Source: Escherichia coli | GTDB taxonomy: Bacteria; Pseudomonadota; Gammaproteobacteria; Enterobacterales; Enterobacteriaceae | Assembly (NCBI RefSeq): GCF_044324875.1 | Contig: NZ_CP172185.1 | Reading direction: 5' to 3' (one strand) | Length of the DNA: 64,000 bases | In this document: piece by piece, positions 1 to 64,000 of the stretch | How the letters are laid out: every line of letters starts with the position of its first letter | How positions within the stretch are numbered: the first letter of the stretch is position 1 | Translations under genes and position numbers: made by a program | The notes under the pieces: generated by a model | Database searches by the model: none | What the model saw: the letters and a program-made list of their open reading frames with translations, nothing else | Told to the model about the DNA's origin: nothing

Positions 1-894
<894 letters not shown>

Positions 895-918
895 TAAACT
901 GTAGCAGGAAGGAACAGC

Positions 919-3591
919 ATGACAGATGTAACGATTAAAACGCTGGCCGCAGAGCGACAGACCTCCGTGGAACGCCTGGTACAGCAATTTGCTGATGCAG
1001 GTATCCGGAAGTCTGCTGACGACTCTGTGTCCGCACAAGAGAAACAGACTTTGATTGACCACCTGAATCAGAAAAATTCAGGCCCGGACAAATTGACGCT
1101 GCAACGTAAAACACGCAGCACCCTTAACATTCCTGGTACCGGTGGAAAAAGCAAATCGGTACAAATCGAAGTCCGCAAGAAACGCACCTTTGTGAAACGC
1201 GATCCGCAAGAGGCTGAACGCCTTGCTGCGGAAGAGCAAGCGCAGCGTGAAGCGGAAGAGCAAGCCCGTCGTGAGGCAGAAGAATCGGCTAAACGCGAGG
1301 CGCAACAAAAAGCTGAACGTGAGGCCGCAGAACAAGCTAAGCGTGAAGCTGCTGAACAAGCGAAACGTGAAGCTGCGGAAAAAGACAAAGTGAGCAATCA
1401 ACAAGACGATATGACTAAAAACGCCCAGGCTGAAAAAGCCCGCCGTGAGCAGGAAGCTGCAGAGCTCAAGCGTAAAGCCGAAGAAGAAGCGCGTCGTAAA
1501 CTCGAAGAAGAAGCACGTCGCGTTGCTGAAGAAGCACGTCGTATGGCGGAAGAAAACAAATGGACTGATAACGCGGAACCGACTGAAGATTCCAGCGATT
1601 ATCACGTCACTACTTCTCAACATGCTCGCCAGGCAGAAGACGAAAGCGATCGTGAAGTCGAAGGCGGCCGTGGCCGTGGTCGTAACGCGAAAGCTGCGCG
1701 TCCGAAGAAAGGCAACAAACACGCTGAATCAAAAGCTGATCGTGAAGAAGCACGCGCAGCAGTACGTGGCGGTAAAGGCGGAAAACGTAAAGGTTCTTCG
1801 CTGCAGCAAGGCTTCCAGAAGCCTGCTCAGGCCGTTAACCGTGACGTTGTGATCGGTGAAACCATCACCGTTGGCGAACTGGCGAACAAGATGGCTGTTA
1901 AAGGCTCTCAGGTCATCAAAGCGATGATGAAACTGGGCGCAATGGCAACCATCAACCAGGTTATCGATCAGGAAACCGCACAGCTGGTTGCTGAAGAGAT
2001 GGGCCACAAAGTTATCCTGCGTCGTGAAAACGAGCTGGAAGAAGCGGTAATGAGCGACCGTGACACGGGTGCAGCGGCTGAACCGCGCGCGCCGGTTGTG
2101 ACCATCATGGGTCACGTTGACCACGGTAAAACCTCTCTGCTGGACTACATTCGTTCAACGAAAGTGGCCTCTGGCGAAGCGGGCGGCATTACCCAGCACA
2201 TTGGTGCATACCACGTTGAAACTGAAAACGGCATGATCACCTTCCTGGACACCCCGGGGCACGCCGCGTTTACTTCAATGCGTGCTCGTGGTGCGCAGGC
2301 AACGGACATCGTAGTCCTGGTTGTTGCTGCCGACGACGGCGTAATGCCGCAGACCATCGAAGCAATCCAGCACGCGAAAGCGGCGCAGGTTCCGGTGGTG
2401 GTTGCAGTGAACAAGATCGATAAACCAGAAGCCGATCCGGATCGCGTTAAGAACGAACTCTCCCAGTACGGCATCCTGCCGGAAGAGTGGGGCGGTGAAA
2501 GCCAGTTCGTACATGTGTCTGCGAAAGCGGGTACTGGTATCGATGAGCTGCTGGACGCTATCCTGCTGCAGGCGGAAGTTCTGGAACTGAAAGCGGTACG
2601 TAAAGGTATGGCGAGCGGTGCGGTTATCGAATCCTTCCTCGATAAAGGTCGTGGTCCGGTTGCTACCGTTCTGGTACGTGAAGGTACTCTGCACAAGGGC
2701 GATATCGTTCTGTGTGGCTTCGAATACGGTCGTGTTCGTGCGATGCGTAACGAACTGGGTCAGGAAGTGCTGGAAGCGGGTCCGTCCATTCCGGTGGAAA
2801 TCCTCGGCCTGTCCGGCGTTCCGGCTGCGGGTGATGAAGTTACCGTTGTACGTGACGAGAAGAAAGCGCGTGAAGTTGCACTCTATCGTCAGGGTAAATT
2901 CCGCGAAGTTAAACTGGCGCGTCAGCAGAAATCTAAACTCGAGAACATGTTCGCCAACATGACCGAAGGCGAAGTTCACGAAGTGAATATCGTCCTGAAG
3001 GCAGACGTACAGGGTTCTGTGGAAGCTATCTCCGACTCCTTGCTGAAACTGTCTACTGACGAAGTTAAAGTGAAGATCATCGGTTCTGGCGTAGGTGGTA
3101 TCACCGAAACCGACGCTACCCTGGCTGCGGCGTCCAACGCCATCCTGGTTGGCTTCAACGTACGTGCTGATGCCTCTGCACGTAAAGTGATTGAAGCGGA
3201 AAGCCTGGATCTGCGTTACTACTCCGTCATCTATAACCTGATCGACGAAGTGAAAGCGGCAATGAGCGGTATGCTGTCTCCGGAACTGAAACAGCAGATT
3301 ATCGGTCTGGCGGAAGTTCGTGACGTGTTCAAATCGCCGAAATTTGGTGCCATCGCAGGCTGTATGGTTACCGAAGGTGTGGTTAAACGTCACAACCCGA
3401 TCCGCGTTCTGCGCGACAACGTGGTTATCTACGAAGGCGAGCTGGAGTCCCTGCGCCGCTTCAAAGATGACGTTAACGAAGTCCGTAACGGTATGGAATG
3501 TGGTATCGGCGTTAAGAACTACAACGACGTCCGCACTGGCGATGTGATCGAAGTATTCGAAATCATCGAAATCCAACGTACCATCGCTTAA
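919..3591 (+). CDS. infB: Translation initiation factor IF-2 (890 aa)
   Basis: Full-length ORF with charged repeat N-terminal region and GTPase motifs ([17 protein letters not shown]); good RBS (aggaagg) upstream. Confidence 0.97.
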
Positions 3592-3603
3592 GGTTGTCTG
3601 GGT

Positions 3604-3690
3604 TGTAGGCCGGATAAGGCTTTTACGCCGCATCCGGCAGCCGTTGCCTGATGCGACGCTCGCGCGTCTTATCAGGCCTACACAGCCCTT
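3604..3690. repeat. REP/BIME-type palindromic element (gccggatg / catccggc units)
   Basis: Inverted copies of the canonical REP core (ggccggataaggc...gccgcatccggca, tgcgacgc...gcgtcttatcaggcctaca) in the infB-rbfA spacer. Confidence 0.6.
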
Positions 3691-3712
3691 TCCACCTGAG
3701 ATTAATTTTAAA

Positions 3713-3733
3713 AGGGGCTATGGCCCCTTTTTT
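3713..3733 (+). terminator. Short GC hairpin plus T-tract just upstream of the rbfA RBS (attenuator-like)
   Basis: aggggc-tatg-gcccct followed by tttttt, then caggag RBS and rbfA ATG. Confidence 0.4.
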
Positions 3734-3749
3734 GTCAGGAGAATTTATT

Positions 3750-4151
3750 ATGGCGAAAGAATTTGGTCGCCCGCAGCGCGTAGCGCAGGAAATGCAAAAA
3801 GAGATCGCTCTCATCCTGCAGCGTGAAATTAAAGATCCTCGTCTGGGCATGATGACCACCGTTTCCGGTGTCGAAATGTCTCGTGACCTGGCGTATGCCA
3901 AAGTATATGTAACGTTCCTCAACGACAAAGATGAAGACGCGGTTAAAGCGGGCATCAAAGCGTTGCAGGAAGCTTCTGGTTTCATCCGCAGCCTGCTGGG
4001 GAAAGCGATGCGCCTGCGTATCGTGCCGGAACTGACCTTCTTCTACGACAACTCGCTGGTTGAAGGGATGCGCATGTCAAACCTGGTGACCAGCGTGGTC
4101 AAACATGACGAAGAACGTCGTGTTAACCCGGACGACAGCAAGGAGGACTAA
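3750..4151 (+). CDS. rbfA: Ribosome-binding factor A (133 aa)
   Basis: Translation [23 protein letters not shown]... matches RbfA; the track ORF starts upstream at 3651 but an internal ATG with RBS gives the canonical length. Confidence 0.93.
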
Positions 4152-5095
4152 TGAGTCGTCCTCGTCGTCGCGGTCGCGACATTAACGGCGTGTTGTTGCT
4201 GGATAAACCGCAGGGTATGTCCAGCAACGATGCGCTGCAAAAAGTGAAACGGATTTATAACGCCAACCGTGCCGGGCATACCGGTGCGCTGGACCCGCTG
4301 GCGACCGGCATGTTGCCGATTTGCCTCGGGGAAGCGACGAAGTTTTCCCAGTACCTGCTGGACTCCGACAAACGCTATCGGGTCATTGCGCGTCTTGGAC
4401 AGCGTACCGATACGTCTGACGCCGATGGACAAATCGTTGAAGAACGTCCGGTAACCTTTAGCGCAGAGCAACTGGCGGCGGCACTGGATACTTTCCGTGG
4501 CGATATCGAACAGATCCCATCGATGTATTCAGCACTGAAATACCAGGGCAAAAAACTGTACGAATATGCGCGTCAGGGCATTGAAGTACCGCGTGAAGCG
4601 CGCCCGATTACCGTTTATGAATTGCTGTTTATTCGCCACGAAGGCAATGAGCTGGAGCTGGAAATTCACTGCTCAAAAGGCACTTATATCCGCACCATTA
4701 TTGATGACCTGGGTGAAAAACTCGGTTGTGGCGCGCATGTTATTTACCTGCGTCGTCTGGCGGTAAGTAAATATCCGGTTGAACGGATGGTGACCCTGGA
4801 ACATCTGCGTGAACTGGTTGAACAAGCCGAACAGCAGAATATTCCAGCCGCGGAGTTACTTGATCCATTACTGATGCCAATGGACAGTCCAGCTTCGGAC
4901 TACCCGGTGGTGAATCTTCCGTTAACGTCTTCTGTTTACTTCAAAAATGGTAACCCGGTTCGTACATCCGGTGCGCCGCTGGAAGGACTGGTTCGCGTTA
5001 CAGAAGGTGAGAACGGCAAGTTTATCGGTATGGGCGAAATTGACGATGAAGGCCGCGTCGCGCCTCGTCGCCTGGTGGTTGAATACCCGGCGTAA
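4151..5095 (+). CDS. truB: tRNA pseudouridine-55 synthase TruB (314 aa)
   Basis: Translation matches TruB; start overlaps rbfA stop (ATGA). Confidence 0.95.
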
Positions 5096-5106
5096 TGTTA
5101 ACCGTC

Positions 5107-5135
5107 TTGCGATAACAGGTCGCTACGAGTAGAAT
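5107..5135 (+). promoter_or_regulatory. Sigma70-type promoter candidate for rpsO (TTGCGA-N17-TAGAAT)
   Basis: Near-consensus -35/-10 hexamers with 17-bp spacing about 110 bp upstream of the rpsO ATG, overlapping the truB 3-prime end. Confidence 0.5.
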
Positions 5136-5147
5136 ACTGCCGCTTAA

Positions 5148-5513
<366 letters not shown>

Positions 5514-5529
5514 TTCTTGCGAGTTTCAG

Positions 5530-5703
5530 AAAAGGGGGCCTGAGTGGCCCCTTTTTTCAAGCTGACGGCAGCAATTCACTGGAAACTAATGTATTGTTGC
5601 TATGAATGATCTTCCGTTGCAGAGGTTCGCGCGGCTAATGAGAGGCTTTACCCACATTGGGCTGGGTTAGGGTTGTCATTAGTCGCGAGGATGCGCAGAA
5701 GAT
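5530..5703 (-). ncRNA. sraG: Antisense sRNA SraG (PsrO) in the rpsO-pnp spacer; position approximate
   Basis: Placement is from recalled K-12 synteny (SraG lies opposite the rpsO-pnp intergenic region); not verified from sequence signals. Confidence 0.4.
5532..5558 (+). terminator. rpsO intrinsic terminator
   Basis: gggggcc-tgagt-ggcccc hairpin followed by tttttt immediately after the rpsO stop. Confidence 0.7.
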
Positions 5704-5759
5704 CGGGTATTAACACCAGTGCCGTAAGGTACTGTCTAAGAAAGAGAAAGGATATTACA

Positions 5760-7895
5760 TTGCTTAATCCGATCGTTCGTAAATTCCAGTACGGCCAACA
5801 CACCGTGACTCTGGAAACCGGCATGATGGCTCGTCAGGCTACTGCCGCTGTTATGGTTAGCATGGATGACACCGCGGTATTCGTTACCGTTGTTGGCCAG
5901 AAAAAAGCCAAACCAGGTCAGGACTTCTTCCCACTGACCGTTAACTATCAGGAGCGTACCTACGCTGCTGGTCGTATCCCGGGTAGCTTCTTCCGTCGTG
6001 AAGGCCGCCCAAGCGAAGGCGAAACGCTGATCGCGCGTCTGATTGACCGCCCGATTCGCCCGCTGTTCCCGGAAGGTTTCGTCAACGAAGTTCAGGTTAT
6101 CGCCACCGTGGTTTCTGTTAACCCGCAGGTTAACCCGGATATCGTCGCGATGATTGGTGCTTCCGCAGCACTGTCTCTGTCTGGTATTCCGTTCAATGGT
6201 CCGATTGGTGCTGCCCGCGTAGGTTACATCAATGACCAGTACGTACTGAACCCGACTCAGGACGAGCTGAAAGAGAGCAAACTGGATCTGGTTGTTGCGG
6301 GTACTGAAGCCGCTGTACTGATGGTTGAATCTGAAGCTGAACTGCTGAGCGAAGACCAGATGCTGGGCGCAGTAGTGTTCGGTCATGAACAACAGCAGGT
6401 TGTTATTCAGAACATCAATGAACTGGTGAAAGAAGCCGGTAAACCGCGTTGGGACTGGCAGCCGGAGCCGGTAAACGAAGCGCTGAACGCGCGCGTTGCT
6501 GCACTGGCTGAAGCTCGTCTGAGCGATGCTTACCGCATCACCGACAAACAAGAGCGTTATGCGCAGGTTGATGTCATCAAATCTGAAACCATCGCGACGC
6601 TGCTTGCTGAAGATGAAACCCTGGACGAAAACGAACTGGGTGAAATTCTGCACGCTATCGAGAAAAACGTTGTTCGTAGCCGCGTACTGGCAGGCGAACC
6701 GCGTATCGACGGTCGTGAAAAAGATATGATTCGTGGTCTGGATGTGCGTACTGGCGTGCTGCCGCGTACTCACGGTTCTGCGCTGTTCACCCGTGGTGAA
6801 ACGCAGGCACTGGTTACTGCAACGCTGGGTACCGCTCGTGACGCACAGGTTCTTGATGAACTGATGGGCGAACGTACCGACACCTTCCTGTTCCACTACA
6901 ACTTCCCTCCGTACTCCGTAGGCGAAACCGGCATGGTCGGTTCTCCGAAGCGTCGTGAAATTGGTCACGGTCGTCTGGCGAAGCGCGGCGTGCTGGCAGT
7001 CATGCCGGATATGGACAAATTCCCGTATACCGTACGTGTGGTGTCTGAAATCACTGAATCCAACGGTTCTTCTTCTATGGCTTCCGTGTGCGGCGCGTCT
7101 CTGGCGCTGATGGACGCAGGTGTGCCAATCAAAGCTGCCGTTGCGGGTATCGCAATGGGTCTGGTGAAAGAAGGCGACAACTACGTTGTACTGTCTGACA
7201 TTTTGGGCGACGAAGATCACCTGGGCGATATGGACTTCAAAGTTGCGGGTTCCCGCGACGGTATCTCTGCATTGCAGATGGATATCAAAATTGAAGGTAT
7301 CACCAAAGAGATCATGCAGGTTGCACTGAACCAGGCTAAAGGTGCGCGTCTGCATATCCTGGGCGTAATGGAACAGGCGATCAACGCGCCGCGCGGCGAT
7401 ATCTCTGAGTTCGCTCCGCGTATCCATACCATCAAGATCAACCCGGACAAGATCAAAGACGTTATCGGTAAAGGCGGTTCTGTTATCCGTGCTCTGACCG
7501 AAGAAACTGGCACCACCATCGAAATCGAAGATGACGGTACTGTGAAAATCGCAGCGACCGACGGCGAGAAAGCGAAACATGCTATTCGTCGTATCGAAGA
7601 GATCACTGCAGAAATCGAAGTGGGCCGCGTCTACAATGGTAAAGTGACCCGTATCGTTGACTTTGGCGCATTTGTTGCCATCGGTGGCGGTAAAGAAGGT
7701 TTGGTACACATCTCTCAGATCGCTGACAAACGCGTTGAGAAAGTGACCGATTACCTGCAGATGGGTCAGGAAGTACCGGTGAAAGTTCTGGAAGTTGATC
7801 GCCAGGGCCGTATCCGTCTGAGCATTAAAGAAGCGACTGAGCAGTCTCAACCTGCTGCAGCACCGGAAGCTCCGGCTGCTGAACAGGGCGAGTAA
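5760..7895 (+). CDS. pnp: Polynucleotide phosphorylase (711 aa, UUG start)
   Basis: Translation from TTG at 5760 ([20 protein letters not shown]...) matches PNPase with RNase PH, KH and S1 domains; upstream in-frame extension of the track ORF is the leader. Confidence 0.93.
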
Positions 7896-7905
7896 GGTTG
7901 CCATT

Positions 7906-7935
7906 TGCCCTCCGCTGCGGCGGGGGGCTTTTAAC
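7906..7935 (+). terminator. Putative intrinsic terminator downstream of pnp
   Basis: GC-rich stem (ccctccgc...gcggggggc) followed by tttt after the pnp stop. Confidence 0.5.
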
Positions 7936-8003
7936 CGGGCAGGACGCCTTGTTAGCAACCGGGAACAGGACGTTCATTCAACCGTGGTCTTCGGGAGTGG
8001 GAA

Positions 8004-8888
8004 ATGAAGCCTTTTTTGCGCTGGTGTTTCGTTGCGACAGCACTTACGCTTGCAGGATGCAGTAATACTTCCTGGCGTAAAAGTGAAGTCCTCGCGGTAC
8101 CATTGCAACCGACTTTACAGCAGGAAGTGATTCTGGCACGTATGGAACAAATCCTTGCCAGTCGGGCTTTAACCGATGACGAACGCGCACAGCTTTTATA
8201 TGAGCGCGGAGTGTTGTATGATAGTCTCGGTCTGAGGGCATTAGCGCGTAACGATTTTTCGCAAGCGCTGGCAATCCGACCGGATATGCCTGAAGTATTC
8301 AATTACTTAGGCATATATTTAACGCAGGCAGGCAATTTTGATGCTGCCTATGAAGCGTTTGATTCTGTACTTGAGCTTGATCCAACTTACAACTACGCGC
8401 ACTTGAATCGCGGGATCGCATTATATTACGGCGGTCGTGACAAGTTAGCGCAAGATGATCTGCTGGCGTTTTATCAAGACGATCCCAATGATCCTTTCCG
8501 TAGTCTGTGGCTTTATCTCGCCGAGCAGAAGCTCGATGAGAAGCAGGCTAAAGAAGTGTTGAAACAGCACTTCGAAAAATCGGATAAGGAACAGTGGGGA
8601 TGGAACATTGTCGAGTTCTACCTGGGCAACATTAGCGAACAAACGTTAATGGAAAGGCTCAAGGCGGACGCAACGGATAACACCTCGCTCGCTGAGCATC
8701 TCAGTGAAACCAACTTCTATTTAGGTAAGTACTACCTAAGTCTGGGGGATTTGGACAGCGCCACGGCACTGTTCAAACTGGCGGTTGCCAACAACGTTCA
8801 TAACTTTGTTGAGCACCGATACGCATTGTTGGAATTATCGCTCCTGGGCCAGGACCAAGATGACCTGGCAGAATCGGACCAGCAATAG
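8004..8888 (+). CDS. nlpI: Lipoprotein NlpI (TPR-repeat, 294 aa)
   Basis: Lipobox LTLAGC near the N-terminus and TPR-like repeats; matches NlpI. Confidence 0.95.
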
Positions 8889-9067
8889 CTGACGTACACA
8901 TCAGCCCGTAATCTTTTTTGATTGCCATCACCTTAACGGGTGAGGGCGTTGTTGTTCGTTAATACACCTACTTTGAGCCGGTTCACACTTTTCAATGAAA
9001 ATTGCTGATCAATTTCATGATGAGTTATGTAGACTGGCCGCCATTAATTTTGAGGCACACGTACTAC

Positions 9068-10957
9068 ATGGCTGAATTCGAAACCACTTTTGCAGATCTG
9101 GGCCTGAAGGCTCCTATCCTTGAAGCCCTTAACGATCTGGGTTACGAAAAACCATCTCCAATTCAGGCAGAGTGTATTCCACATCTGCTGAATGGCCGCG
9201 ACGTTCTGGGTATGGCCCAGACGGGGAGCGGAAAAACTGCAGCATTCTCTTTACCTCTGCTGCAGAATCTTGATCCTGAGCTGAAAGCACCACAGATTCT
9301 GGTGTTGGCACCGACCCGCGAACTGGCGGTACAGGTTGCTGAGGCAATGACGGATTTCTCTAAACACATGCGCGGCGTAAACGTGGTTGCCCTGTACGGC
9401 GGCCAGCGTTATGACGTGCAATTACGCGCCCTGCGTCAGGGGCCGCAGATCGTTGTCGGTACTCCGGGCCGTCTGCTGGACCACCTGAAACGTGGCACTC
9501 TGGACCTCTCTAAACTGAGCGGTCTGGTTCTGGATGAAGCTGACGAAATGCTGCGCATGGGCTTCATCGAAGACGTTGAAACTATTATGGCGCAGATCCC
9601 GGAAGGTCATCAGACCGCTCTGTTCTCTGCAACCATGCCGGAAGCGATTCGTCGTATTACCCGCCGCTTTATGAAAGAGCCGCAGGAAGTGCGCATTCAG
9701 TCCAGCGTGACTACCCGTCCTGACATCAGCCAGAGCTACTGGACTGTTTGGGGTATGCGTAAAAACGAAGCACTGGTACGTTTCCTGGAAGCGGAAGATT
9801 TTGATGCGGCGATTATCTTCGTTCGTACCAAAAACGCGACTCTGGAAGTGGCAGAAGCTCTTGAGCGTAACGGCTACAATAGCGCCGCGCTGAACGGTGA
9901 CATGAACCAGGCGCTGCGTGAGCAGACACTGGAACGACTGAAAGATGGTCGTCTGGACATCCTGATTGCGACCGACGTTGCGGCCCGTGGCCTGGACGTT
10001 GAGCGTATCAGCCTGGTAGTTAACTACGATATCCCGATGGATTCTGAGTCTTACGTTCACCGTATCGGTCGTACTGGTCGTGCGGGCCGTGCTGGCCGTG
10101 CGCTGCTGTTCGTTGAGAACCGTGAGCGTCGTCTGCTGCGTAACATTGAACGCACCATGAAGCTGACCATTCCGGAAGTTGAACTGCCGAACGCAGAACT
10201 GCTGGGCAAACGTCGTCTGGAAAAATTCGCCGCTAAAGTACAGCAGCAGCTGGAAAGCAGCGATCTGGATCAATACCGTGCACTGCTGAGCAAAATTCAG
10301 CCGACTGCAGAAGGTGAAGAGCTGGATCTCGAAACTCTGGCCGCCGCATTGCTGAAAATGGCACAGGGTGAACGTACTCTGATTGTTCCGCCAGATGCGC
10401 CGATGCGTCCGAAACGTGAATTCCGTGACCGTGATGACCGTGGTCCGCGCGATCGTAACGACCGTGGCCCGCGTGGTGACCGTGAAGATCGTCCGCGTCG
10501 TGAACGTCGTGATGTTGGCGATATGCAGCTGTACCGCATTGAAGTGGGCCGCGATGATGGTGTTGAAGTTCGTCATATCGTTGGCGCGATTGCTAACGAA
10601 GGCGACATCAGCAGCCGTTACATCGGTAACATCAAGCTGTTTGCTTCTCACTCCACCATCGAACTGCCGAAAGGTATGCCGGGTGAAGTACTGCAACACT
10701 TTACGCGCACTCGCATTCTCAACAAGCCGATGAACATGCAGTTACTGGGCGATGCACAGCCGCATACTGGCGGTGAGCGTCGTGGCGGTGGTCGTGGTTT
10801 CAGTGGCGAACGTCGTGAAGGCGGTCGTAACTTCAGCGGTGAACGCCGTGAAGGTGGTCGTGGTGATGGTCGTCGTTTTAGCGGCGAACGTCGTGAAGGC
10901 CGCGCTCCGCGTCGTGATGACTCTACCGGTCGTCGTCGTTTCGGTGGTGATGCGTAA
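9068..10957 (+). CDS. deaD: Cold-shock DEAD-box RNA helicase DeaD/CsdA (629 aa)
   Basis: Q-motif, [15 protein letters not shown] and [10 protein letters not shown] motifs; Arg/Gly-rich C-terminal repeats; canonical start [13 protein letters not shown] at an internal ATG of the track ORF. Confidence 0.93.
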
Positions 10958-10982
10958 TCATCGCTGAACAGCGAACACAATC

Positions 10983-11000
10983 TGTAAAATAATATATACA
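10983..11000. promoter_or_regulatory. TyrR-box-like palindrome (TGTAAA-N6-TATACA) upstream of mtr
   Basis: Matches the TyrR box consensus TGTAAA-N6-TTTACA with one mismatch; mtr is a known TyrR/TrpR target. Confidence 0.45.
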
Positions 11001-11030
11001 GCCCCGATTTTTACCATCGGGGCTTTTTTT
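11001..11030 (+). terminator. deaD intrinsic terminator
   Basis: gccccgat...atcggggc hairpin followed by ttttttt. Confidence 0.7.
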
Positions 11031-11039
11031 CTGTCTTTT

Positions 11040-11057
11040 GTACTCGTGTACTGGTAC
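11040..11057. promoter_or_regulatory. TrpR operator-like palindrome (GTACTCGTGTACTGGTAC) in the mtr promoter
   Basis: Resembles the trp operator half-sites (GTACT...AGTAC); located about 55 bp upstream of the mtr ATG. Confidence 0.5.
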
Positions 11058-11110
11058 AGTGCAATGCATAACAACGCAGTCGCACTATTTTTCACTGGAG
11101 AGAAGCCCTC

Positions 11111-12355
11111 ATGGCAACACTAACCACCACCCAAACGTCACCGTCGCTGCTTGGCGGCGTGGTGATTATCGGCGGCACCATTATTGGCGCAGGGATGTTT
11201 TCTCTGCCTGTGGTCATGTCCGGGGCGTGGTTCTTCTGGTCAATGGCGGCGCTGATCTTTACCTGGTTCTGTATGCTGCATTCCGGCTTGATGATTCTGG
11301 AAGCTAACCTGAATTACCGAATCGGTTCGAGTTTTGACACCATCACCAAAGATTTGCTGGGCAAAGGTTGGAACGTAGTCAACGGCATTTCCATTGCCTT
11401 TGTGCTCTATATCCTGACTTACGCCTATATTTCTGCCAGCGGTTCGATTCTGCATCACACCTTCGCGGAGATGTCGCTGAACGTCCCTGCACGGGCAGCT
11501 GGATTTGGTTTTGCACTACTGGTGGCGTTTGTGGTGTGGTTGAGCACCAAAGCGGTCAGCCGGATGACGGCGATTGTGCTGGGGGCGAAAGTCATTACGT
11601 TTTTCCTCACCTTCGGTAGCCTGCTGGGACATGTGCAGCCTGCGACATTGTTCAACGTCGCCGAAAGCAATGCGTCTTATGCACCGTATCTGCTGATGAC
11701 GCTGCCATTCTGTCTGGCATCGTTTGGTTATCACGGTAACGTGCCGAGCCTGATGAAGTATTACGGCAAAGATCCGAAAACCATCGTGAAATGCCTGGTG
11801 TACGGTACGCTGATGGCGCTGGCGCTGTATACCATCTGGTTGCTGGCGACGATGGGCAACATCCCTCGTCCGGAGTTTATCGGCATCGCCGAGAAGGGCG
11901 GTAATATTGATGTGCTGGTACAGGCGTTAAGCGGCGTGCTGAACAGCCGTAGCCTGGATCTTCTGCTGGTTGTGTTCTCAAACTTTGCGGTAGCGAGTTC
12001 GTTCCTTGGCGTAACGCTGGGTTTGTTTGACTATCTGGCAGATCTGTTTGGTTTCGATGACTCGGCTATGGGCCGCTTGAAAACAGCATTGTTGACCTTT
12101 GCACCGCCTGTTGTGGGTGGTTTGCTGTTCCCGAACGGATTCCTGTACGCCATTGGTTATGCTGGCTTAGCGGCTACCATCTGGGCGGCAATCGTTCCGG
12201 CGCTGCTGGCCCGCGCATCGCGTAAACGCTTTGGTAGCCCGAAATTCCGCGTCTGGGGCGGCAAGCCGATGATTGCGCTGATTCTGGTGTTTGGCGTCGG
12301 TAACGCACTGGTGCATATTTTATCGAGCTTTAATTTGCTGCCGGTGTATCAGTAA
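11111..12355 (+). CDS. mtr: Tryptophan-specific permease Mtr (414 aa)
   Basis: Polytopic membrane protein of the aromatic amino acid permease family; translation matches Mtr. Confidence 0.95.
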
Positions 12356-12415
12356 TTGAACGAGCCGGATGAGCAGTTTTCATCCGGCAATAATTCACAA
12401 GTACACGAGATGGTA

Positions 12416-12946
12416 TCAAATAAACCCCTGTTTATTATAAAGTTCTTCAGCGAGAGCTTCCCCGTGCTCATCGAAAAAAGCATCGGCGATAGTTAAATTT
12501 TCTGCCTTAGGATTTGCCGTTATTTTGCTACCATTGGCATCAAATTCGAGCGCGATAGCGGTCTCCGAACCCCACCAGTAATAATAAATTAGCGCAAAAT
12601 TATTTTCCCCTGGCGTAATAAACTTCTCGATTCCCCGCACACAGGCCATGAGTGGCATGAAGATTTCATAGCTCTCTGAGAGAAATATGTGATCCATCGT
12701 GACTATCTGTGTTTCTTTATTAAAGTTGATATGTTCGGCATAAATATTCTTTTCACTTTCACCAGAATTACAAGCTGCAAGATTGTTAAGCATTTTTGCA
12801 GGATCGCCGTACAACCGCTGCTTCTCGATAAACCATGGCAACCAGTCGTCATGGTCTTTGATATTTGTTGCTGGTGAATGGAAAAACTTCTCGAGGTTAC
12901 TCTCGGTAATATGTGCATGAAGAAAAAAGGAAGCCGGTTCACTCAT
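12416..12946 (-). CDS. Hypothetical acidic cytoplasmic protein (176 aa), not recognised
   Basis: Intact ORF with no signal peptide or TM segment; sits in a segment I do not recall from the K-12 mtr-yhbW junction; no family assignment possible by eye. Confidence 0.6.
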   Translation of the reverse strand: MSEPASFFLHAHITESNLEKFFHSPATNIKDHDDWLPWFIEKQRLYGDPAKMLNNLAACNSGESEKNIYAEHINFNKETQIVTMDHIFLSESYEIFMPLMACVRGIEKFITPGENNFALIYYYWWGSETAIALEFDANGSKITANPKAENLTIADAFFDEHGEALAEELYNKQGFI

Positions 12947-13103
12947 AATGATTTTCTCTGGTAATAAGTCGATTTGTTCATTTCTCTGTTTGGCGATGAT
13001 AAAACGATGACTATTTTATAAAAGTACAGAACTGGACCTTTCATCTATTTCATATCATAAGAAAATATATACTTGAACTGGCTCAGAATAAGCGGAATAC
13101 GAA

Positions 13104-13823
13104 ATGGGGCGTAAAGGACTACTTGCTATTGTATTGTTGAGCCTGTTTATCGCCATGATTTTTCAATTTTTCTGGCCTGCCCCACACGATGAACACGTTT
13201 TCCTGCCAGTTGAAAAACCTGTCGCACCGTCTTTAAAAATCATTCATCCTGGTGACCAGTTATTTATCCGCATTCTGAAAGCGGAAGATAAGCTGGAACT
13301 GTGGGCAAGCACCAACAACAAGCCTTACGAACTCTATAAAACCTGGACTATATGCGCGTGGTCTGGTGGCTTAGGGCCAAAACACAAACAGGGGGATGGT
13401 AAAAGCCCGGAAGGTTTTTATGCCACCAACAAAGAGTTGCTTAACCCAAACAGCCGCTATCATCTGGCATTTAATATTGGTTACCCGAATGCTTACGATC
13501 GGGCAAACGGCTACACCGGTGATTTCATTATGGTTCACGGAAACTGCGTTTCGGCGGGCTGCTATGCCATGACCGATGCTGGTATTGAAGAGATTTATCA
13601 ACTGGTGGCGCAGGCGCTGAATAGCGGGCAGAAGAGCGTGCCGGTGCATATCTTCCCGTTTGCGATGGACGAAGAAAATATGCGCCAGGCGCAGGTATGG
13701 CCGGAATATAATTTCTGGCGTATGTTGAAGCCCGGCTATGATTACTTTGAAAAAAATCGCCGATTGCCAACCATCACCGTTGAAAACCGGCGTTATAAAA
13801 TCAGCCCAACAACTCTTCCTTAA
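13104..13823 (+). CDS. YafK/DpaA-like L,D-transpeptidase-fold (YkuD) protein with N-terminal signal/anchor (239 aa)
   Basis: N-terminal hydrophobic segment; strong similarity to my recollection of E. coli YafK (SGGLGPK, GDxKSPEGFY, [14 protein letters not shown], [15 protein letters not shown] with conserved His/Cys, GYDYFE). Confidence 0.75.
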
Positions 13824-14808
13824 CATCCATCGCCAGTTCAAACGAATGCAGGCGCGCCTGGTGATCGAAAATCTGCCCGTTAACCATAATCTCATCGGCG
13901 TCGGTTTCGCGCAGGATCGACTGCAAGCCGTGACGCACTTTCGCTTTATCACCCACCAGCGACATACTCAGCGCCTGCTGCACGCCATACTGCTCGGACG
14001 GTGACCAGAACTGATCCATATTTTGAATCGGCGGCGGCAGTTGCCCGGTTTCGCCACGGCGCAGCTTCACAAAGGCTTGCTGCATTGAGGTAAACAGAAA
14101 TTCAGCGTCGCGGTTGCTGTCGGCGGCGATAATATTGATGCACACCATCGCATACGGTTTTTCCAGCCGTGCCGACGGTTTGAAGTTGCTGCGATAAAGA
14201 TGCAGCGCCTGGAACAACATATCCGGCGCGAAGTGTGAGGCAAACGCAAACGGCAGACCAAGCTGCGCCGCCAATTGCGCGCTGTAAAGGCTGGAGCCTA
14301 ACAACCACACGGGGATTTTCTCGCCATAGCCTGGTACCGGGCGCACATGCGGATTGGGATCGCGGGCGTCAAACCAGTCCACCAGCTCCGCGACATCGCG
14401 GGGAAAATTATCAATATCGCCGCTCATATGACGACGTAGAGCCATCATGGTTCGCTGGTCACTACCCGGAGCACGACCCAGCCCCAAATCGATTCGCCCC
14501 GGATAGAGCGTATTAAGCGTGCCGAACTGTTCGGCGATCACCAATGGTGAGTGATTAGGCAACATCACGCCGCCAGACCCCAGATGCAGCGTAGTGGTAT
14601 TCGCCGCCAGATAGCCAATCAAAACTGATGTTGCAGCACTGGCAATGCCGGTCATATTGTGGTGTTCCGCCAGCCAGTAGCGATGATAGCCGCGCTTTTC
14701 AGCCAGACGGGCGAGGTCGAGAGAGTGGGAGAACGCTTCTCGCGCTGAAGAACCTTCGGGAATGGGGGCCAGATCGAGTAGCGAAAACGCAATGGTTTTA
14801 TCAGTCAT
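13801..14808 (-). CDS. yhbW: Luciferase-like (LLM-class) monooxygenase YhbW (335 aa)
   Basis: Translation matches YhbW; stop overlaps the 3-prime end of the preceding + strand ORF. Confidence 0.93.
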
Positions 14809-14811
14809 AAC

Positions 14812-14881
14812 AGCTCACTTTGTTACCGATTAATCTTTAATACTGCATTAAAGAGTAGTTAAAGTTGTTAACAAAGTGAGC
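14812..14881. promoter_or_regulatory. Nested inverted repeats in the ubiV-yhbW spacer
   Basis: Perfect 14-bp arms (agctcactttgtta / taacaaagtgagct) separated by about 42 bp, with an inner ctttaat...attaaag palindrome. Confidence 0.4.
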
Positions 14882-14888
14882 TATTTAC

Positions 14889-15767
14889 TTACGCTTGCAG
14901 CTCCAGCCCGGCCAGCCGACGCCAGTAGCCGTTACAATCGCTGTTTGCCGTCAACGGCAGTGGCGCAGCGCCATTTTCATTGGCGCGGAAGGCGTCGAGT
15001 ATCGCGAAAGTGTCAGTACCCTGCGGTGACAGGCGGACCACATCAACCAGCCCCTGCATGGATGCCAGCTCGTTACCGAGGTTGTAAACGTAGCCGCTCA
15101 TGGTCTGAATGCCGTTGAGTACAAACACTTGTTGGTTTTCCTGCGACAGCACGTTGCGCCCGTTCGGATACTTAATGCAGCAGGTTTCGCACTCATCTTT
15201 CGGGCGGTCTTCCGAACGCGCGGTAAAGCAGCGGGCGGAGTAGGCCAGCGGCAGATGACCGTAGCTCAGGACTTCCACTTCAAACTGGTTGCGAATGCCC
15301 AGCTCATCGCACTGATTAAGCAGATTCACCAGCCAGTCGCGGGAAAGCTCCACCGGCATACACCAGCGCATCATGCCCTGTTTGAGCAATATTTTCAGTG
15401 TCACCGCGTTGTAGCAGTTCAGCGCGTGCCCGGCGACGAACGGCAGTTTGCGTTCAGCGCACATATTCACCACGCCGAGATCGCTGGCTTCAATCAGAAA
15501 CTCACCGTTCTCAACATAGCGTTTCAGTTCGCCCAGTTCAGAGGATGCCTGCACCAGCGCCAGCGTGGAGAGCACAATCTGCTTACCACTTCCGGCGAGT
15601 GATTTTGCCATCTCCAGCCAGTCGCCAACTTTGGTTGCCCGGCGCTTGCTGCATACCGCTTCACCAAGATAAATCACGTCGGCGCTGCTGGCGGCGGCCT
15701 GCTGATAAAATTCTTCCAGCGTCTCTTTTGGCCAGTACCACAGCACTGGCCCTAAGGAATATTTCAT
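14889..15767 (-). CDS. ubiV: O2-independent ubiquinone biosynthesis protein UbiV (U32 peptidase family, 292 aa)
   Basis: Translation MKYSLGPVLWYWPKE... matches YhbV/UbiV; start chosen at internal ATG to give canonical length. Confidence 0.9.
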   Translation of the reverse strand: MKYSLGPVLWYWPKETLEEFYQQAAASSADVIYLGEAVCSKRRATKVGDWLEMAKSLAGSGKQIVLSTLALVQASSELGELKRYVENGEFLIEASDLGVVNMCAERKLPFVAGHALNCYNAVTLKILLKQGMMRWCMPVELSRDWLVNLLNQCDELGIRNQFEVEVLSYGHLPLAYSARCFTARSEDRPKDECETCCIKYPNGRNVLSQENQQVFVLNGIQTMSGYVYNLGNELASMQGLVDVVRLSPQGTDTFAILDAFRANENGAAPLPLTANSDCNGYWRRLAGLELQA

Positions 15768-15775
15768 TGCTTTTC

Positions 15776-16771
15776 TCACTGCCATTTACGGTGATACGCG
15801 CCAAGGGTGGTCTGCGTGCCTTCGGACATCGACCCGAGCGTCTCCATCCACGCGCTTTGCGGTACGAAGTTTTGCGGATCGGCCTTACAACGGTCGATAG
15901 CCTGACGCCAGACTTTCGCCACCTGGCTGACATACGCCGGGCTACGCTGGCGGCCTTCAATTTTCACCGAAGCAATATTCGCCGCCATTAACTCCGGCAG
16001 CAGTTCCAGGGTATTGAGACTGGTGGGTTCTTCCAGCGCGTGATAGCGCTCGCCGTCCACCAGATAACGCCCTTTACACAGCGTCGGATAACCTGCGTTT
16101 TCGCCATCCTGATAACGGTCGATCAGCACTTCGTTCAGGCGGGATTCCAGCCCCTGCGGCGTTTGTTGCCAGCGCACGAAACGGGCCGGAGAACACGCAC
16201 CCACAGTGTTGGGCGACTCACCCGTCAGATACGACGACAGATAGCAACGCCCTTCCGACATAATGCACAGGCTGCCGAAAGCAAACACTTCCAGCGGGAC
16301 AGGTGTGACCCGAGCCAGTTGTTTCACCTGATGAATCGACAACACGCGCGGCAGCACCACGCGTGCAACGTCAAAATGGCGATGATAAAAGTTAATCGCC
16401 TCTTCATTGGTCGCCGAAGCCTGCACCGATACGTGACGTTCAATATGCGGGTAACGTTCGGCGGCGTACTCCAGCATGGCGAGGTCGGCGAGGATCAGCG
16501 CGTCGGCACCCAGCTGCGCCGCCATATCCACGGCGCGCTGCCAACGGGCGTAACCGTCCGGATGCGCAAAAGTGTTAATCGCGATGTGAAGTTTGCGGCG
16601 ATGTTGATGGACAAAACTCACCGCTTCCTGCAATTTTTTCTCGGTAAAGTTAAGGCCGGCGAAGTGACGGGCATTAGTATCATCTTTTAGCCCGATATAA
16701 ACAGCATCTGCGCCGTTTTCGATGGTCGCCTTAAGCGCCGGGAGATTTCCGGCAGGGCAGAGCAGCTCCAT
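15776..16771 (-). CDS. ubiU: O2-independent ubiquinone biosynthesis protein UbiU (U32 peptidase family, 331 aa)
   Basis: Translation MELLCPAGNLPALKAT... matches YhbU/UbiU; immediately upstream of ubiV. Confidence 0.9.
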   Translation of the reverse strand: MELLCPAGNLPALKATIENGADAVYIGLKDDTNARHFAGLNFTEKKLQEAVSFVHQHRRKLHIAINTFAHPDGYARWQRAVDMAAQLGADALILADLAMLEYAAERYPHIERHVSVQASATNEEAINFYHRHFDVARVVLPRVLSIHQVKQLARVTPVPLEVFAFGSLCIMSEGRCYLSSYLTGESPNTVGACSPARFVRWQQTPQGLESRLNEVLIDRYQDGENAGYPTLCKGRYLVDGERYHALEEPTSLNTLELLPELMAANIASVKIEGRQRSPAYVSQVAKVWRQAIDRCKADPQNFVPQSAWMETLGSMSEGTQTTLGAYHRKWQ

Positions 16772-16979
16772 AATTTTTCCTGAAGGTTGCGCTATCAAAG
16801 CGCAAAAATGTTAACGAACTGGGATTTTAGTTAACCTTGCTGCGACAATTTTTGATTTAAGGCAGTTAAAGTTGTATTGGTGGTAGCAGCAATTTCATAT
16901 GGAATTGTTGATTTATACCGCTATGTTATTTTTCTGATATGGCAAAATAGGATGATTGTTGAAACAGGGAGTAAAACTC

Positions 16980-17504
16980 GTGTTGGATAAACTGCGTTCC
17001 CGTATTGTGCATTTGGGGCCATCTCTGTTGAGTGTACCGGTAAAACTGACGCCATTTGCGCTAAAACGCCAGGTTCTTGAGCAGGTCCTAAGCTGGCAAT
17101 TCCGTCAGGCGCTGAATGATGGCGAGCTGGAGTTTCTTGAAGGCCGCTGGTTAAGTATTCATGTGCGTGATATTGACCTGCAATGGTTTACCTCGGTGGT
17201 GAATGGCAAACTGGTCGTTAGCCAGAACGCGCAAGCTGATGTGAGTTTTAGTGCCGACGCCAGCGATCTGCTGATGATTGCGGCGCGTAAACAAGATCCG
17301 GATACGCTCTTCTTCCAGCGTCGGCTGGTAATTGAAGGCGATACGGAGCTGGGGCTGTATGTGAAAAACCTGATGGACGCCATTGAACTGGAGCAAATGC
17401 CGAAAGCCTTACGCATGATGCTGCTGCAACTGGCGGATTTTGTTGAGGCGGGAATGAAAACCGCGCCTGAAACCAAACAGACATCGGTAGGTGAACCATG
17501 CTAA
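16980..17504 (+). CDS. ubiT: SCP2-domain lipid-binding protein UbiT (YhbT), likely GTG start
   Basis: Divergent from ubiUV; translation (M)LDKLRSRIVHLGPSLLSVPVKLTPF... matches YhbT; RBS aggga precedes GTG at 16980; the track ORF begins 24 nt upstream. Confidence 0.85.
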   Translation: MLDKLRSRIVHLGPSLLSVPVKLTPFALKRQVLEQVLSWQFRQALNDGELEFLEGRWLSIHVRDIDLQWFTSVVNGKLVVSQNAQADVSFSADASDLLMIAARKQDPDTLFFQRRLVIEGDTELGLYVKNLMDAIELEQMPKALRMMLLQLADFVEAGMKTAPETKQTSVGEPC

Positions 17505-18001
17505 TTCGAGTAGAAATTCCCATTGATGCGCCGGGTATTGATGCCCTGCTGCGTCGTTCATTCGAAAGTGATGCGGAAGCGAAGCTGGTTCACGATCTGC
17601 GTGAAGATGGCTTTCTGACGTTGGGGCTGGTGGCGACAGATGACGAAGGTCAGGTCATTGGCTATGTGGCATTTAGTCCGGTTGATGTGCAGGGCGAAGA
17701 CCTGCAATGGGTCGGCATGGCACCGTTGGCGGTTGATGAAAAATACCGTGGACAGGGGCTGGCACGCCAACTGGTCTATGAAGGACTCGATTCGCTTAAT
17801 GAGTTCGGCTATGCCGCAGTGGTGACGCTGGGCGATCCGGCGCTGTACAGTCGTTTCGGCTTTGAGCTGGCGGCGCATCACGATCTGCGTTGCCGCTGGC
17901 CGGGCACTGAAAGCGCCTTCCAGGTACATCGTTTAGCGGATGACGCGCTGAACGGCGTAACCGGTCTGGTTGAGTATCACGAGCATTTCAATCGCTTTTA
18001 A
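17498..18001 (+). CDS. yhbS: GNAT-family N-acetyltransferase YhbS (167 aa)
   Basis: Translation matches YhbS; start overlaps ubiT stop; 3-prime end overlaps the convergent yhbQ end. Confidence 0.85.
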
Positions 18002-18290
18002 TCTCCGGGGTTTGCAGGCTGCTCAACAGCTCTGCAAACCCTGCGCCTTCCGCTACCAGACGCTCTTTTTGCCGTTTGGTCAGTTGCTTAACGCGATATT
18101 CCGCCCGTAGTGCCAGCGAACGATCGCCCACTGGCGCGGAAAACGCCAGCGTTAGTTCTCCTTTCCCGCGCAGTGCTTTCGCCCCTTTGCCGCTTTGGTG
18201 CTGCTGATAGCGGCGTTCGACATCTGTGGTGATCCCGGTATAAAGCTTATTGTCGGCGGTACGGATCAAGTAAAGAAACCAGGGTGTCAT
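17988..18290 (-). CDS. yhbQ: GIY-YIG nuclease superfamily protein YhbQ (100 aa)
   Basis: GIY-YIG signature ([23 protein letters not shown]). Confidence 0.9.
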
Positions 18291-18340
18291 CGTCTGCGTC
18301 GCATGTTAAGGTCAGGCCCACAGTATAAAAGAGAACAGCA

Positions 18341-18763
18341 ATGGAAACACTCACCGCCATCAGCCGTTGGCTGGCAAAACAACATGTTGTCACCTGGTGT
18401 GTGCAGCAGGAAGGGGAACTCTGGTGCGCTAATGCCTTTTATCTTTTTGATGCGCAGAAAGTCGCCTTCTACATTTTGACGGAAGAAAAAACGCGCCACG
18501 CGCAGATGAGTGGGCCGCAGGCGGCAGTTGCCGGAACGGTAAACGGTCAGCCGAAAACGGTAGCGTTAATTCGCGGCGTGCAATTTAAAGGCGAGATCCG
18601 CAGGCTTGAAGGTGAGGAAAGCGACCTCGCACGCCACGCGTACAATCGTCGCTTTCCGGTTGCCAGAATGCTGTCGGCCCCGGTGTGGGAAATCCGGCTT
18701 GATGAAATCAAATTCACCGACAACACGCTGGGCTTTGGTAAAAAAATGATCTGGCTACGTAAC

Positions 18764-18784
<21 letters not shown>
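18341..18784 (+). CDS. yhbP: UPF0306 protein YhbP (147 aa)
   Basis: Translation matches YhbP. Confidence 0.9.
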
Positions 18785-19294
<510 letters not shown>

Positions 19295-19295
19295 A

Positions 19296-20045
<750 letters not shown>

Positions 20046-20117
20046 TTATTCCCAAGAATTGATAGTGAGCGTAATATTCACGCGCTCAATTATCATAACT
20101 TATTCCTGGGGAATGCT

Positions 20118-21158
20118 ATGACTGGTCAGTCTTCATCTCAGGCGGCAACGCCCATTCAGTGGTGGAAACCCGCGCTTTTCTTTCTCGTTGTCATTGCTGG
20201 TCTCTGGTATGTGAAATGGCAACCTTACTACGGCAAAGCGTTTACTGCTGCCGAAACCCACAGTATCGGTAAATCTATCCTTGCGCAGGCGGATGCTAAT
20301 CCGTGGCAGGCGGCGTTGGATTACGCGATGATCTATTTCCTCGCGGTATGGAAAGCGGCGGTGCTGGGGGTGATCCTCGGTTCGTTGATTCAGGTGCTGA
20401 TCCCGCGTGACTGGTTGCTGCGTACGCTTGGGCAATCGCGCTTTCGCGGCACGCTGCTGGGAACGCTGTTTTCGCTGCCGGGTATGATGTGTACCTGCTG
20501 TGCGGCTCCGGTCGCGGCGGGAATGCGTCGCCAACAGGTATCGATGGGCGGGGCGCTGGCATTCTGGATGGGGAATCCGTTGTTAAACCCGGCGACGCTG
20601 GTGTTTATGGGGTTTGTCCTCGGCTGGGGCTTTGCCGCGATTCGTCTGGTGGCGGGGTTGGTGATGGTATTGCTGATTGCGACGCTGGTGCAAAAATGGG
20701 TGCGTGAAACACCGCAAACGCAGGCACCGGTCGAAATTGACATACCGGAAGCGCAGGGCGGGTTTTTTAGCCGCTGGGGCAGGGCACTATGGACGCTTTT
20801 CTGGAGTACGATCCCGGTTTACATCCTTGCGGTACTGGTGTTGGGTGCCGCTCGCGTCTGGTTATTCCCCCATGCCGATGGTGCTGTCGATAACAGCCTG
20901 ATGTGGGTGATTGCGATGGCGGTAGCGGGATGCTTGTTTGTCATTCCCACGGCGGCAGAAATTCCAATTGTACAAACGATGATGCTGGCAGGCATGGGAA
21001 CCGCTCCGGCGCTGGCATTGTTGATGACGCTCCCGGCGGTGAGTTTGCCGTCACTGATTATGCTGCGCAAAGCGTTCCCGGCGAAAGCCTTATGGCTGAC
21101 AGGGGCGATGGTGGCAGTGTCTGGTGTGATTGTCGGCGGGTTGGCGCTGTTGGCCTAA
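20118..21158 (+). CDS. yraQ: Permease-family inner membrane protein YraQ (346 aa)
   Basis: Polytopic membrane protein; translation matches YraQ. Confidence 0.9.
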   Translation: MTGQSSSQAATPIQWWKPALFFLVVIAGLWYVKWQPYYGKAFTAAETHSIGKSILAQADANPWQAALDYAMIYFLAVWKAAVLGVILGSLIQVLIPRDWLLRTLGQSRFRGTLLGTLFSLPGMMCTCCAAPVAAGMRRQQVSMGGALAFWMGNPLLNPATLVFMGFVLGWGFAAIRLVAGLVMVLLIATLVQKWVRETPQTQAPVEIDIPEAQGGFFSRWGRALWTLFWSTIPVYILAVLVLGAARVWLFPHADGAVDNSLMWVIAMAVAGCLFVIPTAAEIPIVQTMMLAGMGTAPALALLMTLPAVSLPSLIMLRKAFPAKALWLTGAMVAVSGVIVGGLALLA

Positions 21159-21192
21159 GATGTTGGATGCTCCTGAATACAGCACTGGACGG

Positions 21193-21230
21193 TCCCCTCT
21201 CCCCTTTGGGGAGAGGGTTAGGGTGAGGGG
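21193..21230. repeat. GC-rich palindromic element (box C-like; cccctctcccc...ggggagaggg...gggtgagggg)
   Basis: Perfect roughly 10-bp inverted repeat rich in C/G downstream of yraQ; resembles dispersed GC-rich intergenic palindromes of E. coli. Confidence 0.4.
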
Positions 21231-21279
21231 AACAGGTCGGCTAAGGTGTGAATATTTACTTCAACGACCGATCAATGGC

Positions 21280-21855
21280 TTATTTAATAAACGTAAACGC
21301 CGTGGTTACCCGCTTCACGCCGCTTACCCGGCTGGCAATATCTGCCGCCGCTTTCGCTTCACGTTCAGTCACTAGTCCCATCAGGAACACTTCACCGTTT
21401 TCGGTGGTCACTTTCACGTTGGACGATTTCACCAGGTCGCTGGTTAAGAGCTGCGAACGCACTTTGGTGGTGATCCACGTATCGTTAGACGCTTCGCCCA
21501 GACCAATCGGCTGGCCCTGACGAATCTCGTTATACACTTCGTTGGCACCGTCTACGCCCATAGCAATCTGTTTGGCGCGAGCCGAAAGTTCAGCGTTTGG
21601 TGACTGCCCAACCAGCAGCACTTTGCCCTGATACGCCGTGACATTAATACGGGTTTCTTTCTTAATCTGTTCGTCTTTCGACAATGCGCTGTTTACGCGC
21701 ACTTCCAGGGTACCATCGTCCACCTGGGTGCCGACACTGCGTGGGTCAGTTGCGGCTTTGGTACCTACAGCAGCGGTACCCACTACGGCAGCGGCAACAC
21801 AACCTTGCAACAGCAGCGCGGAAAGAAGGACTGCGATTGGCGATAATGCCTTCAT
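21280..21855 (-). CDS. dolP: Outer-membrane lipoprotein DolP (YraP), dual BON domain (191 aa)
   Basis: Lipobox LLQGC and two BON-like repeats; matches YraP/DolP. Confidence 0.92.
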   Translation of the reverse strand: MKALSPIAVLLSALLLQGCVAAAVVGTAAVGTKAATDPRSVGTQVDDGTLEVRVNSALSKDEQIKKETRINVTAYQGKVLLVGQSPNAELSARAKQIAMGVDGANEVYNEIRQGQPIGLGEASNDTWITTKVRSQLLTSDLVKSSNVKVTTENGEVFLMGLVTEREAKAAADIASRVSGVKRVTTAFTFIK

Positions 21856-21864
21856 GTATTCTCC

Positions 21865-22455
21865 TTAAACATCCTGGTGAGGGAAAAGCGTGTTATCGAT
21901 CAGATCGCACAGGCAATTTACCGTCAGCATATGCATTTCCTGAATGCGAGCACTACGATGCGAAGGAATGCGGATCTCCACATCCTGTGGCCCTAACAAA
22001 CCTGCAAGTTCACCGCCGTCATAGCCGGTTAATGCCACAATGGTCATATCACGCGTAACGGCAGCTTCTACCGCTTTTACAATATCGCGGCTGTTGCCAC
22101 GGGTGGAAATGGCTAACAATACATCTCCCGCATGACCCAGCGCCCGCACCTGTTTTGCATACACTTCATCATGTAAGCGATCGTTGGCAATCGCCGTTAA
22201 GACAACATTATCAGTATTTAGTGCAATGGCAGGTAAGCTGGGCCGCTCCGTTTCGAAACGGTTGATCATGCTGGCAGCAAAATGCTGTGCATTGGCAGCG
22301 GAAGTTCCATTACCACAACAGAGGATTTTGTTGCCATTGAGCAGAGACTGAACCAGCGTCATAGCTGCACGCGAGATGGCATCCGGAAGCGCCTCTGCCG
22401 CCGCAATTTGAGTTTGAATGCTTTCAGTGAAGCAAGCTTTAATTCTTTCTTGCAC
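21865..22455 (-). CDS. diaA: DnaA initiator-associating protein DiaA (SIS domain, 196 aa)
   Basis: Translation matches DiaA (phosphoheptose isomerase-like SIS fold). Confidence 0.93.
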
Positions 22456-22474
22456 GCTAATCCTTAAACCTTAA

Positions 22475-22870
22475 TTATGAGTGGTCATTAAAGGCATCCT
22501 TAATCCACTCAACCTCATTCCCGGTGAAGGCTACCACATCGAACCGGCAATCCACAGTATCAAAACTCCCATTATGACGCGCGAGCCACAAGCGGGCAGT
22601 CTGTAATAATTTGTGTTGTTTGCTGCGGGTCACACTGGCTGCCGCGCCGCCATAAAGCGCAGAGCGGCGGTAACGCACCTCGACAAAAACGGTGGTCCGG
22701 CCTTCACGCATTATCAGATCGATCTCGCCGCCACGCTCGTTCACGTTAGCGGCGATAAACCGCAGTCCTTTGCCTTCCAGCCAGCGACGCGCTTGTGCTT
22801 CCCACGCATCGCCGGTCTGTTTGGTGGTTAACTGGCGGGGACTACCTGACCTTGTTGGTACTGTAGCCAT
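22475..22870 (-). CDS. yraN: UPF0102 protein YraN (131 aa)
   Basis: Translation matches YraN; 5-prime end overlaps the lpoA 3-prime end. Confidence 0.85.
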
Positions 22871-24864
22871 GATAACTTCCTGTTAATCACGCAATCCGGG
22901 TTAGCCGTCAGACTTCCGGTATTACCGTTGATTTCAAAACCCTGAACCTGGCGCATTTGTGAGAAATGATTTGCCAACGACCAGGCATCGACGCCCATCG
23001 CATACATGCGAGCCAGCGAATAATCGTTGTTCACCGCGCTGAGCGCCTGCTGCATTAACGGCAGATTACCGCCTGCCAGCATCGGGATTTCGCTGTACTG
23101 CAAGCCTTCCATCTCCAGACGGAAATCCGGGCCTGCGGTGCCTTGTGCGCTGCGGGAACTGGCGTACAGCGTTGCACCGCTCTGGCTACCGTTACGCATG
23201 GCGATCATCGGTTTGATAAAAGCGATTTCACCCGGCGTTGCCACAATGTAGACCGCATCGACACGACCGCCATTATTGGTGAACTGGTCATCGGTTGGCG
23301 TGGTTTGCAGCGTTGGATTGTTGGTCGTCATGCCGGAGTCGGTTGTCGCTCTGGGAGTAATCGGGCTACCCGTTAAAGCAATACCAGAACCGCCGTTAAC
23401 ACCCGCGCGTAATTCGCTGGTGGAACCAAATTTTTGTTGCAGAACGGTGCCGCCACCCAGTTTCTGCCACTCTTGCGCAAACGCATTGGCTACGCGATCG
23501 CCCAATGAACTGCGCGGGATCAGCACCAGCGGCGCTTGTTTACCCTGGTCACGAATATGACGCGCTGCATCGCGCGCTTCGTCTTCCGGCGAAAGCGCGA
23601 AGTAACAAATATTGACGCGGTTTTCGATATTCTCCGGCTGGTTCAGTGCCAGCACGTTCAGCGGAGTGTTGCTCTTCAGCAACTCTTCAACGTTATTTTT
23701 CAGCAACGGACCGACCACAATACTCGCGCCATCCTGCTGAACCTGGCTTAAGATCTGGCTAAGTGGTTGTGATGAGGTATCGTAGATTTTCAGCTCTGCG
23801 GATGGATTTGCGGGTGCGCTTACCGCTGCGGTGCTTGTCGCCGGGGCGCTTACAGGCACCGGCTGGGCCGCAGGCTGTTCACCGGTCAGATCGCTAACCG
23901 AGGCTTGTGCCGGGCTGGCAACGCCATCCACGGTTTGCGGCTGAGGTTGTTCTGCTACGTCTGCGGCAGGTGCGGCAGCTACCTGGGCCGCCACTGGCTG
24001 AGTGCCGATATTTTTCGCCGCTTCAAAGCCTTGCTGAATAGTGCGACCAAATACCGCTGCCTGGCCATTCAGTGGCAACAGCAGGGCGATTTTGTTGGTC
24101 GATGCGGGTTTAAACGCTTTTACGTTGACCAACTGCGTTGGCAGCATTTTCGCGCCCGGGTTGTTCGGATAACGTTTCTGCCAGTCGGCGATCCCGGCTT
24201 TCATCATGTCGGGATCGTTACGGTTATCAAACCAGATGCGCTGCAGATCCAGCCAGCCTTGCAGAATATTTTCGTCGGCATTGATCACCAGCGTATTCGC
24301 CTGTTCCTGAGTCATGGAGGAGAGCGCCTGCCAGGTGGCGTCAATATTCTGCTGCTTTTCTTTCGCACCGAGCAGCGGTTCCTGAGCAATTAACGCGCGC
24401 AGTAAATCAATGGAAGGACGCCCCTGGCTGGCATCGATTTTTGCCTGCCAGTAACGCGCTTGCTGGTTTTGTTCTAAATCTGCAGGTGTGATTTTCGCCA
24501 GCAAGTTTTGCGCGCCAGCAAAATCTTTCTGCGCCAGTTTAATCTCTGCCGCCAGCAGTGTTTTCTCGCGACGCTGAGAATCGTTCAGTTCTTGCGGTAG
24601 TTGGTTAAACAACTCCACCGCCTGTCCGGTTTTACCTTCTTTCACCAGTGCACGAATGGCGAGTAATTGCCAGTTGATCCTGGTATCATCAGAACTTTGC
24701 TGCATCTGTTGCAGGTAAAAGGCAGAATCAGCCTGCGCCGTGCCCTGCATATAAGCAGTGGACTGATCGGGAGTATGGGTGCCACAACCGGCGAAAATCA
24801 GGGCTGCCAGAACAACAGGCAGACAACGCGCGGCTTTCAAACGAGAAAATGTTGAGGGTACCAT
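22828..24864 (-). CDS. lpoA: Penicillin-binding protein activator LpoA (678 aa)
   Basis: Lipobox LIFAGC, TPR-like N-domain, Pro/Ala/Gln-rich linker and C-terminal substrate-binding-like domain; internal ATG chosen for canonical length. Confidence 0.9.
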
Positions 24865-24928
24865 AATGTATCCAGTGATATTTTTTTTACGCAATGCTCA
24901 ATATTAAATCGGCAATACGGACGACACA

Positions 24929-25792
24929 ATGAAACAACACCAATCGGCGGATAATTCTCAGGGCCAGCTTTACATTGTACCGACGCCAATCGGCAATCTG
25001 GCGGATATCACCCAGCGTGCGTTGGAGGTATTACAGGCCGTTGATCTGATTGCCGCCGAGGATACGCGTCACACCGGTTTATTGCTGCAACATTTTGGGA
25101 TTAATGCTCGGTTGTTTGCGCTGCACGACCATAACGAACAACAAAAAGCCGAAACGCTGCTGGCGAAGCTGCAAGAGGGGCAAAACATTGCGCTGGTTTC
25201 CGATGCCGGAACGCCGCTAATTAACGATCCTGGCTACCATCTGGTGCGTACCTGCCGTGAAGCGGGGATTCGCGTGGTGCCGCTACCCGGGCCGTGTGCT
25301 GCTATCACTGCGTTAAGCGCCGCGGGTTTACCATCCGATCGTTTTTGTTATGAAGGCTTTTTACCTGCCAAATCAAAAGGCCGCCGTGATGCGCTAAAAG
25401 CCATTGAAGCGGAGCCGCGCACGCTGATTTTTTATGAATCTACCCACCGTCTGTTAGATAGCCTGGAAGATATCGTTGCGGTATTAGGCGAATCCCGCTA
25501 CGTGGTTCTGGCGCGTGAGCTGACCAAAACCTGGGAAACCATTCACGGCGCGCCCGTTGGCGAGCTGCTGGCGTGGGTCAAAGAAGATGAAAACCGTCGC
25601 AAAGGCGAAATGGTACTGATTGTCGAAGGCCATAAAGCACAGGAAGAAGACTTACCCGCCGATGCCCTGCGCACGCTGGCGCTGTTGCAGGCAGAACTGC
25701 CACTGAAAAAAGCGGCGGCGCTGGCAGCAGAAATTCACGGCGTGAAGAAAAATGCGCTGTATAAGTATGCACTGGAGCAGCAGGGAGAGTGA
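24929..25792 (+). CDS. rsmI: 16S rRNA (cytidine1402-2-prime-O)-methyltransferase RsmI
   Basis: Tetrapyrrole-methylase-fold protein; translation matches YraL/RsmI. Confidence 0.92.
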
Positions 25793-25841
25793 TTACAGGC
25801 GTCGCAGCAGGAATAGCGTTGCAACGCCTGTAGCAGGCGAG

Positions 25842-26609
25842 TTAACGACGACACATCTCATCAATCATGCATGTGAAATAGTTATGCAGCCATAAAAATG
25901 AAGCCGGGATAGCGGTAGAGACTTTAGCCGTGAGAAAACGTTCTGTCGCATCCTGCTTTCCTTCGCCAGTCACCAGTAACAAAACTTCGCGGGCATTGAG
26001 AATATCCTTCAGGCCTAAGGTGATCCCACGAGTCACGGGACGGCCCGCAGTTTTTAACATCTCATGTTGCTGTGTTCTGGCATCAAGTTGACTGATATGG
26101 CAGGCCGGTTGCAGGTTTTCTCCCGGTTCGTTCAGCCCAAGATGACCGTTTTTCCCCAATCCGAGAACGCATAAATCCAGACCGCCTTTGCGCGCAATCA
26201 GGTTCGTTACCCGTTCGCACTCTGTCTCATTTATCTCTTCGGAGCGAAAGCTGATGAGTTGGTCTTCACGCAGCCCCAGCGGCTGCACGATATGCTGTTG
26301 TAGGAAAGTTTCGCAGGTGCCAGGCATCGTTAATGGCAGATCCACCCATTCGTCGAGCTTCACGAAGGTGAGCTGGCTGACATCAACCTGCTGCTGGTGG
26401 ATTTTTTCTACCAGATAATGATACGTCAGTAATGGCGTGGCTCCGGTCGCCAGGCAAATCACGGCATCCGGTTTGCTACGGATCACGGCCAATAAATATT
26501 CGCTGGCACGTTCACTTAACGCCATATAGTTTTCAACTTGCTGAAGGGTTTGCACAGGATGAAATTCCTTAAGTAAAGAGGCACCACCAGACGCAGTGCC
26601 TCGTTCCAT
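25842..26609 (-). CDS. agaI: Galactosamine-6-phosphate isomerase/deaminase AgaI
   Basis: NagB-family fold; last gene of the agaSYBCDI operon; N-terminal start not verified. Confidence 0.85.
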   Translation of the reverse strand: MERGTASGGASLLKEFHPVQTLQQVENYMALSERASEYLLAVIRSKPDAVICLATGATPLLTYHYLVEKIHQQQVDVSQLTFVKLDEWVDLPLTMPGTCETFLQQHIVQPLGLREDQLISFRSEEINETECERVTNLIARKGGLDLCVLGLGKNGHLGLNEPGENLQPACHISQLDARTQQHEMLKTAGRPVTRGITLGLKDILNAREVLLLVTGEGKQDATERFLTAKVSTAIPASFLWLHNYFTCMIDEMCRR

Positions 26610-27401
26610 TTACAAAATTCCGAATGCGGAACAAACAATAGAGAGCACAAAAGTCACGCCGATTAACAGCACCGGATGCGCTTTTTTCACCCGCAGGAAG
26701 TAATACATCAGCAGGGTGTAGGCCATCGGTAAAATATTCGGGAAGACTTTATCGAAGAAATCCTGCTGCAGCGCGACGCTGTGGGTACTGTCGATGTCAA
26801 ACGATGTCACCACGTTAATATGAACATACGAAGCGATCAGCCCGCCGATTACCGTGATCCCGAGGATGGTTGCCGAACGGGCAATCATCTGCGAGTTCTC
26901 TCGCACTTTATCGATCGCCTTCACGCCGACTGAATAACCGACGTGGGTCCAGCCGACGCGCAGGAAAAAGATAAGCAGGTAAACGGCGAAAAATAGAATC
27001 GGCCCCAGCAAGTTTCCCTGGCTGGCAAATGATGAGCAAATTCCCGCCATAATCGGCAATAAGGTAAACCAGAAAATCGCATCGCCAATCCCGGCGATTG
27101 GGCCAAACAGTGCTACTTTGAGGCCTTTAATGGTGTCGCGGTTTTCTCCTTTTTCTTCCATCGAAATTAATAACCCCATCAGGAATCCGACCAGATTCGG
27201 GTGGGTATTAATAAATTCGAGGTTATCTTTCATCGCCGCGCTTAGGCCCGGTTTGTCGTCCTTATAAATCTTTTTCAGGATCGGCAACATCGCCCAGGTA
27301 AAACCGCCCGCCTGCATCCTTTCGTAATTAAAGCTCGCTTGCAGCAGTGACGAACGAAAGCCCAGACGGGTGATATCTTTTTTACTGATTTCAGATCCCA
27401 T
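26610..27401 (-). CDS. agaD: PTS galactosamine-specific EIID component AgaD (263 aa)
   Basis: Mannose-family IID membrane protein; internal ATG (MGSEISKKDI...) chosen; track ORF extends upstream into agaC. Confidence 0.88.
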   Translation of the reverse strand: MGSEISKKDITRLGFRSSLLQASFNYERMQAGGFTWAMLPILKKIYKDDKPGLSAAMKDNLEFINTHPNLVGFLMGLLISMEEKGENRDTIKGLKVALFGPIAGIGDAIFWFTLLPIMAGICSSFASQGNLLGPILFFAVYLLIFFLRVGWTHVGYSVGVKAIDKVRENSQMIARSATILGITVIGGLIASYVHINVVTSFDIDSTHSVALQQDFFDKVFPNILPMAYTLLMYYFLRVKKAHPVLLIGVTFVLSIVCSAFGIL

Positions 27402-28194
27402 TGCTGTAGTCCTCTTCTTCATTTTTACTGGCAACGGGCTGCGGTTGCGCTTGCTGCCGGGATTTCGCATTGAAAAACTCATACACCGCAAAGCCTGCGC
27501 CCAGTACGGCAACCGGCAACAGGTTGCTGACCTGGATGTAGCAAACAAACAGGAAACCGGCGATCAGGTAAGGGATATATTGCGCTTTGAACATCACGCG
27601 CAGCAGCAAGCCAAAACCAACGGCAGGCAGAATACCGCCAGCCACTTCAAAGCCGTGGGTCAGCCAGGCGGGCATCGCTTTCACCAGCGCCTGCATCGCC
27701 CCCTGTGCCAGGTAAGTACAGAGGAAAGCAATCACCGCATACGCTGAAGCGACGATGAGCATCGTTGTCCAGTTAAGTCGGGAAAACGCTGCCGTATCCG
27801 CCTCTTTTGCGCATTTATCGGCTTTGGTCATAAATAATGAGAAAGCGGAATAGAAGAACAGAATGACGTACTGCATTAACAAACTAAACGGCAGGCCAAG
27901 ACCAATTGCCGTTTTGGCATCAACGCCCGTAGACCATGCAATGACAGTGGTCATCAGACCCGCCATAATCGGGTTGGGCGGCTGAACACCACCTGCAGGG
28001 GTTAATCCGGCGAAAGCCAACTCTGTCAGACCACCGGTAATTAAGCCAGTCTGAATATCACCGAGAATAGCGCCAGTTAGGGTACAAACGATTATCGGGC
28101 GGAATAAAAATAAGGCTTCCAGCCAAAAATCAATCCCCAGAACGAAAACTAACGCCGCCAGGGATAATCCCTGAAGTAGGGTTATTTCATGCAT
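27391..28194 (-). CDS. agaC: PTS galactosamine-specific EIIC component AgaC (267 aa)
   Basis: Mannose-family IIC membrane protein. Confidence 0.9.
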   Translation of the reverse strand: MHEITLLQGLSLAALVFVLGIDFWLEALFLFRPIIVCTLTGAILGDIQTGLITGGLTELAFAGLTPAGGVQPPNPIMAGLMTTVIAWSTGVDAKTAIGLGLPFSLLMQYVILFFYSAFSLFMTKADKCAKEADTAAFSRLNWTTMLIVASAYAVIAFLCTYLAQGAMQALVKAMPAWLTHGFEVAGGILPAVGFGLLLRVMFKAQYIPYLIAGFLFVCYIQVSNLLPVAVLGAGFAVYEFFNAKSRQQAQPQPVASKNEEEDYSNGI

Positions 28195-28232
28195 TTTTAT
28201 TACCTCAAACCAATATTAAGGCGATTTTAGAT

Positions 28233-28709
28233 TTAGTCAGGGATTTGTTCTTTTTGATCGCCAGGGACGTCCTGAATGAAAACATTCACGCCACGTTGTT
28301 TAATAAAACGTAAGTCCGTGAGATCCTGGTCATCGACATAAACTTTACTGCTGATTTGCTTTTTCCCTTCCGAGAAATGCATATTGCCGACGTTGACATC
28401 TTTCAGGTCAATACCACCTTCTACCAATTTACGTACCGTTTGTGGCGTACGGCAAATCAGGAAGATCTTTTGATGCGGTGCAGCTTTGCCGATGACGTTA
28501 ATGGTTTTTTCGATAGTAAAGAAACGAATGCCAAAGCCGTAGGTTTCTGCGGTAATACTCATTAATTTCTGTTGAATATCATCGTTAGCGACAACATCAT
28601 CCACAACTACCAGCAGATTTGCACCGATGGTAGATGTCCAGGTCACGCCAACCTGACCGTGAACCAGACGGTTATCAATACGGGTTAAGAGAATATTTGG
28701 ACTGCTCAT
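28233..28709 (-). CDS. agaB: PTS galactosamine-specific EIIB component AgaB (158 aa)
   Basis: Mannose-family IIB (MSSPNILLTRIDNRLVHGQVG...). Confidence 0.9.
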   Translation of the reverse strand: MSSPNILLTRIDNRLVHGQVGVTWTSTIGANLLVVVDDVVANDDIQQKLMSITAETYGFGIRFFTIEKTINVIGKAAPHQKIFLICRTPQTVRKLVEGGIDLKDVNVGNMHFSEGKKQISSKVYVDDQDLTDLRFIKQRGVNVFIQDVPGDQKEQIPD

Positions 28710-28875
28710 TGTGTAATCCTCACCATAAAGTTGAATAATATAATTTTTTTAAATATATTATTGTTGCGATATTTTACTGATGTATTTATTAAGGTTTAGT
28801 TATCTCCTTTACCATTAAGGCACTCCCCGATATTAATCGGGAAGTACATTGGGATAAATCATAAAAAACTAATGA

Positions 28876-29748
<873 letters not shown>

Positions 29749-30903
29749 TTATGCCTGCCACGGATGAATGATTACGCCTTGCACCACGCGGTTAACGGTG
29801 CCACTGGCTGATGGGGTATCCGGCGTATTGCCCATGTGCAGCGACTGCATCAGTGCAAACGTCTGGGCGTACATCAGGAAGCAAAATGCCTGCTCAACGT
29901 CGATAAAGTGACGTGACGGTGGCAGGATGATATGTGGACCGGCAGCGACGATGTCGCTGCTTTCCGCGGCGATGGCGATTACACGCATTGCCTGGTTGTC
30001 ACGGCGAAGTTCAGCCAGCAGATCAAGATCATACTGACGGGTGTAAGGGTGGCTGGAGACAAATACCACCACCAGCGTTTCGTTATCGACCAGCGATTTC
30101 GGGCCATGACGGAATCCGGTCGGGGAATCATAAAAGGCCGCCAGTTTACCCGCCGTCAGTTCCAGTACTTTCAGCGCCGACTCGCGTGCTGCGCCCTGTA
30201 AGCCACCGCTGCCGAGATAAACGATCCGTTTCCACGGTGCGTAACCAAACACACCTTCGCTGAAATCGCCCAGTGAGGTCAGGATCGCCTGGCAACGATC
30301 CGCCACGTCGCGGAAGCTCTGGCTGTTGATCGTCTCAGGTGCGAAAACCGCGAGGCAGCTGGCCATCATGGTGGTAATGCTGCTGGTCATCGCAAAGCCG
30401 CGATCGTGCGTTTCTGCGGGCATCAGCAGGGCAAACGCGTTGTCGCTGTTGATCGCGTTTTGGTAAAGAGCGCCCGCTTCGTTGCAGGTGATCGGCAGGT
30501 GATAGCACTCGGGTACAAATTGATTTGCCAGTTCCACGGCGGCGACGCTTTCCGGGCTGTTGCCGGATCGACCGAAGGAGATCAACAGCAGTGGATGAGC
30601 TGGATTCAGGTAGTCCATCGGATTGGTGACCAGATCGGTGGTCGGTACGGCGCTGAAGTTTTTACCGGTATGGCTGGCGAGCCACGGCGCGATGATGTCA
30701 CCGATAAATGCCGAGGTTCCGGCTCCGGTCAGGATTACCCGCAGATTCTCTTTGCGCAGTAACGGTTCAAGGAAGTTATTGAGCGCGGAACGTAGCGCGT
30801 CGATGTTGGTGAGTGAACGGATCCATGCGCGAGGCTGATGGCGGATCTCTTCTTCAGTCCATGTACCGGTTGCGGCAGCAGCAGGGGTGTAATTTTCTGG
30901 CAT
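29749..30903 (-). CDS. agaS: SIS-domain galactosamine-6-phosphate deaminase/isomerase AgaS (384 aa)
   Basis: Tandem SIS domains; first gene of the agaS operon. Confidence 0.92.
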   Translation of the reverse strand: MPENYTPAAAATGTWTEEEIRHQPRAWIRSLTNIDALRSALNNFLEPLLRKENLRVILTGAGTSAFIGDIIAPWLASHTGKNFSAVPTTDLVTNPMDYLNPAHPLLLISFGRSGNSPESVAAVELANQFVPECYHLPITCNEAGALYQNAINSDNAFALLMPAETHDRGFAMTSSITTMMASCLAVFAPETINSQSFRDVADRCQAILTSLGDFSEGVFGYAPWKRIVYLGSGGLQGAARESALKVLELTAGKLAAFYDSPTGFRHGPKSLVDNETLVVVFVSSHPYTRQYDLDLLAELRRDNQAMRVIAIAAESSDIVAAGPHIILPPSRHFIDVEQAFCFLMYAQTFALMQSLHMGNTPDTPSASGTVNRVVQGVIIHPWQA

Positions 30904-31122
30904 AACTCAATCCTTAGTCTGATGAACTTGACGTCGGGCGTTGTCGCTTTCGCTTACCTTTCGTTTCATTTCATTTGGTGATGTCTTTCGTTGATTAAAA
31001 TCTATAGAAAAGAAACTGAAAGTTCAATGGAGAAAAAAGAAATAAAACGAAATTTGTGATCGTTGAAAGAAAAGACAAGGGAAGATTAAAGAATTGCATG
31101 ATGACGTTGCTATGTGCACCGA

Positions 31123-31180
31123 TTGCCGGATGCGGCGTACCGTAGGTCGCATAAGACGCGTCAGCGTCGCATCCGACACC
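31123..31180. repeat. REP-type palindromic element in the agaA-agaS spacer
   Basis: gccggatgcggcg...cgtcgcatccgaca inverted REP cores. Confidence 0.5.
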
Positions 31181-31253
31181 GCTGCACAGATCAAAAAGAA
31201 AGAAAAAGAAAGGCCTTACGGGGGAAGTGAAGGCCCAATAAAGGAGCAAACCA

Positions 31254-32408
31254 TCAAAACGAAGCTAATTGACCCTGAATCCAGATTTGTTGCACATGCA
31301 GCCCGCTATCCAGCGCAACGACGCTGGCGCGTTTGCCCGGTTTAAGCGATCCCAGAACATCATCAACACCCAGCATACGCGCCGGATGCAGCGACGCCAT
31401 ATGGATGGCTTCCGCAGGCGTTACGTCCGTCAACTCGACCATATTGCGCACTGCCGCATCAACAGACAGCGTACTGCCCGCCAGTCCACCGGACGCGGTA
31501 CGGACAACGCCACCGTGCATCTGCACTTCTTCGCCACATAACGTATAGCGACCATCCGGCATCCCGGCTGCCTGCATCGCGTCGGTGATCAGCACGATTC
31601 TCTCTTTTGCACAGCAACAACACAGCGACATCGCCGCCGGATGCACATGATGACCATCGGCTATCAGTTCCAGCCAGGCGCGCTTGTCCGTTAATCCCGC
31701 GCCAACCATTCCCGGTTCGCGGTGATGTAAACCTGTCATCCCGTTATAGCAATGCACCAGGCCGTCGGCACCAGCGTCAAACGCGGCACGGGTTTGTTGC
31801 CAGGTCGCCGCGCTATGCCCCAGCATCACCCGTACGTTTTGCTGTTTAAGATGGCGGATGGCCTGCAATGCCCCTTCTTTTTCCGGTGCCAGCGCTACCA
31901 CGCGCAAGGTGTGCTGAGAAACGGCAATCAATTGATCCAGCTCGGCAATTTCCAGCTCGCGAAACAGCTCCGGCGGATGCGCGCCTTTATTCTGCGGCGT
32001 GAAGTACGGTCCTTCGAGATAACTCCCCAGTACTTGCGCACCAGGTCCGCCGCGTTGGCAACGTTGAGCAATACGTTTCAGCGCCGCATGAATGGTATTA
32101 AGCGGCGCGGTTACGGTGGTCGGTAACCAACTGCCGACACCTTCGCGTGCCTTGTGCATTGCCAGCTTGTCGAGCACATCCGGCGCGTCATCCATTACAT
32201 CAACGCCCGCACCACCGTGTACATGGGTGTCGATGTAAGCGGGGCAGAGCAGTTCCGCATCGCGTTCAGTCACGCCCACTGGAATCGGTTCGATTGCTGC
32301 GATTACACCGTCAGCAATACGCAACTGATGGTCATCGAGCCATCCCTCTTCAGTCAGCAGCCTTCTGGCGCGCAAAACGGGTGTCATATTCCTTCCTCGA
32401 CCGGACAT
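31254..32408 (-). CDS. agaA: N-acetylgalactosamine-6-phosphate deacetylase AgaA, full length
   Basis: NagA-family amidohydrolase with metal-binding His motifs; full-length here (K-12 carries a truncated agaA as I recall); start may be an internal ATG. Confidence 0.88.
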   Translation of the reverse strand: MSGRGRNMTPVLRARRLLTEEGWLDDHQLRIADGVIAAIEPIPVGVTERDAELLCPAYIDTHVHGGAGVDVMDDAPDVLDKLAMHKAREGVGSWLPTTVTAPLNTIHAALKRIAQRCQRGGPGAQVLGSYLEGPYFTPQNKGAHPPELFRELEIAELDQLIAVSQHTLRVVALAPEKEGALQAIRHLKQQNVRVMLGHSAATWQQTRAAFDAGADGLVHCYNGMTGLHHREPGMVGAGLTDKRAWLELIADGHHVHPAAMSLCCCCAKERIVLITDAMQAAGMPDGRYTLCGEEVQMHGGVVRTASGGLAGSTLSVDAAVRNMVELTDVTPAEAIHMASLHPARMLGVDDVLGSLKPGKRASVVALDSGLHVQQIWIQGQLASF

Positions 32409-32818
32409 TCTTCATGGCAGCGGCCTAACTCGTCCACCAAACTGGTCAGCCCACGGTGTCCACACTCCAGCGCCTGCACACGGAACTCTTCACCGCTTAA
32501 CCCTTCGCGCTCCAGCACCATCTCCAGTAGCAGTTGCAAATTGGTGCCGGTGATCACTTCACAGCCCGGTTTTTGCATCGCCAGCGTTGAAGCTACGCGA
32601 AACGGCGTGCCGCCCAGCAAATCTGTCAGAAAAACAATGCCGTCTTCACAATCCAGTTGGGCGAAGGCCTCTTCAAGCTGCGATGTAAGCAGCGCGGTGC
32701 TTGAGGTTTCCGGAAAATCGATGGCGATAAACTGCGATTGCTCGCCGAGGATTTGCTTCATTGCTTTTTCCATGCCGCTGGCAAATCCGCCATGCCCTGT
32801 CAAAATAATACTTAACAT
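32384..32818 (-). CDS. agaF: PTS N-acetylgalactosamine-specific EIIA component AgaF (144 aa)
   Basis: Mannose-family IIA domain (MLSIILTGHGGFASG...). Confidence 0.85.
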   Translation of the reverse strand: MLSIILTGHGGFASGMEKAMKQILGEQSQFIAIDFPETSSTALLTSQLEEAFAQLDCEDGIVFLTDLLGGTPFRVASTLAMQKPGCEVITGTNLQLLLEMVLEREGLSGEEFRVQALECGHRGLTSLVDELGRCHEECPVEEGI

Positions 32819-32835
32819 CTAATACCTCATTGTAT

Positions 32836-33720
32836 TTAAAGGAAATGACAGAATTTACCGACGATACCGAGAACCACGGTAACTGCAATCAGGCGCAGCG
32901 GACTCCAGCCGCGGCGTACCAGCCAGAACATGGTCAGGGTGTAGACCAGCGGTAAGAAGGCAGGCATCAGTTTGTCGATAACATCAGCCTGTAACTTAAC
33001 CACTGCATCGCCAGCGGTGATTTCCAGCGTGGTGCTTAAACGAACATAGGTTGCTACCAGCGCGCCGATTACCGTCATCCCAACGATTGACGCAGCATGG
33101 CCGACTTTTTTGGTATTCGCTTTAATGAGTGGAATCGCCGCCACGCCCATGCGGTAAGCATAATGCGCCAGACCAAAACGCAGCCCCAGGTGTACCACGT
33201 TAAACAGCACAATAAAGACGACTGCGCCAAGAATAGAGCCTTGTAGCGCGAGGCTTGCGCCTATCCCGCCACAAATCGGCAGTAGCGTTAGCCAGAACAT
33301 CGCATCGCCAATCCCGCCGAGCGGCGCACCGACGGCAATTTTGGTGCTCTGAATACTGTTAACGTCCTGCTTAGAACGCTCCATCGCAAGGATAATGCCG
33401 ATAACAAACGTCACCAGAAACGGATGGGTATTGAAGAAACCCATATGCCCTTTCATGGCGCGCGCCAGGTCGCGTTTATTAGTGTGGATCTTTTTCAGAG
33501 CAGGCAGCAGACCGTACAACCAGCCAGAAGCCTGCATACGTTCGTAGTTAAAAGACGCTTGTAACAGCATGGAACGCCAGGCGACGCGGTTGATATCTTT
33601 TTTCGTCAGCTCTGCGCCAATGCTCTGATCTTCATAAACGTTTTCATTAACGCCTGTCAGCAGTGTTTCTTCGTTTTCACTGACGTTCGGCAGGGTGGTT
33701 TGATTAGATGCCATCTTCAA
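32836..33720 (-). CDS. agaE: PTS N-acetylgalactosamine-specific EIID component AgaE
   Basis: Mannose-family IID membrane protein, paralogous to agaD. Confidence 0.88.
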   Translation of the reverse strand: MKMASNQTTLPNVSENEETLLTGVNENVYEDQSIGAELTKKDINRVAWRSMLLQASFNYERMQASGWLYGLLPALKKIHTNKRDLARAMKGHMGFFNTHPFLVTFVIGIILAMERSKQDVNSIQSTKIAVGAPLGGIGDAMFWLTLLPICGGIGASLALQGSILGAVVFIVLFNVVHLGLRFGLAHYAYRMGVAAIPLIKANTKKVGHAASIVGMTVIGALVATYVRLSTTLEITAGDAVVKLQADVIDKLMPAFLPLVYTLTMFWLVRRGWSPLRLIAVTVVLGIVGKFCHFL

Positions 33721-34483
33721 ATTCCTCTTTCTGTGCCGCAGGTTGAGTCGGTTCAGGAGATTTACGCAGCAGGTCGATCAGCGCCATCGCCAGCGCGGCG
33801 GCAGCAATAGCCAGCACCGGTAACTTGAGCCAGGCTGCGGCAACAAAGCCCAGGATGAAGTAGGGGATGTAGACGTTTTTCATCATGATTTTCAGCAGCA
33901 CGGCAAAACCGATTGCTGGCATGATGCCGCCCGCGACGCCGAGGCCGTCGATTAATCGTTGCGGCAGGACATCAATGATGGTTTTGGCATGTTCTGCGCC
34001 GAAGTAGATAGGCAGGAAAGCGCAGAGAAAATAGAAAGTGCCGAGTGCCAGCAGTGCCAGATAGTTCACGCGTTCAATGCCGTGTGTATCGGCGTTCTCC
34101 GCCATCCGGTCGCAGCGGGACATTACGCCAGACATCACCGAGAACAGGAAGGTAATCCCCATCTGTACTGCGACAGCGAAAGGTACGGCGACACCGACCG
34201 CGACATCGGGTTTCACGCCAGTAGTAATGGCAAACGCCGTGCCGACGATAGTACCGATAATCACGTTAGGCGGTTGTGCGCCTGCCAGCGGGGCCAGCCC
34301 CATCCACACCAGTTCCAGCGTACCGCCGGTTAAAATACCGGTATGCAGATCGCCAAGTACCAGCCCGACTAACGGGCCGAGGACCACCGGGCGGTGCATA
34401 TGGGTTAAGCCGTTAAACATATCCAGGCCAGCGATAAAGGCGATAATGCCCAACGCGAATGCCTGCAACAGACTGATTTCCAT
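33704..34483 (-). CDS. agaW: PTS N-acetylgalactosamine-specific EIIC component AgaW, full length (259 aa)
   Basis: Mannose-family IIC membrane protein, paralogous to agaC. Confidence 0.88.
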   Translation of the reverse strand: MEISLLQAFALGIIAFIAGLDMFNGLTHMHRPVVLGPLVGLVLGDLHTGILTGGTLELVWMGLAPLAGAQPPNVIIGTIVGTAFAITTGVKPDVAVGVAVPFAVAVQMGITFLFSVMSGVMSRCDRMAENADTHGIERVNYLALLALGTFYFLCAFLPIYFGAEHAKTIIDVLPQRLIDGLGVAGGIMPAIGFAVLLKIMMKNVYIPYFILGFVAAAWLKLPVLAIAAAALAMALIDLLRKSPEPTQPAAQKEEFEDGI

Positions 34484-34493
34484 GATGAATCCC

Positions 34494-34967
34494 TCAAAGT
34501 AATTTAAAGAGGTCCACAGCAGGCTCTGTCGGGACGCCCTGAACGAAGCATTCCACCCCAGCGGCTTTCAGGTCGTTAAATGCTGCGATATCGCCCGCAT
34601 CCACAGAAACCGTTTTGGCGATTTGTTGCTTGCCATTGGCGTAGTGCATATTGCCAACGTTAATGCGATTCACCGGAACGCCACCTTTCACCAGCGTCAG
34701 GAAATCGGCAGGTGTTTTACAAACCAGCAGGATTTTCTGTCGATCGGCGGCGCGATGAATGTTGTCGATGACTTTTTGCAGCGTCCAGAAACGTACGGCG
34801 ATCCCTTCTGCCAGTACCATTTCCATCAGGTTTTGTTGTACCGGATCTTCGGCAACCTCATCGTTGGCTACCAGCACCAGATTTGCCCCCGCAAATCCGA
34901 CCCACTGAACGCCGACCTGACCGTGAATCAAGCGTTCATCAATCCGGCTTAAAACAATATTTGGCAT
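34494..34967 (-). CDS. agaV: PTS N-acetylgalactosamine-specific EIIB component AgaV (157 aa)
   Basis: Mannose-family IIB (MPNIVLSRIDERLIHGQVG...); internal ATG chosen. Confidence 0.88.
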   Translation of the reverse strand: MPNIVLSRIDERLIHGQVGVQWVGFAGANLVLVANDEVAEDPVQQNLMEMVLAEGIAVRFWTLQKVIDNIHRAADRQKILLVCKTPADFLTLVKGGVPVNRINVGNMHYANGKQQIAKTVSVDAGDIAAFNDLKAAGVECFVQGVPTEPAVDLFKLL

Positions 34968-34989
34968 AGCGTGTTCCTCTTTGTTTTGC

Positions 34990-36270
34990 TTATTGGCCTT
35001 CACAGGCTGTGTGGTACTGCGCCAGGATGTCCTGAATATGGTTGATAATGAGTTCCCGTGGCGTCGGTTGCAGCTTGCCGGAGCGAACTTTCACGTATTG
35101 CAGCGGCAGATACTGGCTGATGAGCGGTAGCGGAATTGGTGAATCCGCCAGATTACGAACCAGATGAGCGAAAGCGTCATCAATCTGGCTGTCCGGCCAG
35201 TAATAGCGCACGCGATCCGAGTAGCTATAACCACGCGCCAGGCGACGTGCGTTGCCGTCACCGTGGTAGTGGCTTTGCCAGTATTCCGGGCGGTCGAGCA
35301 TCACGTTTTCCAGCACCTGACGCAGACCGGAACAGGCTTTCGCTGGTACCAGTTCTTCTTCAATCGCCGCCAGAGAGAACAGAGCTTCACGCAGGGCGAA
35401 GGTCAGCGCCGGGCCAACTTTCAGAATGGCAAAGTGGTCAATCACCAGCTGGCGCAGCGATTGCGGCGTTTGATAATCGGTAGAGTGCGCTTCGAAAATC
35501 AGCGTTTCGTAGTTTTCGACCATCTGGCTTAAGGCGCTCGCTTTGGCGGGCTGATAATCAATAACGTTGGTGTGATCGAATTCGACGCCGGGTTGAACCA
35601 CCAGGGCAATGATGCGTGACCAGATGGCATTCAAACCTTGCTTTTCAAAGGCGTGACGATGGGCTTCCAGCGTGGCGCGGGCGGCATCCGGCGTGGTGAC
35701 CGCCAGCTCGCTTAAGGTTTCATGCGCGCCGCCAGGTACCGGTACTTCGGTACCAATGACATACTCCAGATCGGCTTCGCCAAAGTGTTCAAGACAGGTT
35801 TCTTCCGCCACTTTCGCCAGACGTGCGGCGCGTTCAGCCACGATGTCATCAGTTAAGGGAATTGGATCGTCCTGACAGGACATGCTGCAATCAAGGTGAA
35901 TTTTTTTGAATCCTGCCGCCACGTAGCTTTTAATCAAATCATCGGCATTGGCCATTGCCTGAGCGGCTGGCAGGTTTTGCCAGCGGTTTGGCCCCAGATG
36001 GTCGCCACCCAGAATCAACGCATCCTGTGGGAAATTCAACGAGTCGGCGAGCTGACAAACAAAGCCGCGAAAATCGGCGGGCGTCATTCCGGTATAACCG
36101 CCGAACTGGTCCACCTGATTGGAGGTTGCTTCAATCAGTAACGGCGTTTGGTTTGCACTGGCGTAGCGGATTGCAGCTTCCAGCACCAGCGGATGTGCGG
36201 AACAAACGGCATAAATCCCATTTGTTTTGCCCTCTTTGTGCTGTCTCACCATTTCTGTCAGATGTTTCAC
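34990..36270 (-). CDS. kbaZ: Tagatose-6-phosphate kinase-like protein KbaZ/AgaZ (426 aa)
   Basis: GatZ/KbaZ family; first gene of the agaZVWEFA operon. Confidence 0.92.
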
Positions 36271-36518
36271 TTTCCTCTCCAGTTCAGATTACTGCGATAT
36301 TAATCTTTCGTTTTGTTTCAGTTGATACTGCGCCATGGTGAGATAAAAATAAAACGAAAGATAATAGTTTTCTGATCTGATTCACAAAAGAAACATAATG
36401 AAAGCCACTGAAACGAGAGTAGCTTGCGCCAATGGGTAAGGTGGGCTTGCATTTGCTTAATAGAAAGGCGTTAATAGGCAAAACGAAATGAAACGAAAGT
36501 TTTACGAAAGGACTTACT
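36271..36518. promoter_or_regulatory. Divergent kbaZ/agaR control region with repeated AgaR-operator-like motifs
   Basis: Multiple copies of (a)aacgaaag / ctttcgttt-type repeats (aaaataaaacgaaag, atgaaacgaaag, tacgaaag), typical of DeoR-type AgaR operators. Confidence 0.55.
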
Positions 36519-37328
36519 ATGAGTAATACCGACGCTTCAGGTGAGAAGCGAATGACAGGCACCAGCGAGCGACGAGAACAGATCATTCAGCGTCTGCGAC
36601 AGCAAGGGAGTGTGCAGGTTAACGATCTGTCGGCATTGTATGGCGTATCTACTGTGACGATCCGCAACGATCTGGCGTTTCTGGAAAAGCAGGGGATCGC
36701 TGTGCGTGCCTATGGCGGCGCGTTGATCTGCGATAGCACGACGCCGCCAGTCGAGCCATCAGTGGAAGATAAAAGCGCGCTGAACACCGCGATGAAACGC
36801 AGCGTTGCGAAAGCTGCCGTTGAGTTGATTCAGCCAGGTCATCGGGTGATCCTCGATTCCGGGACCACCACTTTTGAGATTGCTCGTCTGATGCGCAAGC
36901 ACACTGACGTAATTGCGATGACCAACGGTATGAACGTGGCTAATGCGTTGCTGGAAGCGGAAGGCGTTGAGCTGCTGATGACCGGCGGGCATTTGCGCCG
37001 TCAGTCGCAATCTTTTTACGGCGATCAGGCTGAGCAATCGCTGCAAAATTACCACTTCGATATGCTGTTTCTTGGTGTAGATGCGATCGATCTGGAGCGC
37101 GGCGTCAGCACGCATAATGAAGATGAAGCCCGTTTAAACCGCCGGATGTGCGAAGTTGCGGAACGGATCATCGTGGTCACCGATTCCAGTAAATTCAATC
37201 GTTCCAGTTTACATAAGATCATTGATACTCAACGTATCGACATGATCATTGTTGATGAAGGCATTCCTGCGGATAGCCTGGAAGGGCTGCGAAAGGCTGG
37301 GGTTGAAGTGATTCTGGTCGGGGAGTGA
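36519..37328 (+). CDS. agaR: DeoR-family transcriptional repressor AgaR (269 aa)
   Basis: N-terminal HTH and C-terminal DeoR sugar-binding domain; divergent from kbaZ. Confidence 0.93.
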
Positions 37329-37382
37329 GAAAGGGTGCCCGCTGGTCAACACGAATGCGTTCGGCGGGCATTGTGAATACCA

Positions 37383-37847
37383 TCAATCGGTTTCTTCTGT
37401 CTCTCGGGTGAGGGTTTCCCAGTCGGCAGGAGGATGTCCTCTTTTTAACATTTTGCTGAATACGGTATAAGCATCTGTTTTTTTACCGTAGGTGCGCAGA
37501 GTGTTTTCATCGTTCATCCATCCCAGAATGATGACTTTCTCTTTTTCACTATAACGAAAGAAGAGACGATAACGACCAGCACCAAATTTTACCCGTGACC
37601 AGTCTTTATTTTTCCCAGAGCCTAACGACTTGCCATGACGGAATGCCGGTGATGATGGATTGACCGTGATATGCTCCTCAATCACTTTATGGACTACCGC
37701 CAATAACTTTGTGGCGGCTTTTCTCTGATAATTTTCAGGATCTTTTCCCTTTAATGTCTCGACTTCGGCAACTAAAGCGTCGTAGGTTTCCTGAAAACAG
37801 GGATGAGCATATAGCGCCCAACCATTAACCCTTTGTGGAAAATCCAT
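37383..37847 (-). CDS. yhaV: Type II toxin YhaV (ribosome-dependent mRNA interferase, 154 aa)
   Basis: Translation matches YhaV; start overlaps prlF stop (ATGA). Confidence 0.93.
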   Translation of the reverse strand: MDFPQRVNGWALYAHPCFQETYDALVAEVETLKGKDPENYQRKAATKLLAVVHKVIEEHITVNPSSPAFRHGKSLGSGKNKDWSRVKFGAGRYRLFFRYSEKEKVIILGWMNDENTLRTYGKKTDAYTVFSKMLKRGHPPADWETLTRETEETD

Positions 37848-38182
37848 TATTCGTCGTCGCCAATCTCATCATCAATGTTGACGTCCATGCCAGCGACAAG
37901 TTTCTTTCCTTGTTGAATGTTGAATGGACGAGTTTTTTGCGGGTTGTTCTGGATATCTGCATCCAGAAAACGCAAAAATGCATTCATAGTATGATCCTCC
38001 TGTTCATCTCCCAGTCGGCACATAAATACTTGCCCATCAGGCAGAATTTCGTAATGAATGCTGTCCTGGCCTGGCTTCAGTTTTAAGGCCTCACGCACTG
38101 GCGCGGGGATAGTTGTTTGTCCGCGTATCGTGACCTTTGATTCAGTGGTCAGTACAGCGTGAGAGCGAGCATTAGCGGGCAT
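37847..38182 (-). CDS. prlF: Type II antitoxin PrlF/SohA (AbrB-fold, 111 aa)
   Basis: Translation matches PrlF; acidic C-terminal tail DDEIGDDE. Confidence 0.93.
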   Translation of the reverse strand: MPANARSHAVLTTESKVTIRGQTTIPAPVREALKLKPGQDSIHYEILPDGQVFMCRLGDEQEDHTMNAFLRFLDADIQNNPQKTRPFNIQQGKKLVAGMDVNIDDEIGDDE

Positions 38183-38281
38183 GATTCACTGTCCTTTTAC
38201 AGCCTGTTTTCTGCTCAAATTATAAGCTTGAACTAAGGTAATGCAAATGCATTATTAATGGACGTGGGGACTTTAAACAAT

Positions 38282-38308
38282 AAAAACATGGCACTAAGGC
38301 CATGTTTT
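38282..38308 (-). terminator. garD intrinsic terminator (hairpin with T-tracts on both strands)
   Basis: aacatggc-actaa-gccatgtt perfect stem flanked by T-runs on both strands, downstream of the garD stop. Confidence 0.55.
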
Positions 38309-38330
38309 GCGAGGGACGTTCCAAAAGAAA

Positions 38331-39902
38331 TCAGGTCACCGGTGCCGGGTTAAACACCGCCAGCTGGTTATGCAGCCCCCATTGATCCGAGAAGGTTTTC
38401 TTTTTCCCGCTGGCGACGTCGAGAATAAAGTGGAACAACTTCCAGCCCACCTCTTCAATGCTCTCTTCGCCGGTAGCGATAGTGCCCGCGTTAATATCCA
38501 TTAAATCAAACCAGCGGTTCGCCAGCTCGGTGCGGGTTGCCATTTTAATGACGGGTACCGCCATCAAGCCGTACGGCGTACCACGGCCGGTCGTAAACAC
38601 TTGCACGGTGATACCCGAAGCCACCTGTTGCGTGCCACAGACAAAATCGCTGGCTGGCGTCGCGGCGTAAATTAATCCGCGTTTAGTCGGGCGTTGACCG
38701 GGCGACAGCACTTCAACAATTGCACTTTTACCTGATTTAGCAATGGAGCCGAGTGCCTTCTCTACCACGTTTGCCAGACCGCCTTTCTTGTTGCCCGGCG
38801 AAGGGTTGGCGCTACGGTCGGTTTTTCCCATATTGAGATAGTTATCGTACCACTCCATCTCCTCCAGCAGCCGTTTGCCGACCTCTTCGTTCACTGCGCG
38901 TGGTGTCAGCAGATGGATCGCGTCACGCACTTCCGTGACTTCTGAAAACATCACCGTTGCGCCGCAGCGCACCAGTAGATCAGACGCATACCCAACCGCC
39001 GGGTTTGCCGTTACGCCAGAAAACGCATCGCTACCGCCGCACTGCATGCCGACAACCAGTTCTGAAGCCGGACAGGTTTCTCGCTGCCGTTGATTCAGTT
39101 TGTGCAAATGGCGTTCGGCGACCTGCAAAATATCCTCGACCATGGACTGAAAACCGACATGTTTTTCATCCTGCAAACTGACAATGCTGGCGCTTTCTAC
39201 TGGAATAGCTTGCACATCATCCGTTCCAGTCAGCAGGCGCTCAGGCTGCAACTTTTCACAACCCAGACCAATCACCATTACTTCGCCGCCAAAGTTAGGG
39301 TTCAGCGAAATATTGTGAATGGTACGAATAGGCACAACTGCCGCCGGTGCGTTAATCGCCACGCCACAACCGTACAAATGATTCAGCCCCACCACGCCAT
39401 CGACGTTCGGGTATTTCGGTAGCAGATCGCGTTCAATGATTTTTACTACATAGTCCACCACGCCTGCCACACAGTGGACGCTGGTGGTGATGCCGAGCAG
39501 GTTTTTGGTGCCCACGCTGCCATCGGCATTGCGATAGCCCTCAAAGGTGTATCCTTCCAGCGGCGGTAAGGGTGCCGGGACTTTGGTTGCCAGTGGCAGC
39601 GTGTGTAACGGTGGCGCTTCCGGTAGTACAACCATTGATTCGTCGATCCAGCTTCCGCGTGGGATTGCGCGCACGGCGTAACCAATCACTTCGCCATAAC
39701 GAATAATTTCACCATTAGCCGGAATGTCCAGCAATGCGACTTTATGCCCCTGGGGAATATGTTCAATTAATTCCAGCCCATCCGGAAAACGCGTTCCTGC
39801 TTTCAGGCCATTATCATTAACAATAATTGCCACATTATCTGTGTCGTGAACTTTTATATAAAACGCAGTTGGCGTTTCTTGTCTGATTTCGATGTTGGCC
39901 AT
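38331..39902 (-). CDS. garD: D-galactarate dehydratase GarD (523 aa)
   Basis: Translation matches GarD (SAF domain plus dehydratase domain). Confidence 0.95.
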
Positions 39903-40276
39903 TGTGCAATATTCTCCAGCCAGGGGTTATTAAAATGAGGACCTTGTCTCATTTAAAAATAAATGACTTCATTGGGTGAAATAAGAATGTCAGGAGTTTA
40001 AACGCAGAAATGTGATCAATGTCAATCATTTCAGGGATTGCAGTGCCGCCCGGTAAGGTAAAGCGCAAATCTGTGCTTTAGCGCGCAACCTTATGTGCAT
40101 ATGCTCAAAATAATATTTAAATAGTACTGATTAAATTAGCATTTGCACAATGATTATTATTCTCCCGCTGCTTATACTAATTCCCGAGTTCATTGTCGTA
40201 ACGGCATAAATAAAACTCATAAATAACACCTTCCCCATAATAATAAAAATCAGCATAAGTACCCGAGGTAAATAAA

Positions 40277-41611
40277 ATGATTCTGGACACCGTTGACGTA
40301 AAAAAGAAAGGCGTGCATACCCGCTATTTAATATTACTGATTATTTTTATTGTTACCGCCGTTAACTACGCCGATCGTGCAACGCTGTCTATTGCTGGTA
40401 CCGAAGTGGCAAAAGAGTTGCAGTTAAGTGCGGTTTCGATGGGTTACATCTTCTCCGCTTTTGGCTGGGCCTACCTGCTGATGCAAATCCCCGGCGGCTG
40501 GCTGCTTGATAAGTTTGGTTCGAAAAAAGTTTACACCTACAGCCTCTTTTTCTGGTCGCTATTCACCTTCCTGCAAGGCTTTGTTGATATGTTCCCGCTG
40601 GCCTGGGCAGGGATCTCCATGTTCTTTATGCGCTTTATGCTGGGGTTCTCGGAAGCGCCATCATTCCCGGCGAACGCCCGTATTGTCGCCGCCTGGTTCC
40701 CAACGAAAGAACGTGGTACTGCCTCCGCCATCTTTAACTCGGCGCAATATTTCTCGCTGGCGCTCTTTTCGCCGCTGCTTGGCTGGCTGACTTTCGCCTG
40801 GGGCTGGGAGCACGTCTTTACCGTTATGGGGGTAATTGGTTTTGTGCTGACGGCGCTGTGGATCAAGTTGATTCATAACCCGACAGATCACCCACGTATG
40901 TCTGCGGAAGAGCTGAAGTTTATCTCAGAAAATGGCGCGGTGGTCGATATGGACCATAAAAAGCCGGGCAGTGCGGCAGCAAGCGGTCCCAAACTGCATT
41001 ACATCAAGCAATTGCTCTCTAACCGCATGATGCTGGGCGTATTTTTCGGACAATATTTTATCAACACCATCACCTGGTTTTTCCTCACCTGGTTCCCAAT
41101 TTATCTGGTGCAGGAAAAAGGCATGTCGATTCTGAAAGTGGGTCTGGTCGCCTCGATTCCGGCACTGTGTGGCTTTGCGGGCGGCGTGCTGGGAGGTGTC
41201 TTCTCGGATTATCTGATCAAACGCGGTTTGTCCCTGACCCTGGCACGTAAGCTACCGATTGTGCTGGGAATGTTGCTGGCTTCCACCATCATCTTATGTA
41301 ACTACACCAACAACACCACGCTGGTGGTCATGCTGATGGCGCTGGCTTTCTTTGGCAAAGGATTTGGTGCGCTGGGCTGGCCGGTAATTTCTGACACCGC
41401 GCCGAAAGAGATTGTTGGCCTCTGCGGCGGCGTCTTTAACGTCTTTGGCAATGTTGCCTCCATTGTCACTCCACTGGTGATTGGTTATCTGGTAAGTGAA
41501 CTGCACTCCTTCAATGCAGCACTGGTTTTCGTGGGATGTTCAGCGCTGATGGCGATGGTCTGCTACCTCTTTGTAGTTGGCGACATTAAACGTATGGAAT
41601 TGCAGAAATAA
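40277..41611 (+). CDS. garP: MFS galactarate/glucarate transporter GarP (444 aa)
   Basis: 12-TM MFS anion:cation symporter family. Confidence 0.93.
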   Translation: MILDTVDVKKKGVHTRYLILLIIFIVTAVNYADRATLSIAGTEVAKELQLSAVSMGYIFSAFGWAYLLMQIPGGWLLDKFGSKKVYTYSLFFWSLFTFLQGFVDMFPLAWAGISMFFMRFMLGFSEAPSFPANARIVAAWFPTKERGTASAIFNSAQYFSLALFSPLLGWLTFAWGWEHVFTVMGVIGFVLTALWIKLIHNPTDHPRMSAEELKFISENGAVVDMDHKKPGSAAASGPKLHYIKQLLSNRMMLGVFFGQYFINTITWFFLTWFPIYLVQEKGMSILKVGLVASIPALCGFAGGVLGGVFSDYLIKRGLSLTLARKLPIVLGMLLASTIILCNYTNNTTLVVMLMALAFFGKGFGALGWPVISDTAPKEIVGLCGGVFNVFGNVASIVTPLVIGYLVSELHSFNAALVFVGCSALMAMVCYLFVVGDIKRMELQK

Positions 41612-41626
41612 GCAAAGGTATAAGCG

Positions 41627-42397
41627 ATGAATAACGATGTTTTCCCGAATAAATTCAAAGCCGCACTGGCTGCGAAACAGGTACAAATTGGTTGCTGGTC
41701 AGCACTCTCTAACCCGATTAGCACTGAAGTTCTTGGTTTGGCTGGGTTTGACTGGCTGGTGCTGGATGGCGAACATGCGCCAAACGATATCTCCACGTTT
41801 ATTCCGCAGTTAATGGCCCTGAAAGGCAGCGCCAGCGCGCCAGTAGTGCGAGTGCCGACCAACGAGCCGGTAATTATTAAGCGTCTTCTGGATATCGGTT
41901 TCTATAACTTCCTGATTCCTTTTGTAGAAACAAAAGAGGAAGCAGAGCAGGCGGTGGCATCAACCCGTTACCCACCGGAAGGCATTCGCGGCGTCTCCGT
42001 TTCTCACCGCGCCAATATGTTTGGCACCGTGGCGGATTATTTCGCTCAGTCGAACAAGAACATCACCATTCTGGTCCAGATAGAAAGTCAGCAGGGCGTA
42101 GATAACGTCGATGCCATTGCCGCTACCGAAGGCGTAGACGGTATCTTCGTCGGCCCCAGCGATCTGGCTGCGGCATTAGGCCATCTCGGCAATGCCTCGC
42201 ACCCGGATGTACAAAAAGCAATTCAGCATATTTTTAACCGTGCCAGTGCGCACGGCAAACCCAGCGGTATCCTCGCACCGGTCGAAGCCGATGCGCGTCG
42301 TTATCTGGAATGGGGTGCGACGTTTGTGGCTGTCGGCAGCGATCTCGGCGTCTTCCGCTCTGCCACTCAGAAACTGGCTGATACCTTTAAAAAATAA
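41627..42397 (+). CDS. garL: 2-dehydro-3-deoxy-glucarate/galactarate aldolase GarL (256 aa)
   Basis: HpcH/HpaI aldolase family; translation matches GarL. Confidence 0.95.
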
Positions 42398-42432
42398 CCA
42401 CCACCGCAACAAGAGAGATGATTGATATGACT

Positions 42433-43317
42433 ATGAAAGTTGGTTTTATTGGCCTGGGGATTATGGGTAAACCAATGAGTAAAAACCTTCTGAAAGCAGG
42501 TTACTCGCTGGTGGTTGCTGACCGTAACCCAGAAGCTATTGCTGACGTGATTGCTGCAGGTGCAGAAACAGCCTCTACGGCTAAAGCGATCGCTGAACAG
42601 TGCGACGTCATCATAACCATGCTACCAAACTCCCCTCATGTGAAAGAGGTGGCGCTGGGTGAGAATGGCATTATTGAAGGCGCGAAGCCTGGTACGGTAT
42701 TGATCGATATGAGTTCTATCGCACCGCTGGCAAGCCGTGAAATCAGCGAAGCGCTGAAAGCGAAAGGCATTGATATGCTGGATGCTCCGGTGAGCGGCGG
42801 TGAACCGAAAGCTATCGACGGTACGCTGTCAGTGATGGTGGGCGGCGACAAGGCTATTTTCGACAAATACTATGATTTGATGAAAGCAATGGCGGGTTCC
42901 GTGGTGCATACCGGGGAAATTGGTGCAGGTAACGTTACCAAACTGGCGAATCAGGTCATTGTGGCGCTGAATATTGCCGCGATGTCAGAAGCGTTAACGC
43001 TGGCAACCAAAGCGGGCGTTAACCCGGATTTGGTGTATCAGGCAATTCGCGGTGGACTGGCGGGCAGTACCGTGCTGGATGCCAAAGCGCCGATGGTGAT
43101 GGACCGCAACTTCAAGCCGGGCTTCCGTATTGATCTGCATATTAAGGATCTGGCAAATGCGCTGGATACTTCCCACGGCGTCGGCGCGCAACTGCCGCTC
43201 ACAGCTGCGGTTATGGAGATGATGCAGGCAGTGCGAGCAGATGGTTTAGGAACGGCAGATCATAGCGCCCTGGCGTGCTACTACGAAAAACTGGCGAAAG
43301 TCGAAGTTACTCGTTAA
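42433..43317 (+). CDS. garR: Tartronate semialdehyde reductase GarR
   Basis: GFIGLGIMG NAD-binding motif; start uncertain among in-frame ATGs at 42418, 42427 and 42433. Confidence 0.9.
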   Translation: MKVGFIGLGIMGKPMSKNLLKAGYSLVVADRNPEAIADVIAAGAETASTAKAIAEQCDVIITMLPNSPHVKEVALGENGIIEGAKPGTVLIDMSSIAPLASREISEALKAKGIDMLDAPVSGGEPKAIDGTLSVMVGGDKAIFDKYYDLMKAMAGSVVHTGEIGAGNVTKLANQVIVALNIAAMSEALTLATKAGVNPDLVYQAIRGGLAGSTVLDAKAPMVMDRNFKPGFRIDLHIKDLANALDTSHGVGAQLPLTAAVMEMMQAVRADGLGTADHSALACYYEKLAKVEVTR

Positions 43318-43413
43318 TGACGTCGTGCCCGGATGGCGTATTGCAATCCGGGCCTGGAATCCAGGCCGAATAAGAGAAACGCCCTCCGGCGTCATGTGGT
43401 AACAGGCATAGGT

Positions 43414-44559
43414 ATGAAAATCGTAATCGCCCCAGACTCTTATAAAGAAAGTTTATCTGCCAGCGAGGTTGCGCAGGCGATAGAAAAAGGATTTCGGGAA
43501 ATTTTTCCTGATGCACAGTACATTTCTGTTCCGGTTGCCGACGGTGGCGAAGGAACGGTGGAAGCGATGATTGCAGCCACCCAGGGTTCCGAACGTCACG
43601 CCTGGGTTACAGGGCCGCTGGGCGAGAAAGTGAATGCCAGTTGGGGGATCTCCGGCGATGGCAAAACCGCGTTTATTGAAATGGCGGCGGCCAGTGGGCT
43701 GGAGCTGGTACCTGCGGAAAAACGTGATCCACTCGTGACCACTTCACGCGGCACAGGCGAGTTAATTCTGCAGGCGCTGGAGAGCGGCGCGACAAACATT
43801 ATTATCGGCATTGGCGGTAGCGCTACAAATGATGGCGGTGCAGGCATGGTACAGGCGCTGGGGGCGAAATTATGCGACGCCAACGGCAATGAAATTGGTT
43901 TTGGCGGCGGTAGTCTTAATACTCTGAATGATATTGATATTTCCGGCCTCGATCCCCGCTTAAAAGATTGCGTCATTCGCGTCGCTTGTGATGTCACCAA
44001 TCCGCTGGTGGGCGATAACGGTGCATCGCGCATCTTTGGCCCACAAAAGGGAGCCAGTGAAGCGATGATTGTTGAGCTGGACAATAACCTCTCTCACTAT
44101 GCCGATGTCATTAAAAAAGCGCTGCATGTTGATGTGAAAGATGTCCCCGGCGCAGGAGCTGCGGGTGGTATGGGCGCGGCGCTGATGGCGTTTCTTGGTG
44201 CGGAACTGAAAAGTGGTATTGAAATCGTCACGACGGCGCTGAATCTGGAGGAACATATTCACGATTGTACGCTGGTGATCACCGGTGAAGGGCGTATTGA
44301 CAGCCAGAGTATTCACGGCAAGGTTCCGATTGGCGTCGCAAACGTGGCGAAAAAGTACCATAAACCGGTGATTGGCATTGCGGGTAGCCTGACCAATGAT
44401 GTTGGCGTTGTACATCAGCATGGCATTGATGCGGTCTTCAGCGTATTGACCAGCATTGGTACGTTGGACGAAGCATTCCGCGGGGCTTATGACAATATTT
44501 ACCGTGCTTCACGTAATATCGCCGCGACACTGGCGATTGGAATGCGCAACGCGGGGTGA
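43414..44559 (+). CDS. garK: Glycerate 2-kinase GarK (381 aa)
   Basis: Glycerate kinase family (MKIVIAPDSYKESLSA...); internal ATG chosen. Confidence 0.9.
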   Translation: MKIVIAPDSYKESLSASEVAQAIEKGFREIFPDAQYISVPVADGGEGTVEAMIAATQGSERHAWVTGPLGEKVNASWGISGDGKTAFIEMAAASGLELVPAEKRDPLVTTSRGTGELILQALESGATNIIIGIGGSATNDGGAGMVQALGAKLCDANGNEIGFGGGSLNTLNDIDISGLDPRLKDCVIRVACDVTNPLVGDNGASRIFGPQKGASEAMIVELDNNLSHYADVIKKALHVDVKDVPGAGAAGGMGAALMAFLGAELKSGIEIVTTALNLEEHIHDCTLVITGEGRIDSQSIHGKVPIGVANVAKKYHKPVIGIAGSLTNDVGVVHQHGIDAVFSVLTSIGTLDEAFRGAYDNIYRASRNIAATLAIGMRNAG

Positions 44560-44591
44560 CAAGGGCGCGCAAACCCTCTATACTGCGCGCC

Positions 44592-44968
<377 letters not shown>

Positions 44969-44977
44969 GTTTTACGT

Positions 44978-45005
44978 AAAAACCCGCTTCGGCGGGTTTT
45001 TGCTT
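44978..45005 (+). terminator. rnpB intrinsic terminator
   Basis: aaaacccgc-ttcg-gcgggtttt hairpin followed by a T-tract. Confidence 0.7.
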
Positions 45006-45074
45006 TTGGTGCACAGGGTAAGATGAATAAATATCTACGGTATTAATAATAGACTTTGTAAGAAATTATTAAGT

Positions 45075-46277
45075 CTATATTGCATTTAAAAGGTCGTAAT
45101 CATACGTATAGTCCTCTCTGGTAAAATATTGCTTCTCTGAGTTATAAGCTTCATATGTGTTATATTTTACGACCTCAAAGCCATTGTCTGGAGAATTTTT
45201 GTCTTTCTCGATTGTATTATCTGGAAGGAATTCCTCTGAGCTAGAGTCCTCTATGTTTAAATCTGTATTGTAATTAATTTTTGGAACGATTAGATAAGCA
45301 TTTTCTTTGACTCTTTCATAATCTTTAATGATTATATCGATGTAATAATCTATTTTTTCTAATGAGAACACTTTCATCTCTGGCAATTTAATTCTGCTCA
45401 AGTAATTGTTAATTTTCGATGAGCTTTTATATATTTCTTTTGTTAATTCATTTTCTAATTGATCTGTTAGAGTTGCTCTTGGTATAGATTCTATAATTGC
45501 AAGCCTCATAATTTTTAATTGTTCTTCGGTAATATCTCCAAGCGCATTTAAACAACTTTCGACAAGCTTAATTTTTTCTTCAGAATACATATCGTTAATG
45601 CTTGTTATAACAGGCGTTATTTTTAGCAAATAATCCCATGAGATTGTGGCGTTTTGTTTTGAGCTAACGAAATTTACCTGAAACATGTTGGCATTAGTAA
45701 AATCTGTGTCATCCAATTTAAAAGGATTTAAAATTGTATTGGCCATATGTTTATCTGTAAAATCATAAAGTTCTAAATCGACATTCCGTAAGTCCAGAGA
45801 GGATAGATCAACTATACCTCCAGTCCCACAACTAAAGATTACGTTCAACCTCCTGATTTCATTGTAAATGTCTTTCAATGGGCAATTAACATTGATATTG
45901 CCTGTGGATATTTCCTGGTTTTTTAACGGTTCATTAATGGTAAGTTCACAGGTATTGTCTGATCGTTGAATAATTCGGGCGTTATAACCAAAAAAATCCA
46001 TACGAAGAGACGAATCATTATAAAGAATTACATTTTGTAAGTACGCTAATTCTTTTTGAAAATCACCAGTGATAACACATTTCCCACCTGGTTGTAACGC
46101 GTTAAGTAAAGTGACCATTTCAATAGAGGTCTGTTTTAGTTTTTCTATGCCTGGTGCTAGTGCTTCGAGGTTATTTCCTATGGGGCTTTCAGGAAGGTCA
46201 TTCATTTTTCGACGGGCTAAATCACTACTAATATCATTACCAATTGATGAAACAGGGGACATTATTTTATCCTTCAT
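45075..46277 (-). CDS. yhaC: Uncharacterised protein YhaC (AT-rich gene)
   Basis: Long Asn/Ile/Lys-rich ORF in a low-GC segment; synteny with K-12 yhaC; start may be the internal ATG at 46262. Confidence 0.8.
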   Translation of the reverse strand: MKDKIMSPVSSIGNDISSDLARRKMNDLPESPIGNNLEALAPGIEKLKQTSIEMVTLLNALQPGGKCVITGDFQKELAYLQNVILYNDSSLRMDFFGYNARIIQRSDNTCELTINEPLKNQEISTGNINVNCPLKDIYNEIRRLNVIFSCGTGGIVDLSSLDLRNVDLELYDFTDKHMANTILNPFKLDDTDFTNANMFQVNFVSSKQNATISWDYLLKITPVITSINDMYSEEKIKLVESCLNALGDITEEQLKIMRLAIIESIPRATLTDQLENELTKEIYKSSSKINNYLSRIKLPEMKVFSLEKIDYYIDIIIKDYERVKENAYLIVPKINYNTDLNIEDSSSEEFLPDNTIEKDKNSPDNGFEVVKYNTYEAYNSEKQYFTREDYTYDYDLLNAI

Positions 46278-46852
46278 AAATAATCAATAAAAATCATTAT
46301 TAAAATGATCGGGTGAAAAAAAGAGAATTTGCCAACAATCTGAAGGAATGGAGGTTTTATTAAAGTACGTAGGGGGGTTAAGATGGCTTCTTTTCGGGTG
46401 AATTTTGCACAATACTTAGAAATCGTCTCCTTAATACACTCCAGCCCTTTTTTATTGACGGCTGAGCAAGTACATTGTTCGCCAAAAGGTGCAAAAGTGC
46501 CTACATCTAATGTTTGTATGATATAATCGTCATGTTCTCCTGTAGAAATATCTATGATGAATGGACTCATATTTTCCGGTTGGATTCGAATCATGACAGA
46601 AGGAACATCGCCTTGATAGAAGTTCAATGCAGTAATTGCAGATAATACTCTCCGCAGTTCATTACTTATACTGTATATTTTATTAACGTCATTGGTGGAG
46701 ACAATTTCTGCAAACTTTCTTTTTACCGTCCAATAATCAATATTTCTGTTGTGATTGTTAACCACTGCGTGCATTGGCGGGATTGAAGGGTGAAAAATAT
46801 GTGCAATTGGGAAGCCTTTCATTGATGCCTGCCTTGTCATCATGACAAACAA
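46274..46852 (-). CDS. yhaB: Uncharacterised protein YhaB
   Basis: ORF immediately upstream of yhaC in a low-GC segment; start codon uncertain (several in-frame Met near the N-terminus). Confidence 0.75.
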   Translation of the reverse strand: MFVMMTRQASMKGFPIAHIFHPSIPPMHAVVNNHNRNIDYWTVKRKFAEIVSTNDVNKIYSISNELRRVLSAITALNFYQGDVPSVMIRIQPENMSPFIIDISTGEHDDYIIQTLDVGTFAPFGEQCTCSAVNKKGLECIKETISKYCAKFTRKEAILTPLRTLIKPPFLQIVGKFSFFHPIILIMIFIDYL

Positions 46853-47077
46853 TAATAGATGCTTATTTTCCTAGCACGGCACTTTCGCACTATCAAAAAA
46901 CGCTCATTTACCCGGCATTACAGTAAACGAAGCAACATTCTGTGGCCTACGCCGATCAAAAGCTCTGTGAAAATTCCCCTTGTTGTCTTTGGCTGACCTT
47001 ATCGCGGCGACCAGCAATTATTCGTTTTGTGATCCTCAACACAAAATGCTATTCGTCACCTATGAGGGGAGAAGAAT

Positions 47078-47434
47078 TTATGGAAAACGATTGCATTCAC
47101 AAAATGACGTCCTGTCAGAAGAGAAAAAGTTGACGTTAATCAATTGTTCGAGATGATCAATACCTGTATTCGAAATTTTAACATATTGATAAAATAAATG
47201 TTTGTTCTCCAACAAATAGCGTGAAAAAATGTGACGTGCCGCATTATTTATCGCTGAAAATGATTTATTTATAATAAAATTTGAGAACTTGCTCATTAAA
47301 TTTAACTCAAAATTTGCCTGGTAATTATCCGGTAATTGCTTGAAATATGGTCTCAGCCCCTTTTTTGTATTAACCACATAACGAATGATGTTATCGCCAT
47401 AAAATATGGTTATCCCCGTCATTTTTTTTGACAA
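47078..47434 (-). CDS. tdcR: Putative tdc operon activator TdcR (length/start uncertain)
   Basis: AT-rich ORF divergent from tdcA, at the position of tdcR; the true product is probably shorter than the 118-aa track ORF. Confidence 0.5.
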   Translation of the reverse strand: MSKKMTGITIFYGDNIIRYVVNTKKGLRPYFKQLPDNYQANFELNLMSKFSNFIINKSFSAINNAARHIFSRYLLENKHLFYQYVKISNTGIDHLEQLINVNFFSSDRTSFCECNRFP

Positions 47435-47531
47435 AAATCAGGGTTTATGCTGATTTTTATACTTTAACTTATTGATATATAAAGATATTTAATTGGAATA
47501 ACGATGCCCTGGAAAGTATTGAAAGTTAATT

Positions 47532-47547
47532 TGTGAGTGGTCGCACA
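47532..47547. promoter_or_regulatory. CRP-binding-site-like palindrome (TGTGA-N6-GCACA) in the tdc promoter region
   Basis: ttgtgagtggtcgcacat about 70 bp upstream of tdcA; the tdc operon is known to be CRP-dependent. Confidence 0.5.
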
Positions 47548-47610
47548 TATCCTGTTCATTTCATTTTGATACACTTCATGCCGTCAATGAGGTAATTAAC
47601 GTAGGTCGTT

Positions 47611-48549
47611 ATGAGCACTATTCTTCTTCCGAAAACGCAGCACCTGGTAGTCTTTCAGGAAGTCATTAGAAGTGGCTCTATCGGCTCGGCTGCAAAAGAA
47701 TTAGGGTTAACTCAACCGGCCGTCAGCAAAATCATTAACGATATTGAAGATTATTTTGGCGTGGAATTAGTGGTGCGGAAAAATACCGGTGTAACATTAA
47801 CACCTGCCGGTCAATTGTTACTCTCCCGTTCCGAATCCATTACCCGTGAAATGAAAAATATGGTTAATGAGATAAGCGGTATGTCTTCTGAGGCGGTGGT
47901 GGAAGTCTCATTTGGTTTTCCTTCATTGATTGGTTTTACTTTTATGTCCGGGATGATCAACAAGTTCAAAGAGGTGTTCCCGAAAGCGCAGGTTTCTATG
48001 TATGAAGCGCAACTGTCTTCGTTCTTACCGGCAATCCGCGACGGTCGACTGGATTTTGCGATTGGTACGTTAAGCGCAGAAATGAAGCTTCAGGATTTAC
48101 ATGTTGAGCCGCTGTTCGAGTCCGAGTTTGTGCTGGTAGCCAGTAAGTCCCGAACATGCACCGGCACCACCACGCTGGAGTCGTTGAAGAACGAACAGTG
48201 GGTGTTGCCACAAACCAATATGGGGTACTACAGCGAGCTACTTACTACGTTACAAAGAAATGGCATCAGTATTGAAAACATCGTTAAAACCGACTCAGTC
48301 GTGACAATTTATAATCTTGTTCTCAATGCTGATTTCTTAACTGTAATTCCTTGTGATATGACATCACCTTTTGGTTCAAATCAATTTATTACTATTCCGG
48401 TTGAAGAAACATTACCTGTGGCACAATATGCCGCGGTATGGTCGAAAAATTATCGTATTAAAAAAGCAGCATCGGTTTTGGTGGAATTAGCCAAAGAGTA
48501 TTCATCTTATAATGGGTGTAGACGAAGGCAATTAATTGAAGTTGGTTAG
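47611..48549 (+). CDS. tdcA: LysR-type transcriptional activator TdcA (312 aa)
   Basis: N-terminal HTH (GSIGSAAKELGLTQPAVSKII) and LysR substrate-binding domain. Confidence 0.93.
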   Translation: MSTILLPKTQHLVVFQEVIRSGSIGSAAKELGLTQPAVSKIINDIEDYFGVELVVRKNTGVTLTPAGQLLLSRSESITREMKNMVNEISGMSSEAVVEVSFGFPSLIGFTFMSGMINKFKEVFPKAQVSMYEAQLSSFLPAIRDGRLDFAIGTLSAEMKLQDLHVEPLFESEFVLVASKSRTCTGTTTLESLKNEQWVLPQTNMGYYSELLTTLQRNGISIENIVKTDSVVTIYNLVLNADFLTVIPCDMTSPFGSNQFITIPVEETLPVAQYAAVWSKNYRIKKAASVLVELAKEYSSYNGCRRRQLIEVG

Positions 48550-48647
48550 TTATTTGTTTTTATTTAAACATAAATAATCCACCTGTCTGTTTTGCAGGTG
48601 TCGGTTACGGTTACCTACATATTTAATTCAGGCTAAGAGGTTTTATA

Positions 48648-49637
48648 ATGCATATTACATACGATCTCCCGGTTGCTATTGATGACATCATTGAAGCAAA
48701 ACAACGACTGGCTGGGCGAATTTATAAAACAGGCATGCCTCGCTCCAACTATTTTAGTGAACGTTGCAAAGGTGAAATATTCCTCAAATTCGAAAACATG
48801 CAGCGTACCGGTTCATTTAAGATTCGTGGCGCATTTAATAAATTAAGTTCACTGACCGATGCGGAAAAACGTAAAGGTGTAGTGGCCTGCTCTGCGGGCA
48901 ACCATGCGCAAGGGGTTTCCCTCTCCTGCGCGATGCTGGGTATCGACGGTAAAGTGGTGATGCCAAAAGGCGCGCCGAAATCCAAAGTAGCGGCAACGTG
49001 CGACTACTCTGCAGAAGTCGTTCTGCATGGTGATAACTTCAACGACACTATCGCTAAAGTGAGCGAAATTGTCGAAATGGAAGGCCGTATTTTTATCCCA
49101 CCTTATGATGATCCGAAAGTGATTGCTGGCCAGGGAACGATTGGTCTGGAAATTATGGAAGATCTCTATGATGTCGATAACGTGATTGTGCCAATTGGTG
49201 GTGGCGGTTTAATTGCTGGTATTGCGGTGGCAATTAAATCTATTAACCCGACCATTCGTGTTATTGGCGTACAGTCTGAAAACGTTCACGGCATGGCGGC
49301 TTCTTTCCACTCCGGAGAAATAACCACGCACCGAACTACCGGCACCCTGGCGGATGGTTGTGATGTCTCCCGCCCGGGTAATTTAACTTACGAAATCGTT
49401 CGTGAATTAGTCGATGACATCGTGCTGGTCAGCGAAGATGAAATCAGAAACAGTATGATTGCCTTAATTCAGCGCAATAAAGTCGTCACCGAAGGCGCAG
49501 GCGCTCTGGCATGTGCTGCATTATTAAGCGGTAAATTAGACCAATATATTCAAAACAGAAAAACCGTCAGTATTATTTCCGGCGGCAATATCGATCTTTC
49601 TCGCGTCTCTCAAATCACCGGTTTCGTTGACGCTTAA
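48648..49637 (+). CDS. tdcB: Catabolic threonine dehydratase TdcB (329 aa)
   Basis: PLP-dependent fold type II with SFKIRGA lysine motif. Confidence 0.95.
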
Positions 49638-49655
49638 TTAATTCGTTGAGGATAG

Positions 49656-50990
<1,335 letters not shown>

Positions 50991-51015
50991 TCCGTAACTC
51001 AGGATGAGAAAAGAG

Positions 51016-52224
51016 ATGAATGAATTTCCGGTTGTTTTGGTTATTAACTGTGGTTCGTCTTCGATTAAGTTTTCCGTACTCGATGCCAGCGACTGTGAAG
51101 TATTAATGTCAGGTATTGCCGACGGTATTAACTCGGAAAATGCATTCTTATCCGTAAATGGGGGAGAGCCAGCACCGCTGGCTCACCACAGCTACGAAGG
51201 TGCATTGAAGGCAATTGCATTTGAACTGGAAAAACGGAATTTAAATGACAGTGTGGCCTTAATTGGCCACCGCATCGCTCACGGCGGCAGTATTTTTACC
51301 GAGTCCGCCATTATTACCGATGAAGTCATTGATAATATCCGTCGCGTTTCTCCACTGGCACCCCTGCATAATTACGCCAATTTAAGTGGTATTGAATCGG
51401 CGCAGCAATTATTTCCGGGCGTAACTCAGGTAGCGGTATTTGATACCAGTTTCCACCAGACGATGGCTCCGGAAGCTTATTTATACGGCCTGCCGTGGAA
51501 ATATTATGAAGAGTTAGGTGTACGCCGTTATGGTTTCCACGGCACGTCGCACCGCTATGTTTCCCAGCGCGCGCATTCTTTGCTGAATCTGGCGGAAGAT
51601 GACTCCGGCCTGGTTGTGGCGCATCTTGGCAATGGCGCGTCAATCTGCGCAGTTTGCAACGGTCAGAGTGTTGACACTTCAATGGGAATGACGCCGCTGG
51701 AAGGCTTGATGATGGGTACCCGCAGTGGTGATGTCGACTTTGGTGCGATGTCCTGGGTCGCCAGCCAAACCAACCAGAGCCTGGGTGACCTGGAACGCGT
51801 AGTGAATAAAGAGTCGGGATTATTAGGTATTTCCGGTCTTTCTTCGGATTTACGTGTTCTGGAAAAAGCCTGGCATGAAGGTCACGAACGCGCGCAACTG
51901 GCAATTAAAACCTTTGTTCACCGAATTGCCCGTCATATTGCCGGACACGCAGCCTCATTACGTCGCCTGGATGGAATTATATTCACCGGCGGAATAGGAG
52001 AAAATTCAAGTTTAATTCGTCGTCTGGTCATGGAACATTTGGCTGTATTAGGCGTAGAGATTGATACAGAAATGAATAATCGCTCTAACTCCTGTGGAGA
52101 GCGAATTGTTTCCAGTGAAAATGCCCGTGTCATTTGCGCCGTTATCCCAACCAACGAAGAAAAAATGATTGCTTTGGATGCCATTCATTTAGGCAAAGTG
52201 AACGCGTCCGCAGAATTTGCATAA
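51016..52224 (+). CDS. tdcD: Propionate kinase TdcD (402 aa)
   Basis: Acetate/propionate kinase family ([16 protein letters not shown]...). Confidence 0.9.
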
Positions 52225-52257
52225 TTTAGTTGAAGTATTGTAGAGAGATTATTTTTC

Positions 52258-54552
52258 ATGAAGGTAGATATTGATACCAGCGATAAGCTGTACGCCGACG
52301 CATGGCTTGGCTTTAAAGGTACGGACTGGAAAAACGAAATTAATGTCCGCGATTTTATTCAACATAACTATATACCGTATGAAGGTGATGAATCTTTTCT
52401 CGCCGAAGCGACGCCAGCCACCACGGAATTGTGGGAAAAGGTGATGGAAGGCATTCGTATTGAAAACGCAACCCACGCGCCGGTTGATTTCGATACCAAT
52501 ATTGCTACCACCATTACCGCTCATGATGCGGGATATATTAACCAGCCGCTGGAAAAAATTGTTGGCCTGCAAACGGATGCGCCGTTGAAACGTGCGTTAC
52601 ACCCGTTCGGTGGCATTAATATGATTAAAAGTTCATTCCACGCCTATGGTCGTAAAATGGACAGTGAATTTGAATATCTGTTTACCGATCTGCGTAAAAC
52701 CCATAACCAGGGCGTATTTGATGTTTACTCACCGGATATGCTGCGCTGCCGTAAATCTGGCGTGCTGACCGGTTTACCAGATGGCTATGGTCGTGGGCGC
52801 ATTATCGGTGACTATCGCCGCGTAGCGCTGTATGGCATCAGTTATCTGGTGCGTGAACGCGAACTGCAATTTGCCGATCTCCAGTCTCGTCTGGAAAAAG
52901 GCGAGGATCTGGAAGCCACTATCCGTCTGCGTGAGGAGCTGGCAGAGCATCGTCATGCGCTTTTGCAGATTCAGGAAATGGCGGCGAAATATGGCTTTGA
53001 TATCTCTCGCCCGGCGCAGAATGCACAGGAAGCGGTGCAGTGGCTCTACTTCGCTTATCTGGCGGCAGTGAAATCGCAAAATGGCGGCGCGATGTCGCTG
53101 GGGCGCACGGCATCGTTCCTCGATATCTACATTGAGCGCGACTTTAAAGCTGGCGTACTCAATGAGCAGCAGGCACAGGAACTGATCGATCACTTCATCA
53201 TGAAGATCCGTATGGTACGCTTCCTGCGTACACCGGAATTTGATTCGCTGTTCTCCGGCGACCCAATCTGGGCGACGGAAGTGATCGGCGGGATGGGGCT
53301 GGACGGTCGTACGCTGGTGACCAAAAACTCCTTCCGCTATTTGCACACCCTGCACACTATGGGGCCGGCACCGGAACCTAACCTGACCATTCTTTGGTCG
53401 GAAGAATTACCGATTGCCTTCAAAAAATATGCCGCGCAGGTGTCGATCGTCACCTCTTCCTTGCAGTATGAAAACGACGATCTGATGCGTACTGACTTCA
53501 ACAGCGACGATTACGCGATTGCCTGCTGCGTCAGCCCAATGGTGATTGGTAAGCAAATGCAGTTCTTTGGTGCACGCGCTAACCTGGCGAAAACGCTGCT
53601 GTACGCAATTAACGGCGGGGTGGATGAGAAGCTGAAGATTCAGGTTGGGCCGAAAACGGCACCGCTGATGGACGACGTGCTGGATTACGACAAAGTGATG
53701 GACAGTCTCGATCACTTCATGGACTGGCTGGCGGTGCAGTACATCAGTGCGCTGAATATCATTCACTACATGCACGACAAGTACAGCTACGAAGCTTCGC
53801 TGATGGCGCTACACGATCGTGATGTCTATCGCACCATGGCGTGCGGCATCGCGGGCCTGTCGGTGGCGACGGACTCCCTGTCTGCCATCAAATATGCCCG
53901 CGTGAAACCAATCCGTGACGAAAACGGCCTGGCGGTGGACTTTGAAATCGACGGCGAATATCCGCAGTACGGTAACAACGACGAGCGCGTAGACAGCATT
54001 GCCTGCGATCTGGTTGAACGCTTTATGAAGAAAATTAAAGCGCTGCCAACCTATCGCAACGCCGTCCCTACCCAGTCGATTCTGACTATCACTTCTAACG
54101 TGGTGTACGGCCAGAAAACCGGTAACACGCCAGACGGTCGTCGTGCGGGTACACCGTTCGCACCGGGCGCTAACCCGATGCACGGTCGTGACCGCAAAGG
54201 TGCGGTAGCCTCGCTGACGTCGGTGGCGAAACTGCCGTTCACCTACGCCAAAGACGGGATCTCGTACACCTTCTCGATCGTGCCTGCGGCGCTGGGCAAA
54301 GAAGATCCAGTACGTAAAACCAACCTTGTCGGCCTGCTGGATGGGTATTTCCACCACGAAGCGGATGTCGAAGGCGGTCAACACCTCAACGTCAACGTAA
54401 TGAATAGGGAAATGCTGCTGGATGCCATCGAGCACCCGGAAAAATATCCTAACCTGACAATCCGTGTCTCTGGCTACGCCGTGCGCTTCAACGCACTGAC
54501 CCGTGAACAGCAACAGGATGTTATTTCACGTACTTTTACCCAGGCGCTCTGA
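52258..54552 (+). CDS. tdcE: 2-ketobutyrate formate-lyase / pyruvate formate-lyase TdcE (764 aa)
   Basis: Glycyl-radical enzyme; C-terminal RVSGYAV glycyl radical motif. Confidence 0.95.
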
Positions 54553-54565
54553 CGCCGGAGGATGT

Positions 54566-54955
54566 ATGAAAAAGATTATCGAAACGCAACGTGCCCCAGG
54601 CGCAATCGGCCCTTATGTTCAGGGCGTTGATTTAGGCAGCATGGTCTTCACCTCCGGGCAAATTCCGGTTTGCCCACAAACCGGTGAGATCCCGGCTGAT
54701 GTGCAAGATCAGGCGCGTTTAAGCCTCGAAAACGTCAAAGCGATCGTGGTTGCTGCCGGGCTGAGCGTGGGCGATATCATCAAGATGACCGTGTTCATCA
54801 CCGATCTGAATGATTTTGCCACCATCAACGAAGTCTATAAGCAGTTCTTCGATGAGCATCAGGCGACCTACCCGACCCGGAGCTGTGTACAGGTCGCGCG
54901 TTTGCCGAAAGATGTGAAGCTGGAAATTGAAGCCATCGCAGTACGTAGTGCGTAA
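54566..54955 (+). CDS. tdcF: RidA-family enamine/imine deaminase TdcF (129 aa)
   Basis: YjgF/RidA fold (MKKIIETQRAPGAIGPYVQG...); internal ATG chosen. Confidence 0.9.
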   Translation: MKKIIETQRAPGAIGPYVQGVDLGSMVFTSGQIPVCPQTGEIPADVQDQARLSLENVKAIVVAAGLSVGDIIKMTVFITDLNDFATINEVYKQFFDEHQATYPTRSCVQVARLPKDVKLEIEAIAVRSA

Positions 54956-55026
54956 AGCCTCGTGAGCGGGACGGTCGCAAGGTCGTTCCGCTCCACTTCA
55001 CTGAACGGCAATCCGAGGGTGTGGAT

Positions 55027-56391
55027 ATGATTAGTGCATTCGATATTTTCAAAATTGGGATTGGTCCCTCCAGTTCGCATACCGTGGGGCCAATGAATGC
55101 CGGAAAAAGTTTTATTGATCGGCTGGAAAGTAGCGGCTTATTAACCGCGACGAGCCATATTGTGGTCGATCTGTACGGGTCGTTGTCACTGACGGGCAAA
55201 GGCCATGCCACGGATGTCGCCATTATCATGGGACTGGCAGGAAACAGTCCGCAGGATGTTGTCATTGATGAGATCCCTGCATTTATAGAGTTAGTAACGC
55301 GCAGCGGGCGGCTGCCAGTGGCATCTGGTGCGCATATTGTTGATTTTCCTGTAGCAAAGAACATTATCTTCCATCCCGAAATGTTGCCTCGCCATGAGAA
55401 CGGAATGCGGATCACTGCCTGGAAGGGACAGGAAGCGCTATTAAGTAAAACCTATTACTCTGTCGGCGGCGGGTTTATTGTCGAAGAAGAACACTTCGGC
55501 CTGTCGCACGATGTCGAAACGTCCGTACCTTACGATTTCCACTCAGCAGGTGAACTGCTGAAAATGTGTGATTACAACGGCCTGTCTATATCTGGTCTGA
55601 TGATGCACAACGAGCTGGCGCTGCGCAGCAAAGCGGAAATTGACGCAGGGTTTGCCCGTATCTGGCAAGTGATGCATGACGGTATTGAACGCGGGATGAA
55701 CACTGAAGGCGTGCTGCCTGGTCCGCTCAATGTGCCGCGTCGTGCCGTAGCGCTGCGTCGTCAGCTGGTTTCCAGCGATAATATCTCTAACGATCCGATG
55801 AATGTCATCGACTGGATCAATATGTACGCGCTGGCGGTTAGTGAAGAAAACGCAGCTGGCGGGCGCGTGGTGACGGCACCGACTAACGGTGCGTGCGGCA
55901 TTATTCCGGCAGTGCTGGCTTATTACGATAAGTTCCGTCGTCCGGTAAACGAGCGGTCAATTGCCCGCTATTTTCTGGCAGCGGGGGCTATTGGCGCGCT
56001 GTATAAAATGAACGCCTCCATCTCTGGCGCGGAAGTCGGCTGTCAGGGGGAGATTGGCGTGGCCTGTTCAATGGCGGCGGCAGGGTTAACTGAACTCCTG
56101 GGCGGCAGTCCGGCGCAGGTGTGCAATGCGGCGGAAATCGCGATGGAGCATAACCTTGGGCTGACCTGCGATCCGGTTGCCGGACAGGTACAAATCCCGT
56201 GCATTGAACGTAATGCCATTAATGCCGTGAAAGCAGTAAATGCCGCACGGATGGCGATGCGCCGCACCTCGGCACCGCGTGTTTCACTCGATAAAGTGAT
56301 CGAGACGATGTATGAAACCGGCAAAGATATGAACGATAAATACCGCGAAACATCACGCGGAGGACTGGCCATTAAAGTGGTCTGCGGCTGA
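55027..56391 (+). CDS. tdcG: L-serine dehydratase TdcG (454 aa)
   Basis: Fe-S L-serine dehydratase family ([23 protein letters not shown]...); second ATG chosen. Confidence 0.9.
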
Positions 56392-56414
56392 CATTGCTGT
56401 CAGCTTTCATCCTT

Positions 56415-56441
56415 GGGTGCACAAATGTGCACCTTTTTTTG
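56415..56441 (+). terminator. tdc operon intrinsic terminator
   Basis: ggtgcac-aaat-gtgcacc hairpin followed by tttttttt after the tdcG stop. Confidence 0.65.
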
Positions 56442-56664
56442 TGATCTGCCGCAAATAGAGAATGAATATTCTCTTGCGATTAATTTAGTAGAAAATTCTT
56501 ATCCATCTCCGTTATTTCAAAGTCTTGATTGTGAAGATTTTCTCTGACCTCGCGCGTATCATTTCTTTATTCTAATAACTCGCCTGCAAAAACGTAGACC
56601 GCATATCGCCTTGATGCGGCTCGGAAAAAAATAATAAGCCCTACAAAATATTGAGCGAGAAATT

Positions 56665-57996
56665 ATGGAAATTGCATCGAATAAAGGCGTCATTGCAGAC
56701 GCTTCGACCCCGGCGGGTCGTGCTGGAATGAGTGAGAGCGAGTGGCGAGAAGCGATCAAATTCGACAGTACTGACACAGGCTGGGTGATTATGAGTATCG
56801 GGATGGCGATTGGCGCGGGGATTGTTTTTCTCCCGGTGCAGGTCGGTTTGATGGGATTGTGGGTATTTTTGCTCTCATCGGTGATTGGTTACCCGGCAAT
56901 GTATCTGTTTCAGCGGTTGTTTATTAATACGCTGGCAGAATCACCAGAATGTAAAGATTACCCGAGTGTCATTAGCGGTTATTTAGGTAAAAACTGGGGC
57001 ATCCTGTTAGGTGCGCTCTATTTCGTAATGCTGGTGATTTGGATGTTCGTCTATTCCACCGCCATCACCAACGATAGTGCTTCCTACCTGCATACCTTCG
57101 GCGTGACGGAAGGGTTGCTGTCAGACAGTCCCTTTTATGGTCTGGTACTGATTTGCATTCTGGTGGCGATCTCCTCACGCGGCGAGAAATTGTTATTCAA
57201 AATTTCGACGGGCATGGTGCTGACCAAGCTGCTGGTGGTCGCGGCGCTGGGCGTGTCGATGGTGGGAATGTGGCATCTGTATAACGTCGGTTCGCTACCG
57301 CCGCTGGGGCTGCTGGTGAAAAACGCCATTATTACGCTGCCGTTTACCCTGACGTCGATTCTGTTTATCCAGACGTTAAGCCCGATGGTGATCTCTTATC
57401 GCTCGCGGGAAAAATCAATTGAAGTGGCGCGGCATAAAGCATTGCGGGCAATGAATATCGCGTTTGGCATTTTGTTTGTCACCGTCTTTTTCTACGCCGT
57501 GTCGTTCACGCTGGCGATGGGACATGACGAAGCGGTAAAAGCCTACGAGCAGAATATTTCCGCGTTGGCGATTGCCGCACAGTTTATTAGCGGTGACGGC
57601 GCAGCGTGGGTGAAAGTGGTCAGCGTCATTCTCAATATCTTTGCTGTAATGACTGCATTCTTTGGCGTCTATTTAGGCTTTCGCGAAGCAACGCAAGGGA
57701 TCGTAATGAACATCCTGCGTCGCAAGATACCTGCCGAGAAGATTAACGAAAATCTCGTTCAGCGCGGCATCATGATTTTCGCCATTTTGCTGGCCTGGAG
57801 CGCCATCGTACTGAACGCCCCGGTGTTGAGCTTCACCTCTATCTGTAGCCCGATTTTCGGCATGGTAGGGTGCCTGATCCCGGCGTGGCTGGTTTACAAA
57901 GTACCGGCATTGCACAAATACAAAGGGATGTCTCTGTACCTGATTATCGTCACTGGTTTGTTGCTTTGTGTTTCTCCGTTCCTGGCATTTTCTTGA
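56665..57996 (+). CDS. cyuP: Cysteine/serine transporter CyuP (YhaO, 443 aa)
   Basis: HAAAP-family transporter paralogous to TdcC/SdaC; translation matches YhaO. Confidence 0.9.
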   Translation: MEIASNKGVIADASTPAGRAGMSESEWREAIKFDSTDTGWVIMSIGMAIGAGIVFLPVQVGLMGLWVFLLSSVIGYPAMYLFQRLFINTLAESPECKDYPSVISGYLGKNWGILLGALYFVMLVIWMFVYSTAITNDSASYLHTFGVTEGLLSDSPFYGLVLICILVAISSRGEKLLFKISTGMVLTKLLVVAALGVSMVGMWHLYNVGSLPPLGLLVKNAIITLPFTLTSILFIQTLSPMVISYRSREKSIEVARHKALRAMNIAFGILFVTVFFYAVSFTLAMGHDEAVKAYEQNISALAIAAQFISGDGAAWVKVVSVILNIFAVMTAFFGVYLGFREATQGIVMNILRRKIPAEKINENLVQRGIMIFAILLAWSAIVLNAPVLSFTSICSPIFGMVGCLIPAWLVYKVPALHKYKGMSLYLIIVTGLLLCVSPFLAFS

Positions 57997-58023
57997 TTTA
58001 CCTGAAATTTTAAGGTTTTTAAT

Positions 58024-59334
58024 ATGTTTGATTCGACTTTAAATCCGTTATGGCAGCGTTACATCCTCGCCGTTCAGGAGGAGGTAAAACCGGCGCTGGG
58101 GTGTACTGAACCGATTTCACTGGCGCTGGCAGCGGCGGTTGCTGCGGCTGAACTGGAAGGTCCGGTTGAACGTGTAGAAGCCTGTGTTTCGCCAAATCTG
58201 ATGAAGAACGGTCTGGGCGTCACCGTTCCCGGCACGGGAATGGTGGGGCTGCCGATTGCGGCGGCGCTGGGAGCGTTAGGTGGAAATGCTAACGCCGGGC
58301 TGGAAGTGCTGAAAGATGCAACTGCGCAGGCAATTGCCGATGCCAAAGCACTGCTGGCGGCGGGGAAAGTCTCAGTTAAGATCCAGGAACCTTGCGATGA
58401 AATCCTCTTCTCACGCGCCAAAGTCTGGAACGGTGAGAAGTGGGCGTGTGTCACCATTGTCGGCGGGCATACCAACATTGTGCATATTGAGACGCACAAT
58501 GGTGTGGTGTTTACCCAGCAGGCGTGTGTGACAGAGGGCGAGCAAGAGTCGCCGCTGACGGTGCTTTCCAGGACGACGCTGGCTGAGATCCTGAAGTTCG
58601 TCAATGAAGTCCCGTTTGCGGCGATCCGCTTTATTCTCGATTCTGCGAAGTTAAATTGTGCGTTATCGCAGGAAGGTTTGAGCGGTAACTGGGGGCTGCA
58701 TATTGGTGCGACGCTGGAAAAACAGTGCGCGCGCGGTTTGCTGGCGAAAGATCTCTCTTCATCCATTGTGATTCGTACCAGCGCGGCATCCGATGCGCGT
58801 ATGGGCGGCGCTACGCTTCCGGCAATGAGTAACTCCGGCTCGGGTAACCAAGGGATCACCGCAACAATGCCTGTGGTGGTGGTAGCAGAACACTTCGGAG
58901 CGGATGATGAACGGCTGGCGCGTGCGCTGATGCTTTCGCATTTGAGCGCGATTTACATCCATAACCAGTTACCGCGTTTGTCTGCGCTTTGTGCCGCAAC
59001 GACCGCAGCAATGGGGGCCGCCGCCGGGATGGCATGGCTGGTGGATGGGCGTTATGAAACCATTTCGATGGCGATCAGCAGTATGATCGGCGATGTCAGC
59101 GGCATGATTTGCGATGGTGCGTCGAACAGCTGCGCGATGAAGGTTTCGACCAGTGCTTCGGCTGCGTGGAAAGCGGTGTTAATGGCGCTGGATGATACCG
59201 CCGTGACCGGCAATGAAGGGATTGTGGCGCATGATGTTGAGCAGTCGATTTCCAACCTGTGTGCGTTAGCAAGCCATTCGATGCAGCAAACGGATCGGCA
59301 GATTATCGAGATTATGGCGAGCAAGGCCAGATAA
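58024..59334 (+). CDS. cyuA: Anaerobic L-cysteine desulfidase CyuA (YhaM, UPF0597, 436 aa)
   Basis: Translation matches YhaM; directly downstream of cyuP. Confidence 0.9.
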
Positions 59335-59351
59335 ACGCCAGGTTTTGGGTA

Positions 59352-59458
<107 letters not shown>

Positions 59459-59466
59459 ACCTGTCT

Positions 59467-59631
59467 TTACGCGGTAGCTTCATCCTCGGCTAAACGCGTT
59501 TCAGCATCCGCGACGATGGCTTCCAGCTCGCTCAACATCTCTTCATAGCCAAAATTATTGGCGGTGCGAGCAGGTTCTTTCGCCACCACGGGCTTCACTG
59601 GCTGACGCTTTTTGGCCGATTTTTTACTCAT
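59467..59631 (-). CDS. yhaL: Small protein YhaL (54 aa); not in the supplied ORF track
   Basis: Hand translation of the reverse strand gives MSKKSAKKRQPVKPVVAKEPARTANNFGYEEMLSELEAIVADAETRLAEDEATA with stop; position and sequence fit yhaL. Confidence 0.8.
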   Translation of the reverse strand: MSKKSAKKRQPVKPVVAKEPARTANNFGYEEMLSELEAIVADAETRLAEDEATA

Positions 59632-59653
59632 CATCATCTCCCTGTAAAAACAA

Positions 59654-60355
59654 CTAGACAGGCAAATCTATCAGCAAAGCGCGCAGTGGGGAATCGGCAA
59701 CCAGCGTAATGTTAGCCTCGTCACGAATAAACGCCCCATCACCGCAGGTTAGCGCCGCTTTCTCTTCATGATGCGTAAGCGCATGAAATTTCCCGTGAAT
59801 CGATTGCAAATACGCGCGTGGCCCATGCAACTGGAAATTCGCACTTTCGCCTTTGTCGAGCACGATATGGTGCAGCCACACTTGTTGGCGTAATTGCAGG
59901 CTTCCCATCGCACCCTCTGGCGAGGCGATTAATTGCTGCTTGTCCATATTAAGCGCCAGCTTTTGAATCAGCGGATTCTCTCGCTGCGGGCAGGCATCCA
60001 GCCAAAGCTGCATTCGCGTTAACGGTTTGTCTTTGCTGAGATTGTGTTCGCTATAGCTGACACCCGGCTGGGTAGAGAGCAGCAACGCCTCACCGGAGCT
60101 GGCCTGAACATGATTGCCTTCGCTGTCGCGATACTCTGCTTCTCCATCCAGAATCACATTTAAAATATCGACTTTGGGATAGGTTCGCGGCTGAAAGGCG
60201 GCACCTGGGGCCAGCACTTCCTGGTTAAGCACGCGCAGGGAGGCATAGCCTAACAATTTCGGGTCGAAGTAGTGTCCAAAGGAAAAAGTATACCGGGCCT
60301 GCAACCATCCGTAGTCTGCTTGTCCACACTGCCTGGCAGTTCGGGTAGTAATCAT
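59654..60355 (-). CDS. yhaK: Pirin-like bicupin protein YhaK (233 aa)
   Basis: Translation matches YhaK; divergent from the LysR regulator yhaJ. Confidence 0.92.
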   Translation of the reverse strand: MITTRTARQCGQADYGWLQARYTFSFGHYFDPKLLGYASLRVLNQEVLAPGAAFQPRTYPKVDILNVILDGEAEYRDSEGNHVQASSGEALLLSTQPGVSYSEHNLSKDKPLTRMQLWLDACPQRENPLIQKLALNMDKQQLIASPEGAMGSLQLRQQVWLHHIVLDKGESANFQLHGPRAYLQSIHGKFHALTHHEEKAALTCGDGAFIRDEANITLVADSPLRALLIDLPV

Positions 60356-60459
60356 AATTCTTGACCTCTCTTTACTTCCTTTTATGGTAAGGGGCTGGAC
60401 GCTACATTGTTAGCCAGATATTCTGCCCGGTATGTTCAAATTTCCTGAATGAGAACGAA

Positions 60460-61356
60460 ATGGCCAAAGAAAGGGCATTAACGCTGGAAGCACTACGGGT
60501 TATGGATGCGATCGATCGCCGGGGCAGTTTTGCGGCGGCGGCGGATGAGCTGGGACGCGTGCCTTCCGCACTTAGCTACACCATGCAAAAACTGGAAGAA
60601 GAGCTGGATGTGGTGCTGTTTGACCGCTCGGGCCATCGCACCAAATTCACTAATGTCGGGAGGATGTTGCTGGAGCGAGGGCGCGTTTTGCTGGAAGCCG
60701 CAGATAAACTGACTACCGATGCGGAAGCCCTCGCGCGCGGTTGGGAAACGCATCTCACCATTGTGACCGAGGCGCTGGTACCGACACCTGCCTTTTTCCC
60801 GTTAATCGACAAACTGGCGGCAAAAGCCAATACCCAACTGGCAATCATCACCGAAGTGCTGGCAGGGGCGTGGGAACGGCTGGAGCAGGGGCGGGCGGAT
60901 ATTGTTATCGCGCCGGATATGCATTTTCGCTCCTCGTCGGAGATCAACTCGCGCAAGCTCTATACGTTAATGAACGTCTACGTTGCCGCGCCTGATCACC
61001 CGATTCATCAGGAGCCGGAACCGTTATCTGAAGTGACGCGCGTGAAATATCGTGGAATTGCGGTGGCGGATACCGCTCGTGAGCGCCCGGTATTGACCGT
61101 ACAGCTACTGGACAAACAGCCGCGTTTAACGGTGAGCACGATTGAAGATAAACGTCAGGCATTACTGGCGGGGCTTGGCGTGGCGACGATGCCGTATCCG
61201 ATGGTCGAAAAAGATATCGCGGAAGGGCGGTTGCGTGTCGTCAGCCCAGAATCGACCAGCGAGATCGATATTATTATGGCCTGGCGTCGTGACAGTATGG
61301 GGGAAGCGAAATCCTGGTGTCTGCGGGAAATTCCCAAACTTTTTAGCGGAAAATAA
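60460..61356 (+). CDS. yhaJ: LysR-family transcriptional regulator YhaJ (298 aa)
   Basis: N-terminal HTH (GSFAAAADELGRVPSALSYTMQKLE) and LysR effector domain. Confidence 0.9.
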   Translation: MAKERALTLEALRVMDAIDRRGSFAAAADELGRVPSALSYTMQKLEEELDVVLFDRSGHRTKFTNVGRMLLERGRVLLEAADKLTTDAEALARGWETHLTIVTEALVPTPAFFPLIDKLAAKANTQLAIITEVLAGAWERLEQGRADIVIAPDMHFRSSSEINSRKLYTLMNVYVAAPDHPIHQEPEPLSEVTRVKYRGIAVADTARERPVLTVQLLDKQPRLTVSTIEDKRQALLAGLGVATMPYPMVEKDIAEGRLRVVSPESTSEIDIIMAWRRDSMGEAKSWCLREIPKLFSGK

Positions 61357-61373
61357 TATTTGTTATTGTTAAT

Positions 61374-61402
61374 AAAAAGGGGCGAAATATCGCCCCAATT
61401 TT
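61374..61402. terminator. Bidirectional intrinsic terminator between convergent yhaJ and yhaI
   Basis: ggggcg-aaatat-cgcccc hairpin flanked by A-run upstream and T-rich sequence downstream. Confidence 0.6.
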
Positions 61403-61406
61403 AATA

Positions 61407-61763
61407 TTAATTTGAACCAAACTTCGGATCGTTTCCGTAACGATTGCTGCCAGAATTGCCCTCTAAACAGGCAAATACAAACAGAACTAACCAGCCAATG
61501 ATCGGTACCAGATAGAGAAGCGCCCACGCACCTGAACGGTCAGTATCATGCAGACGACGAACGCACAGAGCAATGACCGGAATGATTGTTGCTGCCAGGT
61601 AAATGAGAGAAAGGAATGGAAACTCTAAACCTAAAATCAATTGAATGACATTGATAATAGCGCCGACGATGGCGTTAATCAGAGTAAACATCCAGTACTC
61701 TTTACGACGTGCGCGACCAGAGAAACCAACATAATTTTTTAATACGGCTAAATACCACTGCAT
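61407..61763 (-). CDS. yhaI: DUF805 inner membrane protein YhaI (118 aa)
   Basis: GRARRKEYW...RLHDTDRSG DUF805 signature; paralogous to yhaH. Confidence 0.88.
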   Translation of the reverse strand: MQWYLAVLKNYVGFSGRARRKEYWMFTLINAIVGAIINVIQLILGLEFPFLSLIYLAATIIPVIALCVRRLHDTDRSGAWALLYLVPIIGWLVLFVFACLEGNSGSNRYGNDPKFGSN

Positions 61764-61961
61764 AAAAACATCCCTTTAATTAAAAGTGACGAAAGTCTAT
61801 TCCGGGGATGGAGTAAATGCTATTCGTATCTTTCTTTTTCGGATGTTATAAAGGTTTTGATATTTAAGATAAATATATGGTTATTTTTTATATGTAATTT
61901 ATATAACGACATTGAAATATTTTAAATAAACATTAGTAAATTATTCATTCATCAACATGAT

Positions 61962-61991
61962 GATAAAAGCCGGATGAGTCAGACATCCGGC
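61962..61991 (-). terminator. Putative yhaH intrinsic terminator
   Basis: gccggatg...catccggc hairpin followed by a T-rich run on the minus strand. Confidence 0.5.
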
Positions 61992-62004
61992 GAGGAGATT
62001 TGTT

Positions 62005-62370
62005 TTAAGGTTCCAGTTTTGGATCTGGTCCAAAGCGGTTTTCGCCTGGCGTACCCGCCTGGCAGTTAAAGACGATGATAATAAGCCAGCCGATAAACGG
62101 GATTAAGAACAGCAGTGCCCACCACGCCGAGCGGTCGGTGTCGTGCAGGCGGCGGAACTGAACCGCCCACCACGGTAAAAACACCAGAATACCGTAGATT
62201 GTCGTCAGGATGCCTTCGCCACCGGCACGTTGCCAGCCTAACATTTTATCCAGTAGCCCCAGCACGAACGTAAAGATGATGTTGACCAGAATAAACATCC
62301 AGTACTCTTTGCGCCGCGCACGACCCCGGAAACCGACATAATTTTTTAGTACTTTCAGATACCAGTCCAT
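62005..62370 (-). CDS. yhaH: DUF805 inner membrane protein YhaH (121 aa)
   Basis: MDWYLKVLKNYVGFRGRARRKEYW... DUF805 signature; internal ATG chosen. Confidence 0.85.
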   Translation of the reverse strand: MDWYLKVLKNYVGFRGRARRKEYWMFILVNIIFTFVLGLLDKMLGWQRAGGEGILTTIYGILVFLPWWAVQFRRLHDTDRSAWWALLFLIPFIGWLIIIVFNCQAGTPGENRFGPDPKLEP

Positions 62371-62510
62371 TTTTGCCTCAATTTTGCTCAATCACTTGTT
62401 TTTAAAGCAGCAAATTAAGAATAGACGTGAATGAAATGGCAGTAAATATTCGTTCAAGGAATTAATAAAGTGCCGTGAAGGCGCGCTAAGACTGATGACA
62501 AGCGCAAAAT

Positions 62511-62608
62511 CGCCAGATGCGCTACGCTTATCTGGCCTACGCGGCATTGTAACATATTGAATATAAACGTTTTGTAGGTTGGAGAAAACGTTCACGCCGC
62601 ATCCGACA
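62511..62608. repeat. REP-type palindromic elements
   Basis: gccagatgcgctacgcttatctggcctac and gttcacgccgcatccgaca REP-like units between yhaH and yqjG. Confidence 0.55.
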
Positions 62609-62661
62609 TAAATAACACGCACTTAGCTAATAATCAGAGGCACCTCGTAAGGTGCCTTTTT

Positions 62662-63648
62662 TTAACCGAAGCGAACATCTCGTCCATGCGGTTCATCGAG
62701 ATCCTGCCACGGACCAATTGAAATAATCCCCGTAGGGTTGATGGTCTTATGGCTGCGGAAGTAGTGATTACGGATGTGATCGAAATTGACAGTTTCGGCA
62801 ATCCCCGGCATCTGGTAGATATCGCGCAGGAAACCATACAGATTCAGGTAATCGCTGATGCGGTGCTTATCACACTTGAAGTGGGTGACATACACCGGAT
62901 CAAAACGCACCAGCGTGGTCCACAGGCGAATATCGGCTTCGGTTAGCTGGTTGCCGGTCAGGTAACGATGCTGGCCTAAAATCTGCTCCAGTCGCGCCAG
63001 CGATTCAAACACTTTCACTACCGCCTCGTCGTAGGCTTGCTGGCTGGTGGCAAAACCGGCTTTATACACGCCATTGTTAACGGTGTCATAAATCCAGCCG
63101 TTAAGTTCGTCAATTTTCGTTTGCAGGGCTGATGGGTAGTAATCACCCGCTTTCGCGCCCAGCGCATCAAACGCAGTATTGAACATGCGGATGATTTCTG
63201 CTGATTCGTTGCTGACGATGGTGTGGTTCTTTTTGTCCCACAGCACGGGAACAGTAACTCGTCCGCTGTAGTGTGGATCGGCGTGGAGATAAAGCTGATA
63301 CAGAAATTCATGTTGATAGAGCGTATCTCCGGTTGCTCCCGGAAAACTGTCATCAAAGGTCCAGCCGTTTTCCAGCATCAGCGGGTTCACTACGGAAACG
63401 GAAATAAACGGTTCCAGTCCTTTGAGTTTACGCATGATCAGCGTGCGGTGCGCCCACGGGCAGGCGAGTGAAACATAGAGATGATAACGATCTTTCTCTG
63501 CGATAAAACCGCCTGTGCCAGTGGGGCCTGGCGCGCCATCGGCAGTGAGCCAGTTATGAAATGCGGAAGCTGAACGTTGAAATTTACCGCCGGTAGATTT
63601 GGTATCGTACCAGGTGTCATGCCAGACGCCGTCAATCAGTTGACCCAT
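62662..63648 (-). CDS. yqjG: Glutathionyl-hydroquinone reductase YqjG (Xi-class GST, 328 aa)
   Basis: CPWAHR active-site motif; internal ATG (MGQLIDGVWHD...) chosen. Confidence 0.9.
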   Translation of the reverse strand: MGQLIDGVWHDTWYDTKSTGGKFQRSASAFHNWLTADGAPGPTGTGGFIAEKDRYHLYVSLACPWAHRTLIMRKLKGLEPFISVSVVNPLMLENGWTFDDSFPGATGDTLYQHEFLYQLYLHADPHYSGRVTVPVLWDKKNHTIVSNESAEIIRMFNTAFDALGAKAGDYYPSALQTKIDELNGWIYDTVNNGVYKAGFATSQQAYDEAVVKVFESLARLEQILGQHRYLTGNQLTEADIRLWTTLVRFDPVYVTHFKCDKHRISDYLNLYGFLRDIYQMPGIAETVNFDHIRNHYFRSHKTINPTGIISIGPWQDLDEPHGRDVRFG

Positions 63649-63717
63649 ATTTCTCTCCTCCAATAGCAAAAACGAGGAGTTTCCTCCTCGTTTTTTATCG
63701 TTAAGTATAGCGCGTGC

Positions 63718-64000
63718 TTACCACTTTTTATTCAGCAGGCGGTCGATGCTATACGCGCCCGGACCGGTAATTGCCAGCAGCAGGAATCCGCCAGAAATTG
63801 TCAGGTTTTTCATGAACATCAGCGAGTTGACGCCTTCAGCAAAGTTGCTGTGAAATAAAAATGCCGTCAGCAGCGTAAAGCCCGCAGTAAACAGGGCTGT
63901 GGTGCGAGTCAGGAAACCGAACAGGATTGCCAGACCACCACCAAACTCAAGCAGAATCACCAGCGGCAGCATAAAGCCTGGGACACCCATCGCTTCCATA
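63718..64000 (-). CDS. yqjF: DoxX-family inner membrane protein YqjF, C-terminal part (5-prime end outside window)
   Basis: Hydrophobic DoxX-like C-terminal segment; ORF runs off the window edge. Confidence 0.8.
   Translation of the reverse strand, partial: MEAMGVPGFMLPLVILLEFGGGLAILFGFLTRTTALFTAGFTLLTAFLFHSNFAEGVNSLMFMKNLTISGGFLLLAITGPGAYSIDRLLNKKW

Follow-up and report, generated by a model that had tools for sequence, protein, structure and literature searches.

An empty yraHIJK site between rsmI and agaI in Escherichia coli: probably an old, ancestral-type allele of a known fimbrial polymorphism

Between the genes agaI and rsmI, Escherichia coli K-12 carries the yraHIJK fimbrial operon, whereas in the 64-kb stretch of E. 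coli DNA analyzed here (hereafter the window) the same two genes are separated by a mere 49 bp. The question raised by this locus is whether the operon was never acquired by the lineage of the window or was removed from it by a clean deletion, two options that the first-pass annotation of the window had left side by side. Alignment of the junction with K-12 and other lineages favors an ancestral-type empty allele and speaks against clean deletion, given the junctions found in relatives and a core sequence that is unmatched in yra-bearing genomes; the alignment further reveals that the alleles differ inside the ends of both genes. We consider it very likely that the window carries an old empty allele of the ancestral type, that the yra-bearing state is derived, and that the two together represent a known presence/absence polymorphism.

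The junction and its allele-specific core

The genes on both sides of the spacer are orthologs of rsmI (yraL) and agaI, as indicated by matches to equivalog models and by identity to the K-12 proteins. On the plus strand, rsmI (24929..25792) encodes a 16S rRNA (cytidine1402-2'-O)-methyltransferase of 287 aa that matches the NCBIfam equivalog NF011570 with 629 bits (cut-off 502) and is 100% identical to its K-12 counterpart, with a C-terminus (...EQQGE) that is one residue longer than that of K-12. On the minus strand, agaI (25842..26609) encodes a galactosamine-6-phosphate isomerase of 255 aa that matches the NCBIfam equivalog NF007291 with 471 bits (cut-off 271) and is 96% identical to the K-12 protein; its C-terminal tail, ...NYFTCMIDEMCRR, is confined to the yra-less allele. 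The open reading frame listing, together with the NCBIfam matches, bears out the earlier description of two convergent stop codons exactly 49 bp apart, and the spacer between them (25793..25841) is the empty yra site. RefSeq annotates a junction identical to that of the window in the same manner in strain TUM1886, and does likewise for CFT073.

The presence of yraHIJK between these genes in K-12 is confirmed by the MG1655 annotation, where the order is agaI (b3141)-yraH-yraI-yraJ-yraK-rsmI, with rsmI (b3146) on the opposite strand and 5,449 bp from stop to stop. The claim that the operon is missing from this position in the window likewise holds: the number of fimbrial subunit, chaperone and usher genes between rsmI and agaI is zero, and tblastn searches (E <= 1e-3) detected no homologs of YraH, YraI, YraJ or YraK in the whole 64-kb window.

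The difference between the two alleles extends beyond the presence or absence of the operon. Megablast searches and pairwise alignments delineate an allele-specific core (25786..25884) that runs from the final 7 bases of rsmI across the spacer into the final ~43 bases of agaI, and that is swapped in K-12-type genomes for about 5.5 kb containing yraHIJK. Roughly 90-100 bp are thus specific to the window allele with respect to K-12, and the breaks between the alleles cut into the last codons of both rsmI and agaI instead of lying between intact genes. On the rsmI side, homology to K-12 stops after CAGCAGGG, so that the window protein ends in ...QQGE and the K-12 protein in ...QQG. On the agaI side, homology stops after ...LWLH, beyond which the window reads NYFTCMIDEMCRR and K-12 reads SNFICLINT; the final ten codons of agaI align without gaps between the window and K-12 and are strongly diverged, being AT-rich in K-12. 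A 5-bp microhomology, GCTGC, noticed by eye at both breakpoints is too short to mean anything.

Several features of the surrounding DNA are recorded here as independent observations. The window contains a complete aga/gam cluster (25842-37325) in which 13 of 13 genes (agaR, kbaZ, agaVWEF, nagA/agaA, agaS, kbaY, agaBCD and agaI) are intact; K-12 has a deletion across agaW-agaA. In TUM1886, the junction of which is 100% identical to that of the window, agaD is interrupted by an internal stop that the window gene does not have. Between mtr and yhbW, the window has about 1.3 kb (12357-13804) in excess of the closest complete genome (GMF065), with a 176-aa ORF (12416-12946, minus strand) that has no match in Pfam and a 239-aa ORF (13104-13823, plus strand) with a YkuD L,D-transpeptidase domain (E 1e-6). 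Over a 22-kb stretch of core genome (14000-36000), the best identity to the window among 5,426 complete E. coli genomes is 99.1%; either the source lineage has few complete genomes to represent it, or it is mosaic in this region.

Distribution, origin and age of the alleles

Among the 5,426 complete RefSeq E. coli genomes that constitute our population sample, the junction is contiguous over 1,049 bp in 1,835, and a 90-bp portion of the core (window 25786-25875) is found in 1,861, once in each and, in every genome among the matches listed, at agaI|rsmI. DNA of the K-12 yra interval is present in 3,523 genomes, in 3,264 of which at least 80% of the interval is covered. The junction thus occurs in about 34% of the genomes and yra at the site in about 65%; a third allele, with a yra-like operon, accounts for 2. 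The counts for yra and for the core add up to 5,384 of the 5,426 genomes (3,523 + 1,861), which is compatible with mutual exclusivity of the two without proving it. The scenario in which K-12 and most strains would share the 49-bp junction is therefore false, and the empty-site junction recurs as an allele rather than being private to the source strain.

Across the approximately 1,850 E. coli genomes that bear the junction, the core is 92-100% identical to that of the window, and in 569 genomes the identity is at least 99%. The B2 strain CFT073 is annotated with agaI (768 nt), 49 bp and rsmI (864 nt); Nissle also carries the core, and a spacer of 49 bp is further found in RMDEC465, GN02323, BH100 and C4, as well as in CFT073, Escherichia sp. 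E1V33, E. coli E69 and E. albertii. Carriers of yra include K-12, BL21 and O157:H7, O111:H8 and O121 strains. This distribution agrees with published reports: yra genes are among those specific to the A/B1 group in UPEC isolates (PMC4128348), adhesin profiling found the yra cluster to be variable (PMC11184843), and yraHIJK is listed for the strains W, K-12, B and Crooks (PMC3032704). A text search found no mention of Yra in the main text of Wurpel et al. 2013 (PMC3559732).

On the rsmI side, the megablast match to the window ends at 25785 in every yra-bearing genome among the matches listed (H15-H39), and on the agaI side homology resumes at 25885 in the one match listed (H40). The identity of the breakpoints in every listed yra-bearing genome and in Escherichia whittamii argues for a single origin of the yra-bearing allele.

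A scan of species-representative genomes for AgaI yielded 6 loci, in which gene order was established by tblastn with the K-12 proteins. In E. albertii (L005), Escherichia sp. E1V33 (L003) and E. coli E69 (L004), agaI and rsmI are adjacent across a 49-bp spacer, and the hairpin, the QQGE end of RsmI and the ...DEMCRR tail of AgaI are all as in the window. E. whittamii (L006) possesses yraHIJK, with 83-90% amino acid identity to K-12, and Escherichia sp. MOD1-EC7003 (L007) has a four-gene fimbrial operon in the same order that is only 55-65% identical. Outside Escherichia, agaI and rsmI are adjacent in Trabulsiella odontotermitis (L008), where agaD-agaI faces rsmI-lpoA-yraN across a 102-bp REP-like spacer, and the neighborhoods of more distant AgaI homologs show that agaD-agaI converges with rsmI-lpoA-yraN-diaA-dolP in Citrobacter farmeri (52-bp spacer) and Lelliottia amnigena (39-bp spacer); in all three, fimbrial genes are absent from the agaI|rsmI site. 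All yra-less Escherichia have the QQGE end of RsmI, as opposed to QQG in K-12, Citrobacter and Trabulsiella. The spacers of Escherichia, Citrobacter, Lelliottia and Trabulsiella cannot be aligned with one another, so that the orthology of the empty site across genera is an orthology by synteny alone.

Two further observations were made on relatives of this locus. The third allele at rsmI|agaI, a four-gene fimbrial operon in the yraHIJK order with 55-65% protein identity to the K-12 Yra proteins, occupies L007:9778-15167 in Escherichia sp. MOD1-EC7003 and L022:1400-7476 in E. coli 18KM2445; among the 5,426 genomes, DNA of this allele (about 80% identical) was found only in the ivory gull strain MEW and the dog strain 18KM2445. 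In Salmonella enterica serovar Infantis (L015:6470-7720 and L016), an orphan agaI homolog, 73% identical, adjoins an opposite-strand fragment that covers 58 aa of the RsmI C-terminus, and the pair is flanked by the gat (galactitol) cluster at one end and by Rhs/T6SS genes at the other; it has the appearance of a piece of the agaI|rsmI junction that was transplanted there.

Under parsimony, the direct adjacency of agaI and rsmI in three non-Escherichia genera and in E. albertii implies that the empty architecture is ancestral and that yra is an insertion. The window would accordingly carry the empty (yra-less) allele, with the aga/gam operon placed tail to tail with rsmI across a short hairpin spacer. 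In the K-12-type allele, the derived one, a yraHIJK chaperone-usher cassette would have taken the place of the ~90-100-bp core, bringing with it a promoter region rich in AT and a terminator of its own for rsmI, and rewriting the last codons of both flanking genes. The GC content of the yra region is 0.30 in the agaI-yraH intergenic/promoter region and 0.43-0.51 in the genes, compared with mostly 0.50-0.58 in the flanks. The empty allele of Escherichia is itself not an unaltered relic: the extra Glu codon (QQGE) is at least one derived feature, so that the allele is ancestral in architecture without being unchanged in sequence.

Neither state appears to be young. Between K-12 and E. whittamii, divergence at four-fold sites amounts to 0.43-0.45 in yraH-K; of the six flanking genes, five lie at 0.20-0.32 and the outermost, yraN, at only 0.09. 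The excess of yra over the flanks shows that yra was not transferred recently between the two species. Since the empty allele is common to E. coli and E. albertii and the yra allele to E. coli and E. whittamii, both states are old, and E. coli inherited, or repeatedly re-imported, a long-standing polymorphism. Furthermore, yra in E. whittamii and the divergent operon of MOD1-EC7003, which is near saturation at four-fold sites (0.58-0.72), show that fimbrial occupancy of the site is very old as well. The two alleles coexist in E. coli, and homologous recombination within the conserved flanks has probably carried them from one lineage to another. The swine strain ETEC4075 fits such an exchange: over 22 kb its identity to the window is 98.9%, but in the 90-bp core only 92%, a figure equal to that of Nissle. 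A lineage that exchanged yra for the empty allele in this way would be indistinguishable from one that never had yra.

The same signs of antiquity could be accommodated by an ancient loss, in which the ancestor of Escherichia had a yra-type operon and the empty allele arose once, through a deletion with a small replacement, and then spread by homologous recombination within and between species. Under this reading, the near-saturated MOD1-EC7003 operon would attest to deep occupancy, the yra-bearing alleles would have retained the outgroup-like ...QQG end of RsmI while the empty allele acquired QQGE, and the mosaicism of the ETEC4075 flanks and core would be a trace of the spread. However, the adjacency of agaI and rsmI in E. 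albertii and in the three other genera roots the empty architecture by parsimony, and the yra region has typical marks of acquired DNA, namely a lower GC content and an AT-rich boundary extending into the tail of agaI. We accordingly regard ancient loss as improbable.

Far less probable still is that yraHIJK was cleanly deleted in recent times, in this lineage alone, from an ancestor resembling K-12, with the 49-bp junction as the scar. Such an event would be in keeping with the presence of yra at this position in K-12 and in about 65% of the genomes, with the insertion sequences found in yra of O157:H7 and other strains, and with independent rearrangements of the locus such as that in E. coli EC25 (L009:4001-5233), where 136 bp separate agaI from a downstream IS1, immediately beyond which come an mtr fragment and deaD. 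The latter is an IS1-mediated rearrangement that took yra through yhbW out of this position and is a true scar, unlike the window junction, which is common to about 1,850 E. coli genomes, E. albertii, E1V33 and E69. Moreover, a short-word blastn comparison of the core with the 5.4-kb agaI-rsmI interval of K-12 returned no significant match beyond the flanks common to both, the remaining matches being 8-11 nt long and fortuitous, and the 90 bp of the core had no match among the E. coli genomes with yra. Given that the core and both gene tails have no counterpart in yra-bearing genomes, the junction could not have been obtained by plain excision from a K-12-like allele; it is not derivable from the edges of the yra-bearing allele, the window holds no yra remnant, and a test for a deletion scar thus failed. 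We therefore retain the reading of the window junction as an ancestral-type empty allele.

The spacer hairpin

The spacer had also been described as forming a hairpin, and this description stands. RNA folding of the imperfect palindrome at 25793..25833 yields a hairpin on either transcript, with an outer 10-bp stem (25793-25802 with 25824-25833) and an inner 5-bp stem (25804-25808 with 25818-25822). The folding energy is -22.4 kcal/mol on the plus strand and -23.9 kcal/mol on the minus strand (z = -4.2 and -5.9, respectively), and none of 200 dinucleotide shuffles folded as well.

Comparison of 8 distinct sequences provides suggestive evidence, and no more than that, of a hairpin structure maintained by selection. 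The 16 proposed pairs are standard pairs in 89% of the cells, and when the 3' partners are slid by one to three columns pairing falls to 23-51%. A compensatory change from G-C to A-U is found at one pair only (in E69), G-C is replaced by G-U in three sequences, and the stem is mismatched close to its foot in several strains, CFT073 included; in the covariation control, 65 of 500 shuffles did as well.

Compared to a canonical intrinsic (Rho-independent) terminator, the GC-rich stem-loop is present and the U run is absent. On neither strand is the stem directly followed by a T-run (at least 5 T in 8), the sequence being AGCAGGCG on the plus strand and ATCACTCT on the minus strand, and a scan for promoter and terminator consensus sequences called no terminator at 25793-25841. 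The yra-bearing alleles of K-12 and E. whittamii have a conserved hairpin of their own followed by a T-run just 3' of rsmI, between yraK and rsmI: in K-12 (L001:9434-9475) it reads GCGTTGCG...CGCAACG, then TCTTCTTTT, and it is also present in E. whittamii (L006). The insertion thus appears to have given rsmI a canonical terminator that is missing from the empty allele. The octamer AGCGTTGC, which is common to the window hairpin and the K-12 rsmI terminator, was judged to be a chance match.

The best argument for a function of the hairpin is that a stem-loop recurs at this tail-to-tail junction with an unrelated sequence each time. The spacers of Citrobacter and Lelliottia each fold into an unrelated hairpin of about -20 kcal/mol at the same position, and that of Trabulsiella contains an apparent inverted REP-like repeat, as read by eye. 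Published work offers two precedents: positioned bidirectional termination at convergent genes depends on a stem-loop (bioRxiv 10.1101/2022.10.23.513370), and palindromes, including REPs, between convergent genes act as terminator-stabilizers and dual 3'-UTR regulators (bioRxiv 10.64898/2026.03.23.713779). Considering its structure, its position and the hairpins of other genera, the window hairpin is probably a shared 3'-end element of the rsmI and agaI transcripts. It could serve both convergent transcripts as a barrier to 3'-exonucleases that stabilizes the mRNAs, as a site of positioned termination, or as both.

A scan of 25600-26000 against Rfam (E <= 10) assigned no family, returning only noise of 12-14 bits, and assignment of the palindrome to the REPs (repeated extragenic palindromes) was rejected, given its single place per genome and the lack of an Rfam match above noise. 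By inspection, the palindrome does not fit the REP consensus. That the hairpin might be a mobile or repeated element (REP or MITE) that lies in the spacer by chance, rather than a 3'-end element specific to this locus, is hardly credible despite the REP-like inverted pair at the same position in Trabulsiella and the frequent occurrence of REPs that act on 3' UTRs between convergent genes (bioRxiv 10.64898/2026.03.23.713779), since each of the 1,861 genomes with the 90-bp core has it at a single place, and no Rfam family matches.

Significance and comparison with known systems

For the source strain, the implication is that one cryptic adhesin locus of the K-12 type is missing at this site, as it is in the B2 strains CFT073 and Nissle; beyond the description of the strain, the finding of an empty site matters little. 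Both the polymorphism and the junction are already known from annotated reference genomes and the adhesin literature. The only mildly new point is that the site exists in three or more allelic states within Escherichia, and that the alleles break within the final codons, close to the stops, of two core genes. At rsmI|agaI, K-12 represents the derived state, which calls for caution when K-12 serves as the reference for synteny, and the site is a tidy example of the reshuffling of the fimbrial repertoire through flanking homology.

A broader scheme can be put forward only tentatively, and we would not bet on it in its entirety. Under this scheme, rsmI|agaI would be a long-lived site of cassette exchange with at least three states (empty, yraHIJK, and the yra-like operon with 55-65% identity), the alleles of which predate species splits or repeatedly cross them and are swapped via the last codons of the flanking genes. 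The locus would then embody a trans-species adhesin polymorphism, and the hairpin would be kept by selection as a shared 3'-end element devoid of a U-tract.

With respect to known systems, the window palindrome resembles the REP elements that act as dual 3'-UTR regulators (bioRxiv 10.64898/2026.03.23.713779) in its position and palindromic nature, and differs from the REP families in being single-copy in each genome. It shares with the bidirectional terminators mapped by SEnd-seq (Wang et al., bioRxiv 10.1101/2022.10.23.513370) a single GC-rich stem-loop between convergent stop codons that can form on either transcript; unlike these, it has no flanking A-tract or U-tract, and its function here is a matter of inference only. 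The yraHIJK operon of K-12, a gamma-type chaperone-usher system known as a variable ('cryptic') fimbrial operon, occupies the same site as the window spacer. The two loci are alike in being bounded by agaI and rsmI (yraL), with agaD, lpoA, yraN, diaA and dolP beyond, and unlike in that a hairpin spacer of 49 bp stands in the window where K-12 has 5,449 bp, and in that the final codons of the flanking genes differ. The closest parallel is found in the UPEC strain CFT073 (B2; NC_004431.1, 3,726,660-3,726,708), in which the architecture, the length of the spacer, AgaI of 255 aa, RsmI of 287 aa and the hairpin are all as in the window, and the spacer differs by a few substitutions, among them a change from G to T (alignment column 53) that opens a pair near the foot of the stem.

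Follow-up and report, generated by a model that had tools for sequence, protein, structure and literature searches.

A gap of 350 nt separates agaA from agaS in the aga/gam cluster of Escherichia coli, and this spacer raises the question of whether agaS is served by an internal promoter with its own repressor sites, as the initial annotation had proposed, or is reached only by transcription from further upstream. Our analysis of the window (the whole 64,000-nucleotide stretch of E. coli DNA) indicated that the spacer very probably forms the boundary between two aga/gam transcription units and contains an internal sigma-70 promoter, PS, that is repressed by AgaR. The complete cluster lies inside the window on the minus strand, and the agaA-agaS spacer occupies exactly 30904-31253, the extent initially given to it, with the agaS ATG and the agaA stop codon fitting precisely at its two ends. 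In the RefSeq genome of E. coli strain 7/2, which is 100% identical over the region, the flanking genes are annotated as agaS and nagA (= agaA), and the cluster is laid out as kbaZ-agaVWEFA and agaS-kbaY-agaBCDI with a divergent agaR. Of 5426 complete E. coli genomes, 5307 contain the spacer. The genes and translation signals that frame it are listed below.

34990-36270, minus strand: kbaZ, an open reading frame named from the annotation of the identical genome.
36519-37328, plus strand (divergent): agaR, with Pfam HTH_DeoR and DeoRC domains, 5.3 kb from the spacer.
31254-32408, minus strand: agaA, with a Pfam Amidohydro_1 (amidohydrolase) domain and a nagA/AgaA-type deacetylase annotation in the identical genome.
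31254-31256, minus strand: TGA stop codon of agaA (reading frame 31254-32408), the upstream boundary of the spacer.
30911-30916, minus strand: TAAGGA, Shine-Dalgarno sequence of agaS; in every genus AAGGA precedes the ATG by 7-8 nt.
30901-30903, minus strand: ATG start codon of agaS (reading frame 29749-30903).
29749-30903, minus strand: agaS, with two stretches of Pfam SIS domain and an agaS annotation in the identical genome.

Tandem ctttc/gaaag motifs resembling those of the kbaZ/agaR control region had been noticed in the spacer, and the counts bear this out. TTTC and GAAA tetramers together number 16 in its 350 nt against 4.4 ± 2.2 in sliding 350-nt windows across the 64 kb, a count reached by none of 2000 composition-matched shuffles, and elsewhere in the window an equal density was found only in the kbaZ/agaR control region. 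The 24-nt AgaR binding consensus WRMMTTTCRTTTYRTTTYNYTTKK, which reportedly goes back to Ray and Larson in 2004, was matched with no more than 3 mismatches six times in the 64-kb window against an expectation of 0.14, with three matches in the spacer, three in the kbaZ/agaR region and none elsewhere. The 14-nt AgaR core gave nine matches in the window against 0.79 expected, eight of them within the two aga control regions. Two strong sites in the spacer, designated O-up and O-down, and one weak unit were distinguished.

31033-31056, minus strand (orientation of agaS): AgaR operator O-up, CAAATTTCGTTTTATTTCTTTTTT, with 1 mismatch to the consensus and scores of 23.9 and 36.1 bits.
30955-30978, plus strand (inverted relative to agaS): AgaR operator O-down, TACCTTTCGTTTCATTTCATTTGG, with 0 mismatches and scores of 22.9 and 34.0 bits.
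31065-31074, minus strand: CTTTTCTTTC, a pyrimidine repeat and weak operator-like unit upstream of GATCACA, recognized by sequence inspection.

The check suggested with the initial annotation, a scan with a weight matrix built from the kbaZ/agaR repeats, placed these two sites first. The matrix was trained solely on four sites within 36302-36502, the fourth of which had been entered 2 nt out of register, and over ~128,000 positions its highest non-training scores fell at 31033-31056 (23.9 bits) and 30955-30978 (22.9 bits), with 14.8 bits as the best score outside the aga regions. The result was confirmed by an independent, reciprocal matrix trained solely on agaS-promoter sites of many genera (99.99th percentile, 3.4 bits), which gave the four kbaZ/agaR sites scores of 20-28 bits and no non-aga site more than 9.0. 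The first 15 nt of O-down, CTTTCGTTTCATTTC, are identical to the PkbaZ AgaR site in Table S3 of PMC8667592, where the 20-nt PkbaZ site CTTTCGTTTCATTTTCGTTT was on its own sufficient for AgaR repression of a synthetic promoter. The AgaR sites lie 52-153 nt upstream of agaS, and the gene for the cognate repressor, agaR, is in the same window. Judged by these matches, the two spacer sites are AgaR operators.

To see how widely this arrangement occurs, we used a comparative scan with one genome per species, which yielded 71 agaS loci from ~20 enteric genera, across which the agaF-(agaA)-spacer-agaS-kbaY synteny was kept. The O-up/O-down pair was present in fixed orientation in 71 of 72 agaS upstream regions, with the forward core TTTCGTTTTATTTC ~150 nt and the inverted core GAAAYGAAACGAAAG ~75 nt upstream of the agaS ATG, and the core-to-core distance was 79-81 nt in 66 of the 71 paired sequences. 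Genera with the pair included Escherichia, Citrobacter, Klebsiella, Enterobacter, Kluyvera, Raoultella, Salmonella diarizonae, Yersinia, Buttiauxella, Cedecea and others, and the operator module was retained in loci that lack agaA and have agaF upstream instead. In two Lelliottia loci the operators are 70-71 nt apart, shorter by about one helical turn, a hint that helical phase matters. Each position of the O-up core is 84-100% conserved. In the alignment, one unbroken conserved block runs from 31061 to ~30996 through GATCACA, O-up, ATTGAAC, CTTTCgaTTTCTTTTC and TATAGATTTT, and is followed by a variable stretch, O-down, a variable leader, AAGGA and the ATG. Units of CCTTTCCTTTC that resemble CTTTTCTTTC occupy the same place in Enterobacter and Lelliottia, and conservation of the CTTTTCTTTC repeat was not seen in all genera of the cross-genus alignment. 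The matches, their rarity, the conservation of sequence, spacing and orientation across genera and the presence of the repressor gene were all observed directly in this analysis, and the cross-genus footprint reveals a cleaner architecture than a single-species one, with inverted operators ~80 nt apart around a weak core promoter.

The candidate elements of this core promoter lie between the two operators.

31022-31027, minus strand: TTGAAC, predicted -35 hexamer within a conserved ATTGAAC block, matching 4 of 6 consensus positions.
31007-31022, minus strand: CTTTCAGTTTCTTTTC, the stretch between -35 and -10, a weak AgaR-like repeat conserved as highly as the operators.
30999-31004, minus strand: TAGATT, predicted -10 hexamer, 17 nt from TTGAAC and within the conserved TATAGATTTT.

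Together, TTGAAC-17-TAGATT matches 8 of 12 sigma-70 consensus positions, and both predicted hexamers are conserved across genera; variants of TAGATT retain the initial TA and the final T, which is consistent with a -10 element. A promoter scan of 30700-31450 with a threshold of at least 9/12 reported none, a silence explained by the threshold, which excludes an 8/12 core promoter. The stretch between the hexamers scored 3.3 bits in its E. coli form and 10.5 bits in the form of other genera, against a 99.99th percentile of 3.4. We predict a transcription start near 30992 (~3281887 in K-12 NC_000913.3), from which O-up would extend from about -64 to -41 and O-down from about +15 to +38. A search of the literature on the agaS promoter and on genome-wide start sites gave no usable agaS start. 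The 2004 abstract of Ray and Larson is said to place the AgaR sites "upstream from the start sites", wording that would fit O-up and not O-down if transcription starts at ~30992, so that either the wording is loose or the start lies further downstream.

For AgaR binding and for the activity of PS we relied on published work. The promoters PR, PZ and PS appear on the map of PMC3668189, and the same article reports AgaR binding at the agaS promoter and a ~20-fold induction by GalNAc of single-copy PS-lacZ, credited there to Ray & Larson 2004. Deletion of agaR raised agaS expression 175-fold by qRT-PCR (PMC3668189 Table 2), and AgaR binds tandem repeats of the agaZ, agaR and agaS intergenic regions (PMC5018945). 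It could still be argued that the spacer is promoterless, that its T-rich repeats are debris of a terminator and a REP element, and that agaS is expressed by read-through from PZ, given that the scan found no consensus sigma-70 site and that the spacer contains both a REP and a hairpin of terminator-like type. We consider this scarcely credible, since the operator pair and the core-promoter block are kept in sequence, spacing and orientation in ~20 genera, and the published PS-lacZ fusions were active and inducible in isolation. The proposal of an internal agaS promoter with its own repressor sites therefore stands, on exceptional operators conserved in ~20 genera and on the published PS-lacZ activity. 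In view of the agreement with PMC3668189 and PMC5018945, the spacer is already known: it is the PS promoter described there as controlled by AgaR, accompanied by a REP of the ordinary kind. To this the present analysis adds the conserved terminator-like hairpin after agaA with its operator-like tail, the operator-like stretch between -35 and -10, and two REP haplotypes in E. coli.

At the upstream end of the conserved block lies an element of a different kind.

31055-31061, minus strand: GATCACA heptamer, a CRP-type half-site (TGTGATC on the plus strand), 83-97% conserved in 70 unique sequences.

The TGTGA at 31055-31059 (plus strand) had initially been described as a half-site that may be a CRP site, cautious wording that suits the conservation of GATCACA. 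The full 16-mer matches 7 of 10 CRP core positions, and the window holds 193 matches of that quality where 221 would be expected, which is chance level; a full symmetric site (TGTGA-N6-TCACA), of which one half is perfect, was therefore rejected. We nevertheless entertain, tentatively, the possibility that cAMP-CRP additionally activates PS through TGTGATC/GATCACA, which would complement AgaR repression and not replace it. The strong conservation of GATCACA(nT) speaks for this, as the heptamer lies outside the AgaR consensus at other operators. GATCACAttt is the extended right half of an ideal CRP site, and the spacer heptamer fits it. Moreover, the PZ region carries a CRP site with 1 mismatch (36371-36386) at the equivalent position between forward AgaR sites, and the PS core promoter is weak at 8/12, the spacer being absent from the list of promoters selected by the RpoD holoenzyme alone (PMC3946193). 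The centre of the site, at ~31062.5, would lie at about -70.5/-71.5, a class I position that hinges on the predicted start. Against CRP activation, besides the chance-level frequency, the other half matches at only 2 of 5 positions and lies in an unconserved region, where only 6% and 11% of sequences have the G and the A of TGTGA, respectively. TCACA itself varies within Escherichia, being TCACG in O157:H7 and TCGCA in E. whittamii and falling in a 7-nt deletion in one cryptic clade. The 2004 study, in addition, reportedly ascribed CRP dependence to PZ only.

Further upstream, directly after agaA, we identified two elements resembling an intrinsic terminator.

31211-31236, minus strand: GC-rich, intrinsic-terminator-like hairpin with an RNA fold of -10.2 kcal/mol; the stem of 8-9 bp is interrupted by one bulge and closes a 7-nt loop.
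31192-31215, minus strand: pyrimidine tail GGCCTTTCTTTTTCTTTCTTTTTG, a putative terminator U-tract with 3 mismatches to the AgaR consensus.

The hairpin, read from 31236 to 31211, is followed directly by the T-rich UUUCUUUUUCUUUCUUUUU. This hairpin was absent from the initial annotation, and the terminator scan of 30700-31450 did not report it. Its conservation was assessed by folding each sequence anchored on the tail, as MAFFT/RNAalifold gave only 4 pairs with the arms mis-registered. Of the 57 unique sequences folded in this way, 45 have the orthologous hairpin immediately against the T/C tail. Through compensatory changes, the outer helix takes 21 distinct forms among the 57 hairpins, which fold with a mean dG of -14.5 kcal/mol, compared with -7.1 for shuffles. 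Hairpin and tail thus bear the terminator-like signature of a conserved intrinsic terminator, which is predicted to end kbaZ-agaVWEFA.

The tail itself invites a second interpretation. Across ~20 genera the orthologous tail CCTTTCTTTTCCTTTC is near-invariant, and the stem and the downstream sequence vary. The E. coli tail scores 18.8 and 18.3 bits with the two independent matrices, far over background (99.99th percentile, 3.4). We regard it as possible, though less likely than not, that the tract at 31215-31192 serves as a U-tract and at the same time as a distal AgaR operator, the third in the spacer, which with the repeats between -35 and -10 would support a higher-order or looped complex. 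Beyond the scores with both matrices, such a role would suit the fixity of CCTTTCTTTTCCTTTC beside a covarying stem and drifting downstream sequence, as well as the variants, which retain CTTTC units with a 5-nt period and include a canonical core, TTTCATTTCATTTCG, in one Enterobacter and (CTTTCG)x5 in Kosakonia. On the other hand, the two core purines (R in TTTCRTTTYRTTTY; G and A, 97% in O-up) are pyrimidines in the tail, the canonical tail of other genera reaches only 11.2 bits, and termination needs a T-rich tract anyway. The distance to O-up also varies, from ~47 nt in Enterobacter through ~100 in most genera to 157 in E. coli, where the REP insertion accounts for it. Were a third operator real, a single sequence would act both as an RNA terminator tract and as a DNA operator. 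The composite proposal, in which the tail and the CTTTC spacer between -35 and -10 provide extra AgaR contacts in an extended or looped complex, with GATCACA as a one-sided site within it for CRP or another factor, appears to us rather doubtful. All three elements, namely the invariant tail of the terminator, the promoter spacer with its likeness to an operator and the conserved GATCACA, could refine models of repression by the DeoR family.

Between the terminator-like elements and the conserved promoter block of PS lies a repeat.

31142-31177, minus strand: REP element, full unit, with 3 mismatches to the REP consensus and 0 such matches expected.
31124-31137, minus strand: partial inverted REP arm CGCCGCATCCGGCA, pairing with 31165-31178 in an inverted repeat that is 86% complementary.

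The reported REP palindrome is therefore genuine, both by its match to the consensus and by its copy number, since across 5425 E. coli genomes the median number of places with the 73-nt REP segment is 11; two further REPs lie in the 64-kb window. The REP and the partial arm together fold at -31.5 kcal/mol with a z of only -1.65, and Rfam naRNA4, which is REP-derived, gave a weak sub-threshold match (E=0.16). Two haplotypes were distinguished, both with spacers of ~348-350 nt. Haplotype A, with one REP and a half unit, occurs in the window strain, several E. coli strains, E. whittamii and cryptic clades, and haplotype B, with two complete inverted REPs, occurs in K-12 and O157:H7. These two haplotypes explain the 90-92% and 95-100% identity classes of the spacer in E. 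coli. In other genera the REP is missing and the spacer measures ~260-315 nt. The REP is a dispersed extragenic repeat and an Escherichia-specific polymorphic insertion.

Most of the spacer is also spanned by a reading frame.

30995-31249, minus strand: Phe/Leu-rich 84-codon open reading frame starting with TTG.

In the window strain this frame is open and could be taken to encode a small Phe/Leu-rich protein, which we consider extremely improbable. Premature stops or frameshifts disrupt it in five of eight other Escherichia alleles (K-12, O157:H7, EH01, SFAD3 and Escherichia sp. MOD1), a Pfam search of its translation returned no match, and its GC3 is 0.47 versus 0.58-0.65 in the adjacent genes. 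The frame is composed of the terminator, REP and operator sequences. A coding role was rejected on the broken frames, the missing Pfam match and the low GC3, in keeping with the original view that the frame is probably not coding.

Combining these elements, we propose that PS drives agaS-kbaY-agaBCDI under control of the DeoR-family repressor AgaR. Read along the minus strand, the order would be the agaA stop codon, the hairpin with its pyrimidine tail as a terminator-like end of kbaZ-agaVWEFA, the REP with the partial inverted REP, GATCACA, O-up, TTGAAC, the 17-nt operator-like spacer, TAGATT, a start near 30992, the inverted O-down, a ~90-nt unstructured leader, the Shine-Dalgarno sequence and the agaS ATG. 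Oligomers of AgaR would occupy O-up and O-down, probably also touching the repeats of the promoter spacer, and by bracketing the weak core promoter would block the binding or escape of RNA polymerase until growth on GalNAc or GalN releases AgaR. The geometry of this bracketing is a prediction, and the ~80 bp from O-up to O-down amount to 7.6 helical turns, a non-integral number that does not readily suggest a simple in-phase loop. The predicted agaS leader folded into less structure than its shuffles, and a structured leader was accordingly dropped; an Rfam scan of the spacer found no riboswitch or sRNA family. With an intact PS control region, agaS-kbaY-agaBCDI of this strain should be inducible by GalNAc or GalN and repressed by AgaR as in E. 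coli C, although the PS finding carries little weight beyond annotation.

The closest known system is PS of K-12 (Ray & Larson 2004), which has the same locus, repressor and operon. The promoter-proximal 200 bp are almost identical, and the operator cores, TTGAAC and TATAGATTTT are invariant. The two strains differ in the REP region, with two inverted REPs in K-12 and one REP plus a half REP in the window strain, and in the upstream genes, as agaA and agaW-E-F are deleted in K-12 and intact upstream of the spacer in the window strain. The repeat itself resembles the REP/BIME elements of E. coli in its consensus, its imperfect palindrome, its intergenic position after the 3' end of a gene and its many copies, and departs from the typical form in that the second inverted unit is reduced to one arm in haplotype A.

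Within the same window, the PZ/PR control region (kbaZ-agaR, 36271-36518), with four sites of 20-28 bits, shares the operator motif with PS. PZ and PS are also alike in layout, with a single inverted site placed closest to the gene, after the forward sites, and both include a CRP-type element, which at PZ lies between the forward sites. They differ in the distance of the inverted pair (~40 nt at PZ versus ~80 nt at PS), in the quality of the CRP element (near-consensus with 1 mismatch at PZ, a half-site only at PS) and in context, as PS stands behind a terminator-like hairpin and a REP and PZ/PR lies in a divergent promoter region.

More broadly, multi-operator control is a feature of repressors of the DeoR/GlpR family, as with GlpR at glpD and glpACB and DeoR at deo. 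Like GlpR and DeoR, AgaR is an oligomeric repressor with HTH_DeoR and DeoRC domains that acts through several operators, placed around the promoter and downstream of it. At PS, AgaR might bind cooperatively or form a loop. The half-sites set AgaR apart, being direct repeats of TTTC(R) with a 5-nt period, whereas those of GlpR and DeoR are palindromes.

Conservation in PS, the AgaR-repressed promoter of agaS, extended to the interval between its predicted -35 and -10 elements and to a heptamer adjoining the AgaR operator O-up:

31007-31022, minus strand: segment between the predicted -35 and -10, CTTTCAGTTTCTTTTC
31055-31061, minus strand: GATCACA, directly 5′ of O-up, with 83-97% cross-genus conservation

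The first of these segments was weakly operator-like and was as strongly conserved as the operators, a level unusual in promoter spacers. Variation in the GATCACA motif was found in O157:H7, where it is altered to TCACG, in E. whittamii, where it reads TCGCA, and in Escherichia sp. MOD1-EC7003, in which a 7-nt deletion removes it. In two Lelliottia loci (L039 and L041), ~70-150 nt 5′ of agaS, the distance from O-up to the inverted AgaR operator O-down was 70-71 nt compared with the usual 79-81 nt, a reduction of about one helical turn, with the bases lost from the variable segment 3′ of the -10.

At the other end of the agaA-agaS spacer, comparison over ~20 genera revealed a terminator-like element with a covarying stem and a tail, CCTTTCTTTT(C/T)CTTTC, that showed nearly no variation:

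31192-31236, minus strand: terminator-like hairpin with conserved pyrimidine tail, 3′ of agaA

The tail scored 18 bits as an AgaR-like site. In Kosakonia pseudosacchari, five tandem copies of CTTTCG occupy the place of the terminator tail, ~230-270 nt 5′ of agaS.

A conserved near-palindrome, GTCTGATGTGGAATTCACAAGAC, adjoins the 5′ side of the agaS Shine-Dalgarno sequence (2462-2486 in locus L009) and recurred at the corresponding place in loci of Citrobacter, Klebsiella, Enterobacter, Kluyvera, Raoultella and Salmonella, whereas Escherichia carries unrelated sequence there. Folding yielded no significant structure in the agaS leader.

The REP region occurs in E. coli as two structural haplotypes, in which the second inverted REP is either half or full (window 31080-31140 versus 4735-4800 in the K-12 locus, L002), and which exchange ~30 nt of differing sequence while overall spacer length stays near-constant at 348-350 nt. 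Identity classes, read through a few representatives, suggest shares of ~54% versus 46% of complete genomes. The K-12 spacer (L002 4627-4976; NC_000913.3 3281626-3281975) contains two inverted REPs with a folding energy of -43.8 kcal/mol (z = -3.5), and the K-12 RefSeq feature table lists no repeat_region in that interval. REP matches elsewhere in the window were:

3646-3681, plus strand: REP, 0 mismatches to consensus
59356-59391, plus strand: REP, 2 mismatches to consensus

The divergent kbaZ/agaR control region has a layout parallel to that of PS, with four AgaR-type sites at 36302-36502, three forward and one inverted, the inverted site being closest to kbaZ, together with a CRP core:

36371-36386: CRP core of the kbaZ/agaR region, 1 mismatch

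The two regions differ in the distance separating the inverted pair, which is ~40 nt in the kbaZ/agaR region but ~80 nt at PS.

Follow-up and report, generated by a model that had tools for sequence, protein, structure and literature searches.

The closest described system to the locus analyzed here is the PrlF (SohA)-YhaV pair of Escherichia coli K-12 (b3129-b3130; Schmidt et al. 2007). K-12 YhaV is toxic when present alone, and PrlF neutralizes it by direct binding (PMC8546651, PMC7781912). The toxin cleaves mRNA before G in a ribosome-dependent manner, with a codon-phase bias, a downstream G preference and a bias towards the 5′-end (PMC8546651, PMC11980606); a table in one of these papers also cites earlier work reporting activity independent of the ribosome (PMC8546651). 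In K-12, both genes are part of a single transcript and the antitoxin is translated more (PMC5535158). A review that cites Schmidt 2007 states that the prlF promoter has a palindrome to which the PrlF-YhaV complex binds, and the same source describes the bound form as a hexamer, PrlF2-YhaV4 (PMC7781912).

Related pairs are found on mobile elements, with 328 plasmid records in the family, 175 of them conjugative. These plasmid and phage-plasmid pairs, such as those of ~90-kb elements in Salmonella enterica, have the same gene order, proteins of 111 and 153 amino acids and a 1-nt overlap (TGATG) between the genes. They are ~60–67% identical to the pair described below, are located beside phage anti-repressor genes or on plasmids, and plausibly act as maintenance (addiction) modules. 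In contrast, the copy analyzed here is chromosomal, near-core and syntenic.

Identity of the operon and comparison with K-12

The DNA analyzed was a 64,000-nucleotide stretch from E. coli (the window). Its minus strand at 37383..38182 almost certainly contains an intact chromosomal operon of the type II toxin-antitoxin class, prlF-yhaV, which corresponds by orthology to b3129-b3130 of K-12 and occupies the ancestral position between garD and agaR. The antitoxin and putative autorepressor gene prlF (sohA; 37847..38182, minus strand) starts with ATG and encodes 111 amino acids, with a predicted N-terminal AbrB/MazE/SpoVT-type domain at about residues 12–57 followed by an acidic C-terminal tail. 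The toxin gene, yhaV (37383..37847, minus strand), also starts with ATG and encodes 154 amino acids. YhaV matched Pfam PF11663 (Toxin_YhaV) with 181.9 bits (cut-off 35, E = 7.8e-54) over profile positions 1–137 of 138. PrlF matched Pfam PF15937 (PrlF_antitoxin) with 143.1 bits (cut-off 32) and, over its full length, the NCBIfam equivalog NF007429 with 170.8 bits (cut-off 125). Matching genomes in RefSeq have the same genes annotated as prlF and yhaV. The identification as a PrlF-YhaV type II system, proposed in the first-pass annotation, was therefore borne out by the family profiles, the ~99% identity to K-12, the gene order and the RefSeq annotation, and there is no evidence that contradicts it.

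Figures for the K-12 comparison were obtained with MG1655. Seven nucleotide differences and no indels were found in 1021 aligned bases, which include both genes and both intergenic regions. The two loci share the protein lengths, the TAATG junction, the palindrome, the −35 and −10 boxes and the garD and agaR neighbors, and the proteins, which are ~99% identical, differ only by PrlF G49D and YhaV H154D. The first-pass annotation had also described both genes as intact, and this was confirmed by ORF calling and the K-12 alignment: two open reading frames with no frameshift or premature stop occupy exactly 37383..38182. The alignment was inspected as well for a frameshift or an inactivating substitution in yhaV, and none was present.

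Judged from the alignments, the two substitutions affect positions that are not conserved; both are frequent as natural alleles, and benign. The exact window proteins are widespread in public databases, PrlF with D49 on 575 contigs and YhaV with D154 on at least 1000. Residue 49 of PrlF is usually D or G in the wider family, where it stands beside a near-invariant G50, and in the closest enterobacterial homologues G49 is conserved. Each of the 30 columns that are invariant among 34 aligned members is retained in YhaV, including R85, K87, R92, R94, R98, N112, D113, R118, Y120, K123, D125 and Y127, and the only YhaV change, H154D, is within the hypervariable C-terminal tail. An alignment of 1611 nt from five E. 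coli lineages had no gaps, and the promoter, the palindrome and the junction were invariant. The nonsynonymous/synonymous ratios, rough values from five sequences only, were 0.14 for yhaV and 0.28 for prlF.

Expression signals and predicted protein folds

The gene directly upstream of prlF on the coding strand is garD (38331..39902, minus strand). Between them there is an intrinsic terminator-like hairpin (38283..38308, minus strand) with a 10-bp stem (AAAACATGGC/GCCATGTTTT), a 6-nt loop and a T-rich tail after it, which separates garD from the prlF promoter; it is invariant in five E. coli lineages and kept in an 81% identical relative (L013). A sigma-70-like operon promoter was predicted at 38219..38247 (minus strand), consisting of a −35 box TTTGCA (38247..38242), a 17-nt spacer and a −10 box TATAAT (38224..38219). 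It agrees with the consensus at 10 of the 12 positions, which is a consensus match only, and is invariant in the five lineages. This was the one promoter-like site that the scan detected upstream of prlF, and none of comparable quality was detected before yhaV. The −35 box is overlapped by a perfect palindrome, TAATGCA-NN-TGCATTA (38239..38254, no strand), whose 7-nt arms are 100% complementary; it too is invariant in the five lineages, and it is conserved in the 81% relative. On account of this sequence and of the secondary-source statement that the complex binds a promoter palindrome, we infer that the element is a candidate PrlF-YhaV operator for autorepression.

The two genes meet at the sequence TAATG (37845..37849, minus strand). 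The prlF stop codon TAA occupies 37849..37847 and the yhaV ATG 37847..37845, with the A at 37847 in common; the coding strand reads ...GAC GAC GAA TAA TGG ATT..., and the K-12 junction is identical. The ATGA stop/start overlap of the first-pass annotation was therefore incorrect, since the two genes overlap by one base rather than four. The translational coupling proposed with it is nevertheless well supported. While prlF is preceded by a Shine-Dalgarno sequence, AAGGA (38192..38196, minus strand), at a spacing of ~8 nt to the ATG and with an anti-Shine-Dalgarno duplex of −5.3 kcal/mol, yhaV has none of its own (−2.8 kcal/mol, where the background averages −2.92). Homologues ~60–80% identical retain the 1-nt overlap, which reads TGATG in the 81% relative and in another, 67% identical one (L010). 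The missing yhaV Shine-Dalgarno sequence is better support for coupling than the overlap alone. With no ribosome-binding site and a start codon that overlaps the prlF stop by one base, YhaV synthesis most likely depends on the ribosomes that translate prlF. This agrees with the reported polar effect on yhaV of the prlF1 allele, which also causes derepression (PMC12107188).

A GC-rich hairpin (37336..37370, no strand) lies beyond yhaV, in the 54-nt intergenic region that it shares with the convergent agaR (36519..37328, plus strand), and is possibly a terminator common to both genes. A strong terminator after yhaV was considered and rejected: the 81-nt stretch containing the hairpin has a folding energy of −20.2 kcal/mol (z = −1.64), no significant gain in stability over shuffled sequence, and the terminator scan made no call there. 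Matches above the Rfam gathering threshold in the window were rnpB, SraG, the S15 leader and naRNA4, and the search of the region from 36 to 39 kb showed no known RNA in or near prlF-yhaV.

A search of the PDB by sequence with both proteins found no PrlF or YhaV structure, only chance matches (the designed ThreeFoil, a galectin), and the folds are therefore assigned from predicted models. PDB entry 2KHE, presented as YhaV in a figure of PMC7781912, was discarded because it is the RelE of T. thermophilus (Foldseek rank 13). The AlphaFold2 model of YhaV (pLDDT 90.6, pTM 0.87) matched PfiT, a ParE-like protein (6.6e-5), and E. coli RelE (4fxe/4fxh, target-normalized TM 0.72–0.79) in Foldseek searches of the PDB, and the next ~40 matches were RelE, HigB, YoeB and ParE toxins. 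YhaV is thus predicted to have a RelE/ParE-type (BECR) alpha/beta fold, with a likeness that extends to M. tuberculosis RelE1 and RelE2. Compared with these toxins, YhaV is larger, 154 amino acids as opposed to ~95; it has a helical extension at the N-terminus and a C-tail that varies, and it belongs to a separate Pfam family (PF11663) with 8–16% identity to the solved toxins. As in RelBE-type systems, the antitoxin gene comes first and the operon is reported to be autoregulated; unlike in RelBE, the antitoxin is of the AbrB/MazE type and not of the RelB (ribbon-helix-helix) type, and the reported PrlF2-YhaV4 stoichiometry is unusual (PMC7781912).

The PrlF model had pLDDT values of 90–92 over residues 11–50. 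Its residues ~12–57 superposed on SpoVT (2w1t) with an rmsd of 1.3–1.4 Å over 42–43 residues (Foldseek probability 1.00), and the domain also matched the AbrB N-domain (1yfb) and E. coli MazE (2mrn, 2mru, 1mvf), the best matches being at 1.3–1.8 Å. The E-values were weak (0.02–1) because the matched domain has only ~45 residues. Weak sequence matches point in the same direction, with 19.4 bits for MazE_antitoxin PF04014 (cut-off 24.7) and 27.0 bits for AbrB TIGR01439 (cut-off 28.3); both scores are just under the thresholds, so the relationship is based on the fold, which is predicted to be the swapped hairpin of AbrB, MazE and SpoVT. The toxin partner of PrlF has a RelE fold and not the MazF fold of the MazE partner. 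An AbrB/MazE-type antitoxin joined to a RelE-fold toxin makes PrlF-YhaV a “mix-and-match” pairing, as already described in the literature.

These features suggest the following mechanism. A single promoter of the sigma-70 type, located after the garD terminator and, like it, recognized from consensus matches, would produce the bicistronic prlF-yhaV mRNA that the literature describes as a single transcript. PrlF would be translated from its own AAGGA site and YhaV, most likely, by ribosomes that have just finished prlF, an arrangement under which the toxin would be made in amounts no greater than the antitoxin. PrlF would dimerize through its swapped-hairpin N-domain and bind YhaV probably through its C-terminal part, and the PrlF2-YhaV4 complex, which according to the literature represses the operon from a promoter palindrome, may do so here at the TAATGCA-NN-TGCATTA candidate operator. 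Free YhaV, with its predicted RelE fold, would be a ribosome-dependent mRNA endonuclease by analogy with the K-12 protein, from which it differs by one residue. In physiological terms, the chromosomal copy may serve in a stress response, be what is left of a selfish addiction module, be linked with the Lon protease, or have some other role.

The heptanucleotide tract and the role of PrlF

Codons F87–Q91 of prlF contain a tandem heptanucleotide tract, CATTCAACATTCAACA (ATTCAAC in two copies; 37911..37926, minus strand), which in the window is in the wild-type two-copy state. This tract is a known slippage hotspot, and a 7-bp duplication in it generates the prlF1 allele (PMC7686311, PMC12107188). 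The duplication recurs in laboratory evolution, where it confers resistance to carbenicillin, aztreonam and D-valine together with lower ompF expression (PMC7686311). Natural genomes also carry expanded tracts. Although the two-copy state dominates, three or more copies were present in ~19 of 5144 complete genomes; the natural E. coli alleles among complete genomes range from 3 to at least 10 copies, and Shigella sonnei records include PrlF variants that imply up to ~19. Some forms preserve the reading frame (5 and 8 copies) and others shift it. The 81% relative does not have the repeat. Among the papers available to the literature search, none was found that describes natural variation of the prlF heptamer, including in Shigella sonnei.

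Observations of this kind could lead to another reading of the operon, in which its main product is PrlF as a regulator of proteostasis (Lon, export, envelope stress, porins), YhaV is secondary and the toxin-antitoxin behavior is incidental and tuned by slippage. The gene prlF came to light through suppression of htrA and protein-export defects, the prlF1 allele increases the activity of Lon (PMC7781912, PMC12107188), and the recurrent duplication with its resistance phenotypes and the expanded tracts in natural genomes fit the same idea. However, all these phenotypes come from a mutant allele that in addition relieves repression of the operon and changes how YhaV is expressed, and they do not distinguish effects of PrlF from those of YhaV. 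The rarity of expanded tracts and the absence of the repeat in the 81% relative are further arguments against it. In addition, purifying selection is stronger on YhaV than on PrlF, which argues that the toxin matters. We consider this reading unlikely, and a toxin-antitoxin operon remains the preferred one.

Distribution, surroundings and significance

The order garD-prlF-yhaV-agaR is common to the window and K-12, and the same synteny was found in strains Ch1, E5, 035152, O157 and 042 and in one 81% relative. Strain Ch1 matches the window with 100% identity at the toxin-antitoxin locus but with only ~99% over its full length, and is missing a 1.4-kb segment; strain 042 has this segment at 100% identity and a different PrlF allele. 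Among 5426 complete E. coli genomes, 5135 have at least 80% of the locus, in every case with garD and agaR on its two sides, and 259 gave no match to it. The locus is near-core and syntenic in E. coli. In strain EC23HZZ201, an IS1-associated deletion took prlF-yhaV together with the entire aga cluster. The first-pass annotation had placed the module at the boundary of two sugar-catabolism islands. The site is indeed between the gar and aga loci, flanked by garD and agaR, but the term islands does not apply to gar and aga, which are near-core loci themselves.

The module had also been called the only one of defence or stress type in the window. As far as the following scans reach, the statement is correct for toxin-antitoxin and defence modules. 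No defence system was found by PADLOC in the 68 window ORFs, and the annotation of a collinear genome ~99% identical to the window shows no other toxin-antitoxin pair. The PADLOC scan produced 36 family matches, all of them generic-domain matches to housekeeping genes (DeaD, AgaR, TdcF and YhbW) that were rejected: 33 helicase-model matches to DeaD, a WYL/HTH model match to AgaR, a C3a156 match to YhbW, and a PD-T4-2_B match (1.9e-30) to the RidA (L-PSP) domain encoded by tdcF, a metabolic gene. The genes yhbS, yraN, yhaB and yhaC were checked as the source of the last match and all were negative. With regard to stress, the claim is too broad, since the window also includes deaD, pnp, yhbO, dolP and yhbQ, which are stress-related by annotation.

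If the operon functioned mainly in anti-phage abortive infection, as some other type II systems do, it would be the sole true defence system of the window. Validated defence systems include toxins of the RelE/ParE superfamily (PMC11980606, PMC9519451), and the family is found on the mobile elements mentioned above, including Salmonella contigs with phage anti-repressor genes. Nevertheless, PADLOC-DB v2 has no family that matches PrlF or YhaV at E ≤ 0.01, no phage protection by PrlF-YhaV is reported in the literature found, and a review gives the trigger of the system as unknown (PMC7781912). The locus is near-core and syntenic among sugar-catabolism genes, and not in a defence island. A primary role in phage defence is therefore very unlikely. 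That prlF-yhaV is a decayed, dead remnant kept by drift only, with PrlF G49D or YhaV H154D inactivating, is barely credible. In its favor, decay is frequent among chromosomal toxin-antitoxin loci, the locus can be lost without obvious harm (the EC23HZZ201 deletion, the 259 genomes with no match) and G49 is conserved in the closest homologues. Against it, both frames are open, every invariant YhaV residue is kept with H154D in the hypervariable tail, Asp is common at PrlF residue 49 in the wider family, the two alleles are widespread, the nonsynonymous/synonymous ratios are well under 1, and the lineages compared show no variation in the promoter, the palindrome or the junction.

The prlF-yhaV toxin-antitoxin operon of the window is well known, intact and at its usual chromosomal site, and is therefore an ordinary, already described feature of E. 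coli. As a discovery it has little value: apart from two benign substitutions, it is the textbook K-12 operon at its normal location. The value of the analysis is in the correction of the junction to TAATG, and in tying the coupling to a real feature, the lack of a yhaV ribosome-binding site together with a conserved 1-nt overlap. It also shows that the prlF heptamer, a hotspot of laboratory evolution, is variable in natural genomes. From this variation, it might be proposed that the ATTCAAC tract is more than a laboratory hotspot and acts as a naturally used, reversible contingency switch, which we regard as quite unlikely. If this were the case, changes in copy number would toggle the PrlF C-terminus, the repression of the operon and the coupling of YhaV, and would give rise to a subpopulation that differs in Lon activity, in porin levels and in its tolerance of beta-lactams, with the window representing the ground state.

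The prlF-yhaV pair and its predicted products

ORF calling showed that the interval 37383..38182 consists of exactly two minus-strand ORFs, both with an ATG start: prlF (37847..38182), coding for an antitoxin of 111 amino acids, and yhaV (37383..37847), coding for a toxin of 154 amino acids. An intact garD (38331..39902, minus strand, 523 amino acids) lies 5′ of prlF on the coding strand, and agaR (36519..37328, plus strand), followed by kbaZ, is convergent with yhaV. The order garD, prlF, yhaV, agaR (opposite strand), kbaZ and the gene lengths are identical in E. coli K-12 MG1655. The garD gene adjoining prlF in E. coli 042 (NC_017626.1) is annotated as frameshifted, in contrast to that of the window. 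YhaV matched the Pfam model Toxin_YhaV (PF11663) with 181.9 bits (threshold 35), and PrlF matched PrlF_antitoxin (PF15937) with 143.1 bits (threshold 32) and the NCBIfam PrlF equivalog model with 170.8 bits (threshold 125). The family profiles, the K-12 orthology and the garD and agaR neighbors thus agree with the identification, made in the first-pass annotation, of a PrlF-YhaV module between the gar and aga loci.

Alignment with K-12, the check proposed in that annotation for its claim that both genes are intact, showed no insertions, deletions or frameshifts in either of them. There is one nucleotide difference in prlF, which results in the substitution G49D, and three in yhaV, two synonymous and one that results in H154D. 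An alignment of 1611 nt, in which the window was compared with K-12, O157:H7 and two further, divergent lineages, had no gaps. YhaV carries 30 of the 30 residues that are invariant in a 34-member alignment of homologues 49–99% identical, and position 154 belongs to a C-terminal tail that varies in length and sequence in the same alignment; no evident inactivating substitution was thus found in the toxin gene. In PrlF, Gly49 is conserved in the closest enterobacterial homologues, and column 49 of a 62-member alignment reaching down to about 30% identity is mostly Asp or Gly, next to the nearly invariant Gly50. The predicted structure places residue 49 in a turn between two strands. The exact PrlF(D49) and YhaV(D154) proteins were found on 575 and at least 1000 contigs in public collections, respectively. 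Since both positions are variable among homologues and both alleles are already widespread, G49D and H154D are ordinary allelic variation.

A sequence search of a 2026 copy of the PDB found no solved structure of PrlF, YhaV or a detectable relative, and both structures were therefore predicted. The YhaV model (pLDDT 90.6) matched almost exclusively toxins of the RelE/ParE superfamily, including PfiT, HigB, HigB2, YoeB, ParE, M. tuberculosis RelE1 and RelE2, and E. coli RelE, with a target-normalized TM score of 0.72–0.79 against E. coli RelE. The PrlF model had a pLDDT of 81 overall and above 90 in the N-domain, and its first ~45 structured residues superpose on SpoVT, AbrB and MazE (1.3–1.8 Å for the best matches). 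PrlF scored just below the curated cut-offs of the MazE and AbrB sequence profiles, so this relationship rests on the fold. The predicted folds agree with the published pairing of a RelE-class toxin with an AbrB/MazE-class antitoxin (PMC7781912). A figure in that review labels PDB 2KHE, which is Thermus thermophilus RelE, as YhaV.

Expression signals and the stop/start junction

A clean terminator-like hairpin (38283..38308) lies 3′ of garD and is followed by a promoter-like site (38247..38219) with a −35 box TTTGCA, a 17-nt spacer and a −10 box TATAAT (10 of 12 consensus matches). The −35 box is overlapped by a perfect palindrome, TAATGCA-NN-TGCATTA (38239..38254). Both boxes, the palindrome and the stop/start junction are invariant in five E. 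coli lineages, and the palindrome and −10 box are kept in a metagenome-contig homologue of the pair that is 81% identical in YhaV. According to secondary literature, the operon is repressed by a PrlF2-YhaV4 complex that binds to a palindromic sequence in the promoter of prlF (PMC7781912, PMC12107188). The palindrome at 38239..38254 is then a candidate operator of the pair.

The junction reads GAC GAC GAA TAA TGG ATT on the coding strand. The prlF stop codon TAA and the yhaV start codon ATG have a single A in common, at position 37847, so that the overlap is TAATG, 1 nt long, and identical in K-12. The 4-nt ATGA overlap given in the first-pass annotation is the sole factual error of an otherwise confirmed observation, the interpretation of which is supported. 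The translational coupling that had been deduced from that motif gained support on other grounds. While prlF is preceded by a Shine-Dalgarno sequence, AAGGA, ~8 nt from its ATG (anti-SD duplex −5.3 kcal/mol), the best anti-SD pairing in the 25 nt preceding yhaV, located at 16 nt, has −2.8 kcal/mol and does not improve on the mean over the whole window (−2.92 kcal/mol). The 1-nt overlap is conserved, as TGATG, in a Salmonella homologue (about 60–67% identical) and in the 81% relative. A single transcript has been described, with an antitoxin-to-toxin mRNA ratio of ~1 and a higher predicted translation of the antitoxin (PMC5535158), and the prlF1 frameshift reportedly has a polar effect on yhaV (PMC12107188). 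From the lack of a Shine-Dalgarno sequence, the conserved overlap and this literature we infer, with good support, that yhaV is translationally coupled to prlF.

Distribution, origin and genomic surroundings

Of 5426 complete E. coli genomes, 5135 contain 80% or more of the 1011-bp locus, at 5187 places (median one per genome). All but one of these places are chromosomal, and in the genomes inspected the pair was always located between garD and agaR. The 81% relative has the same garL-garP / garD-prlF-yhaV-agaR-kbaZ-agaV-agaW layout. This shared layout argues that the position of the pair is ancestral rather than the result of a recent insertion. The G+C content, ~44–47% across the pair against ~55% in garD and kbaZ, is compatible with an old horizontal origin. 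Rough nonsynonymous/synonymous ratios from five lineages (0.14 for yhaV, 0.28 for prlF and 0.02 for the adjoining end of garD) indicate purifying selection on the pair, looser than that on its metabolic neighbor. Strain EC23HZZ201 (NZ_CP168035.1) has IS1A directly after garD, then yraI, and lacks prlF, yhaV, the entire aga cluster and yraH. This natural knockout shows that the toxin-antitoxin pair is dispensable.

In other places the family is mobile and was found on 328 plasmid records, mostly at less than 60% identity, 175 of them conjugative. In Salmonella enterica contigs of ~90 kb, the PrlF/YhaV pair with about 60–67% identity adjoins Phage_pRha and ANT anti-repressor genes, and a 92.7-kb Salmonella plasmid record carries a YhaV-family toxin 66% identical to that of the window. 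These neighbors and the plasmid record suggest that the Salmonella pairs are a phage-plasmid maintenance module. A large E. coli plasmid record (NZ_MG591698.1, 353,691 bp) includes a copy of the pair that shares 98% identity with the chromosomal type, and three PLSDB "plasmid" records of 4.8–4.9 Mb look like mislabelled chromosomes.

The pair had also been called the only defense/stress-type module of the window. When 68 of its ORFs were scanned with PADLOC, there were 36 family matches, all to generic domains in housekeeping genes: 33 helicase models matching DeaD, a WYL model matching the AgaR helix-turn-helix, an oxidoreductase model matching YhbW, and PD-T4-2_B, the C-terminal part of which matched the RidA/L-PSP domain of tdcF (54503..54955, in the tdc operon; 1.9e-30). 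All were rejected as defense genes, and the tdcF match could pass for one in automated scans. No other toxin-antitoxin pair is annotated in a collinear genome ~99% identical to the window. The claim therefore holds for toxin-antitoxin and defense modules, although PADLOC does not list PrlF-YhaV among its systems; it does not extend to stress genes, since deaD, pnp, yhbO, dolP and yhbQ are annotated with stress roles.

Elsewhere in the window, a 1.4-kb accessory segment (~12356..13830) lies between mtr (11111..12355, plus strand) and yhbW (13801..14808, minus strand). Strain Ch1 lacks it, just 183 of the 5426 complete E. coli genomes have it, and in EAEC 042 it is 100% identical. It holds a 176-amino-acid ORF (12416..12946, minus strand) with no match in Pfam or PADLOC and a gene for a 239-amino-acid L,D-transpeptidase-like protein (13104..13823, plus strand; YkuD PF03734, 1.1e-6), the 3′ end of which overlaps yhbW. 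The N-acetylgalactosamine/galactosamine genes of the aga/kba cluster (~25800..36300) are seemingly complete. Full-length ORFs for agaW, agaE, agaF and agaA/nagA are present, like in Ch1; the K-12 annotation gives agaW and agaA as pseudogenes and lists neither agaE nor agaF in the interval that separates the two. At the rsmI/agaI boundary (24929..26609), rsmI comes directly after agaI, as in Ch1, and the fimbrial genes yraI-yraK are absent; EC23HZZ201 has yraI, yraJ and yraK immediately before rsmI.

The feature is thus the PrlF-YhaV system already described in K-12; its alleles are common ones, and it occupies the usual near-core position.

The ATTCAAC repeat in prlF

Within prlF, a tract at 37911..37926 (minus strand) holds two tandem copies of ATTCAAC (37925..37912 on the coding strand), the wild-type state; the tract had gone unmentioned in the first-pass annotation. 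A 7-bp duplication, which gives three copies, is the classical prlF1 allele, recurrent in laboratory evolution, in which the operon is derepressed, Lon activity is raised and ompF expression is lowered, with resistance to carbenicillin, aztreonam and D-valine and collateral peroxide sensitivity (PMC7686311, PMC12107188). The hotspot itself is therefore already known.

Copy numbers in complete E. coli genomes were deduced from the match span of a 10-copy query, with 10 or more as the ceiling. Two copies are the rule; three were found in 11 genomes, 4, 5, 6, 7 and ~9 in one genome each, and at least 10 in three, so that roughly 19 of 5144 genomes have at least three. Among database PrlF variants, those of 118 and 125 amino acids have in-frame FNIQHST insertions that correspond to 5 and 8 copies. 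Those of 130, 137, 144 and 151 amino acids are out of frame, end in an alternative frame with a stop 22 nt inside yhaV, and are especially frequent among Shigella sonnei records. Protein records of this species point to as many as ~19 copies, with both in-frame and out-of-frame forms.

The tract is a natural variable-number repeat. The literature searched gave no description of such a natural copy-number series in prlF, which may consequently be under-described. It is quite unlikely that the heptamer tract serves as a contingency switch in nature; such a role would concern the gene family in general rather than a property specific to this window.

Follow-up and report, generated by a model that had tools for sequence, protein, structure and literature searches.

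The closest described counterpart of the locus studied here is the tdcR-yhaB-yhaC cluster of E. coli K-12 MG1655 (b3119-b3121), which lies by rnpB (b3123). The K-12 region is already known as an annotated, H-NS-bound and foreign-looking patch with two y-genes. Its "promoter islands" at tdcA/tdcR and inside yhaC are bound by H-NS and flagged as foreign (PMC3661553), an HNS mark and a yhaBC promoter have been recorded (PMC3946193), and yhaBC is listed as a young operon (PMC12218254). The DNA that we analysed, hereafter the window, is a 64,000-nucleotide stretch of an E. coli chromosome (NZ_CP172185.1). Gene order and orientation are identical to those of K-12, as are the 72 codons of tdcR and the CRP and FNR-like sites. 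The window differs from K-12 in approximately 12% of YhaC residues, in a frameshift at the C-terminus of yhaB and in the length of the rnpB-yhaC spacer, which is 106 bp rather than the 613 bp of K-12, where a 113-bp repeat is present in 3.5 copies. What is new is that the patch can be dated into two layers through a clean empty-site comparison, that there is evidence for the 3' end of rnpB being a hotspot of integration and rearrangement, and that tdcR, which regulatory databases list as a transcription factor, has none of the evolutionary signature expected of a protein-coding gene. H-NS, CRP and FNR binding were taken from the K-12 literature, while composition, distribution, junctions, selection and decay were computed for the sequences considered here.

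The low-GC patch is real and corresponds to the annotated E. coli yhaC-yhaB-tdcR region. A sequence-only reading had singled out three minus-strand ORFs as visibly AT-rich and rich in Asn, Ile and Lys, and these were found at 45075-46277 (400 aa), 46274-46852 (192 aa) and 47078-47434 (118 aa). The stretch from 44969 to 47610 has a GC content of 34.1% (0.341) versus 50.9% (0.509) for the window, and is the minimum among all 2642-bp intervals (mean 0.509, sd 0.039). By ORF, GC is 0.325-0.327 in yhaC, 0.359-0.365 in yhaB and 0.301 in tdcR. Set against the window's remaining 53 ORFs that reach 150 aa or more (GC 0.522 ± 0.039, GC3 0.560 ± 0.063, N+I+K 0.143 ± 0.033), yhaC (GC3 0.292, N+I+K 0.270) and yhaB (GC3 0.342, N+I+K 0.249) are outliers by 3-5 sd in all three measures, lying 4-5 sd lower in GC and GC3. 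The left edge is abrupt (rnpB GC 0.618), and the right edge gradual, with GC rising through tdcA (0.427) and tdcB (0.463). Runs of seven or more A/T residues occur at 22.3 per kb in the low-GC stretch and at 4.9 per kb in the remaining window, and TpA is twice as frequent; these features are compatible with H-NS binding.

H-NS-silenced foreign DNA and promoter islands are AT-rich and lineage-restricted (Panyukov & Ozoline 2013; Oshima 2006; Kahramanoglou 2011), as is the segment in the window, which also has the dense promoter-like sites and A/T tracts of such islands; in K-12 the locus figures in the list of 78 H-NS-occupied promoter islands. Unlike typical members of this class the segment is only 2.6 kb long, has no mobility genes and comprises two age layers, and the H-NS data are from K-12. 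We infer that it would be silenced by H-NS in the window's strain.

We consider it probable that the locus is a composite, lineage-restricted AT-rich segment, flanked by the rnpB 3' end on one side and the tdc promoter on the other, which behaves as xenogeneic, H-NS-coated DNA. Its first part (about 45030-46975) would be a single old insertion of a two-gene operon, confined to E. coli and Shigella, and its second (about 46976-47610) an older piece, common to sister Escherichia, with the 72-codon tdcR and the divergent tdc control region. The E. coli/Shigella-only DNA (45030-46975, about 1.95 kb, boundaries good to about ±30 bp) comprises yhaC, yhaB and the upstream region and promoter of yhaB, and L012-L015 and L092 show no remnant of it. 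The two sister species compared, E. ruysiae and Escherichia sp. E4930, have an empty yhaBC site, free of remnants, and keep tdcR; homology to both ends at 45039. Searches of 5.8 billion proteins/clusters and 1.84 billion representatives returned full relatives of YhaC and YhaB from E. coli/Shigella only, while relatives of TdcR are confined to Escherichia. A pattern scan for YhaC across 100,044 species-representative genomes gave just two matches, both E. coli contigs mis-binned in Collinsella/Bacteroides MAGs, and is therefore uninformative about other Escherichia species. No phage copies of yhaBC were found; the "plasmid" matches comprised three records of chromosome size (4.8-4.9 Mb) that are merely filed as plasmids, and a non-mobilizable record of 354 kb. 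Since no donor sequence was present in any database searched, it is only distribution and composition that point to a horizontal origin.

Many genomic islands occupy the 3' ends of tRNA or tmRNA genes with the help of P4-type integrases, and yhaBC likewise abuts the duplicated 3' end of an RNA gene. Here the target is rnpB, and, unlike those islands, yhaBC has neither an integrase nor an att repeat on its right side. The RNase P RNA gene (44592-44968, plus strand; Rfam RF00010, 318.6 bits) forms the GC-rich left border. It is followed by its terminator hairpin (44976-45003, plus strand), which was located by terminator scan and belongs to the 113-bp repeat unit of K-12, and by a truncated second copy of the rnpB-3' repeat (45021-45039, plus strand; direct repeat D2), which marks the left-hand junction with the E. 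coli-specific DNA. The copy number of the repeat in this spacer is variable. In other strains an integrase uses the last ~20 nt of rnpB (CTTATCGGTCAGTTTCACCT) as its attachment core. Twelve genomes have a tyrosine-integrase/primase element placed exactly at the end of rnpB, with the ~20-bp att core again at its far end, and the 8-kb integrase element of L098 has the core CTTATCGGTCAGTTTCACCT in both attL and attR. That element thus possesses the integrase and the far-border repeat of the rnpB 3' end that mark an integrative island, whereas the window has neither. Its yhaBC segment contains no integrase or transposase, the repeat search recovered only the truncated left copy, and there were no convincing target-site duplications or att repeats around the 1.95-kb insertion and none on its right side. 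Literature searches for rnpB as an att site in E. coli gave nothing relevant. The evidence marks the 3' end of rnpB as a hotspot of integration and rearrangement, with an attachment site that is live and still in use. Presumably the yhaBC insertion, which abuts the rnpB 3' copies, arrived by recombination at this hotspot and lost its mobility genes later.

The gene yhaC (45075-46262, minus strand) encodes 395 aa starting from MSPV and matches NCBIfam NF007262 end-to-end (857 bits, cut-off 765); the 400-aa ORF begins at an additional ATG at 46277 which is missing in K-12. The protein shares 88% amino acid identity with YhaC of K-12 (92.0% at the nucleotide level). Its N-terminal domain is followed by a short core resembling pentapeptide repeats, then by a helical region and finally by an acidic tail that evolves near-neutrally and closes with the invariant motif YTYDYDLLN[A/E]I. 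The core (aa ~146-210, 45633-45827, minus strand) has about 10-12 pentads which read [x][D/N][L/F/M][x][x], as in the pentapeptide-repeat proteins (PF00805/PF13599) Np275/Np276, Qnr and MfpA. It is the sole part of YhaC with relatives outside Escherichia, all of them pentapeptide-repeat proteins. The YhaC profile retrieved ~50 such proteins, which align at aa 140-215 (best E 5e-11 summed over repeats); 8 of the 8 matches that were checked are PF00805 proteins, and tandem A(D/N)LXX-type pentads are recognisable. The resemblance has its limits. YhaC falls short of the Pfam gathering thresholds for PF00805/PF13599 (12.8 versus 20.2 bits and 14.9 versus 38 bits), with similar sub-threshold results for the K-12 and divergent alleles, and the segment would make only ~2.5 coils, set between unrelated N- and C-terminal regions. 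Np275/276 and designed solenoids in the PDB match the core at E 0.03-1. The fold of the family is a right-handed quadrilateral beta-helix; for YhaC, AlphaFold2 run on an 18-sequence alignment gave an unusable model (mean pLDDT 33.4).

The partner gene, yhaB (46274-46822, minus strand), encodes a 182-aa variant of the 179-aa K-12 form. One nucleotide is missing behind a C6 run near 46372, and the last ~31 residues differ from those of K-12 as a result. Purifying selection acts on the first ~150 residues of this compact protein: over the first 150 codons dN/dS is 0.03-0.2 (about 0.08), and variable sites number 6/6/23 by codon position. In yhaC selection is relaxed (dN/dS 0.27-0.37, ~0.3; variable sites 44/39/80), and the comparison genes tdcA, tdcB and garK have values of 0.01-0.04. 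The excess of variable third positions, together with dN/dS of 0.08 for yhaB and 0.27 for yhaC, indicates that both are real coding genes. Neither has an established function, as had been said of them before. Homologues of YhaB carry Pfam PF27690 (UCP004546) in precomputed annotation, and AlphaFold2 on an 8-sequence alignment reached a mean pLDDT of 36. An NCBIfam match (E 0.0044) raised YhaB as a Bud32/OspG-like mini-kinase, which was rejected: the match did not recur when the divergent allele was used, nor in Pfam, nor in PDB sequence and profile searches. Our best guess, a speculative one, is that the two proteins work as an accessory pair, with the solenoid of YhaC serving as a binding or mimicry scaffold.

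The yhaC gene is now dispensable, having been deleted, frameshifted or truncated in many lineages, and a few very divergent intact haplotypes persist. At least 80% of it is kept in 4314 of 5426 complete genomes, while ~1087 (~20%) keep remnants only; this E. coli deletion class retains stubs of 5' yhaB and 3' yhaC. Among 44 full-length copies, 19 are disrupted, through at least eight independent lesions. The window carries a less common allele, to which 1168 of the 5426 genomes are 95-99% identical.

Hypervariable loci such as the O-antigen rfb/gnd region and the hsd immigration control region offer another comparison, since the haplotypes of yhaBC are likewise far more divergent than their flanks. 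Those of YhaC fall to 63% amino acid identity, between flanks that are 97-98.5% identical. As at rfb/gnd and hsd, divergence decays outward (from 92% identity in tdcR to 98.5% in tdcA) and recombinant alleles occur, P0029 being one. Unlike at those loci, no function or selective agent is known for yhaBC, the divergent haplotype is rare, and many alleles are inactivated. These haplotypes, the recombinant allele and the frequent loss of the gene would suit a conflict module (anti-phage, inter-bacterial or host-interaction) whose divergent forms are maintained by balancing or diversifying selection and are not decaying junk; moreover, one scan placed yhaC among the top positively selected genes of E. 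coli (PMC9110714). We nevertheless regard this as unlikely. No region of YhaC has a dN/dS above 1, the maximum being 0.9 in the acidic tail; there is no PADLOC, PHROG or Pfam match; the divergent haplotype occurs in only 19 of the 5426 genomes; and old alleles that recombine can give a false appearance of positive selection. A defence-system or phage origin of yhaBC was likewise rejected, there being no PADLOC or PHROG matches and no phage copies.

The depth of the haplotypes bears also on the age of the insertion. Their dS of ~0.6 equals the distance between E. coli and E. ruysiae at garK, which is awkward for an insertion after the species split unless this silent AT-rich DNA has a higher rate of change. 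That the divergent haplotype was acquired independently is disfavoured because the left junction is common to the window, K-12 and L006 haplotypes. The deep dS would suit an alternative in which yhaB-yhaC is ancestral to Escherichia and was lost precisely from E. ruysiae and E4930, rnpB-3' repeats recombining with each other being one conceivable route. The spacer is recombination-prone, with its varying repeat number and the large deletion class within E. coli. Even so, such an ancestry seems quite improbable to us: no other genus or Escherichia species yielded a relative of YhaB or YhaC in the database searches above, and the sister species lack the kind of stubs that E. coli deletions leave behind.

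The earlier suggestion of an old horizontally acquired segment is supported in part: the segment is lineage-restricted, but one age for all three genes does not hold, tdcR being present in E. ruysiae and E4930 as well. The islet thus appears to be composite, with an E. coli-only yhaC-yhaB and an older tdcR. A single-age islet could draw on the low GC of all three genes and on the published island predictors, which call the tdcA/tdcR spacer as well as yhaC foreign (PMC3661553), but it is very doubtful, and the empty-site comparison largely refutes it: the sister species have tdcR with its adjoining CRP site and no trace of yhaB or yhaC, and the regimes of selection differ sharply among the three ORFs. 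Very improbable, too, is an origin without horizontal transfer, in which the AT-richness would come from local mutational bias in little-expressed DNA downstream of rnpB, and the ORFs would be de novo or unreal. In its favour, no donor is known, tdcR lacks codon-level constraint, shuffling the 635-bp region yields an ATG-initiated ORF of at least 72 aa in 5% of cases, and neither YhaB nor YhaC receives a confident fold from AlphaFold. Against it, the third-position excess and low dN/dS show yhaB and yhaC to be real coding genes, de novo emergence is unlikely for a protein of 395 aa that includes a pentapeptide-repeat segment, and 1.95 kb is missing as a block from the sister species.

The older part of the composite segment requires a closer look at tdcR. 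The sequence-only reading had remarked that its 118-aa ORF exceeds the known product, and this is correct. The annotated gene in RefSeq has 72 codons (47078-47296, minus strand) and matches NCBIfam NF008507 over residues 1-72 (170.8 bits, cut-off 100). The longer form is an ORF-calling artefact, the maximal ORF obtained by extending the gene to an upstream TTG. This extension (47297-47434, minus strand), giving an ORF of 114 or 118 aa, overlaps the tdcR/tdcA control region, is not conserved as coding sequence and contains stop codons in three lineages (L006-type E. coli, E. ruysiae and E4930).

Genetic work by Schweizer and Datta in 1989 and by Hagewood and colleagues in 1994 is said to provide evidence for a trans-acting TdcR and trans-activation of tdcABC. 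Purifying selection on the TdcR protein did not emerge from our analysis. Its dN/dS is 0.6-1.16 (about 0.6-1.2), a noisy estimate because the gene is short (72 codons); variable sites are spread 21/19/18 over the three codon positions, which departs from a yhaC-like pattern (P=0.004); and natural nonsense alleles exist. No recognisable DNA-binding domain was detected, Pfam giving only a chance match to BESS (E 0.086), and there was no PHROG or PADLOC match. Literature searches for ribosome profiling of tdcR gave nothing relevant.

In tdcR and the control region, invariant blocks of DNA, among them 47130-47190, 47262-47312 and 47390-47414, are interspersed with freely varying stretches, with no codon periodicity, which argues that the main constraint is on DNA (CRP, FNR and other sites) and not on protein. 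A CRP-type palindrome, TGTGATCCTCAACACA, lies between tdcR and yhaB (47028-47043) and is conserved in species without yhaBC; a CRP footprint has been reported at its K-12 equivalent (PMC12871828). Inside tdcR, the FNR-like site TTGATTAACGTCAA (47130-47143, minus strand) falls in a block of ~75 nt that is nearly invariant across species, and an FNR ChIP target assigned to "yhaB" has the exact sequence TTGATTAACGTCAA (PMC1802558). The divergent tdcR-tdcA control region (47297-47610, GC 0.322) also contains invariant blocks, such as GTTATCGCCATAAAATATGGTTATC at 47390-47414. Conserved RNA structure was considered as the cause of the invariant blocks in tdcR and rejected (fold z-score +0.93, covariation term +0.33).

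It is possible, and we put it forward tentatively, that tdcR is not, or is no longer, protein-coding, the region being a block of cis-regulatory DNA that lies upstream of the tdc promoter and holds conserved FNR-like, CRP and other palindromic sites, and that the 72-codon ORF has stayed open mostly by coincidence. If so, the textbook "transcriptional activator TdcR" needs to be re-examined. The control region is of some practical interest, as the tdc operon matters for the use of threonine and serine in the gut and IS5 insertions in the tdcR-tdcA region, beside tdcR, have been repeatedly selected in the mouse gut (PMC7518454).

The window is E. coli DNA in reversed orientation relative to K-12, and carries garK and rnpB followed by yhaC, yhaB and tdcR on the minus strand and then tdcA-G. 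The sequence-only reading described the three minus-strand ORFs as AT-rich, and this was confirmed for yhaC (45075-46277, 400 aa), yhaB (46274-46852, 192 aa) and the maximal tdcR ORF (47078-47434, 118 aa, TTG start). GC content drops from 0.61 over rnpB to 0.28-0.40 across 45000-47600, and the segment 44969-47610 (GC 0.341 vs 0.509 for the window) is the minimum among all stretches of equal length (mean 0.509, sd 0.039). Against the 53 other window ORFs of at least 150 aa (GC 0.522 ± 0.039, GC3 0.560 ± 0.063, N+I+K fraction 0.143 ± 0.033), yhaC (GC 0.327, GC3 0.290, N+I+K 0.270) and yhaB (0.359, 0.328 and 0.249) fall outside the range as 3-5 sd outliers; the GC of tdcR is 0.301 and that of the tdcR-tdcA spacer 0.322. 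A/T runs of at least 7 are 4.5 times as dense in the islet as elsewhere, and TpA steps twice as frequent. The left edge of the low-GC zone at rnpB is abrupt; the right edge is a gradient, since tdcA (GC 0.427) and tdcB (0.463) are themselves mildly low. The 171-aa ORF antisense to rnpB (44499-45014, minus strand) is spurious, arising from the GC-rich RNA gene. Other, mildly low-GC spots in the window are a 176-aa ORF without Pfam match (12416-12946, GC 0.41), a PTS sorbose-family IIB gene (28233-28709, GC 0.43), the yhaV toxin gene (37383-37847, GC 0.44) and the spacer at 39800-40400 (GC 0.37) between ORFs ending at 39902 (minus) and starting at 40277 (plus), which is the garD-garP spacer by synteny with locus L003.

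Earlier work already describes this region as AT-rich, bound by H-NS and of 'young gene' status (PMC12218254). In a K-12 ChIP compilation, promoter islands of 477 bp (at tdcA/tdcR) and 706 bp (inside yhaC) are both H-NS-bound and called foreign by several predictors (PMC3661553). Genomic SELEX places an HNS mark on the tdcA/tdcR spacer, and a yhaBC promoter has been reported (PMC3946193). In the mouse gut, selection repeatedly favoured IS5 insertions in the tdcA/tdcR spacer (PMC7518454), a pattern typical of relief from silencing, which they may represent here. Of most interest is the absence of protein-level constraint on tdcR and, next, the species-deep yhaBC haplotypes adjoining a live rnpB attachment site.

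The proposal of one horizontally acquired islet was broadly right, in that the DNA is lineage-restricted and AT-rich, but the islet consists of two layers, with tdcR older than yhaBC. Among 5.8 billion protein clusters, relatives of YhaC and YhaB occur in E. coli and Shigella only, and a profile search run exhaustively over 1.84 billion representatives returned only generic pentapeptide-repeat proteins beyond these taxa. TdcR is found in E. coli, Shigella, E. ruysiae and Escherichia sp. E4930. In E. ruysiae (L012-L014), E4930 (L015) and a third, metagenome lineage (L092) the order is tdcA, tdcR, rnpB, garK, and yhaB and yhaC are absent at the locus. Homology of these sister lineages to the window runs through rnpB up to 45039 and resumes from ~46976-47014; between these ends lie only copies of an rnpB-3' repeat, and no gene remnants. 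E. coli genomes without yhaB and yhaC, in contrast, retain stubs: yhaB is represented by its first 103 nt, yhaC by its 3' end, and an internal piece of 63 nt also survives. The remnant-free empty site in sister lineages, together with these stubs, argues that the E. coli lineage acquired ~1.95 kb comprising yhaC, yhaB and the ~150 bp upstream. The window and K-12 share the left junction, TTTTGGTGCACAGGGTAAGATGAAT directly followed by AAATATCTACGG, with the most divergent haplotype, which points to one insertion event. On the same distribution, tdcR, the CRP-type palindrome at 47028-47043 and the tdc control region appear older than the yhaBC segment. Two yhaC-bearing E. coli contigs (L010, L011) in the collection of species-representative genomes are filed under Collinsella and Bacteroides MAGs through binning contamination.

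The rnpB gene was identified by Rfam RF00010 (318.6 bits). In K-12 a 113-bp unit, present in 3.5 copies, duplicates the rnpB 3' end and terminator, a repeat reportedly described by Reed and Altman in 1983. The window holds ~1.2 copies, and its rnpB-yhaC spacer (44969-45074) is therefore only 106 bp vs 613 bp in K-12. This spacer is hypervariable (see also loci L005:4347-4739 and L099:870-2534); other strains carry REP elements there and some genomes IS621. Exactly at the rnpB terminus, equivalent to window position 44969, 12 of the 5426 complete E. coli genomes have an integrative element of ~8 kb (as at loci L098:1556-9310 and L004:6570-9900) encoding a tyrosine integrase, a primase-helicase, a recombinase and a zinc-ribbon protein, with the last ~20 nt of rnpB (CTTATCGGTCAGTTTCACCT) repeated at its far end. 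These elements and their repeat argue that the rnpB 3' end is a working attachment site. In L004, IS26 subsequently removed yhaC through tdcG. The yhaBC segment may have entered through this hotspot; in the window it has neither integrase nor right-hand repeat, and no donor, phage copy or genuinely plasmid-borne copy was found.

YhaC alleles at this single locus fall into three groups: a window type (1168 genomes, 95-99% nucleotide identity to the window), a K-12/O157 type (~91-92% nucleotide, 88% amino acid) and a rare type (loci L006-L009; 19 of 5426 genomes) at 77% and 63%, respectively, accompanied by a YhaB 77% identical to that of the window. Genes flanking the rare type are 97-98.5% identical to the window, and nucleotide identity rises outward from yhaC (76.9%) through yhaB (83.2%) and tdcR (92.2%, its stop codon altered so that the ORF runs on) to tdcA (98.5%). 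The dS between yhaBC classes (0.58-0.63) is as large as that between E. coli and E. ruysiae at garK (0.57) and larger than their distance at tdcA (0.37). These could be old balanced haplotypes, an import from an unsampled lineage bearing the same insertion, or the outcome of faster evolution of silent AT-rich DNA. One YhaC allele, P0029, is a recombinant between two classes. In a published E. coli scan, yhaC is one of the top-ranked 'positively selected' genes (PMC9110714), a signal that recombination between divergent alleles could produce; our segment-wise scan of YhaC found no segment with dN/dS above 1.

Selection estimates draw on 82 metagenome contigs together with the window, K-12 and further genomes. 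For tdcA, tdcB and garK, dN/dS is 0.01-0.04 with a strong third-position excess of variable sites. The first 150 codons of yhaB (dN/dS 0.08; variable sites by codon position 6/6/23) mark it as a genuine gene under purifying selection, and yhaC (0.27; 44/39/80) is coding with relaxed constraint. Residues 61-145 of YhaC are the most constrained (0.14-0.19), and the acidic tail 301-370 is near neutrality (0.35-0.9). Full-length yhaC copies are disrupted in 19 of 44 cases, to which a few low-coverage contigs probably contribute sequencing errors, vs 4 of 61 for tdcA. At least eight lesions are independent, among them frameshifts of +1 at nt 1093 and -1 in an A-run (nt 905), deletions of 10 bp (at 1034), 4 bp and 23 bp, and nonsense mutations at codons 116 and 209. 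The gene is present over at least 80% of its length in 4314 of 5426 complete genomes and reduced to remnants in ~1087; in the closest complete genome (99.0% identity over a 3.3-kb query) it is frameshifted too.

YhaC of the window matches its NCBIfam family at 857 bits (cut-off 765) and is 88% identical to the K-12 protein. YhaB differs from K-12 by two substitutions only through residue 151; loss of 1 nt after a C6 run (~46372; run at 46366-46380) then places the last ~31 residues in another frame, and the K-12 tail persists as an out-of-frame ORF (46284-46412). At least three such C-terminal frames are each widespread in E. coli, and constraint on YhaB thus looks confined to its first ~150 residues. 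YhaC is acidic (pI 4.5), and its residues ~146-210 can be read as 10-12 [D/N][L/F/M]-type pentads. They score under the Pfam threshold; this sole segment matches ~50 pentapeptide-repeat proteins in a profile search (all eight checked are PF00805), and its match to solved pentapeptide solenoids is marginal. The protein ends in YTYDYDLLN[A/E]I, a motif kept invariant down to the 63% allele. YhaB has no detectable relatives or domains outside its own family, and PADLOC and PHROGs gave no match for either protein; one hint of a Bud32-kinase in YhaB failed to reproduce in repeat searches. AlphaFold2 models (pLDDT 33 for YhaC, 36 for YhaB) were unusable. With low confidence, we suggest that YhaB and YhaC are an accessory pair, the YhaC solenoid serving as a binding or mimicry scaffold.

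The remark that the 118-aa tdcR ORF is longer than the known product proved right: the ORF from TTG at 47434 is an artefact. A start at the ATG of codon 5 yields the 114-aa protein of older annotations, still frequent in gene calls, and a start at the ATG of codon 47 the 72-aa product chosen by RefSeq for K-12 (NP_417589.4) and by PGAP. Of 88 loci compared, most of those from E. coli read through the 46 upstream codons, which carry stops in the divergent haplotype, E. ruysiae and E4930, so the long form is not conserved; the 72-codon part is open in all three. This product matches NCBIfam TdcR over residues 1-72 of 72 (170.8 bits, cut-off 100) with five substitutions relative to K-12. Its codon-position profile is flat (21/19/18), differing even from the relaxed yhaC pattern (P=0.004), and dN/dS is 0.6-0.7 overall and 0.85-1.16 between deep lineages. 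Conservation across Escherichia species is blocky: 30-75 nt invariant at all three codon positions (47080-47113; 47130-47190, with the FNR-like TTGATTAACGTCAA; and 47262-47312, spanning the start codon) alternate with freely varying stretches. Nonsense alleles occur naturally in E. coli, and six consecutive codons changed near the C-terminus in E. ruysiae look like a compensated frameshift. The ORF survives random substitution at the observed divergence in 34-45% of cases, and 5% of shuffled versions of the region contain an ATG-started ORF of 72 aa or more. Tests for conserved RNA structure were negative. The FNR-like site is an FNR ChIP target in K-12 (PMC1802558) and the palindrome at 47028-47043 a CRP footprint (PMC12871828). 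The flat profile, invariant blocks, nonsense alleles and FNR and CRP sites suggest that the main constraint lies on DNA-binding sites; a small TdcR protein may still be made. The original genetic evidence for TdcR is said to be that of Schweizer and Datta (1989) and Hagewood et al. (1994). Two further elements invariant across Escherichia species, the palindrome ATCAATAT-N15-(A/G)TATTGAT at 47155-47190 within tdcR and GTTATCGCCATAAAATATGGTTATC at 47390-47414 upstream of it, look like candidate transcription-factor sites.

Follow-up and report, generated by a model that had tools for sequence, protein, structure and literature searches.

In rpoS (with the small RNAs DsrA, RprA and ArcZ) and glmS (with GlmZ), activation by the small RNA (sRNA) is of the anti-antisense kind, and in cfa the leader is stabilised by its sRNA, RydC. 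The leader of cyuP is comparable to these, as its CUCGC segment can pair with the Shine-Dalgarno (SD) sequence, its predicted sRNA site overlaps the SD-pairing segment, and it carries an A-rich stretch of the Hfq type. Activation by an sRNA is also reported for cyuP (PMC3349551). Unlike the three known cases, however, the cyuP leader is short, at 96 nt, its inhibitory helix has about 5-9 bp without covariation support, the predicted effect of opening it is small, and the mechanism is one proposed from the sequence. The covarying hairpin of the cyuP leader, with its invariant loop, has no counterpart there.

Another close system is that of Spot 42, which reportedly works through a multi-output feed-forward loop, as described by Beisel and Storz in 2011, with galK, srlA, fucI, nanC, sthA, gltA and others as targets. 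Similarly, cyuPA is catabolic, activated by CRP and repressed by glucose (PMC9040844), and cyuP has, near its SD, a stretch that is complementary to the 5′ region of Spot 42, which is unstructured. The differences are that cyuP is not among the targets in the papers searched and that the match in E. coli is of only 7 bp.

At the level of the promoter, the closest examples are the promoters activated by Lrp/AsnC-type regulators through several phased A/T-rich sites, such as ilvIH with Lrp, and the autoregulatory CyuR site at cyuR-mdlAB. As in these, several A/T-rich boxes precede cyuP, and the region is the single strong genomic target of an AsnC-family regulator (PMC5934670). A difference is that the cyuP box agrees with the CyuR motif, as published, in only 15 of its 23 positions. 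Lastly, OxyS-fhlA and antisense kissing complexes resemble this leader in that its loop, AUCGC(U/C), is complementary over 5-6 nt to the apical loop of FnrS, AAGCGAUG, which is likewise invariant. Here, unlike in OxyS-fhlA, the complementarity is within chance and would have to coexist with 5′-end pairing of FnrS in an order that is not colinear; it is no more than a lead.

The regulators of cyuP (yhaO) are, to a large extent, known. CyuR (DecR) has a single target, the tdcG/yhaO spacer, which was identified at yhaO by gSELEX (PMC5934670), and ChIP-exo agrees with it (PMC6237786, PMC11408624). It was also observed that the tdc and cyu promoters are discrete and that the expression of cyuP-lacZ is Crp-dependent; this dependence was shown genetically, and its directness was left open (PMC9040844). 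The promoter and its regulators are thus known biology. New, as predictions, are the motif formed by the hairpin, the position of the FnrS box, a candidate site for Spot 42 and a CRP site that is conserved, all presented below. With a probability of roughly 60%, the proposal is that the spacer, immediately past the tdc terminator, is the entire control region of cyuPA, the operon of the cysteine importer and desulfidase.

The tdcG-cyuP spacer and its promoter elements

The window, i.e. the whole stretch of 64,000 nt that was analysed, is from the E. coli chromosome. In a preliminary description, it was said to hold an AT-rich 273-bp spacer between the tdc operon and cyuP, with a strong tdcG terminator at its start, and all three points are borne out. 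As tdcG ends at 56391 and the cyuP start codon occupies 56665-56667 (+ strand), the spacer is exactly 56392-56664. Its GC content is 38%, falling to 35% in the core (56456-56556), and the genes on either side have 51-53%. The fold of the whole spacer, taken from the E. coli sequence alone, is not significant (z = -1.5). For comparison, 80 cyuP loci from Enterobacterales were collected. Only about one third of these have tdcG upstream, and the same control blocks are kept; because of this, the control region is, on such a comparison, one that travels with cyuP, whether tdcG is its neighbour or not.

The intrinsic terminator of tdcG, and of the tdc operon, is located at 56415-56441 (+ strand), beginning 24 nt past the tdcG stop codon. 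It comprises an 8-bp GC-rich stem, an AAAU loop and U7; in the DNA, the stem GGGTGCAC-AAAT-GTGCACC (56415-56434) is followed by T7. The hairpin was flagged by the terminator scan, and its fold of -13.4 kcal/mol (z = -3.2) was equalled by 1 of 200 shuffles. A GC-rich stem-loop that closes an operon and runs directly into a U-tract is, indeed, the usual form of an intrinsic terminator.

Overlapping the end of the T-run lies a predicted CRP-type site, TGTGATCTGCCGCAAA (56440-56455), which, like the boxes discussed next, is given without a strand. Its centre is about -121.5 from the predicted +1, and it matches TGTGA-N6-TCACA at 8 of 10 positions in E. coli. Equivalent sites with 8-9 matches of 10 are present in 75% of 32 representative species, as compared to 2.3% of shuffles, and their centres always fall either at -121.5/-122.5 or, a full helical turn farther upstream, at -131.5/-132.5. 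A consensus-type site kept on a fixed helical face upstream points to a CRP-activated promoter. An FNR site upstream was considered and rejected, as the best E. coli match to the FNR consensus is 7/10 and CRP fits better. In several genera, CRP/FNR-hybrid half-sites are seen at the upstream site.

Conserved GAAAA/TTTTC boxes span the following ~90 bp, down to the -35 region. Box A (TAGAGAAT-GAAT-ATTCTCT, 56456-56474) is an inverted repeat with a conserved TAGAAA core, whose columns are 80-90% conserved among 27 genus-level representatives. Box B (GTAGAAAATTCTTA, 56488-56501) takes the form AGAAAAT..TTTCTTA in other genera, and both are candidate CyuR sites. The promoter-proximal box (TTGATTGTGAAGATTTTCTCTG, 56525-56546, or -44 to -23) is the most conserved of such boxes, with TTGTGAnnTTTTTCTC inside it being 80-100% conserved; it fills the place of the -35 element and is a candidate site for the activator, CyuR. 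The published CyuR motif, GAAwAAATTGTxGxxATTTsyCC (PMC11408624), has its best match at 56522-56544 on the minus strand; the score of 15/23 is not significant alone, with ~0.6 chance matches expected in the spacer, and it coincides with the most conserved box. The A/T-rich GAAAA/TTTTC boxes are probably sites of CyuR, a member of the AsnC/Lrp family. Regulation by CyuR and Crp is taken from the literature, and the assignment of each protein to its boxes is a proposal made here.

Eleven bp after the TTTTTCTC box is the -10 hexamer TATCAT (56557-56562, + strand), which is TATGAT in most genera and is 90-100% conserved. No -35 element was found at 17 ± 1 bp from it, and a sigma-70 scan of the spacer gave no promoter with both hexamers, which is in line with dependence on an activator. 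A conserved -10 at a fixed distance from activator boxes, along with a poor -35, is the pattern of activator-dependent sigma-70 promoters. The predicted start of transcription is the A at 56569 (+ strand), the 7th base after the -10, in a conserved CAT context; it corresponds to position 3258106 of K-12 NC_000913.3, minus strand. From this start, defined only by the conserved -10, we infer a leader of about 96 nt. The preliminary description had suggested that the spacer may hold the cyuPA promoter and regulator sites or, alternatively, a leader attenuator. The first part of this interpretation stands, given the conserved -10, the A/T boxes, the CRP-type site and the literature (PMC5934670, PMC6237786, PMC11408624, PMC9040844, PMC4699771); the second part does not, for the reasons given in the next section.

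A covarying hairpin in the cyuP leader

The second hairpin, which had been placed about 70 bp before cyuP, is present at 56593-56623 (+ strand). Its core stem, whose 5′ base is 66 nt before the ATG, is formed by CCGCAT (56599-56604) and ATGCGG (56614-56619), and outer pairs join 56593-56594 and 56596-56597 with 56620-56623. The loop (56605-56613), ATCGCCTTG in the DNA and AUCGCCUUG in the RNA, bears an AUCGC motif. The hairpin core thus occupies +31 to +51 of the predicted leader, downstream of the conserved -10.

Taken alone, the E. coli hairpin is within chance (-10.7 kcal/mol with z = -1.2, matched by 23 of 200 shuffles). RNAalifold on a MAFFT alignment missed it because the loop lengths differ, and separate fixed-length alignments were, therefore, made. 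Alignment A2 has 83.6% of its cells paired, where slid controls have 23-40%, and 6 of 10 pairs have changed on both sides. In alignment A3, 90% of cells are paired, and 3 of 7 pairs have changed on both sides. None of 500 shuffles reached the covariation score in either alignment, and slid controls across both gave 19-57% paired cells. At least 11 distinct stem sequences surround the same loop motif, with a median per-sequence p of 0.03. The arms vary by genus as CCGCAU/AUGCGG, GUACUGC/GCAGUAC, CUCAUUA/UGGUGAG, UGCCGCG/CGCGGUA and others. The loop AUCGC is invariant, except for AUCGA in one sequence and AUCA in Buttiauxella and Photorhabdus. The lineages compared are related, and so the p-values of the comparative tests are not independent.

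A covariance model of the hairpin (R1) detected a single copy at each of 28 loci and no other copy in 549 kb. In a search of 55800-57200 against Rfam 15, no family was found; chance matches below the threshold fell on the terminator only, and the best of them reached 21.5 bits, where the gathering score is 50. Pairs kept by compensatory changes across species are the mark of a cis-regulatory RNA, and on this comparative evidence the second hairpin is a real, conserved RNA structure. A riboswitch, which would have a conserved aptamer of several helices with a ligand pocket and an expression platform, was considered and set aside, since the leader has a single short covarying hairpin and no further conserved helices were found in it.

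A stable hairpin between the promoter and the start codon, in an operon induced more than 50-fold by cysteine (PMC9040844, PMC5423876), could be a transcription attenuator or terminator with cysteine-dependent antitermination. On the + strand, however, the stem is followed by CUCGGAAAAAAA and not by a U-tract, and the terminator scan gives no flag. The sole upstream reading frame, MRLGKK (56614), lacks Cys codons and is absent in other genera, so that no conserved leader peptide is evident. The leader alignments also revealed no conserved alternative pairing of the stem arms, i.e. no terminator/antiterminator pair, and CyuR already explains the induction by cysteine (PMC11408624, PMC5934670). 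The attenuator is, therefore, already largely refuted, and its chances are slight in the extreme.

It could also be argued that CCGCAT-N9-ATGCGG acts as DNA, being the operator of a dimeric factor, either the LysR-type YhaJ or CyuR. YhaJ shifts a probe that covers the ~300 bp upstream of the yhaO ATG (PMC4699771), and the repeat is inside this probe; moreover, sites of LysR-type regulators are dyads of the T-N11-A type. A protein operator would be expected to have fixed arms, and here the arms differ wholly among the genera yet stay complementary, with the centre AUCGC alone being fixed, which counts against such an operator. Further, G-U pairs are tolerated on the + strand, which is an RNA signature, and the position is past the conserved -10. 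An operator at this place is, thus, very unlikely. The hairpin most likely belongs to post-transcriptional control involving sRNAs and Hfq, and not to transcription attenuation.

Small-RNA complementarities and the Shine-Dalgarno sequence

An SD-like GAGCGAG is present at 56653-56659 (+ strand), 5 nt before the start codon. AGCGAG is nearly invariant; in the alignment, columns G79 and G81 are invariant, and A78 and C80 are at least 90% conserved. In both the MFE and the centroid folds of the leader, CUCGC (56579-56583), at the beginning of box 1, pairs with GCGAG (56655-56659). When box 1 was masked, 24 of 30 lineages gained in predicted accessibility of the SD/AUG; the gain, 0.44 to 0.52, is a small one. 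No covariation was found in this helix, in which sequence changes break the pairing and are not compensated.

The SD can also be paired with the hairpin loop, again in a helix without covariation, which is invariant on both sides. This raises another explanation, in which the hairpin would be a self-contained translational element; its loop UCGC would form a pseudoknot with the SD core GCGA and keep basal translation low, independent of any sRNA. The RNAalifold consensus on the sequence-based alignment is exactly this pairing. Its four core pairs (columns 31-34 with 88-91) are present in 35-36 of 36 sequences, the six-pair helix that was examined has 72.6% of its cells paired, and the lone sequence with an AUCGA loop has the SD GUGAG, so that an A-U pair is kept. 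AGCGAG is, in addition, conserved far beyond the needs of a weak SD. Nevertheless, the helix is just 4-5 bp long, and, both sides being near-invariant, 99-101 of 500 shuffles are as good, which is not statistically significant. Buttiauxella and Photorhabdus combine AUCA with GCGAG and have no compensating change, and the pseudoknot leaves the conservation of CCUGC and CCUAC unexplained. Such an element is considered unlikely. For the loop in the preferred reading, the candidate partners we infer are the FnrS apical loop and the SD AGCGA. The energy of the former pairing is not significant (998 of 2000 shuffles and 124 of 400 decoys as good), and it would be non-colinear with the pairing at box 1.

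Leader box 1, CUCGCCUGCA (56579-56588, + strand), is complementary to nt 1-9 of FnrS, GCAGGUGAA. Its UCRCCUGC (+12 to +19) is single-stranded and lies 5′ of the hairpin. CCTGC is invariant in 36 of 36 sequences, and the base before it is A or G, a purine able to pair with FnrS U6, in 35 of the 36 aligned leaders (U in the exception). Duplexes of full-length sRNAs with the leader were meaningless (-40.0 observed, -42.4 on average for shuffles) and were replaced by windowed, accessibility-corrected scans. In these, box 1 is the best FnrS site, with a hybrid energy of -15.3 and a total of -8.6 kcal/mol. Only 8 of 2000 dinucleotide shuffles are as good (p = 0.004), and the site ranks first among the 60 ORF-start regions in the window. 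Across 33 lineages, a permuted-seed test gave 2 decoys among 400 that were as good; for FnrS and also for Spot 42, conservation in other genera was assumed from Rfam consensus lines.

A conserved complementarity to a conserved single-stranded region of FnrS is what would be expected of an FnrS target. FnrS is reported to activate yhaO/cyuP (PMC3349551, citing Boysen 2010 and Durand & Storz 2010). It is also reported that fnrS rescues the production of H2S in an fnr mutant (PMC10653809). Box 1 would, in that case, be the pairing site of the FnrS 5′ end; the regulation is known from this literature, and the manner of activation is proposed here. A second possible FnrS site, a repressive one, is seen over the AUG.

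Closer to the start codon, on the 3′ side of the hairpin, a second single-stranded box, AGCCCUACA (56637-56645, + strand), is complementary to nt 1-8 of Spot 42, GUAGGGUA, and its CCUAC is conserved. CCCUAC takes up +71 to +76, and the box ends 19 nt before the AUG, just upstream of the SD. With a hybrid energy of -12.8 and an accessibility-corrected total of -10.1 kcal/mol, this is the best of all the sRNA sites tried. In E. coli alone, the match is marginal (114 of 2000 shuffles as good, p ~0.06), and in the permuted-seed test 8 of 400 decoys were as good. The complementarity occurs in other genera as UUACCCUAC, ACCUCU-A-CCUAC, AUCUGU-CCCUAC and CUCUGUAC-N20-CCUAC. A target of Spot 42 would be expected to have, near the ribosome binding site, conserved complementarity to the unstructured region I of this sRNA; such complementarity is seen here, and the 5′ end of Spot 42 probably pairs with CCCUAC. 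Farther downstream, Spot 42 also has a strong match at 57931-57942, within the coding sequence of cyuP and 82-93 nt ahead of the cyuA ATG.

Overlapping box 2 is an A-rich stretch, AAAAAAAUAAUAAG (56625-56638, + strand), made up of consecutive A-R-N triplets and present in all the genera compared. As Hfq prefers (ARN)n sequences, this stretch is a candidate site for the distal face of Hfq and probably binds it. RyhB has also been proposed as a regulator of cyuP (PMC7154689). The scans gave RyhB only weak sites at the SD/AUG, with totals of -1.8 and -2.2 kcal/mol and 25 of 400 decoys as good, and it was not retained as a candidate.

The complementarities to FnrS and Spot 42 may, of course, be coincidental. 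The two boxes would then be there for something else, for example a protein, RNase E, the standby binding of ribosomes or another sRNA, and FnrS would activate cyuPA indirectly, by routes via marA, soxS or cyuR as considered in PMC10653809. The seeds are short (6-9 nt), the p-values of ~0.004-0.02 come from tests run after looking at the data and on related sequences, and a literature search found no paper that links Spot 42 to yhaO/cyuP. On the other hand, the match of box 1 is to the very 5′ tip of the one sRNA that is already reported as an activator of this gene, and the purine variation before CCUGC keeps the pairing with FnrS U6. The Spot 42 complementarity persists in four sequence layouts, and its control of cyuP would agree with the known control by glucose and Crp (PMC9040844). 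Coincidence is, on the whole, rather unlikely.

Proposed working of the control region and its relevance

What this analysis observed is how the region is built and conserved, that the hairpin covaries and that the complementarities are conserved, and the following sequence of events is proposed from these observations. Transcription of tdc would end at the hairpin and U7 of 56415-56441. The CRP-type site and the A/T boxes, reaching down to -24, would recruit cAMP-CRP and the cysteine-bound, AsnC-family activator CyuR. These would act on a promoter having a conserved -10 and no -35, with a start near 56569. In the leader, the hairpin would display its AUCGC loop without acting as a terminator, and box 1 CUCGC and SD GCGAG would close the leader around it in E. 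coli and many relatives. Under anoxia, FnrS, which is induced by FNR, would bind box 1 and free the SD or, alternatively, stabilise the mRNA. The expression of cyuPA would, in this manner, rise when the oxygen-labile CyuA can work. In the presence of glucose, the CRP-repressed Spot 42 would pair beside the SD and lower translation, reinforcing the loss of CRP activation.

A bolder and quite tentative proposal is that the 96-nt leader as a whole is an undescribed, widely conserved integration module made up of the AUCGC hairpin, the FnrS box, the Spot 42 box and possibly RyhB. FnrS would report anoxia and activate, Spot 42 would report glucose and repress, and RyhB at the SD/AUG would report iron. 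The hairpin loop could then be a docking or kissing site for the apical loop of FnrS. Alternatively, the loop could be an anti-SD that FnrS mimics and displaces (FnrS AAGCGAU, SD AAGCGAG). If this is true, the fermentation of cysteine would need three conditions at once, namely cysteine (through CyuR), low glucose (through CRP and Spot 42) and anoxia (through FnrS).

Anaerobic E. coli and Salmonella import cysteine and produce H2S mainly by way of cyuPA, an operon with reported links to virulence, antibiotic tolerance and the reduction of azo dyes and drugs in the gut (PMC9040844, PMC11408624, PMC10653809). The results refine a known regulon and do not change a paradigm. The hairpin motif could join RNA family collections, and the candidate Spot 42 site is given at base resolution and is testable. 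The literature cited asks whether the action of Crp at cyuPA is direct, by what means FNR and FnrS raise its expression, and why a cysteine-induced operon is made even when its enzyme cannot work. The predicted CRP site and the FnrS box, which overlaps the anti-SD segment, bear on these questions and are likewise testable at base resolution.

The spacer and its place upstream of cyuP

The spacer between the end of tdcG (56391) and the start of cyuP (also known as yhaO; 56665) is exactly 273 bp long (56392-56664) and has a GC content of 38%, against 51-53% in the flanking genes. Its first hairpin (plus strand, 56415-56434) precedes a T7 run and is a classic intrinsic terminator of tdcG, with a fold of -13.4 kcal/mol (z = -3.2). 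Coordinates, composition and the terminator scan thus agree with the preliminary description of a structured, AT-rich spacer with a strong terminator. A second hairpin had been placed about 70 bp before the cyuP start, and its 5' base indeed lies 66 nt upstream of the ATG. For the spacer as a whole, the folding z-score in E. coli is -1.5, and an Rfam search of the region gave no family match, its hits being limited to chance matches with the terminator.

The window is a piece of the E. coli chromosome. Of 5,426 complete E. coli genomes, 5,398 matched a 461-bp query taken from around the spacer, tdcG and cyuP being the annotated flanks, and the K-12 counterpart is 3258011-3258284 on the minus strand. 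The region is absent from 28 complete genomes, and a few match the query in part only. In NZ_CP195347.1 (H20), only query bases 357-422 were matched, at two places within the record; about 33 other E. coli genomes were noted besides it. A single copy of the region among the E. coli genomes is plasmid-borne. The partial or missing matches suggest occasional disruption or loss of cyuP, which has also been noted for CFT073 (PMC5423876).

For comparison, one genome per species was scanned with CyuP, giving 80 loci from Escherichia, Salmonella, Citrobacter, Enterobacter, Lelliottia, Kluyvera, Buttiauxella, Yersinia, Edwardsiella, Proteus, Photorhabdus and others. In only about a third of these is tdcG found upstream; nevertheless, the ~230 bp 5' of the cyuP ATG hold the same conserved blocks in the same order despite the differing neighbours. 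The control region is thus cyuP's own and accompanies the gene. One assembly labelled Chryseobacterium sp. 18061 (L053, CACSKA010000008.1) holds a cyuP locus of enterobacterial type, at 89% protein identity and with promoter and leader of that type complete. The leader is similar to the one in L060 (CACSJR010000005.1), a record of the same project labelled Citrobacter sp. 18056, and the L053 assembly is probably mislabelled or contaminated.

A conserved hairpin in the predicted leader

The second hairpin, CCGCAT/ATGCGG with the 9-nt loop ATCGCCTTG, occupies 56599-56604 and 56614-56619 on the plus strand. In E. coli alone it is unremarkable (-10.7 kcal/mol, z = -1.2). A stem-loop around AUCGC is, however, present at the same place of the leader in nearly all Enterobacteriaceae and in Proteus, with stems as different as CCGCAU/AUGCGG, GUACUGC/GCAGUAC, AUUGCGU/ACGCAAU, UCGCAU/AUGCGA, UCGUCA/UGACGA, ACUCAUUA/UGGUGAGU, UGCCGCG/CGCGGUA, CGUUGC/GCAACG and ACCGUAU/AUACGGU, among others. 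Two loop formats occur: the 9-nt loop AUCGCCUUG in Escherichia, Citrobacter and Salmonella, and a UCGC tetraloop closed by A-U in Enterobacter, Lelliottia and Pluralibacter. In a fixed-length alignment of 25 hairpins (A2), 83.6% of the cells were paired, against 23-40% with slid partners, and both sides had changed in 6 of 10 pairs, a covariation score reached by none of 500 shuffles. A second such alignment (A3, n=10) was 90% paired, with both sides changed in 3 of 7 pairs (0/500 shuffles). A covariance model of the first loop format found one match per locus in 28 loci and none elsewhere in 549 kb. Judged by this comparative evidence, the second hairpin is real: a conserved, previously undescribed RNA structure of the leader. 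That it might instead be a protein operator on the DNA is argued against by arms that covary around a fixed centre and by the tolerance of G-U pairs in the stem.

The suggestion of a leader attenuator did not survive. The stem is followed by CUCGGAAAAAAA, with no U-run in the sequence or the terminator scan, and the sole leader uORF, AUG CGG CUC GGA AAA AAA UAA (MRLGKK, 56614-56634), whose start codon is part of the hairpin's 3' arm, has no Cys codons and is not conserved outside Escherichia.

In Kluyvera and Buttiauxella (L043-L049, L055-L057, L059, L062, L066, L068), GGAAnAUCAnnCUGUA stands in place of the AUCGC hairpin, and its CUCUGUA part lengthens a complementarity to the small RNA (sRNA) Spot 42. 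AUCA pairs with the Shine-Dalgarno (SD) GUGAG in Kluyvera, while Buttiauxella retains GCGAG.

The SD core AGCGA can pair with the invariant loop AUCGC(C/U), and RNAalifold chose this pairing; as both sides are invariant, the helix has no statistical support. The loop has a second complement in the apical loop of the sRNA FnrS (AAGCGAUG, likewise invariant), a match not significant by energy. Since AAGCGA is common to the FnrS loop and the SD region, FnrS and the SD could be rivals for the hairpin loop, which is a lead only.

Candidate small RNA sites around the hairpin

The hairpin seems to be set within a target platform for sRNAs and Hfq. Besides it, the leader has four near-invariant elements: CCUGC with a purine before it (56583-87), an A-rich run (56625-38), CCUAC (56640-44) and AGCGAG (56654-59), 5 nt before the AUG. 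It has been reported that the FNR-induced FnrS activates yhaO (PMC3349551, PMC10653809), and that fnrS rescues H2S production in an fnr mutant (PMC10653809). The fnrS and spf (Spot 42) sequences were taken from K-12, and seed conservation in other genera from Rfam consensus lines. The best accessibility-corrected FnrS pairing joins its nt 1-9 (GCAGGUGAA) with CUCGCCUGCA at 56579-88 (predicted hybrid -15.3, total -8.6 kcal/mol) and ranks first among 60 ORF-start regions in the window. It was equalled by 8 of 2000 dinucleotide leader shuffles, and 2 of 400 permuted seeds matched the leaders of 33 lineages as well; p-values here and below are indicative only, because the lineages share ancestry and the conserved boxes had been inspected before the sRNA hypotheses were framed. 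In 35 of 36 aligned leaders FnrS U6 faces a purine, and both A and G pair with it.

In the predicted MFE and centroid folds of the E. coli leader, CUCGC (56579-83) pairs with the SD GCGAG and UAAU with AUUA, which closes the leader around the hairpin. When the FnrS box was masked, predicted SD/AUG accessibility rose in 24 of 30 lineages (mean 0.44 to 0.52), and a control mask gave no rise. The helix between 5' box and SD shows no covariation; changes in the 5' box break the pairing uncompensated. FnrS activation by an anti-antisense mechanism would fit these predictions, with activation through mRNA stabilisation equally open.

Complementarity to the 5' end of Spot 42 is found in the box (UA)CCCUAC. 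For E. coli, the predicted duplex joins GUAGGGUA to AGCCCUACA at 56637-45 (hybrid -12.8, total -10.1 kcal/mol), with the best total energy among all sRNA sites tried. Elsewhere the complementarity is preserved through other layouts, namely UUACCCUAC (Enterobacter), ACCUCU-A-CCUAC (Citrobacter, Salmonella), AUCUGU-CCCUAC (Pseudescherichia) and CUCUGUAC...CCUAC (Yersinia, Buttiauxella). Of 400 permuted decoy seeds, 8 were as good; for E. coli alone the match is marginal (114/2000 shuffles). cAMP-CRP represses Spot 42, which itself represses catabolic operons activated by CRP. For an operon that depends on Crp and is repressed by glucose, a candidate site beside the SD would match this pattern; a literature search found no report linking Spot 42 with yhaO/cyuP. 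CCUGC and CCUAC differ by one base, as do the 5' ends GCAGG of FnrS and GUAGG of Spot 42, and the FnrS box is a weaker alternative site for the latter. The strongest Spot 42 5'-seed match, UCUCUGUACCUG (57931-57942; -17.2 kcal/mol, top of the 60 ORF-start regions), lies within the cyuP CDS, 82-93 nt before the cyuA start.

For RyhB, of which cyuP has been listed as a candidate target (PMC7154689), the candidate sites at the SD/AUG (56652-56676) have weak predicted energies only, with possible pairing of the seed AUUGCUCAC to UUGAGCGAG at the SD and of nt 51-65 to the AUG region. CyuA is an Fe-S enzyme.

Promoter and candidate regulator sites

The reading of the spacer as holding the cyuPA promoter and regulator sites is right, and largely known already. 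Its best-conserved DNA blocks are TTGTGAnnTTTTTCTC (56529-56546 in E. coli) and, 11 bp after it, the -10-type block TATCAT/TATGAT (56557-56562). No -35 hexamer lies at a workable spacing, and a sigma-70 scan of the spacer gave no two-hexamer promoter; with its conserved -10, the promoter thus looks activator-dependent. We infer a transcription start at about 56569 and hence a 96-nt leader.

Upstream of TTGTGAnnTTTTTCTC lie conserved A/T boxes of the GAAAA/TTTTC type (56456-74 and 56488-501). CyuR/DecR, a regulator of the AsnC family, is reported to have its only strong target in the genome within the tdcG-cyuP spacer (PMC5934670, PMC6237786, PMC11408624), and the boxes are candidate CyuR sites, an assignment kept tentative since the published motif matches the promoter-proximal box at only 15 of 23 positions. 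In EHEC, YhaJ binds the 300-bp stretch that precedes yhaO (PMC4699771).

At the far upstream end of the conserved blocks, directly 3' of the terminator T-run, is a CRP-type site, TGTGA-N6-TCACA (TGTGATCTGCCGCAAA in E. coli, 56440-55). Scores of 8-9/10 are reached by 75% of 32 representative species and by 2.3% of shuffles, and the site is centred at -121.5/-122.5 or one helical turn further out, at -131.5/-132.5. A cyuP-lacZ fusion was found to require Crp and to be glucose-repressed, direct Crp action being left open by the authors (PMC9040844). In several genera (Enterobacter, Citrobacter sedlakii, Atlantibacter), half-sites resembling CRP/FNR hybrids occur (TTGAT....ATCAC, GTGAT....ATCAA), and these could be relevant to the induction under anaerobic conditions that has been reported in Salmonella.
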